Shown here one piece after another: positions 1-23,617 of a stretch of DNA of 23,617 nucleotides. Source of the stretch: an uncultured virus (IMG/VR IMGVR_UViG_3300032167_004205) (lineage: Duplodnaviria; Heunggongvirae; Uroviricota; Caudoviricetes); the IMG/VR virus record IMGVR_UViG_3300032167_004205; one strand, 5' to 3'. The position numbers and the translations under genes were made by a program. The notes below the pieces were generated by a model. It was not told where the DNA came from. It made no database searches and worked only from the letters and a program-made list of their open reading frames with translations. Every line of letters starts with the position of its first letter. Positions within the stretch are counted from its first letter, which is position 1.

Positions 1-1
1 A

Positions 2-265
2 TATCAGGCCCTAGAAGGCACCTACAAGCCGTTTATTCTTGCCGGGGCATCCAAGGAGCCTGAAACCGATTTAACCGCCCTGTACGTCCCTCAGAGCGAA
101 TTAGAGGTAGGTTTGCGCATCCTGGAAGAAAATGCGCCCCTTTATCAGGAAATTAAGTCGGGTAATCGAGAGCCTTCCCGATGTGAGAACTGCGCATACT
201 GTCGCAGAACAAAGAAATTAACCAGTATTAACCACTACAAGGAGGGCTACTATGTCTTTGAATAA
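2..265 (+). CDS. C-terminal part of a PD-(D/E)XK exonuclease (DUF3799/RecE-like), truncated by the window edge
   Basis: Own translation of frame 2: YQALEGTYKPFILAGASKEPETD...EPSRCENCAYCRRTKKLTSINHYKEGYYVFE*. The YQ..P.I.A.SKE..D and P.RCxxCxYCR.TK.L pattern resembles phage DUF3799 proteins; overlaps the ssb start. Confidence 0.6.
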   Translation, partial: YQALEGTYKPFILAGASKEPETDLTALYVPQSELEVGLRILEENAPLYQEIKSGNREPSRCENCAYCRRTKKLTSINHYKEGYYVFE

Positions 266-632
266 AATCATCATCATGGGCCGTTTGGCGCAAGATCCTG
301 AAATCAGACAGGTTTCTTCCGGTTCGAGCGCAGCCAATTTCACACTGGCCGTCGCCCGTGATTTTAAAAATAAGCAAACCAACGAGCGTGAAACGGATTG
401 GATCGATGTGGTCGCTTGGGACAGCAAAGCTGATTTTGCCAAGAATTATTTGAGCAAAGGTCGCAATGTTGTCGCAGAAGGACGCCTTCAGATCCGTAAA
501 TGGGAGGACAGCGAAGGGAAGAAACGCACCTCCGCAGAAGTAGTCGCCAGCAACCTTTATTTTGCGGATTCTAAGCAGCAATCAACAGCTGAGTCCACAA
601 ACGATATGATCACCGACGACATACCGTTTTAA
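252..632 (+). CDS. ssb: Single-stranded DNA-binding protein
   Basis: LNKIIIMGRLAQDPEIR, FTLAVAR, TDWIDVVAW, EGRLQIRKW and acidic DDIPF tail; RBS GGAGG upstream. Confidence 0.97.
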   Translation: MSLNKIIIMGRLAQDPEIRQVSSGSSAANFTLAVARDFKNKQTNERETDWIDVVAWDSKADFAKNYLSKGRNVVAEGRLQIRKWEDSEGKKRTSAEVVASNLYFADSKQQSTAESTNDMITDDIPF

Positions 633-646
633 GGGAGGGATCTCAT

Positions 647-1042
647 TTGGAGAGAGATTTCACCTTCCGAAGAGGCGATATTTGCTGGTACCGTGACCCG
701 ATGCCGAGTGGCGATAGTTACGTGTTACACGAAACTCGGCCCGCTGTGGTCATATCGTCCGATACATACAACGAAAAATCAGGTACGGTGGTCATCATTC
801 CGATGACGAGGAACACCACTCGCCGTTGTTTTTCCAATCAAATTGATATTGTGATAGACGGCATACGCAGCCGTATTCGCTGCGATCAAGTCCGTGTGAC
901 GGATAAATCAACCTTGTTTCCGCCCCATGCGAAGCTGGACGATACAGCCCTGGAAGCGCTGGAGGATGCACTTCTGAATGCATTAGGCTTCAACATGGAG
1001 AAAAAATCAACCGCTACCCTGGCGGTGATGTATGATTGTTGA
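647..1042 (+). CDS. PemK/MazF-family toxin-like endoribonuclease (no adjacent antitoxin)
   Basis: RRGDICW...TRPAVVISSDTYN...TVVIIPMT...CDQVRVTDK matches the PemK/MazF pattern; TTG start after GGGAGG. Confidence 0.85.
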   Translation: MERDFTFRRGDICWYRDPMPSGDSYVLHETRPAVVISSDTYNEKSGTVVIIPMTRNTTRRCFSNQIDIVIDGIRSRIRCDQVRVTDKSTLFPPHAKLDDTALEALEDALLNALGFNMEKKSTATLAVMYDC

Positions 1043-2391
1043 CGCTCCGAGACTATCAGCAAGATCTATATAACAAAACAAAGGCAGCGTTCCGAGAAGG
1101 AAAGCGCCGGGTATTGGTCTGTGCTCCATGTGGCGCCGGAAAAACAGCCATTGCTGCCGCGATGATGCAGGCTGCCCTGGATGGCAATAGGGAAGGGGAG
1201 TGCCTGATGCTGGTCCACCGGCTTGAGCTGATGAACCAGCATATCGAAACTCTGGCCGGGTATGGAGTAGACACCTCCCGTATTCGGATCGCATCCGTTT
1301 TTACGGAAGCCCGCCGCCTGGGGAAGCACAAAACCCCTCTTTTGTTAGTTCTGGATGAAAGCCATCTCGCCCGTGCGGCCAGTTGGGAAAAGGTTGTGGA
1401 GCATTACAATACATGGACAGTTGGGTTTACGGCCACGCCGGTAAGACTCGATGGTCGCCCGCTTAACCCACCCTTCGAAACGCTTGTTCAAGGCATCACA
1501 CATAAGGAATTGGAAGCGATAGGGCGGTTGGCACCTTACGACTATTACGCGCCTTGCGAGCTGGATCTATTCCATGTAAAAAAGCGTGCCGGCGACTATG
1601 CTGCCAATGAACTGGAAGACTTGGTATGTAACCGCACCATTTATGGCGATGTATTGAAATCCTATCGGAAGTTTGCGGAAGGGAAGAAGGCTATTGCGTT
1701 CTGTGTGAGCGTAAGGCACAGCAGGGAAGTGGCTGACATGTTCAATGCGGCCGGAATCCCTGCAGCCAGTTTGGACGGTTCCATGAGCAAAGCGGCTCGG
1801 TCAGAGATTATGCGAAAATTCCGTGAAAAAGGGATTCAAATCCTGACCAGCTGCAACATCATTTCGGAAGGGATCAGTGTGGATGAGTGTGAGTGCTGTA
1901 TGCTGCTCAGACCCACAGATAGCTTGGCTTTGTATATCCAGCAAGCGTGTCGCTGCCTTCGGTATATGGACGGCAAACGGGCTGTTATCTTAGATTTCTG
2001 TGGGAACTACTCACGGCATAACCTTCCGAGTTCTAATAGAGAATGGAATATAGTTTCTAATATAAAACCTAATAGAGAGTTTAACCCGGATGGATCTCTC
2101 ACGCTCCGTGTTTGTGGGTACTGTTTCAAAACCTTCGAAACGGCTCCGAATTGCCCGTTTTGTGGGGAAGAGTATGAGTTGAAGCCACGTGAAATCAAGC
2201 AAATGCGTGAGGTGGCGCTGGCTTGTATCGACAAAGAAAAGTTCGAAGCCGAGCAAGCCAGAAAAGCCCGAGTTGCCATAGATATTCGGAATGCCCGGTG
2301 TTTCGAAGACCTGCTCCGGATAGAAAAAGTATATGGGTATGGTAGGGGATGGGCCAGAATACGGGCCAGGCTGAGAGGGTACCCATACTAA
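1036..2391 (+). CDS. SF2 DEAD/DEAH-box helicase (phage ResIII/RadD-like) with C-terminal zinc ribbon
   Basis: Q motif LRDYQ, Walker A APCGAGKT, DESH, TATP, SEG, QQACRCLR, and CGYC/CPFC Zn ribbon. Confidence 0.92.
   Translation: MLTLRDYQQDLYNKTKAAFREGKRRVLVCAPCGAGKTAIAAAMMQAALDGNREGECLMLVHRLELMNQHIETLAGYGVDTSRIRIASVFTEARRLGKHKTPLLLVLDESHLARAASWEKVVEHYNTWTVGFTATPVRLDGRPLNPPFETLVQGITHKELEAIGRLAPYDYYAPCELDLFHVKKRAGDYAANELEDLVCNRTIYGDVLKSYRKFAEGKKAIAFCVSVRHSREVADMFNAAGIPAASLDGSMSKAARSEIMRKFREKGIQILTSCNIISEGISVDECECCMLLRPTDSLALYIQQACRCLRYMDGKRAVILDFCGNYSRHNLPSSNREWNIVSNIKPNREFNPDGSLTLRVCGYCFKTFETAPNCPFCGEEYELKPREIKQMREVALACIDKEKFEAEQARKARVAIDIRNARCFEDLLRIEKVYGYGRGWARIRARLRGYPY
2033..2080. repeat. 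Four imperfect 12-bp AT-rich tandem repeats inside the helicase gene
   Basis: CTAATAGAGAAT / GGAATATAGTTT / CTAATATAAAAC / CTAATAGAGAGT at 2033, 2045, 2057, 2069. Confidence 0.6.
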
Positions 2392-2397
2392 GACAAG

Positions 2398-2739
2398 CTA
2401 TTCCTCCTGAGGATACTGGCGGTACTTGTCGATTAGCAACAAATCATAACCGTATTGGATTACACGATTTCGCCCTTCTTGGTTTAGTTCTAATAGTTTT
2501 GGCATGAAACACGAATCAAAACTTTCGATATTCACTTCTTCCGGGAATATCAAGAACCAAGGGGATACGCCGAAGCGCAGATAAAATCTACGTAGCACGT
2601 CAGTTTTGAAATTGACAATTGCTCCTGATTCATATTTTTGGATTGCTGATTTTTTCACGCCCAGAATATCGCCTAATTCTTCCTGCGTTAAGTTATTCTG
2701 GGCGCGGATTAGTTTAATAATTTCACCTGTTGTTGCCAA
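2398..2739 (-). CDS. Xre/Cro-CI family HTH transcriptional regulator
   Basis: IKLIRAQNNLTQEELGDILGVKKSAIQKYESG is an HTH_3 signature; probable TTG start at 2739 preceded by GGAGGT. Confidence 0.92.
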   Translation of the reverse strand: MATTGEIIKLIRAQNNLTQEELGDILGVKKSAIQKYESGAIVNFKTDVLRRFYLRFGVSPWFLIFPEEVNIESFDSCFMPKLLELNQEGRNRVIQYGYDLLLIDKYRQYPQEE

Positions 2740-2798
2740 TGTAAGACCTCCAAGAATTACCACTATTCTAATGATTAATATCTATATTACTATCATGA

Positions 2799-2856
2799 TG
2801 TATTAAAAATACGCAAGTACAAATATTTTCCTATCTATAAGCGTATTTTAAATACA
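2799..2856. promoter_or_regulatory. Pair of palindromic operator-like sites GTATT-N3-AATAC in the divergent intergenic region
   Basis: TGTATTAAAAATACGC (2799-2814) and GCGTATTTTAAATACA (2841-2856) are 15/16 reverse complements of each other, and each has a palindromic core. Confidence 0.7.
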
Positions 2857-2877
2857 CCTTTCGTGGAGAGATGCTAA

Positions 2878-3249
2878 ATGTCCAAAAGCGAGCACAGAAT
2901 CCAGGACGAAGTGCGAAAACTCGTTTCAGAACATTGCAAAGGAGTCATTTTCCGCACCAATGCTGGATCTGCATATGCTGGAGATAAGATTTTCAGCCCG
3001 GAATATGGGCAGCACATATTAAAAAATCTCAGACCATATAAAGGGTTGCCGAAAGGCTTTCCCGACTTACTATACATAGGCCCAGGCCAAACGACTATTT
3101 TTATTGAGGTTAAAACAGACACAGGTAAATTAAGCAAGGAACAGGAACGTTTCCATGCGATGTTAAACCGCAATGGTTTCCCCGTCTGCGTAGCCCGCTC
3201 GGCGAGGGAGGCTGTTGATTTTGTCAATAACAGGGAGGCGTTATCGTGA
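2878..3249 (+). CDS. VRR-NUC domain nuclease
   Basis: SEHRIQ..., FRTNAG, GLPKGFPDL, FIEVKTDTGKLSKEQERF: PD-(D/E)XK VRR-NUC pattern. Confidence 0.92.
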   Translation: MSKSEHRIQDEVRKLVSEHCKGVIFRTNAGSAYAGDKIFSPEYGQHILKNLRPYKGLPKGFPDLLYIGPGQTTIFIEVKTDTGKLSKEQERFHAMLNRNGFPVCVARSAREAVDFVNNREALS

Positions 3250-3431
3250 CGATCAACTATGACAAGCTGCAAGATTCTTTAGAGTATATAAAGCGTCTTT
3301 GTGAGGACCAACAAAACGGGTGTGCCGGTTGTCCATTGGGAGATAAATATGGCACGTGTAAGTTATCCATTGCTCCTACAGAATGGAGACCCCGTCATCC
3401 GAAAACAGATGCTTTTCGGGTACTAGAATAG
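3246..3431 (+). CDS. Small Cys-rich phage hypothetical protein
   Basis: 61 aa with C..CxxCPL..C..P.EW; GTG start overlaps the VRR-NUC stop (GTGA); RBS GGGAGG. Confidence 0.7.
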   Translation: MTINYDKLQDSLEYIKRLCEDQQNGCAGCPLGDKYGTCKLSIAPTEWRPRHPKTDAFRVLE

Positions 3432-3460
3432 TTAAAACTACATAGCAGGAGTGATTCAAC

Positions 3461-5707
3461 GTGAAAGTAAACGTTCAGAATATTCCCGAATCGCTCCGCA
3501 ATCATGCGCTTTGGTGTTGTTGGAAACTGGAGGATCGGAATGGGAAACCCACAAAGGTTCCTTATAATCCGCTCTCTTCCGGGCGTGCGATGTCCAATAA
3601 CCGGAGCACATTCGGAACCTTTGAGCAAGCCGTTTTCGCCAGAGATATGAAGGGATATGACGGAATTGGCATCGGGATCTTTGATGAAATCTGTGCCATA
3701 GACATTGATCACTGTATTCAGGACGGCGTCTTCAGTGAGCTTGCCAAAAAAGTATATTCCATAATGGACAGCTATACCGAAATCAGTCCGTCAGGGGAAG
3801 GCTTGCGCATCCTGTTTCGAGCACCTGGTTTTCGGTACGAGAAAGATAAATATTATATCAATCATCAAAAAATAGGTCTGGAAATCTATGTTTCCGGCTT
3901 CACAAACAAATACGTTACGGTCACGGGCAATACTGTACATCCATGCGGGATAGAAAACCGCACAGAGGAGTTACAGAAAGTCCTTGACCTTTTTATGTGC
4001 CGTGATGTTCCGCAAAATCAGATTTTGACGAAGGAAACTCATCTTCCAGCTGTCAGTCTGAGCGATCAGGAGCTTTGCATGAGGGCAGAAAATGCCAGTA
4101 ACGGCCACCTGTTTCGAACCCTCATGTCCGGCAATACCATGGGGTACGACGGAGACCACAGCAAAGCGGATTTGGCCCTTTGCAACCTCCTGGCGTTCTA
4201 TACCAAAGATGCGCACCAAATTGACCGAATCTTTAGAAGTTCCGGACTTATGCGAGAAAAATGGGACCGGAAAACAGGGAGCAGCACCTATGGAGAAATA
4301 ACCATCCAGTGTGCGTTGAGTCGTGTAATGGGTCAATACAGCCCCCGGCCGGAGCAAGCTATGAATGCGCCTTCTGAACCTATAACAACGGTCGTTCCGA
4401 AAGAAGGCGATATCGGTGTCCCGGTCGGACCCCACGATGTGCTTCTGATCCCGACCAAAAATGGGTATGAAAAGTCGGCTCGGAATGCCCTTCGTATCCT
4501 CCAGCAAGATCCAACCTTGGCCGACCGGATTTACTACGATTCTTTCCGCTGTACGATTCGTGTCCGGGGGCAGCTGCCATGGCCAAGTGAACCCGGCCCG
4601 CGCGACTGGGATAACTCGGACGATTCGATGCTTCGAAACTATGTGGAGAATTATGTGGTGGATATTGCCCATACAAAGGTCAATGACGCCCTTACGGAGG
4701 CTGCGAAACATTGCGCCACTGACCCTCTGAGAGACTTCCTGGATGGGTTGGAATGGGACGGCAAGCCCCGCATCGCCACCGCGCTGAATGAGTATCTGGG
4801 CGTGGAGCAGTCGGAATGGTCCGCACGGGTTCTGAAACACTGGTTGGTGGGCGCCGTCACGCGAGGGTACGAGCCAGGCTGCAAGCTGGATGAGGTACTG
4901 TTGCTCTATGGAGGGCAAGGGGTAGGGAAGAGCACCTTCATCTCCCGATTTTGTCCGGACACTGACTTTTTCCTTGAAAACCTTGCCCGTATTGATGATA
5001 AAGATGCCCTGCAGGTGCTCCGCGGGAAATGGGTCGTTGTCTTCGATGAGATGTTAGCCCAGAAACGGAGCGATATGCGTGAACTTTCGAAGTCCTTTCT
5101 TGTAAGTCGGGTCGATACGTTCCGGCCCGCTTACGGCCGGAGATTTGAGAATCATAAACGCCGCTGCTGTTTTGCGGCAACAACAAACGAAAAATATATG
5201 CTGACCGACCGTACCGGAAACAGGAGGTATCTTCCGGTCACATGCAATAAGAATATGGCCACTAAGAACCATCTGATTTTCGATTATTCCGAAGAGTCCA
5301 CAAACGAGTTTATGCAGATGGTGGCCGAAGCTGTCTGGATCTACAAGAACGAGGATTACACACTGGCGGTCACAGGCGAGTTTTTGGCGATGCAGAACCA
5401 GGAACTTGCTCGGTACTTGGAAGAAGATAGCCGAGAGGGTCTAATTTCGGCGTATTTGGCCCAAACGACCGCAGAGAGGGTTTGTATACCGAAGATCTCT
5501 TTTGAGGCGCTAGGAGGCTCTAAAACGCCAAGCAAGCGTGAAGTGAACGAGCTCCATGAGCTGATGCGTGGAATGCCAGGATGGACTCTTTATGATAAAA
5601 ATGGTGGCCGCGCCCGTTGTGGGGAGTACGGCATCCAAACTTGTTATGTCCGCCGTGTGCAACCGCCACCGCCTAACACCACACTTATGAAAGGGGAGCT
5701 TTTATAA
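3461..5707 (+). CDS. NrS-1-type primase-polymerase fused to a VirE/VapE-like helicase
   Basis: N-terminal WCCW..KVP, GIGI, IDIDHC, SYTEISPSGEG; helix-bundle-type DHSKADLALCNLLAF..DRIFRSSGLMREKWD; C-terminal LEWDGKPR, PGCKLD, GGQGVGKST, DE, FRPAYGR, TDRTGNRR. Confidence 0.88.
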   Translation: MKVNVQNIPESLRNHALWCCWKLEDRNGKPTKVPYNPLSSGRAMSNNRSTFGTFEQAVFARDMKGYDGIGIGIFDEICAIDIDHCIQDGVFSELAKKVYSIMDSYTEISPSGEGLRILFRAPGFRYEKDKYYINHQKIGLEIYVSGFTNKYVTVTGNTVHPCGIENRTEELQKVLDLFMCRDVPQNQILTKETHLPAVSLSDQELCMRAENASNGHLFRTLMSGNTMGYDGDHSKADLALCNLLAFYTKDAHQIDRIFRSSGLMREKWDRKTGSSTYGEITIQCALSRVMGQYSPRPEQAMNAPSEPITTVVPKEGDIGVPVGPHDVLLIPTKNGYEKSARNALRILQQDPTLADRIYYDSFRCTIRVRGQLPWPSEPGPRDWDNSDDSMLRNYVENYVVDIAHTKVNDALTEAAKHCATDPLRDFLDGLEWDGKPRIATALNEYLGVEQSEWSARVLKHWLVGAVTRGYEPGCKLDEVLLLYGGQGVGKSTFISRFCPDTDFFLENLARIDDKDALQVLRGKWVVVFDEMLAQKRSDMRELSKSFLVSRVDTFRPAYGRRFENHKRRCCFAATTNEKYMLTDRTGNRRYLPVTCNKNMATKNHLIFDYSEESTNEFMQMVAEAVWIYKNEDYTLAVTGEFLAMQNQELARYLEEDSREGLISAYLAQTTAERVCIPKISFEALGGSKTPSKREVNELHELMRGMPGWTLYDKNGGRARCGEYGIQTCYVRRVQPPPPNTTLMKGELL

Positions 5708-6028
5708 ATGGCATGGACCACACAACTGGAACGCGCCGCTGCAGATGGCAAATCTATCCCTTCAGGTCTAACGACAGGGGAGATGGCCTTGTATGTAGCT
5801 ATCCGCGGGTTATATAGCCAGGTAAGAAGTGGCGCGTTGGATAAAGAAACCGCACGTAAGGAAAAGAAACGCTTGATCACTGAGTTTAGCAAAGTGGAAG
5901 GGATGCTGAACTCTATGGAACGCTCTCGCAAGGCTTTGGCATGGCTGAATGTAGAGATCGAAGAGGGCGACTGCCCGAAATGCCGTGAACTGAAAAAGAT
6001 GATCATGCAGTTGGAAAACTGCTTCTGA
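5708..6028 (+). CDS. Phage hypothetical protein
   Basis: 106-aa ORF directly after the primase stop, RBS GGGGAG, C-terminal CPKC. Confidence 0.7.
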   Translation: MAWTTQLERAAADGKSIPSGLTTGEMALYVAIRGLYSQVRSGALDKETARKEKKRLITEFSKVEGMLNSMERSRKALAWLNVEIEEGDCPKCRELKKMIMQLENCF

Positions 6029-6045
6029 TAGGAGGAAACACCATA

Positions 6046-6606
6046 ATGGAAAGCTACTGCGGAAACTTCCGTTGCGCCAAATATGACGAAACAAACGATT
6101 ACTATGCGACAGAGCCGAAAGCGACGGAGCTGCTTCTGGAGTTGGAGAAGTTTTCCGATAAAATCTGGGAGCCAGCCTGTGGCGAAGGTCACATGGCCGA
6201 AGTGCTCAAAGCGCATGGTTATGAAGTGGTGGCGACCGATCTGATCGACCGGGGCTATGGTAAAGGCGGCGTGGATTTCCTTTCGGTTGTGCCTCGCAAT
6301 GACGGCTACGACTGCGACATTGTTACGAACCCGCCCTATAAATACGCCCGTGAGTTTGTCCAAAAGGCGCTGGAACTGGTTCAGCCGGGTCGGAAAGTGG
6401 CAATGTTTCTGAAACTTCAATTTTTGGAGGGTCAGGCCCGCCGCATTCTGTTCCGTGATAACCCGCCTATGACGGTATACGTCAGCTCCAGTCGACTCCA
6501 GTGCGGAAAAAACGGCGTGTTTGAAGGGAGTTCCACTGTGGCCTATGCCTGGTATATCTGGCAGAAGGGTCACATCGGCCCCACTTACATCAAATGGTTT
6601 AACTAA
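6046..6606 (+). CDS. Small phage amino-DNA methyltransferase (probably N6-adenine)
   Basis: DYYATEP, SAM-binding WEPACGEG, catalytic TNPPY; RBS AGGAGG. Confidence 0.85.
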   Translation: MESYCGNFRCAKYDETNDYYATEPKATELLLELEKFSDKIWEPACGEGHMAEVLKAHGYEVVATDLIDRGYGKGGVDFLSVVPRNDGYDCDIVTNPPYKYAREFVQKALELVQPGRKVAMFLKLQFLEGQARRILFRDNPPMTVYVSSSRLQCGKNGVFEGSSTVAYAWYIWQKGHIGPTYIKWFN

Positions 6607-6618
6607 GGAGATAAAGTC

Positions 6619-6699
6619 ATGGATTACCTAGATATTATACGAAGAGCTTTTTGGGGGAGTGTGATTGTCTTGGTGTGCTTTATCTGTCTTACAGGCTGA
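6619..6699 (+). CDS. Putative 26-aa hydrophobic membrane peptide
   Basis: MDYLDIIRRAFWGSVIVLVCFICLTG*, with AAGGAG 8 nt upstream of the ATG; fills the gap between the two MTase genes. Confidence 0.5.
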   Translation: MDYLDIIRRAFWGSVIVLVCFICLTG

Positions 6700-6723
6700 A
6701 ACTAAAGGAAGGACGTGTAGCGA

Positions 6724-8925
6724 TTGAGCATGACTTTAGGTAGTTTGTTTGACGGCTCAGGCGGGTTTCCGCTGGCCGGCAGTATGTGTGGTTTCAAACC
6801 GCTGTGGGCTTCTGAGATAGAACCTTACCCCATCGCTGTGACCCGCAGCCGTTTTCCTGATATGCAGCACTTGGGCGATATCAGCAAGATAGACGGTGGG
6901 AAGATCCCGCCGGTGGATATCATCACCTTTGGTTCACCTTGCCAGGATTTATCGGTGGCAGGGAAGAGGGCTGGCCTGAAACATGAGGGCCATGGTGATG
7001 AAGAAACGACCAGAAGTGGACTGTTTATGGAAGCCGTCCGAATTATTAAAGAAATGAGGAAAGCTACCGATGACAATTATCCGAGATTCGCACTCTGGGA
7101 AAACGTACCGGGTGCCTTCAGCAGCAACAAAGGGGAGGACTTCCGCGTCGTCCTCGAAGAACTTATCAAAATTGTCGAGCCGGATGCCGTTATGCCTGAC
7201 GTTCCGGAAAAAGGATGGGCATACGCAGACAGTTTCCGGGGAGACGGATGGAGTCTTTCTTACCGAGTTTTTGACACGCAATACTGGCCCCGCACCCCTC
7301 AGCGCAGAAAACGTATATACCTTGCAGCAGATTTTGGAGGTCAATGTGCCGGGGAAATACTCTTTGAGCGCGAAGGCTTGCGAGGGGATTATGCGACGGG
7401 CCGAGCGCCGTGGGAAGACGTTGCCACCGGAACTGAAAGCGGCATTAGAGGAGACGATCAGGCAGTCACATACGGTGTCGTAACCAAAGGAAACGGAGAT
7501 TGCTTCCTCTCAAAAGAACGGCATACGTCGTTATCAACAGGAGGTGGACAAGCAGGGCAGGGATATCCATGTGTGATGCAGCCTATCGCCTACGAAAGTC
7601 ATCCCCAAGAAGGAACGGCTGACACCCCGATTATCTGTATGGCTACCCAACAAGGGGGCGCCGAAATCACAGAGAATGGGGTATGTCCTACCATTACAGC
7701 CGCGGCCGGCATGAGTGGGAATAATCAACCGTGGATCTGCTGGCCACAAAAAGCTCACACCCTATCGGCTCGGCATGATGGATCACCACAGCCAGATAAG
7801 GGGAATGGCGCCAATATTATCGTCCAGGCCGCGGGTTTCAAGGCTGGCCAAGGTGTAAATGCTCGCAGTATCGGTTATGAAGAGGAACGCACCCCGACAA
7901 TCGCGGCAGAGGCTGGTGGAAACAGTATCCCATCGGTATGTATCACGGAAGCTCTGCCATTCGACACCACACAGGTCACCAGTCCCCAGAACGGCTGCCA
8001 TCCGAAATGGGGAGATCCGTGCCATCCACTTGCATCTCAGGCACACGCCCCATCCGTGGTGGCTGCCGTCTATGATGCCAGAGGCAATGGTGATGGCCAG
8101 ATTGTCAGCACGATCACCGGTGACCATAACGGACATATTTCAGACTATACCGCTGTTGTAGTCGAACCAGCTTACAGTATTCAGGGCAATACTGTGGACC
8201 GTGAAGCCAAGCAAAATGGGATGGGGATATCGAAAGATGTTGCCCATACACTGAATGCCACAGACCGCCACGTCACCGCTTTCTCGATGCAGAGCTTTGG
8301 TGATTATAAAGAAAGTGACCAAGCCAGCGGATTGAAAGCCAGGGATTATAAGGATGCAACCGATTTGGTCATTGAGCAGAACGGCTTTCAGAACACAGGT
8401 CAGGGCTGGTGGAATGACGAGGAAATCGCAGCCACGTTACGGACGCCATGTGGCGGAGATTCGACAAAGGCTAATGTGATTGTCAGCAGGGAAGAGGCAT
8501 TCGGTGTGGATTGCCGCAACATGAATGAGTACCCAGAACTATACCCTACGCTCCAAGCCAAACCGAACGGTGGCCAATCCCTCAATTTCTCCGGAGCTGT
8601 CCGGGTTCGCTATATCGTTCGCCGCCTGACGCCGACCGAGTGTGCAAGGCTGCAAGGCTTTGCAGACCGTTGGGGCGATATTGACTGGAAGGAAGACTTC
8701 ACTGATGAAGAATACCGTTTCTGGCTGGATATTCGAAACACCCACGCCGCCATCAATGGCAAAATGGTCAAGGATTATACCAAGGCACAAATGTTGAAAT
8801 GGTATAACAAGCTCGGAACGGACAGCGCAGAATATAAAATGTGGGGAAACGGGCTGGCGCTTCCACCTACATTGTATGTCATGCAGGGGATCTACGATGC
8901 GGCGAAAAAGAATACCGCAGCCTAA
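6724..8925 (+). CDS. DNA (cytosine-5) methyltransferase with a very long modular variable region
   Basis: Motif I SLFDGSGG, IV GSPCQDLS, VI ENV, VIII QRRKR, IX RRLTPTECARLQGF, X GNG; roughly 400 aa between VIII and IX. Start may be ATG 6730. Confidence 0.93.
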   Translation: MSMTLGSLFDGSGGFPLAGSMCGFKPLWASEIEPYPIAVTRSRFPDMQHLGDISKIDGGKIPPVDIITFGSPCQDLSVAGKRAGLKHEGHGDEETTRSGLFMEAVRIIKEMRKATDDNYPRFALWENVPGAFSSNKGEDFRVVLEELIKIVEPDAVMPDVPEKGWAYADSFRGDGWSLSYRVFDTQYWPRTPQRRKRIYLAADFGGQCAGEILFEREGLRGDYATGRAPWEDVATGTESGIRGDDQAVTYGVVTKGNGDCFLSKERHTSLSTGGGQAGQGYPCVMQPIAYESHPQEGTADTPIICMATQQGGAEITENGVCPTITAAAGMSGNNQPWICWPQKAHTLSARHDGSPQPDKGNGANIIVQAAGFKAGQGVNARSIGYEEERTPTIAAEAGGNSIPSVCITEALPFDTTQVTSPQNGCHPKWGDPCHPLASQAHAPSVVAAVYDARGNGDGQIVSTITGDHNGHISDYTAVVVEPAYSIQGNTVDREAKQNGMGISKDVAHTLNATDRHVTAFSMQSFGDYKESDQASGLKARDYKDATDLVIEQNGFQNTGQGWWNDEEIAATLRTPCGGDSTKANVIVSREEAFGVDCRNMNEYPELYPTLQAKPNGGQSLNFSGAVRVRYIVRRLTPTECARLQGFADRWGDIDWKEDFTDEEYRFWLDIRNTHAAINGKMVKDYTKAQMLKWYNKLGTDSAEYKMWGNGLALPPTLYVMQGIYDAAKKNTAA

Positions 8926-8959
8926 AAACACCTAATTATATACATTAACGAGCACTGCC

Positions 8960-9099
8960 TTACTTCGGAAGGTGGAAAAACCACCTCCCTCGACGGCTTT
9001 CAGGGGGATACCCCCTATGACCCCTATCCTCGATCCTGGCCACCGCCTACCGGCGGGACCGTATCGAGTTGCTGCGCAACCGGCTTCGCCTCGAAGTAA
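8960..9099. other. Multi-hairpin structured intergenic element (candidate ncRNA or structured DNA signal)
   Basis: Closing stem TTACTTCG (8960-67)/CGAAGTAA (9092-99) enclosing hairpins AGGTGG/CCACCT, AGGGGG/CCCCCT, CTCGAT/ATCGAG with inner CCGCC/GGCGG, GTTGC/GCAAC and GGC-TTC-GCC. Confidence 0.5.
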
Positions 9100-9137
9100 A
9101 TGCAAACATACTATTTATTATAGAGTGGTGATGGAAC

Positions 9138-9725
9138 ATGAGCGATGATGAGATAATCGTTGTTGATGCTGAGATTATCGAAGACATTCCAGACTATAAT
9201 GTGGCGGTACCGGTCGTGAATCCGGAAGATCTTCCGGAAGGCGCTGTTTCGGCACCGGACCCTAAGCGATTACGACAAGGTTATTTCCAGAAGGGGGGGA
9301 GGGGAGGCCCCGGCCGGAAACGGATCTACCAAACCCCCGAAGAAATGGAAGCCGTCTGTAATGATTATTTTATGAGTCTCCTGGTAGCCGTACATAATCC
9401 CACGACCGGTCAGATGGATTACAGCTGGAAGACGGCACCGACCATTCCAGGGTTAGCCCGAGCGTTGGGCATGACTTCTGAAGCTCTCCGCTTATACGGA
9501 CTCCGTGATGAGTTTGGTGACGTGGTGGAATGGGCCAAGGACGTCATCCGTGAATATCTGGAGACCGGCGTTGTACAGCCAGGGAACCAGTCCGGGAAAA
9601 TATTCGTGATGAAGAACCTGGGTTATTCCGATACCAAAACCTATACATTCGCCCCGCCTTCCAGATTGGCGGCAGCGCAGTCTCCAGAAGAGATCGCGAA
9701 GCTGGTGGATGAAGATATCGTATAA
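9138..9725 (+). CDS. terS: Terminase small subunit (P22 gp3-like DNA-packaging protein family)
   Basis: GR..IYQTPEEMEAVCNDYF...PTIPGLARALG...YG.RDEF...AK...LE...IFVMKNLGYSD resembles gp3-type small terminases. Confidence 0.8.
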   Translation: MSDDEIIVVDAEIIEDIPDYNVAVPVVNPEDLPEGAVSAPDPKRLRQGYFQKGGRGGPGRKRIYQTPEEMEAVCNDYFMSLLVAVHNPTTGQMDYSWKTAPTIPGLARALGMTSEALRLYGLRDEFGDVVEWAKDVIREYLETGVVQPGNQSGKIFVMKNLGYSDTKTYTFAPPSRLAAAQSPEEIAKLVDEDIV

Positions 9726-9729
9726 AGGA

Positions 9730-9761
9730 ATTAGGCTCAGTCGTAACAAACTGGGCCTAAT
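9730..9761 (+). terminator. Hairpin after terS (possible terminator, weak U-tract)
   Basis: ATTAGGCTCAGT / ACTGGGCCTAAT 12-bp stem with one G-U pair and an 8-nt loop. Confidence 0.45.
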
Positions 9762-9793
9762 GTTACATGATTATTACATTTCTGCCAGAATTA

Positions 9794-9822
9794 TTGACTT
9801 TACTAAAGATCGTGAATAAAAT
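9794..9822 (+). promoter_or_regulatory. SigA-type promoter of the S-layer gene
   Basis: TTGACT (9794-99), 17 bp spacer, TAAAAT (9817-22); implies a ~210-nt 5' UTR. Confidence 0.65.
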
Positions 9823-10039
9823 GAAGCCATAAAAATACCCCACAAGGTATTATTCCTCTGCATATCCCCTCTTTCGCAAAATCCCTTTTCTTTATTCTGA
9901 TGTAAGCCAAAGGAAAACCGCCCTGCTGTTCTATCCGGAACAGATACGGGTCTGACTAGTCACGGTATGTGTGCCGGTTCGGACAAACGGAAAGAATTCC
10001 TGAGGTTTGCAAATATATTTTTTAGGAGGAAACCATCCT

Positions 10040-13000
10040 ATGAGCAACATCAAAAAGCTGCTCGCTCTGGTCCTCGCTCTGACCATGGTCCTCTCCGTCT
10101 CCGCCATCGCTGGCTACACCGTCGCTCCCTACGGCGACGCTGCCAAGGTTGACGAAGACTGCGAGGAAGCCGTCCAGCTGCTGTACAGCCTGGATATCAT
10201 GAAGGGCGACGACAAGGGCAACTTCAACCCCGAAGCCACCATCACCCGTGCTGAGATGGCTAAGATCATCTACGTCATTCTGAACTATGGCGAGGATGAC
10301 AAGGCTATCAACTACACCGGCGCCAACATCTTCTCCGATGTTAAGGCTGGCGATTGGTACGAGGGCTACGTCAACTACTGCGCTACCATTAAGCTGGTGC
10401 AGGGTCGTGGCGACGGCTCCTTCGCTCCCAACGCCCCCATCACCACCGCTGAGGCTGCCAAGATGCTGCTGACCGCTATCGGTTACTCTGCCGAGAACCG
10501 TGGCTACATCGGCGCTGGCTGGGACAAGCAGGTCCTGTCCGATGCTTCCATCATCGGCCTGCTGAATGACTACAACTACAACACCACCGGCTACGCTCCC
10601 CGTCAGTGGGTTGCCGTCATGGTCAAGAACGCTCTGACCGAGGCTTACACCTACGGCACCATCGCTCCCGTTATCTTCAACGGTCTGCTGACCGGTACCA
10701 ACCTGCCCACCGCTTCTTATCAGAAGATGGGCTGGAAGTACTTCGGCCTGTACGCTTGGGAAGGTATCATCACCGCTAACGAGTACGCTGACCTGTACAG
10801 CAAGGCTGCCCTGAGCGCTTCCAACACCAAGATCAATGATGGCGAGTATGTCTTCAAGAACTGGACTACCGACCTGACCGAGATCGGTGAATATCGTCGT
10901 GGTTGGGCTGTCGAAGACGGTTCCAAGGATCTGGTTGTCTACGCTACCGATGACGGCGTGAACACTGAGTTCTCCTGCGGCGGCGCTGTCACCATCAAGA
11001 AGGCCAACATCGACGGCATCAAGCTGGATAGCAAGACTGTCTACTATCAGAACTTCGAGAGCACCAAGGCTTATGAGGCTGACGATTACGTCGCTAAGGG
11101 CGATTGGCTGCGCGTTGTTGATAACGACGATGACGGCACTGCTGAGTTCGTCTTTGTCACCGAGTTCACCATGTCTTCCGTCAGCAAGATCACCAGCAGC
11201 AAGCTGACTCTGGTTGATGTTTCTGCTACCGAAGACTTTGCCACCGATTCCGAACTGGCTAAGGGCGACATCGTTGTCTACACCTATATCGATGGCACCT
11301 ATTATGTTGAGGCCGCCAATGAGTTCTCTGGCGAAGTCGACAAGTACGCTTACAAGAACAAGACCCTGACCGTTGATGGTGAGGATTACGATCAGACTGA
11401 GATCGATGTCGTTGAGGGTCTGGACTACTACTATGAGCTGGAAGCTGCCCGCAAGGAGACTGAGTACACTTATTATCAGGACTTCTTCGGCAACATCGGT
11501 CTGTTTGGCCGTGACAAGGCTGATGCTGGTGAGCTGGTCCTGCTGACCGATGCTTACTATGCTAACGACCGTTACGGCAAGATCGCCGCTGTCGACGCTT
11601 ATCTGGATGGCGAGATCACCGATACCGACGTTAAGACTTCTTCTTCCACCGATTGGGATCTGTTCATCGACAACACTGGTGTCAGCAATAACAACTGGGG
11701 CAAGCTGATCGAGTACGCCGACGATAAGAACGCAAACACCAACGTTGCTCGCTACACCATGGATGATGAAGGTGTTCTGTCCCTGTACACTGCCCAGACC
11801 TGGGATTATGACCACAAGGGCAACAAGGACTACGTCGTCTCCGACTATGTCGACATCGAGATGGGCAACAAGGATTGGGAAGCTGGTCAGACCGCTTACA
11901 CTGGTGAGTATGTCATCAGAACCTATGATGACGACGGCAAGCTGGTTTCTACCACCAAGGAGTCCGTTCAGGTTCAGGCCAACCGCGACACTGTCTTCTA
12001 CTATGTCTCTTACGCCAACGGTTATCCCGTCGTTGAGACTGTTGTTGGTTACAAGAACAGCTACGACGTGAACAAGGAACTGGCTGGCGAGATCTACGCC
12101 ACCTACGCTGTTGCTACCAACGTTTCTTCCGAGTACGGCAACCTCGACGGCGATGACATGGACGAGGATGTCTACAAGTACTGGGTTGCTGATGTCATCG
12201 TTATCGAGACCAAGTATCCCGTGTTCGCTATGAACAGCGACGTGGTTCTGGGCTATGACGTTGTCAACAAGACCTATGATGACTATGCTGCTCTGGACGT
12301 CATCGCTGCCGATGCCACTCTGGACACCCTGCAGGTCATCAACAAGGACGGCGACAAGTACAACAGCTTCAAGCAGGACGGCATTGATGTTCTGGACTTC
12401 TACTGGAACACCGAGGATGAGGAAGGCGACTCTTACATCAAGAGCATTCCCGCTGACAAGTATGGCGCTTATGACATCTATGTCGGCACTCTGGGCCGTA
12501 CTGCCAAGCTGAAGGACTATGTTGTGACCACTGATAACACTGTCCTGTACTACGATGCTGAGACCGTTGTTGTCTACGACATCTACGAGGGTACCCGTTA
12601 CAACGGCATCACCACCGAGGATGACGATGATGAGACTCTGACCCTGTCCAAGGGCAAGACCTACATCTTCTTTGCTCCCGATAAGGAAGTTGTCTATGCT
12701 GTTCTGGTCGACGATGTTCTGACCATGGAACTGTATGACAAGATCGCTGGTGAGGGTAGCGTTACTGCCGATCAGGCTGCCGCCATCGCCGCTCTGCGTG
12801 AGTATGCTGCCGCCGCCGCTAAGGCCAACCGCATTGCTGCTGACCACAAGGACGTCGTCGCCGCTCTGGATAAGGAGATCGAGAACGTCAAGGCCGCTAA
12901 GACCGCTGACGAGATCGAAGATATCGTGAAGAACGATAACGAAAAGAAGGAGTTCGGCACTGGTATCCAGAACATCTGGGATGCTGCCTATGCCGCTGGT

Positions 13001-13279
13001 CAGGTTGCTAATGCCGATGCTAAGGCTGAGCTGAATAAGATTGTTGCTGCCATCAATGGCGCCACTGTCTATGTTGATGCCGAAGATTCCATCACCAGCC
13101 AGGTTGCTGATGAGGTTGAGGCTATCTACGCCGCTGCCTCTTACGACGTTACCGTTGCTATGGGCAAGTACAACATTCCCAACGACGGCCACGGTGTTGA
13201 GATTGCCGAGGCTGATGTGACCATCTGGTACGGCGAGCTGGTTGGTTTCGCCAAGGTGACCGTTCGTATCGCTTACTAA
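10040..13279 (+). CDS. SLH-domain S-layer-type protein (probably the major surface protein)
   Basis: Signal peptide MSNIKKLLALVLALTMVLSVSAIA; SLH repeats (IMKGDDKGNFNPEATITRAE, LVQGRGDGSFAPNAPITTAE); acidic, Tyr/Val/Thr-rich body; very strong codon bias; RBS AGGAGG supports ATG 10040. Confidence 0.9.
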   Translation: MSNIKKLLALVLALTMVLSVSAIAGYTVAPYGDAAKVDEDCEEAVQLLYSLDIMKGDDKGNFNPEATITRAEMAKIIYVILNYGEDDKAINYTGANIFSDVKAGDWYEGYVNYCATIKLVQGRGDGSFAPNAPITTAEAAKMLLTAIGYSAENRGYIGAGWDKQVLSDASIIGLLNDYNYNTTGYAPRQWVAVMVKNALTEAYTYGTIAPVIFNGLLTGTNLPTASYQKMGWKYFGLYAWEGIITANEYADLYSKAALSASNTKINDGEYVFKNWTTDLTEIGEYRRGWAVEDGSKDLVVYATDDGVNTEFSCGGAVTIKKANIDGIKLDSKTVYYQNFESTKAYEADDYVAKGDWLRVVDNDDDGTAEFVFVTEFTMSSVSKITSSKLTLVDVSATEDFATDSELAKGDIVVYTYIDGTYYVEAANEFSGEVDKYAYKNKTLTVDGEDYDQTEIDVVEGLDYYYELEAARKETEYTYYQDFFGNIGLFGRDKADAGELVLLTDAYYANDRYGKIAAVDAYLDGEITDTDVKTSSSTDWDLFIDNTGVSNNNWGKLIEYADDKNANTNVARYTMDDEGVLSLYTAQTWDYDHKGNKDYVVSDYVDIEMGNKDWEAGQTAYTGEYVIRTYDDDGKLVSTTKESVQVQANRDTVFYYVSYANGYPVVETVVGYKNSYDVNKELAGEIYATYAVATNVSSEYGNLDGDDMDEDVYKYWVADVIVIETKYPVFAMNSDVVLGYDVVNKTYDDYAALDVIAADATLDTLQVINKDGDKYNSFKQDGIDVLDFYWNTEDEEGDSYIKSIPADKYGAYDIYVGTLGRTAKLKDYVVTTDNTVLYYDAETVVVYDIYEGTRYNGITTEDDDDETLTLSKGKTYIFFAPDKEVVYAVLVDDVLTMELYDKIAGEGSVTADQAAAIAALREYAAAAAKANRIAADHKDVVAALDKEIENVKAAKTADEIEDIVKNDNEKKEFGTGIQNIWDAAYAAGQVANADAKAELNKIVAAINGATVYVDAEDSITSQVADEVEAIYAAASYDVTVAMGKYNIPNDGHGVEIAEADVTIWYGELVGFAKVTVRIAY

Positions 13280-13316
13280 TTGATTTTAAATCACCCGATT
13301 TAACTTCATAAGAATT

Positions 13317-13347
13317 GCCCCCGGAGGAAACTCCGGGGGCTTTCTTT
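13317..13347 (+). terminator. Rho-independent terminator
   Basis: GCCCCCGGAG-GAAA-CTCCGGGGGC followed by TTTCTTT. Confidence 0.9.
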
Positions 13348-13350
13348 ATA

Positions 13351-13379
13351 TTGAAACATTTTGAAAAATGTGGTAAAAT
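13351..13379 (+). promoter_or_regulatory. SigA-type promoter with extended -10 for the regulator gene
   Basis: TTGAAA (13351-56), 17 bp spacer, TG-G-TAAAAT (13371-79). Confidence 0.7.
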
Positions 13380-13412
13380 ACGCTCAGATTTGAACGGAAA
13401 AGGTGACAGGAC

Positions 13413-14912
13413 ATGAGTACGTCAATAAGCACAGTGATTGATGTTCGCTTATTCGGGGCATTGGAATTGGAGAGTGAACAAGGTTGCCTGGTCGAGAGCC
13501 GTGGGGACAAACCACGCCTTTTTTTGCTGCTGAAATATTTGTTGTTGGAGCCTCAGCGAGAAGTCGATCAGGAAGAAGTGCTCCAACAAGTATGGAACGA
13601 TAGGCCGGTGGTCGGCTGCACAGGTAGGGTTCGGTTGCGCCGTTTACGAGAAACGTTGGAATTTCTTCAGCCGGAAGGTGGCAATAGCCTCATAAACTTC
13701 CAAGCCGGAAAATACAGCCTTAATCCTGATTACACATTGCGTTTTGACACAGATGTTTTTTTATCACTGCTGAAACAATCGGAAAACTTCTCTTTGACCG
13801 ATCCGGAAGGTCTGAAGCTCTGCCAGGATGCCCTGGAGTTGTTTCGCGGCCCTCTGTTAGAATATACCAAAAATGCACCTTGGTTGACAGGGTACCGGAA
13901 TTATTATCTGCGTGAGTTTATCCGCTTGGGTCGTGAAATGCTGAAGCGGATGAGAGCAATGAACGTTACTGAACCGGTGCAGCCGCTTTGTTCCCAAGCA
14001 CTCATGCTTGTTCCTGAGGACGAAACACTGCATAGAGATATTATTGAGTTTCTGATGGATAACCAGTTGGGGAAGGAATTAATCCAGCACGTGAAGTCGC
14101 TGATTTCTACCGATAAAGCCAAGTGGTTGTATGCTGTTCAGGATCCCAAACTGAAAGAAATGACAGGGTGTGAAGAACTATCCGAGGATCCTCATATAGT
14201 TCATATCAAGCTTTTTGGTGATGTTGAGCTACGTAACATTTATGGTCATCTCATTGAAAATCGTTCCAGGACGCCGTTTCTTTTACTGAAATATCTACTG
14301 ATGAATCCCCGGAAAGAAATAACAACGGATGAGATCTTACAGCTGTGGCCACCCATGAGCCCGGACTCTAATCCGCAGGCTACCGTGACGATCCGGCTGA
14401 CGCGGGCCAGAAGCGCCCTGGAGCCGTTGAAACTGAATAAGAAGACCGGACTTATTAGCTACCACAAAGGCATATACAAGATCAATCCCTCCTATATCCT
14501 CAAACGAGACGTTGATGAGTTCGGGGATATCTTGAGTTCGTTGCCATCTTATAACCTGAATGATCCGGAGGGTCTGAAAGCCTGTATGGATGCTCTGGAA
14601 TTATTCCGAGCCCCCTTGATGGCCTATACCAAAAGCGCCCCCTGGCTGGAGGAGTACCGCAGCCGTTACCGGGATGAGTTCTGCCGTTTGACCGAGGAAA
14701 CACTGAACCGGATGAAAGCGCTAGGGACCGATGAAGCGCTGCCCTTGCTGACGCAAAGGGCTGTAGACGTTGCGCCAGAGTGTCAGGAACTTCACGAGCC
14801 AATCATCCAATATCTCACAGAGCAAAAGAAAGAGTTGGAGATGATCAGATATCTTTCTTCGCTCTCGCGAACCGGAAAAGCAAATTGGATAGGAAAACCC
14901 CTCCTCGTCTGA
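13413..14912 (+). CDS. SARP/AfsR-like transcriptional regulator with two tandem wHTH+BTAD modules
   Basis: Two homologous halves: VRLFGALEL..FLLLKYLL..YSLNPDY..DPEGLKLCQDALELFRGPLL..APWL versus IKLFGDVEL..FLLLKYLL..YKINPSY..DPEGLKACMDALELFRAPLM..APWL. ALELFRG..L...W and PEDETLH are BTAD-like. Confidence 0.82.
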   Translation: MSTSISTVIDVRLFGALELESEQGCLVESRGDKPRLFLLLKYLLLEPQREVDQEEVLQQVWNDRPVVGCTGRVRLRRLRETLEFLQPEGGNSLINFQAGKYSLNPDYTLRFDTDVFLSLLKQSENFSLTDPEGLKLCQDALELFRGPLLEYTKNAPWLTGYRNYYLREFIRLGREMLKRMRAMNVTEPVQPLCSQALMLVPEDETLHRDIIEFLMDNQLGKELIQHVKSLISTDKAKWLYAVQDPKLKEMTGCEELSEDPHIVHIKLFGDVELRNIYGHLIENRSRTPFLLLKYLLMNPRKEITTDEILQLWPPMSPDSNPQATVTIRLTRARSALEPLKLNKKTGLISYHKGIYKINPSYILKRDVDEFGDILSSLPSYNLNDPEGLKACMDALELFRAPLMAYTKSAPWLEEYRSRYRDEFCRLTEETLNRMKALGTDEALPLLTQRAVDVAPECQELHEPIIQYLTEQKKELEMIRYLSSLSRTGKANWIGKPLLV

Positions 14913-14928
14913 TAACAGGAGGGGTTTT
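14894..14928 (+). terminator. Terminator hairpin overlapping the regulator stop codon
   Basis: AAAACCCCTCCT ... AGGAGGGGTTTT 12-bp stem. Confidence 0.7.
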
Positions 14929-15009
14929 GCAGGGTGAAGTATAATCGTAACCAACAGTATTTTGAGTCACCGCTCATATTTTTTTATTTTTTTTATTTTT
15001 TTGAAAAAA

Positions 15010-15054
15010 GTAACTCAATTTGTACCTGTTCGCGTAACCAAAGAATGGTATAAT
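15010..15054 (+). promoter_or_regulatory. Putative activator-dependent promoter: 12-bp-spaced GTAACC-like repeats plus extended -10
   Basis: GTAACT (15010), GTACCT (15022), GTAACC (15034), then TGGTATAAT (15046-54); same geometry as the sipW promoter. Confidence 0.7.
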
Positions 15055-15114
15055 ACATGCAAAAAAAGATGGTAGCTTCAAGCTTACCCGTGCCGAGGCT
15101 GTGCTCATCGACAA

Positions 15115-15130
15115 ATGTAAGCGCTTACAT
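15115..15130. promoter_or_regulatory. Perfect cre-like / LacI-family operator palindrome
   Basis: ATGTAAGCGCTTACAT is a perfect 16-bp palindrome matching the CcpA cre consensus TGWAANCGNTNWCA, downstream of the -10. Confidence 0.7.
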
Positions 15131-15194
15131 ATTATTTAATAATAAAGTATACCTTTATTTATAAATAGTTCGGGAAACCGAAAAAGGAGGAATT

Positions 15195-18100
15195 ATGATG
15201 AAAAAACGTTTTTGGGCGTTGTTCCTTGCGGTCATGATGATCGTCAGCGTCCTGCCCACGACGGCGTTCGCTGCAGACGAAGAGGTAGACAAGAATTTGC
15301 AGCCCGATCCACGGTATTACAGTTTTGCAGGTAAAGAATTAGACAAAGACGAGGCAGACAATGCCGACATTACCTTGAGCAAGACTGCGGAGTATATTGG
15401 TGATGGGAAATATGAAATCACCTTGTCTGTAGATGCAGGCGCGCAGATTTTACCGAAGCCTACAGAGGTCGTATTTGTGTTAGATGCATCTGGTTCTATG
15501 AATTTCTGTACAGATGTAAGTGGGTATGAGTCGCATAGTCACGATGCATGGGGTCAATGTGGTTATAATTCTTCCACCGAAACGTGTAATTTTCTGAAAG
15601 AACATAAGCACGTTCACACTTGGGATCGAAACAGCATCGCATATTGTACTCTGACGAGATCCGGCGACAAAGATAGCCGCTGGGATGACGCGACAGCTGC
15701 GATTGAGTCTATGAAAGACAAGATCGGCACGGAAAACATTACCTATCGTTATGTCTATTTCAAAAGCGTGCAGAACAACCATGGTGGATGGCCTAATGTT
15801 GCTTATGAAGTATCTTCGTATAGTGAGATTTCTCCCGGTGGTGGCACCCCGCTTTATTTAGGTGTTGAAGAGGGTATTGACTGCTTCACAGAAGATCCTA
15901 TGAGCAATAAAGTTTTGATTATTGTAGCAGACGGAGCAGCGGATAAGGTAGAGGGTAAAGGAACATATCCCAAAAGCATCTGTGATAATTTTAAAGCTAT
16001 TGCTGGAAACACCATTTATACAGTCGGCTTCACGTTTAGTGACAAGGACTTTAACGACTTGGCCTCTGAAGGTTGTGACTTTACGGCCGGCAATGCAGAT
16101 GACTTGGAGCTGGCGATGGACACCATCAGTAAAAAGATTTCTGGCATGATCGTTGACCCGATGGGTGATGGCGTTACTTTGGACAACGCCTCCATTGAGA
16201 TTAATCAGAATCAAGCTGGTATTAATGTCAATGACGGTACCATAAACTGGAGTGACGCAAAGGGCATTTCTGGCAAGGTCACCATGACATATAATGTCAC
16301 TGTTAATGTCGATGAAGATGAAGATCATCAGGAAATCCCCCTCAACGGTGACGCAAAACTTCATTACACCTATACAGGTGAAAACGGTGATGAAAAAAGT
16401 TGCTCGATTAGCTTCCCGGTTCCCGTTGCAGTCATTCAGAAAGAACCCGAGATTTTTAATGTGACCTATTTCTTCGAGAGCGGCACTGAAGGCAAGGCTC
16501 TGCCTGCTGCCATTAATGAGTATCTGCCTGCTGTCGGTACTGCTCTGAATGGTGACACTGTCAAACCTGCAACGCCCGAGCAGACTACCTATGAGGCTGT
16601 AGACGGCACCTGGACCTTTAATGGTTGGGATTACGACAGCCTGATCGTTGCCGGCGATGATATTGAGTTCGTTGGTACTTGGTCCTTCGAAATTGCCAAG
16701 TATGACTACACTGTCGAATACTACTATGACGGTGTGATTGATAGCGCCAAGACCGAAACCCTCTCTGCTGAATACGGTGCGAAAATCAATGAGTATGAGG
16801 ATAAGAGTGGAAACGAGTTCATGCTTGAAAGTCACACCGCTCCCATCATCATCGGCGCCGAAGCTTCTGAAAACGTCATCGAAGTCTATTATGTCACCGA
16901 TGTCTGGAATGATGAAAAGGATAAGCTTGAAGGCGGTGACAAGATTCCCGATAAGCATCAGGTTTGCGTCGAGTATGTGAGCAGTGACGCAACGAAGGGA
17001 ACGGTCACTCCCGCCCTGGATGTCATTACCTTATATGCCGCCACAGGTGCTTATGCCACTGTTGGTGATGTAACTACTTCCGAAGCTACTGCTACTGCTA
17101 TCGAGGGCAACGGCTTCAAGAACTGGACTGATTACAACAGTGCTGTAATGGAAGGCGAAGACGAAACTCTGTCCGTGCAGACCATCAAAGATGCTGAAGG
17201 CGGCGAGACCTATACTTACACTGCCATCTTCAGTGCTGCAACGCAGCCCGGTGTTGTTAAGATCCCCTATTATATCGAGCATTATCAGGAGCAGCTGGAC
17301 GGCACCTACGTCAAGGCTGAAACTGAGACCAAGTTTGATGTTAAGGATCAGGAAATCACCATTGTCGATGCAGACTATAAGTCTTATGCAAATTATGCCC
17401 CCAATAAGACGCATGCCAGCGCAGTATTGAGCGGCAAGGTTGATTATTCTGTCGACCCCACTGGAGGAGATACTCCTGTTGTCACGATGCTGACCCTGAA
17501 GCTGTACTATGATCTGGATAAGTACACTGTGACTTTCGTTGACGAGGACGGCACCATTCTGGAGGCTGCTACTGAGTATGCATACGGCACCAAGGCTGCA
17601 GATATCGTCAAACCCGCCAATCCCACCAAGGCCGCTGATGCTGATTATACCTACACCTTCTCTGGCTGGACGCCCGCCATTGCTGATGTCACAAACCATG
17701 CTACCTACAAAGCTACTTACAGCGCGACTCCCCGTGAGGCGAAGCTGAGTGTTGCAGATAAGGTCCTTAAAACCACTGACGAAATCAATGAAGGCTCTGT
17801 AATCGCCTGGAAGATCACTGTTCAGAATGATGGCAATAAGGACGCGCAACTTGTGGCCGGCCTGATTTCTGATACGATCTACTATGGCGACACGGAAAAT
17901 GGTCCCTGGACTGTTCTGGAAGGTGCTTCCGTGACCTTCCCCGAAACCCTGCCTGTTGTTGAAGCTGGCAAGACTGCTGAAATCGAGGTTACCTGGATCG
18001 TTCCCGCCTCTGTTGTCGGCAAGTACATCAAGAACGCCGCCAAGGTCAACGGTGAAGAAGGCAGCAAGGAAACTCCTCCCGCTTATGTTGTCCCCGAGCC

Positions 18101-19238
18101 CGGTGTCTCCATCACCAAGGTTGCCGATGACACCTCCGTCTATGTTGGCGAAAAGATCACCTACACCATCGTTGTCACCAATACTGGTAATGTGGATCTA
18201 ACTAATGTGGTTGTCACCGATGACTTCATCAAGGGTGGCGATCAGGATCGTACTTGGACTATCGACAAGCTGACAGTCAAGGAGAGCAAGACCTTTACCT
18301 TCGAGTATAAAACAGTCTACGCTGACCGCAACGGTCTGTCGAACGTGGCGATTGCCGATTCCAAAGAGACTGACCCCAAGACCACTGATTCTGTGTACGT
18401 GGAAGTGGAAGTGGAACGTGAGTATGATCGTCCCGACCCCAAGCCTGCACTGAACAAGGAAGACCACTACGCTTACATCGTGGGCTATCCCGATGGCTTG
18501 GTCCATCCCGAGCGAAACATCACCCGCGCTGAAGTTTCCACCATCTTCTTCCGCATGCTGCTGGATGAGAGCCGTGAAGACTTCTGGTCTCAGGAGAACT
18601 GGTTCTCTGATGTTCCCGCTGATCAGTGGTACAACAACGCCGTGTCCACTCTGTCCAATGCCGGTCTGATCACCGGTTATCCCGATGGCAGCTTCAAGCC
18701 CAACGCCAACATCACCCGCGCTGAGTTCGCTACCATCGCCATCCGCTTCTTCCTGGAAGAGGATGTGGAGATCACCGAGAATAACCTGACTGACATCAAG
18801 GGCCATTGGGCTGAGGCAAACATCAATCTGGCTTATGCTCTGAACCTGATCAATGGTTATCCCGATAACACCTTCCGTCCTGACCAGAAGATCACCCGTG
18901 CTGAGGCTATGACCATCGTCAACCGCGTCCTGGAACGCCATCCTCACGAGGATCACCTGCTGGAAGATATGATCGAATGGCCGGATAACATGGATACTGA
19001 CGCTTGGTACTATGCCGACGTTCAGGAAGCCACCAACTCTCACGAGTTCTATAAGACTGAGATCAAGGGCGAGGATGAGGAATACGAGGTCTGGACCGAG
19101 CTGCTGCCCGTCCGTGACTGGGCCGCTCTGGAACGTGAGTGGTCTCAGGCCAACTCCTCCAAGAACCCTGGTGAGGTGGTTGATATCAATATCAACACTC
19201 CTGAAGCCGGAAACAACGGCACTCTGAAACTCAATTAA
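15195..19238 (+). CDS. Large SLH-anchored multidomain surface adhesin (vWA, SHIRT-like, MucBP/InlB-B-like, DUF11-like, SLH repeats)
   Basis: Signal peptide ending TTAFA; vWA MIDAS VFVLDASGS, GGTP, IIVADG, IYTVGF; SHIRT-like FESGTEGKALP..GTWTFNGW; YTFSGWTP repeat; ITYTIVVTNTGNVDLTNVVVTD; C-terminal SLH motifs (GYPDG..PERNITRAE, GYPDGSFKPNANITRAE, GYPDNTFRPDQKITRAE). Confidence 0.88.
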   Translation: MMKKRFWALFLAVMMIVSVLPTTAFAADEEVDKNLQPDPRYYSFAGKELDKDEADNADITLSKTAEYIGDGKYEITLSVDAGAQILPKPTEVVFVLDASGSMNFCTDVSGYESHSHDAWGQCGYNSSTETCNFLKEHKHVHTWDRNSIAYCTLTRSGDKDSRWDDATAAIESMKDKIGTENITYRYVYFKSVQNNHGGWPNVAYEVSSYSEISPGGGTPLYLGVEEGIDCFTEDPMSNKVLIIVADGAADKVEGKGTYPKSICDNFKAIAGNTIYTVGFTFSDKDFNDLASEGCDFTAGNADDLELAMDTISKKISGMIVDPMGDGVTLDNASIEINQNQAGINVNDGTINWSDAKGISGKVTMTYNVTVNVDEDEDHQEIPLNGDAKLHYTYTGENGDEKSCSISFPVPVAVIQKEPEIFNVTYFFESGTEGKALPAAINEYLPAVGTALNGDTVKPATPEQTTYEAVDGTWTFNGWDYDSLIVAGDDIEFVGTWSFEIAKYDYTVEYYYDGVIDSAKTETLSAEYGAKINEYEDKSGNEFMLESHTAPIIIGAEASENVIEVYYVTDVWNDEKDKLEGGDKIPDKHQVCVEYVSSDATKGTVTPALDVITLYAATGAYATVGDVTTSEATATAIEGNGFKNWTDYNSAVMEGEDETLSVQTIKDAEGGETYTYTAIFSAATQPGVVKIPYYIEHYQEQLDGTYVKAETETKFDVKDQEITIVDADYKSYANYAPNKTHASAVLSGKVDYSVDPTGGDTPVVTMLTLKLYYDLDKYTVTFVDEDGTILEAATEYAYGTKAADIVKPANPTKAADADYTYTFSGWTPAIADVTNHATYKATYSATPREAKLSVADKVLKTTDEINEGSVIAWKITVQNDGNKDAQLVAGLISDTIYYGDTENGPWTVLEGASVTFPETLPVVEAGKTAEIEVTWIVPASVVGKYIKNAAKVNGEEGSKETPPAYVVPEPGVSITKVADDTSVYVGEKITYTIVVTNTGNVDLTNVVVTDDFIKGGDQDRTWTIDKLTVKESKTFTFEYKTVYADRNGLSNVAIADSKETDPKTTDSVYVEVEVEREYDRPDPKPALNKEDHYAYIVGYPDGLVHPERNITRAEVSTIFFRMLLDESREDFWSQENWFSDVPADQWYNNAVSTLSNAGLITGYPDGSFKPNANITRAEFATIAIRFFLEEDVEITENNLTDIKGHWAEANINLAYALNLINGYPDNTFRPDQKITRAEAMTIVNRVLERHPHEDHLLEDMIEWPDNMDTDAWYYADVQEATNSHEFYKTEIKGEDEEYEVWTELLPVRDWAALEREWSQANSSKNPGEVVDININTPEAGNNGTLKLN

Positions 19239-19246
19239 ACCTTATG

Positions 19247-19277
19247 AAAAGGCCGCCCAAAAGGGCGGCCTTTTTTT
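19247..19277 (+). terminator. Rho-independent terminator
   Basis: AAAAGGCCGCCC-AAAA-GGGCGGCCTTTTTTT. Confidence 0.92.
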
Positions 19278-19331
19278 GTACTCCTATTATATAATAAGCG
19301 GTTTTTTTCATAAAATACTTGACCTTCGATA

Positions 19332-19360
19332 TTGAAAACCCCGAATATTCGTGCTATTCT
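19332..19360 (+). promoter_or_regulatory. Candidate SigA promoter for the AP2 gene
   Basis: TTGAAA (19332-37), 17 bp spacer, TG-C-TATTCT (19352-60). Confidence 0.45.
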
Positions 19361-19421
19361 CATTTTGTATTTTAGCGCAAAGTAGCAGAGTTTCCAAACT
19401 GGAAGTCGACGGAGGATGATC

Positions 19422-20315
19422 ATGCAGCAGTCAAACACCAATTATGATCTCACTGGACGGCTTTTTGGCGCGCTGAAAGCCGAGGAACTGGTGGACGGTG
19501 TCAATTCCAAAGCTCGATGGCGGTGCACCTGTGCGTGCGGCCAAGAGAAGATCGTATCCTATCGCAATCTCGTATACGGTAAGACAAAATCCTGTGGCTG
19601 TGTACGTGCTGCAAAAGCGATTAAAGACCTGACAGGCAAGCGGTTCGGTCGTTTGGTCGCACAAGAACGGCTTCCTGACAAACGGGACGGCTCTTACCTC
19701 TGGCGGTGCCTGTGTGATTGCGGCGGAGTGGCTTTTATCACAGCAGTTGCGTTAACAAAAGGGCAGGCCAAAAGTTGCGGCTGCCTAGCAATAGAGGCAA
19801 AACGTGCGCGTGCTTCCGACTTAAAAGGGAAGCGCTTTGGCCGACTCACCGCGATCGAGCCGACCGAAAGCCGCAGCGAGAACGGTGGCGTCATCTGGCG
19901 GTGTCTGTGCGACTGTGGAACGGAAAGTTTCCAAATAGCGTCTGTCCTGTGTAACGGTGGAGTAACCAGCTGCGGTTGTAAGCATAAGGAAAACGATTCG
20001 CTGCAGCGTTCGTTAGATTATATAGACGGCACATGCGTTCAGTTCCTTCAACAAACAGGTAAGATTCGATCTGATAGTACCAGTGGTGTCCGTGGTGTAT
20101 CCCTGCATAAAGGGAAATGGCGTGCGCGGATAACCTTTAAAAAGGAAACCTATTATCTCGGCGAATATGATGATATTGAAAAGGCGATTAAGGCCCGAAA
20201 GAAAGCAGAAGGCCTTCTGTTCGGTGAGTTTCTTGATTGGTATAACGCTACTTTCCCAAATAAGGAAAAAGAAGACGGTCAGAGCACCGTAGTTAACACC
20301 AAAAGCACAAACTGA
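19422..20315 (+). CDS. AP2-domain DNA-binding protein with three Cys-rich repeats (related to HNH-AP2 proteins, no HNH motif seen)
   Basis: Three ~63-aa repeats DL.G..FG.L.A.E...WRC.C.CG...G...SCGC; C-terminal STSGVRGVSLHKGKWRARITFKKETYYLGEYDDIEKAIKARKKAE is AP2-like; GGAGG favours ATG 19422. Confidence 0.8.
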   Translation: MQQSNTNYDLTGRLFGALKAEELVDGVNSKARWRCTCACGQEKIVSYRNLVYGKTKSCGCVRAAKAIKDLTGKRFGRLVAQERLPDKRDGSYLWRCLCDCGGVAFITAVALTKGQAKSCGCLAIEAKRARASDLKGKRFGRLTAIEPTESRSENGGVIWRCLCDCGTESFQIASVLCNGGVTSCGCKHKENDSLQRSLDYIDGTCVQFLQQTGKIRSDSTSGVRGVSLHKGKWRARITFKKETYYLGEYDDIEKAIKARKKAEGLLFGEFLDWYNATFPNKEKEDGQSTVVNTKSTN

Positions 20316-20418
20316 ATATTTTTTCACGAACCTGCTCGTGCCACTTCGTCGCTGCACGGATTACAGGCGACAATTCCATGTACTGATAAACTTATGTTAA
20401 TAATGTCACATCTATCAC

Positions 20419-20448
20419 AAGACCCAGCTCTTTGGCTGGGTCTTTTTT
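20419..20448 (+). terminator. Rho-independent terminator
   Basis: AAGACCCAGC-TCTTTG-GCTGGGTCTT-TTTT. Confidence 0.88.
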
Positions 20449-20488
20449 AGCGTAATTATTAAATTTCTTTGAACGAAAAAACGCTAAA

Positions 20489-20522
20489 TATAACCGTTCG
20501 TGTAACCGCGCAGTGCTATAAT
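20489..20522 (+). promoter_or_regulatory. Putative activator-dependent promoter of the sipW operon
   Basis: ATAACC (20490), GTAACC (20502), TGCTATAAT (20514-22); shares GTTCGyGTAACC-N6-TGnTATAAT with 15028-15054. Confidence 0.7.
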
Positions 20523-20643
20523 GGTAAAAGAACGGGGGTATTATGCCCTTTTTGCATCAAAAGGATGCATCGCGATACATTTTTATTCCAAAGAAACAAA
20601 CTTTTTCCGCCAGGCGGAAAAGAGAACAGGAGCAAACAATTAC

Positions 20644-21198
20644 ATGAAAGCACTGAAAACCGTCTGGAATGTGATCACCACCGTTTTGGTCACGTTAGTC
20701 GTCGTTCTGGCTATCCTGCTGGTGGGCGTTCGTGTGGTAGGCCTGACCCCCTATGTGGTACTGTCCGGTTCCATGGAGCCTACGTATCATACCGGCTCTC
20801 TGATCTATGTAAAAAAGGTAGATCCCTTTGCCATTGAAGCAGGAGACCCGATTACCTTCATGCTCTCGGAAGATACTATCGCAACCCATCGAGTGGTTGG
20901 CGTAGTTCCTGATGAGAACGACAGCACCGTCATTCGGTTTCGCACCAAAGGCGATGCTAATGAAGCTGAGGATGGCACCCTGATCCATTATAAAAATGTC
21001 ATCGGTTCGCCTGTGTTCTCCATTCCTTACTTAGGTTTTGTAAGTAACTACATCACCAATCCTCCCGGCATGTATATCGGCTTCACTGTGCTGGGTTTGA
21101 TTATCCTGATGCTCTTTGCTCCCGATCTTCTGAAGGCCGCCGACGCTGCCGACAAAAAGGCTGAGGAAAAGAAGAAGGGAAGTCACGAAGCCGAATAA
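20644..21198 (+). CDS. sipW: ER-type signal peptidase I (SipW)
   Basis: N-terminal TM helix, VLSGSMEP (Ser), ATHR (His), TKGDAN..D, C-terminal TM helix; RBS AGGAG before ATG 20644. Confidence 0.92.
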   Translation: MKALKTVWNVITTVLVTLVVVLAILLVGVRVVGLTPYVVLSGSMEPTYHTGSLIYVKKVDPFAIEAGDPITFMLSEDTIATHRVVGVVPDENDSTVIRFRTKGDANEAEDGTLIHYKNVIGSPVFSIPYLGFVSNYITNPPGMYIGFTVLGLIILMLFAPDLLKAADAADKKAEEKKKGSHEAE

Positions 21199-21265
21199 CC
21201 TCCGCATCCCTTAATCCCCGGTGTTACCCGAAAGGGTTCACATAAAATCCCATGATTCCCTGCGC

Positions 21266-21351
21266 TGTCATCGCGAGCCGTCGCAGACGGCGTGGCGATC
21301 CGCATCTTCAAAGAAACGGATTCCAGCGTCGCTTCGCTCCTCGGAATGACA
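21266..21351. repeat. REP-like / REPIN-like palindromic element
   Basis: Inverted halves TGTCATCGCGAGCCGTCGCAGACGGCGTGGCGATCCG and (reverse complement) TGTCATTCCGAGGAGCGAAGCGACGCTGGAATCCG, separated by 14 nt. Confidence 0.7.
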
Positions 21352-21402
21352 AAAACAAGTCTTCAATTCAAAATTTTTGATAACCGAAAGGAGAAAAACG
21401 AA

Positions 21403-22047
21403 ATGAAGAAGAAAACAATCGCACTGCTGCTGGTCCTGATGATGATCTTTGGCGTCACCTGCGGCGGCACCATCGCCTACCTGACCTCCACCACTGACAC
21501 CATCACCAATACCTTTACCGTTGGTAATGTCACCATCACTCTGGATGAGGTTCTGGTTACCGCTTACGGTGAAAAAGGTAAGGAAGTTATCAAAACTGTT
21601 GATGGTAAAGAGGTTACCACTATTGAGAAACTGGCTGAGGGTGACAAGGAAACTCGCGTAACTTCTAACGAATACAAATTGATCCCCGGTCATACCTACA
21701 CTAAGGATCCTACCATCCATGTGGATACCAACTCTGAGAACTGCTGGCTGTTCGTCAAGGTTGTTGATGAAATCGCCGATATCCAGGATACTACTACTGT
21801 TGCGGCTCAGATGGCATCTAATGGTTGGACTGCAGTTTCTGGTGAGACTAATGTCTATGCTTACAAGAAAATTGTTGAGGCTGGTGAGGATGCTCCTATT
21901 TTTGCCAACTTCAAGATTAAGGGCGATGCTGCTGTTGATAAGTATACTGGTAAGACAATCTCTATCATTGCTTACGCTATCCAGGCTGACAGCTTTGATA
22001 CTGCTGCTGATGCTTGGACTGCTGCTCCCTCCAACTGGACCAAGTAA
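21403..22047 (+). CDS. SipW-dependent (TasA/CalY/camelysin-like) secreted protein 1
   Basis: MKKKTIALLLVLMMIFGVTCGGTIA|YLTSTTDTITNTFTVGNVTITLDE is a SipW-cognate signal peptide; LIPG...KDPTI and IIAYAIQA motifs. Confidence 0.88.
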   Translation: MKKKTIALLLVLMMIFGVTCGGTIAYLTSTTDTITNTFTVGNVTITLDEVLVTAYGEKGKEVIKTVDGKEVTTIEKLAEGDKETRVTSNEYKLIPGHTYTKDPTIHVDTNSENCWLFVKVVDEIADIQDTTTVAAQMASNGWTAVSGETNVYAYKKIVEAGEDAPIFANFKIKGDAAVDKYTGKTISIIAYAIQADSFDTAADAWTAAPSNWTK

Positions 22048-22118
22048 CAATCAGCTACCCGTTTTATTTGATTCGCAAAAATCTAACATAAAACACTTCT
22101 GAAAAGGAGAACCACAAA

Positions 22119-22865
22119 ATGAAAAAGAAACTGACTGCAGTCGCTCTGATCGTCTGCATGCTGGCCATCATGCTGGTCGGCGCTTCTCTGGCTTATTTTA
22201 CTGATACTGCTGAAGCCGAGAACACCTTTACCGTCGGTAGCGTTAAAATCGAGATGACCGAGACTGATGCTTCTGGTGCCGAGTTTAAGCAGGATCAGGT
22301 CCTGATGCCCGGCAAGGAAAATGCCATCGAGAAGGTTGTTACCATCAAGAATACCGGCAAGAGCAACGCTTGGATCTGGGCTGAGGTTCTGATTCCCGCC
22401 GCTCTGGACGATAATGATGACAACTCTCCCGAAGCTCCCGGTCTGGGCAACAGCCTGCATGTCAACTATCCCGGTATGTATGCTAAAGAGTATGCACAGA
22501 ATCAGGATGCCAACGCCAAGTTCTACAACACCGATCTGACCAAGCTGTGGGTTATGCAGCATAATGCTGATGGCCTGAGCTACGGTTATGCTGGCACCGA
22601 GACCGTTGATGGCGTTGTTTACAATAAGTTTGTCAAGTTCTATACTGATGAGCTGAAGCCCAATGAGACTACTCCTGCTTTCATGAGCCAGGTTTATATG
22701 GACGCCAAGGTCACCCAGGGCGAGAATGATGCTTACATTCTGGCTGATGGTAAGACCTCCTACACTGGTTCTTGGGAAGTTCTGGTTCGCGGTTATGCTA
22801 TGCAGGCTGCTGGTTTCGATTCCGCTGTGGAAGCTTACGTCGAATACAACAAGCCCGCTCAGTAA
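22119..22865 (+). CDS. SipW-dependent (TasA/CalY-like) secreted protein 2
   Basis: MKKKLTAVALIVCMLAIMLVGASLA|YFTDTAEAENTFTVGSVKIEMTE; LMPG..IEKVVTIKNTG; GYAMQA. Confidence 0.9.
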   Translation: MKKKLTAVALIVCMLAIMLVGASLAYFTDTAEAENTFTVGSVKIEMTETDASGAEFKQDQVLMPGKENAIEKVVTIKNTGKSNAWIWAEVLIPAALDDNDDNSPEAPGLGNSLHVNYPGMYAKEYAQNQDANAKFYNTDLTKLWVMQHNADGLSYGYAGTETVDGVVYNKFVKFYTDELKPNETTPAFMSQVYMDAKVTQGENDAYILADGKTSYTGSWEVLVRGYAMQAAGFDSAVEAYVEYNKPAQ

Positions 22866-22878
22866 TTATTACTTACCC

Positions 22879-22941
22879 ACGGCTCCCCGCTCCTGCGGGG
22901 GCCGTACCCAAGCATCTAACCCATTTTTAGGTGCTTGGGTA
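22879..22941 (+). other. Two adjacent strong intergenic hairpins (attenuator or mRNA-stabilising)
   Basis: ACGGCTCCCCGC/GCGGGGGCCGT (22879-22905) and TACCCAAGCATCTAA/TTAGGTGCTTGGGTA (22905-22941). Confidence 0.6.
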
Positions 22942-23012
22942 TGGCCATTTTCAGCCATCTTTTCATTCGTTAATAATAATATTGAAAATAGAAGTCAAAG
23001 GAGGACACGCGC

Positions 23013-23617
23013 ATGAAAAAGAAACTACTTTCCCTTGCGCTGATGACCATCTTCATCTCCCTGATGGCGCTGGGCAGTGCGGCGTTTTTCACCAAAGACG
23101 CGTACACCACCAACATCATCACCACCGGCACGGTGAGCCTGCTGCTGGATGAACATCTGGCAGAGGACCAATGGACCGCCGTCACCGATCAGGTGGGCGA
23201 GCAGGAGGTCATCGTTGCCTATGCGTTCAATGACCCCGTGATGCCTGGTGTCAAGGTGGAAAAGAAACCCACCATAAAAAACAACGGCTCTCAGCCCTTC
23301 TTCCTCCGTGCAAAGGTAGAGAAGACGGTTGTCGCCGCCGACAAAGTGACCGGCAAGGATGCCAGCGTTGTGCTGATTGAGTGCCTCGACGGCTGGCAGT
23401 TGAATGAGGACGGCTGGTGGTATTACACCAAGAAGGATGCCTCTGACGCCGTCAACCCCGGCGATGAGATCACCCTGTTTGACGGCGTGATGCTCGACCC
23501 CAAAACCGGAAACGATTATCAGAACTGCACCGTGACCATCTCGGTCCGGGCGCAGGCAGTCCAGAGCAAGAACCAGACCGACGGCCAGGGCAAGGCCATT
23601 TTGGATTCCCCCGCCGC
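23013..23617 (+). CDS. SipW-dependent (TasA/CalY-like) secreted protein 3, running off the window end
   Basis: Own translation: MKKKLLSLALMTIFISLMALGSAA|FFTKDAYTTNIITTGTVSLLLDE...VMPGVKVEKKPTIKNNGS...DGWWYY...AQAVQS; RBS GAGG; no stop codon in the window. Confidence 0.88.
   Translation, partial: MKKKLLSLALMTIFISLMALGSAAFFTKDAYTTNIITTGTVSLLLDEHLAEDQWTAVTDQVGEQEVIVAYAFNDPVMPGVKVEKKPTIKNNGSQPFFLRAKVEKTVVAADKVTGKDASVVLIECLDGWQLNEDGWWYYTKKDASDAVNPGDEITLFDGVMLDPKTGNDYQNCTVTISVRAQAVQSKNQTDGQGKAILDSPA

Follow-up and report, generated by a model that had tools for sequence, protein, structure and literature searches.

Two regulatory-looking halves in one protein, a vWA/SLH adhesin and a sipW operon lie clustered in the 23,617-nucleotide stretch analysed here (the window), which raises the question of whether they form one regulon and one surface structure. 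The initial annotation proposed both: a double SARP activator acting on adhesin and sipW promoters that share a motif, and a TasA-like fibre coupled to the adhesin. Profile searches and motifs showed that the regulator, the adhesin, sipW and the three TasA-like genes are real (Table 1), and we asked how they are controlled, whether they are physically joined and on what kind of DNA they reside.

Table 1. Positions of the features in the window and the evidence by which each was assigned.
Feature	Position	Strand	Evidence
Phage replication module: SSB, helicase, primase-helicase, two DNA methyltransferases	252..8925	+	ORF sequence; primase by PHROGs
Terminase small subunit (terS)	9138..9725	+	GP3_package E 1e-14; phrog_606
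S-layer promoter: 11-bp direct repeat 15 nt 5' of TTGACT/TAAAAT	9761..9822	+	
S-layer protein, 1079 aa, N-terminal SLH	10040..13279	+	
Tandem (2x) SARP regulator, 499 aa, without sensor domain, clade B	13413..14912	+	Pfam, tree, structure model
Adhesin promoter: three RTAACC-like repeats, 12-bp period (15010, 15022, 15034), 9 nt, TG-extended TATAAT	15010..15054	+	
Self-anchored adhesin, 1347 aa: Sec signal, vWA/MIDAS, GBS104-like Ig, SHIRT, DUF11, three SLH	15195..19238	+	
AP2/HNH-like DNA-binding protein	19416..20315	+	AP2 E 1e-3; phrog_374 E 2e-61
sipW promoter: ATAACC/GTAACC, 12-bp period, 9 nt, TG-extended TATAAT	20490..20522	+	
SipW-type (Ser-His) signal peptidase	20644..21198	+	TIGR02228; SGSMEP41, THR81
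TasA/BsaA-like pilin 1, donor strand, N-E-K triad	21403..22047	+	TIGR04088
TasA/BsaA-like pilin 2; N35, E48, K72	22119..22865	+	Profiles, model, motif
TasA-like pilin 3, cut by window end	23013..23617	+	Motif, synteny

Results

The surface genes adjoin a phage module

Three virus records (G001-G003) match the window identically, and its left 9.7 kb, overlooked in the initial annotation, is phage DNA. The block of surface genes begins directly behind terS, a junction spanned by one contig each in runs X2 and X5. The element contains terL, portal, tail and lysin genes as well as Rep3, iterons, ParA, MobC and a relaxase, that is, both the virion genes and the plasmid replication and partition genes that mark a phage-plasmid; its tape measure protein is only 846 aa long. 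Thirteen of the 15 element proteins looked up, with both flanks represented, share one longest contig of 99,725 bp. The known sequence amounts to 66.6 kb, about 33 kb being unseen, and does not close on itself; the element may be an extrachromosomal circle that includes the surface genes.

The nearest phage-plasmid relative seen, G006, has a 126-nt terminal overlap and resembles the element in its virion module, ParA, relaxase and gene order (terS-9 kb-terL-portal); terL is 78% and terS 45% identical. The gene order of the replication module is also repeated there. Whereas G006 has small genes in the terS-terL gap and tRNAs in the terL-portal gap, these gaps in the element are filled by an S-layer gene together with adhesins and two systems of pili. 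The surface block would be phage-plasmid cargo of Oscillospiraceae from the animal gut, sited between terS and terL, with the sortase pilus between terL and portal, and this cargo may be a patchwork of chromosomal-type cassettes retaining their native promoters. Scans of viral contigs with pilin 3 and sipW gave no match, and phage-borne sipW was seen nowhere else. Plasmid and phage collections returned only distant terL and SipW matches except for MT835649.1, a sipW operon in which no phage genes were recognised.

The double SARP groups with S-layer-linked regulators

An S-layer gene, likewise missed at first, precedes the regulator and is followed by a terminator (13317-13340). Its promoter pattern occurs in 33 of 401 family genomes (control, 2); of 30 loci with the pattern, 26 have it ahead of an S-layer-like gene. 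The regulator gene has its own promoter-like site (13351-13379) and a hairpin behind it (14895-14927).

Trans_reg_C and BTAD were each found twice in the regulator, above the Pfam cut-offs and in the SARP order of OmpR-type winged helix followed by BTAD; the two halves are 42% identical to each other. AfsR/EmbR structures made up the top six Foldseek matches of its model (E 3e-6 to 5e-5). A profile scan of genome contigs yielded one true relative among nine loci, and a scan of metagenomes yielded 51 loci with weak matches. In the tree, the double SARP falls into the S-layer-linked clade B, apart from the box-linked clade A described below (branch support 1.00). The helix word K[TA]xx[HYF]R is present in 34 of 35 clade-A domains and in none of 43 clade-B domains; the window regulator lacks both this word and a C-terminal degenerate GGDEF domain with RxxD, and retains the recognition-helix Arg. 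Its single-domain relatives follow S-layer genes and not box-led ones, and the double SARP would have arrived together with the S-layer gene. We also considered the repeat in the S-layer promoter as a double SARP site, which is unsupported because, among the SARPs found, clade B is represented in only 2 of the 33 genomes with the pattern.

The sipW operon encodes putative donor-strand pilins

The signal peptidase exceeded the cut-off of TIGR02228 (101 bits) and fell below that of the Bacillus SipW equivalog NF046067. Two of the three pilins matched the SipW-cognate signal peptide profile TIGR04088, and all three share the cleavage and donor pattern. The N-terminal consensus (Y/F)(L/F)T...N..T.G.V.(I/L)..E proposed earlier describes them well save for its last gap, which spans three residues between I/L and E, not two. 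For Peptidase_M73, pilin 2 scored above the cut-off (25.7 against 22.5 bits) and has homologues named as TasA family, pilin 1 scored below it and pilin 3 gave no match; the BsaA profile TIGR04090 stayed below its cut-off. Pilin 2 was modelled as a beta-sandwich (pLDDT 88.7) with residues 1-13 of the mature chain disordered. A PDB sequence search with it found no match, and its structural matches were weak: the TasA fibre 8aur ranked tenth (E 2.6e-3, TM 0.35), below integrin Ig domains, and a second comparison reached a best Z of 6.5 with TasA absent among the matches listed. Asn, Glu and Lys residues of a conserved triad occur in 106, 103 and 101 of 109 pilins, respectively, and all three in each window pilin, with Glu at N+13 as against N+21 in BsaA.

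We identified sipW in 46 of the 401 sampled genomes, about one in ten. In chromosomes, a sipW operon comes with genes for a tip, bearing a C-terminal donor-strand motif in 22 of 27 cases (controls, 0 of 29), and for a base that combines an acceptor domain with an SLH or LPXTG-like anchor. SLH anchoring of such fibres is supported in relatives. Many of the tips contain vWA domains, and the pilin 3 orthologue directly precedes the tip adhesin; the tip and base genes of the element are predicted to lie past the window end, the tip as a large ORF with W[LFI]x7Nx[FWAY] at its C-terminus. One candidate base, the SLH fragment at the end of G003, was set aside, its sequence, judged by eye, being of a different SLH type.

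These features suggest how the fibre would be built. SipW would cleave the pilins at A|Y/F and free an N-terminal strand, which would complete the following subunit's Ig-like fold; by analogy with BsaA, an isopeptide bond between Asn and Lys probably locks the donated strand in place. Assembly via donor strands would start at a tip adhesin donating its C-terminal strand and end on an acceptor-only base held by an SLH or LPXTG-like signal. The SipW, pilin and S-layer genes support the proposal that a clostridium with an S-layer makes a TasA-type fibre independently of sortase.

The adhesin shares a promoter motif with the fibre but not its assembly signals

The three SLH domains, SHIRT, DUF11 and the GBS104-like Ig domain of the adhesin all exceeded their Pfam cut-offs. 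The VWA match was weak and below cut-off (E 0.054 for the whole protein, 0.004 for an N-terminal fragment), and the MIDAS words DASGS97, GGT216 and ADG245 occur in the proper order, giving the DxSxS..T..D pattern; a PDB sequence search with the vWA region returned nothing useful. Even at E values as high as 10 the protein showed no TasA-like domain, and a donor motif was absent throughout its length. The adhesin has neither the C-terminal donor motif of a tip nor the acceptor domain of a base and would therefore be co-regulated with the fibre, not attached to it; the coupling first proposed is not supported. It would be a separate adhesin, wall-bound through its own SLH domains. An AP2/HNH-like gene, one of several on the element and previously overlooked, separates the adhesin from sipW and is flanked by two terminator-like hairpins.

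An RTAACC box heads adhesin and pilus genes across the family

The adhesin and sipW promoter segments are identical at 20 of 27 positions, a value reached by 5 of 200 shuffles and modest on its own. The shared motif noted initially was nevertheless confirmed as an RTAACC box, which 21 of the 401 genomes of the family also contain, against none in the control; a third copy precedes the sortase pilus of the element (G003rc 4165-4197). In all three element boxes the hexamer lies 9 nt (or the heptamer 8 nt) from TATAAT. As at SARP targets, the repeats are direct and the 3' repeat is 8 bp from the -10, whereas the period is 12 bp instead of 11 or 22 bp; both 11 and 12 occur in chromosomes. Period 12 was found in 7 of 8 subclade-A1 genomes and in 0 of 11 others. 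It was also considered as a sign of a tandem SARP, an idea we rejected, as chromosomes with ordinary A1 SARPs have it too.

Box and SARP genes co-occur. Nineteen of the 21 box genomes are SARP-positive as against 72 of 380 others (16 of 18 box genomes without those seen beforehand), counts that are not independent of kinship and stem from a screen that overlooked at least two clade-A genes. The box lies 5' of sipW at 6 of 12 SARP-positive loci and at 0 of 28 other loci. At 20 further loci it heads a secreted adhesin, a pilus operon or a sortase gene in 15 cases, and all nine SARPs near the box there are of the ~400-aa type; LRxxD was present in 119/120 and 13/13 of this box-linked type. Across the family, the box is a promoter element of genes for adhesins and pili. 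Its likely reader is the ~400-aa type of SARP, whose degenerate GGDEF/RxxD domain is probably a c-di-GMP sensor.

On the element, the box would be a site of SARP type that extends over the -35 position and through which the adhesin, the sipW operon and the sortase pilus would be switched on jointly; the shared box supports the proposed co-regulation of adhesin and sipW. A conserved linkage of regulator, adhesin and sipW is not supported: of 40 sipW loci, two had a SARP within the stretch retrieved, each time a protein of ~420 aa. No clade-A SARP was found in the known 66.6 kb of the element, and none with the contig signature of the element was among the best 120 of 1,587 homologues. A clade-A reader would come from the host or from the unseen ~33 kb.

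Discussion

We regard it as somewhat probable that the surface genes are phage-plasmid cargo in which the wall adhesin and a TasA-type fibre are separate structures, a clade-A SARP reads the box and the double SARP is linked to the S-layer. The initial annotation had instead cast the double SARP as box reader. On this reading, the sensor-less double SARP would read the three boxes as a covalent stand-in for a side-by-side dimer and activate the adhesin and both pili irrespective of host c-di-GMP. It is the only SARP in 66.6 kb, adjoins a box-led gene, has a promoter-like site of its own, keeps the recognition-helix Arg and offers two DNA-binding units for a two-repeat site, in keeping with the side-by-side dimer of AfsR (PMC10936776). 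This role is nonetheless unlikely and unsupported because its clade differs from that of the box-linked SARPs and lacks their helix word; its single-domain relatives trail S-layer genes, ordinary A1 SARPs accompany the 12-bp period in chromosomes, and the exact box is absent from the two genomes, only two, in which clade B alone was found (G004 and G026). It is highly unlikely that an OmpR-type response regulator or the AP2/HNH-like proteins of the element act as box readers. The half-site TGTAAC of the box, which is reminiscent of the WalR box TGTWAH, and the AP2-like genes behind both the adhesin and the sortase operon point that way, but the 3' repeat has the SARP position, the box is tightly linked to SARP genes, and of 40 sipW loci only two have an AP2/HNH-like gene, both of them without a box.

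Cargo status itself may be questioned: in an integrated phage-plasmid, or a contig running from provirus into chromosome, the S-layer, regulator, adhesin and sipW genes would be host genes and only the sortase pilus cargo. IMG/VR indeed classes G003 as a provirus trimmed at the regulator's stop codon, the S-layer gene has strong codon bias (A3 0.02) and a chromosomal-type promoter, G006 carries a tyrosine recombinase beside terL, and even depth fits a lysogen as well as a plasmid. We doubt this possibility, since no tyrosine integrase or serine resolvase is found in G001/G003, no tRNA or junction repeat of at least 14 nt on the element and no recognised housekeeping gene within the known 66.6 kb, while Rep3, iterons and ParA are present, the longest contig of 99,725 bp is common to both flanks and an RTAACC box also lies inside the virion module. 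That the adhesin is joined to the fibre as tip or anchor is extremely unlikely: the common box, an SLH region 43-63% identical to that of operon bases and the vWA domains of operon tips speak for it, but it lacks the assembly signals, has an ordinary signal peptide, belongs to a separate transcription unit and, as a tip, would be fixed to the wall by its C-terminal SLH domains. More tentatively, a ~100-kb phage-plasmid may re-clothe its gut clostridial host with a new S-layer, a wall adhesin and two pili, one of sortase type and one of TasA type that is isopeptide-locked and has a C-terminal-donor tip. All adhesion genes would stand under a family-wide c-di-GMP-sensing SARP regulon that the sensor-less tandem SARP overrides or complements.

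Oscillospiraceae are abundant, mostly uncultured gut bacteria. Our analysis provides a testable parts list for a pilus encoded by roughly a tenth of the genomes sampled, a promoter box from which their adhesin regulon can be predicted and, outside actinomycetes, a candidate SARP activator responsive to c-di-GMP. Should the genes be cargo on a replicon, a temperate phage can transfer an S-layer and two pilus systems among gut bacteria, with consequences for colonisation and for changes of phage receptor. A self-locking pilus that needs no sortase, and whose tip and anchor can be exchanged, also offers a scaffold for display. Three points are new: tips that donate a C-terminal strand, the putative SARP regulon under c-di-GMP control and carriage on a phage-plasmid.

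Comparison with known systems

The combination of SipW, TasA-like proteins, a vWA protein and an activator is already known, although the initial annotation knew of no description: the Clostridium perfringens operon sipW-bsaA-bsaB-bsaC-bsaR-bsaS encodes SipW, several TasA-like proteins, the vWA protein BsaC and the activator BsaR, and resembles our reading in sipW-promoter activation and a sortase-independent donor-strand polymer (PMC7395162, PMC11580942). BsaA N35/F37 is in register with N35/F37 of pilin 2, and its K74 lies near K72. In the accessible portions of these reports, however, the activator is a two-component response regulator, the polymer is described as a membrane-held matrix, and no SLH base, C-terminal-donor tip or phage-plasmid is mentioned. 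The tapA-sipW-tasA system of B. subtilis (8aur) resembles the window in SipW processing and N-terminal donor-strand exchange, as predicted here from genes and motif; it differs in that TapA and SinR were not seen in the window, TasA lacks the N-E-K triad, and the window has several pilin paralogues with a predicted tip and base.

The tip, shaft and anchor logic is likewise known, from the TasA-superfamily fibre of haloarchaeal tafi with its acceptor-only anchor (PMC11821415); bacterial AbpX loci have SLH or LPXTG anchors and c-di-GMP enzymes (10.64898/2026.01.04.697558). As far as the available excerpts describe them, these systems use Tat export or a 10-TM peptidase in place of SipW, and TafC donates an N-terminal strand, whereas Oscillospiraceae tips bear the motif C-terminally. 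The window regulator shares the OmpR-type winged helix and BTAD with Streptomyces AfsR/EmbR (PMC10936776; 8hvr, 8k60, 2fez), and the promoters, in the parts of that source consulted, have direct repeats in common, the 3' one placed 8 bp from the -10. Unlike these proteins, it has two SARP units per chain and lacks NOD, TPR and FHA domains; the probable box reader differs by its degenerate GGDEF tail, and the element boxes by a period of 12 instead of 11 and by their adhesin targets.

Genes and shared promoter box

The regulator, the vWA/SLH adhesin, sipW and the three TasA-like genes named in the initial annotation, which proposed a double-SARP regulon coupling SipW/TasA-like fibres to an SLH-anchored vWA adhesin, are all present in the window. 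Profile searches bore out the BTAD domain of the regulator, which like Trans_reg_C occurs twice. The two halves are 42% identical, and the predicted structure (pLDDT 85, pTM 0.49) consists of two units joined by a loose linker, with AfsR and EmbR as best structural matches. In the adhesin, the SLH domains passed the cut-off and the MIDAS words are in order, while the VWA profile stayed under its cut-off. SipW passed TIGR02228; the SipW-cognate signal peptide (TIGR04088) was recognized in pilins 1 and 2 and not in pilin 3, and Peptidase_M73 in pilin 2 only, not in pilins 1 and 3.

Positions of features (L-numbers denote loci; G003rc is virus record G003 in window orientation)
Feature	Position	Remarks
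Tandem SARP regulator	window 13413-14912	Trans_reg_C x2, BTAD x2
Adhesin	window 15195-19238	three SLH, SHIRT, DUF11, GBS104-like tip-pilin Ig domain, all over cut-off
Poly-T tracts	window 14974-15009	
Inter-pilin palindromes	window 21268-21356; 22900-22946	
TGTTACA-type direct repeat	window 9761-9822	
Integrase-like genes	L109 13359-14360; L110 5497-6558	genome G026
Conserved protein of ~150 aa	L215 13416-13907 and 12 other loci	Atlas: hypothetical only
HNH-like/AP2 Cys-rich repeat genes	G003rc 1136-1756, 11331-12185, 35418-36805; window 19416-20315	
Inverted 163-bp segment	window 8935-9097; G003rc 32108-32267	
PemK/MazF-like ORF (presumed)	window 647-1042	after SSB
137-aa ORF	window 7070-7483	

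Hairpins and an AP2/HNH-like gene set the adhesin apart from sipW, so that the two form separate units. The promoter motif that they were said to share was recovered, with 20 of 27 bases in common (reached by 5 of 200 shuffles): RTAACC repeats at a 12-bp period are followed by 9 nt and a TG-extended TATAAT. A third copy of this box lies on the element 5' of a sortase pilus. A series of poly-T tracts lies just 5' of the adhesin box, where slipped-strand variation is possible. The palindromes between the pilin genes, the first a repeat with many copies in gut metagenomes (>3,000 as summed depth in metagenome run X2) and the second a 20-bp inverted repeat, may tune pilin stoichiometry.

We surveyed the box in 401 genomes of the family of genome G004, which is Oscillospiraceae to judge by the homologue names there, Oscillibacter and Limivicinus. 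Of these, 91 genomes gave a SARP match and 46 contained sipW, which occurred at 49 loci; 40 of the sipW loci were examined. The first scan, which was modelled on the element's copies, designed after sipW upstream sequences had been seen and so strict that it excluded the adhesin's site, placed the box 5' of sipW at 6/12 loci in SARP-positive genomes versus 0/28 in others (p 2e-4). A widened pattern matched 21 of the 401 genomes (reversed control, 0); 19 of these 21 were SARP-positive compared with 72/380 others, and 16/18 once genomes seen during pattern design were removed, although box/SARP p-values overstate independence, given the kinship of the genomes and the fact that the SARP screen overlooked clade-A genes (SARPs of ~400 aa) in genomes G018 and G158. 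At 14 of 20 further loci a pilus operon or a gene for a secreted adhesin-like protein comes within the next two or three genes behind the box; one locus leads to a sortase, one lies at a contig end and four are without adhesin, pilus or sortase. The vWA and GBS104-Ig architecture of the window adhesin recurs in several box-led adhesins. Often directly behind the box or beside a clade-A SARP lies a conserved protein of ~150 aa without Pfam family, a candidate co-regulator that was not found on the known part of the element.

Fibre architecture

In chromosomal operons, sipW is followed by two to four TasA-like genes and a large adhesin, often with MIDAS, and then often by another TasA-like gene and an anchor. 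In the numbering of mature pilin 2, N10 is conserved in 106, E23 in 103 and K47 in 101 of 109 TasA-like proteins, and all three window pilins have the full triad, while a strict alignment-free triad pattern matched only 45/109. Pilin 2 was modelled as a beta-sandwich whose residues 1-13 are disordered and whose fold matches TasA only weakly. At 22/27 loci the first large ORF behind sipW terminates in W[LFI]x7Nx[FWAY], compared with 0/29 control proteins; this C-terminal motif is in the same register as the donor strand of the pilins. Anchors start with a TasA-like domain, most without donor strand. In 10 anchor proteins this domain is fused to SLH and matches the pilin profile (E 2e-6 to 0.03; hhalign probability 80%), and in ~16 others it is combined with a C-terminal LPXTG-like signal and a membrane segment. 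These sequence features suggest an assembly in which the tip would be donor only, TasA-like subunits would form the shaft between tip and base, and the base would be acceptor only.

Reader of the box and standing of the adhesin

In a tree of 87 SARP domains, clade A stood apart from clade B (separating branch support 1.00, clade A's own node weak), and both halves of the window regulator fell within clade B, in which SARPs occur singly, doubled or tripled. Of the helix words, K[TA]xx[HYF]R is present in 34/35 clade-A and 0/43 clade-B domains, and [VIL]RLxR in 36/43 clade-B domains. According to the accessible part of PMC10936776, AfsR reads bases through T88 and R92; judged without alignment to AfsR, such a TxxxR pair appears to be kept in clade A and not in clade B. 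All nine box-near SARPs at the 20 loci belong to clade A, the extent examined at some loci having been chosen with SARP match positions already known. A 12-bp box period occurs in 7/8 A1-subclade genomes versus 0/11 others, in effect one evolutionary change. The clade-A C-terminus is a degenerate GGDEF domain (Atlas 0.95; Pfam over cut-off in 4/5 tested, four of the five having been picked for that tag). It carries LRxxD in 119/120 homologues and 13/13 box-linked proteins, and we take RxxD at this position to be a c-di-GMP I-site. Clade B is rare (22 close hits), with triple-SARP proteins P0006, P0007 and P0008. Among six single-domain clade-B loci examined, an S-layer gene immediately precedes the SARP in four and a truncated S-layer-like ORF in one, and the sixth is at a contig end.

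Another promoter element goes with S-layer-like genes: an 11-bp direct repeat of the TGTTACA type, placed 14-15 nt before the -35, was found in 33/401 genomes (control, 2) and leads such a gene at 26 of 30 loci (L243-L272). Beside each of two S-layer genes in G026 lies a gene that is integrase-like by sequence, at L109 between promoter box and S-layer gene, so that S-layer switching is possible.

The tree, the helix words, the box-near SARPs and the S-layer-linked clade-B loci therefore indicate that an A1-type SARP is the probable reader of the boxes and that the double SARP probably came in with the S-layer gene. That the double SARP itself controls the box-led genes, as initially proposed, fits its position next to one of them and the fact that no A1-type or other clade-A SARP was found on the known element sequence; we nevertheless consider it unlikely, since the regulator belongs to clade B and all nine box-near SARPs at the 20 loci to clade A. 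The common box stands, and its proposed reader is doubtful. Coupling of the fibre to the vWA adhesin was not borne out: the adhesin has neither a TasA-like domain nor a donor motif, which makes physical coupling highly improbable, and only the SLH module is common to it and the operon anchors. We therefore regard it as a co-regulated, self-anchored adhesin and predict the fibre's own tip and base genes just past base 23617.

Probable carriage of the genes on a phage-plasmid

The window is identical to virus records G001-G003. G003 (57.9 kb), in window orientation, runs from an SLH fragment through DUF4379, HNH-like and HTH genes to terL, a 1512-aa LPETG adhesin, major pilin and sortase, and from the portal through head, tail, amidase, MobC, relaxase, ParA/RHH and iterons to Rep3, behind which come the window's replication genes, terS, the S-layer gene and the regulator. 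The nearest relative, G006 (terL 78%, terS 45%), shares this gene order; its terS-terL interval contains 9 kb of small genes and its terL-portal interval tRNAs. It carries ParA and relaxase, and its ends overlap by 126 nt, followed by 6 unmatched bases. Neither a tyrosine integrase or serine resolvase nor a junction repeat of at least 14 nt was found in G001/G003. The longest contig for 13 of 15 element proteins looked up is 99,725 bp, and the element primase is linked to it through a cluster mate; the remaining protein, as delimited here, had no entry. At least half of the sampled element words were present in nine runs, which are all metagenomes of feces from a single year and may stem from a single campaign. 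One contig bridged the junction from terS to the S-layer gene start in each of two of the four runs examined, one of which may be the source sample, and unique element contigs were evenly deep in the bridging runs. We thus regard the element as a probable phage-plasmid with two cargo intervals; its size is at least 66.6 kb and probably ~100 kb. Integration as a provirus stays a real rival because the circle is not closed and IMG/VR classes G003 as a provirus.

A non-coding 163-bp segment occurs twice in inverted orientation (91%), 20 kb apart on either side of the plasmid and replication modules, and might reflect an inversion or a structured RNA. The element carries at least six HNH-like/AP2 Cys-rich repeat genes, and some sipW operons of chromosomes (L149, L152, L172) are flanked by genes of this kind and by DUF4379. 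The ORF after SSB is presumably PemK/MazF-like, by sequence and motif. The 137-aa ORF overlaps the large methyltransferase in a different frame.

Comparison with known systems

The arrangement had been thought undescribed, but the accessible parts of PMC7395162 and PMC11580942 already report sipW-bsaA-bsaB-bsaC(vWA) with the activator BsaR in C. perfringens. The open literature, subscription papers apart, yielded no account of this sipW operon of Oscillospiraceae, of a tip with a C-terminal donor, of an adhesin regulon under a SARP-dGGDEF protein or of a phage-plasmid that carries an S-layer gene and pili; such loci may be contained in the supplements of PMC11580942, which cover gene neighbourhoods and a triad list, or of the AbpX preprint. 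That preprint, as far as accessible, describes bacterial AbpX loci that combine c-di-GMP genes with SLH or LPXTG anchors (10.64898/2026.01.04.697558), and the E. faecalis WxL donor-strand pilus is unrelated (10.64898/2026.10.17.759780, in part). In the SARP promoter rule, as given in the available text of PMC10936776, the 3' repeat lies 8 bp from the -10; the box agrees in position, whereas its repeats recur every 11 or 12 bp, against 11 in the rule. BsaA donor-strand exchange is locked by N35-K74 with E56 (PMC11580942, accessible portion), while pilin 2 has N35, F37, E48 and K72. A tip/shaft/anchor logic has been proposed for tafi, where, in the part of PMC11821415 available, the tip donor is N-terminal, in contrast to the C-terminal motif in these operons. 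The initial observation is real and gains interest from its element context beyond the form first proposed: the SARP box is family-wide and was found with the cargo of a probable phage-plasmid, on which the predicted SipW-dependent pili are a new variant of the TasA/BsaA/tafi type.
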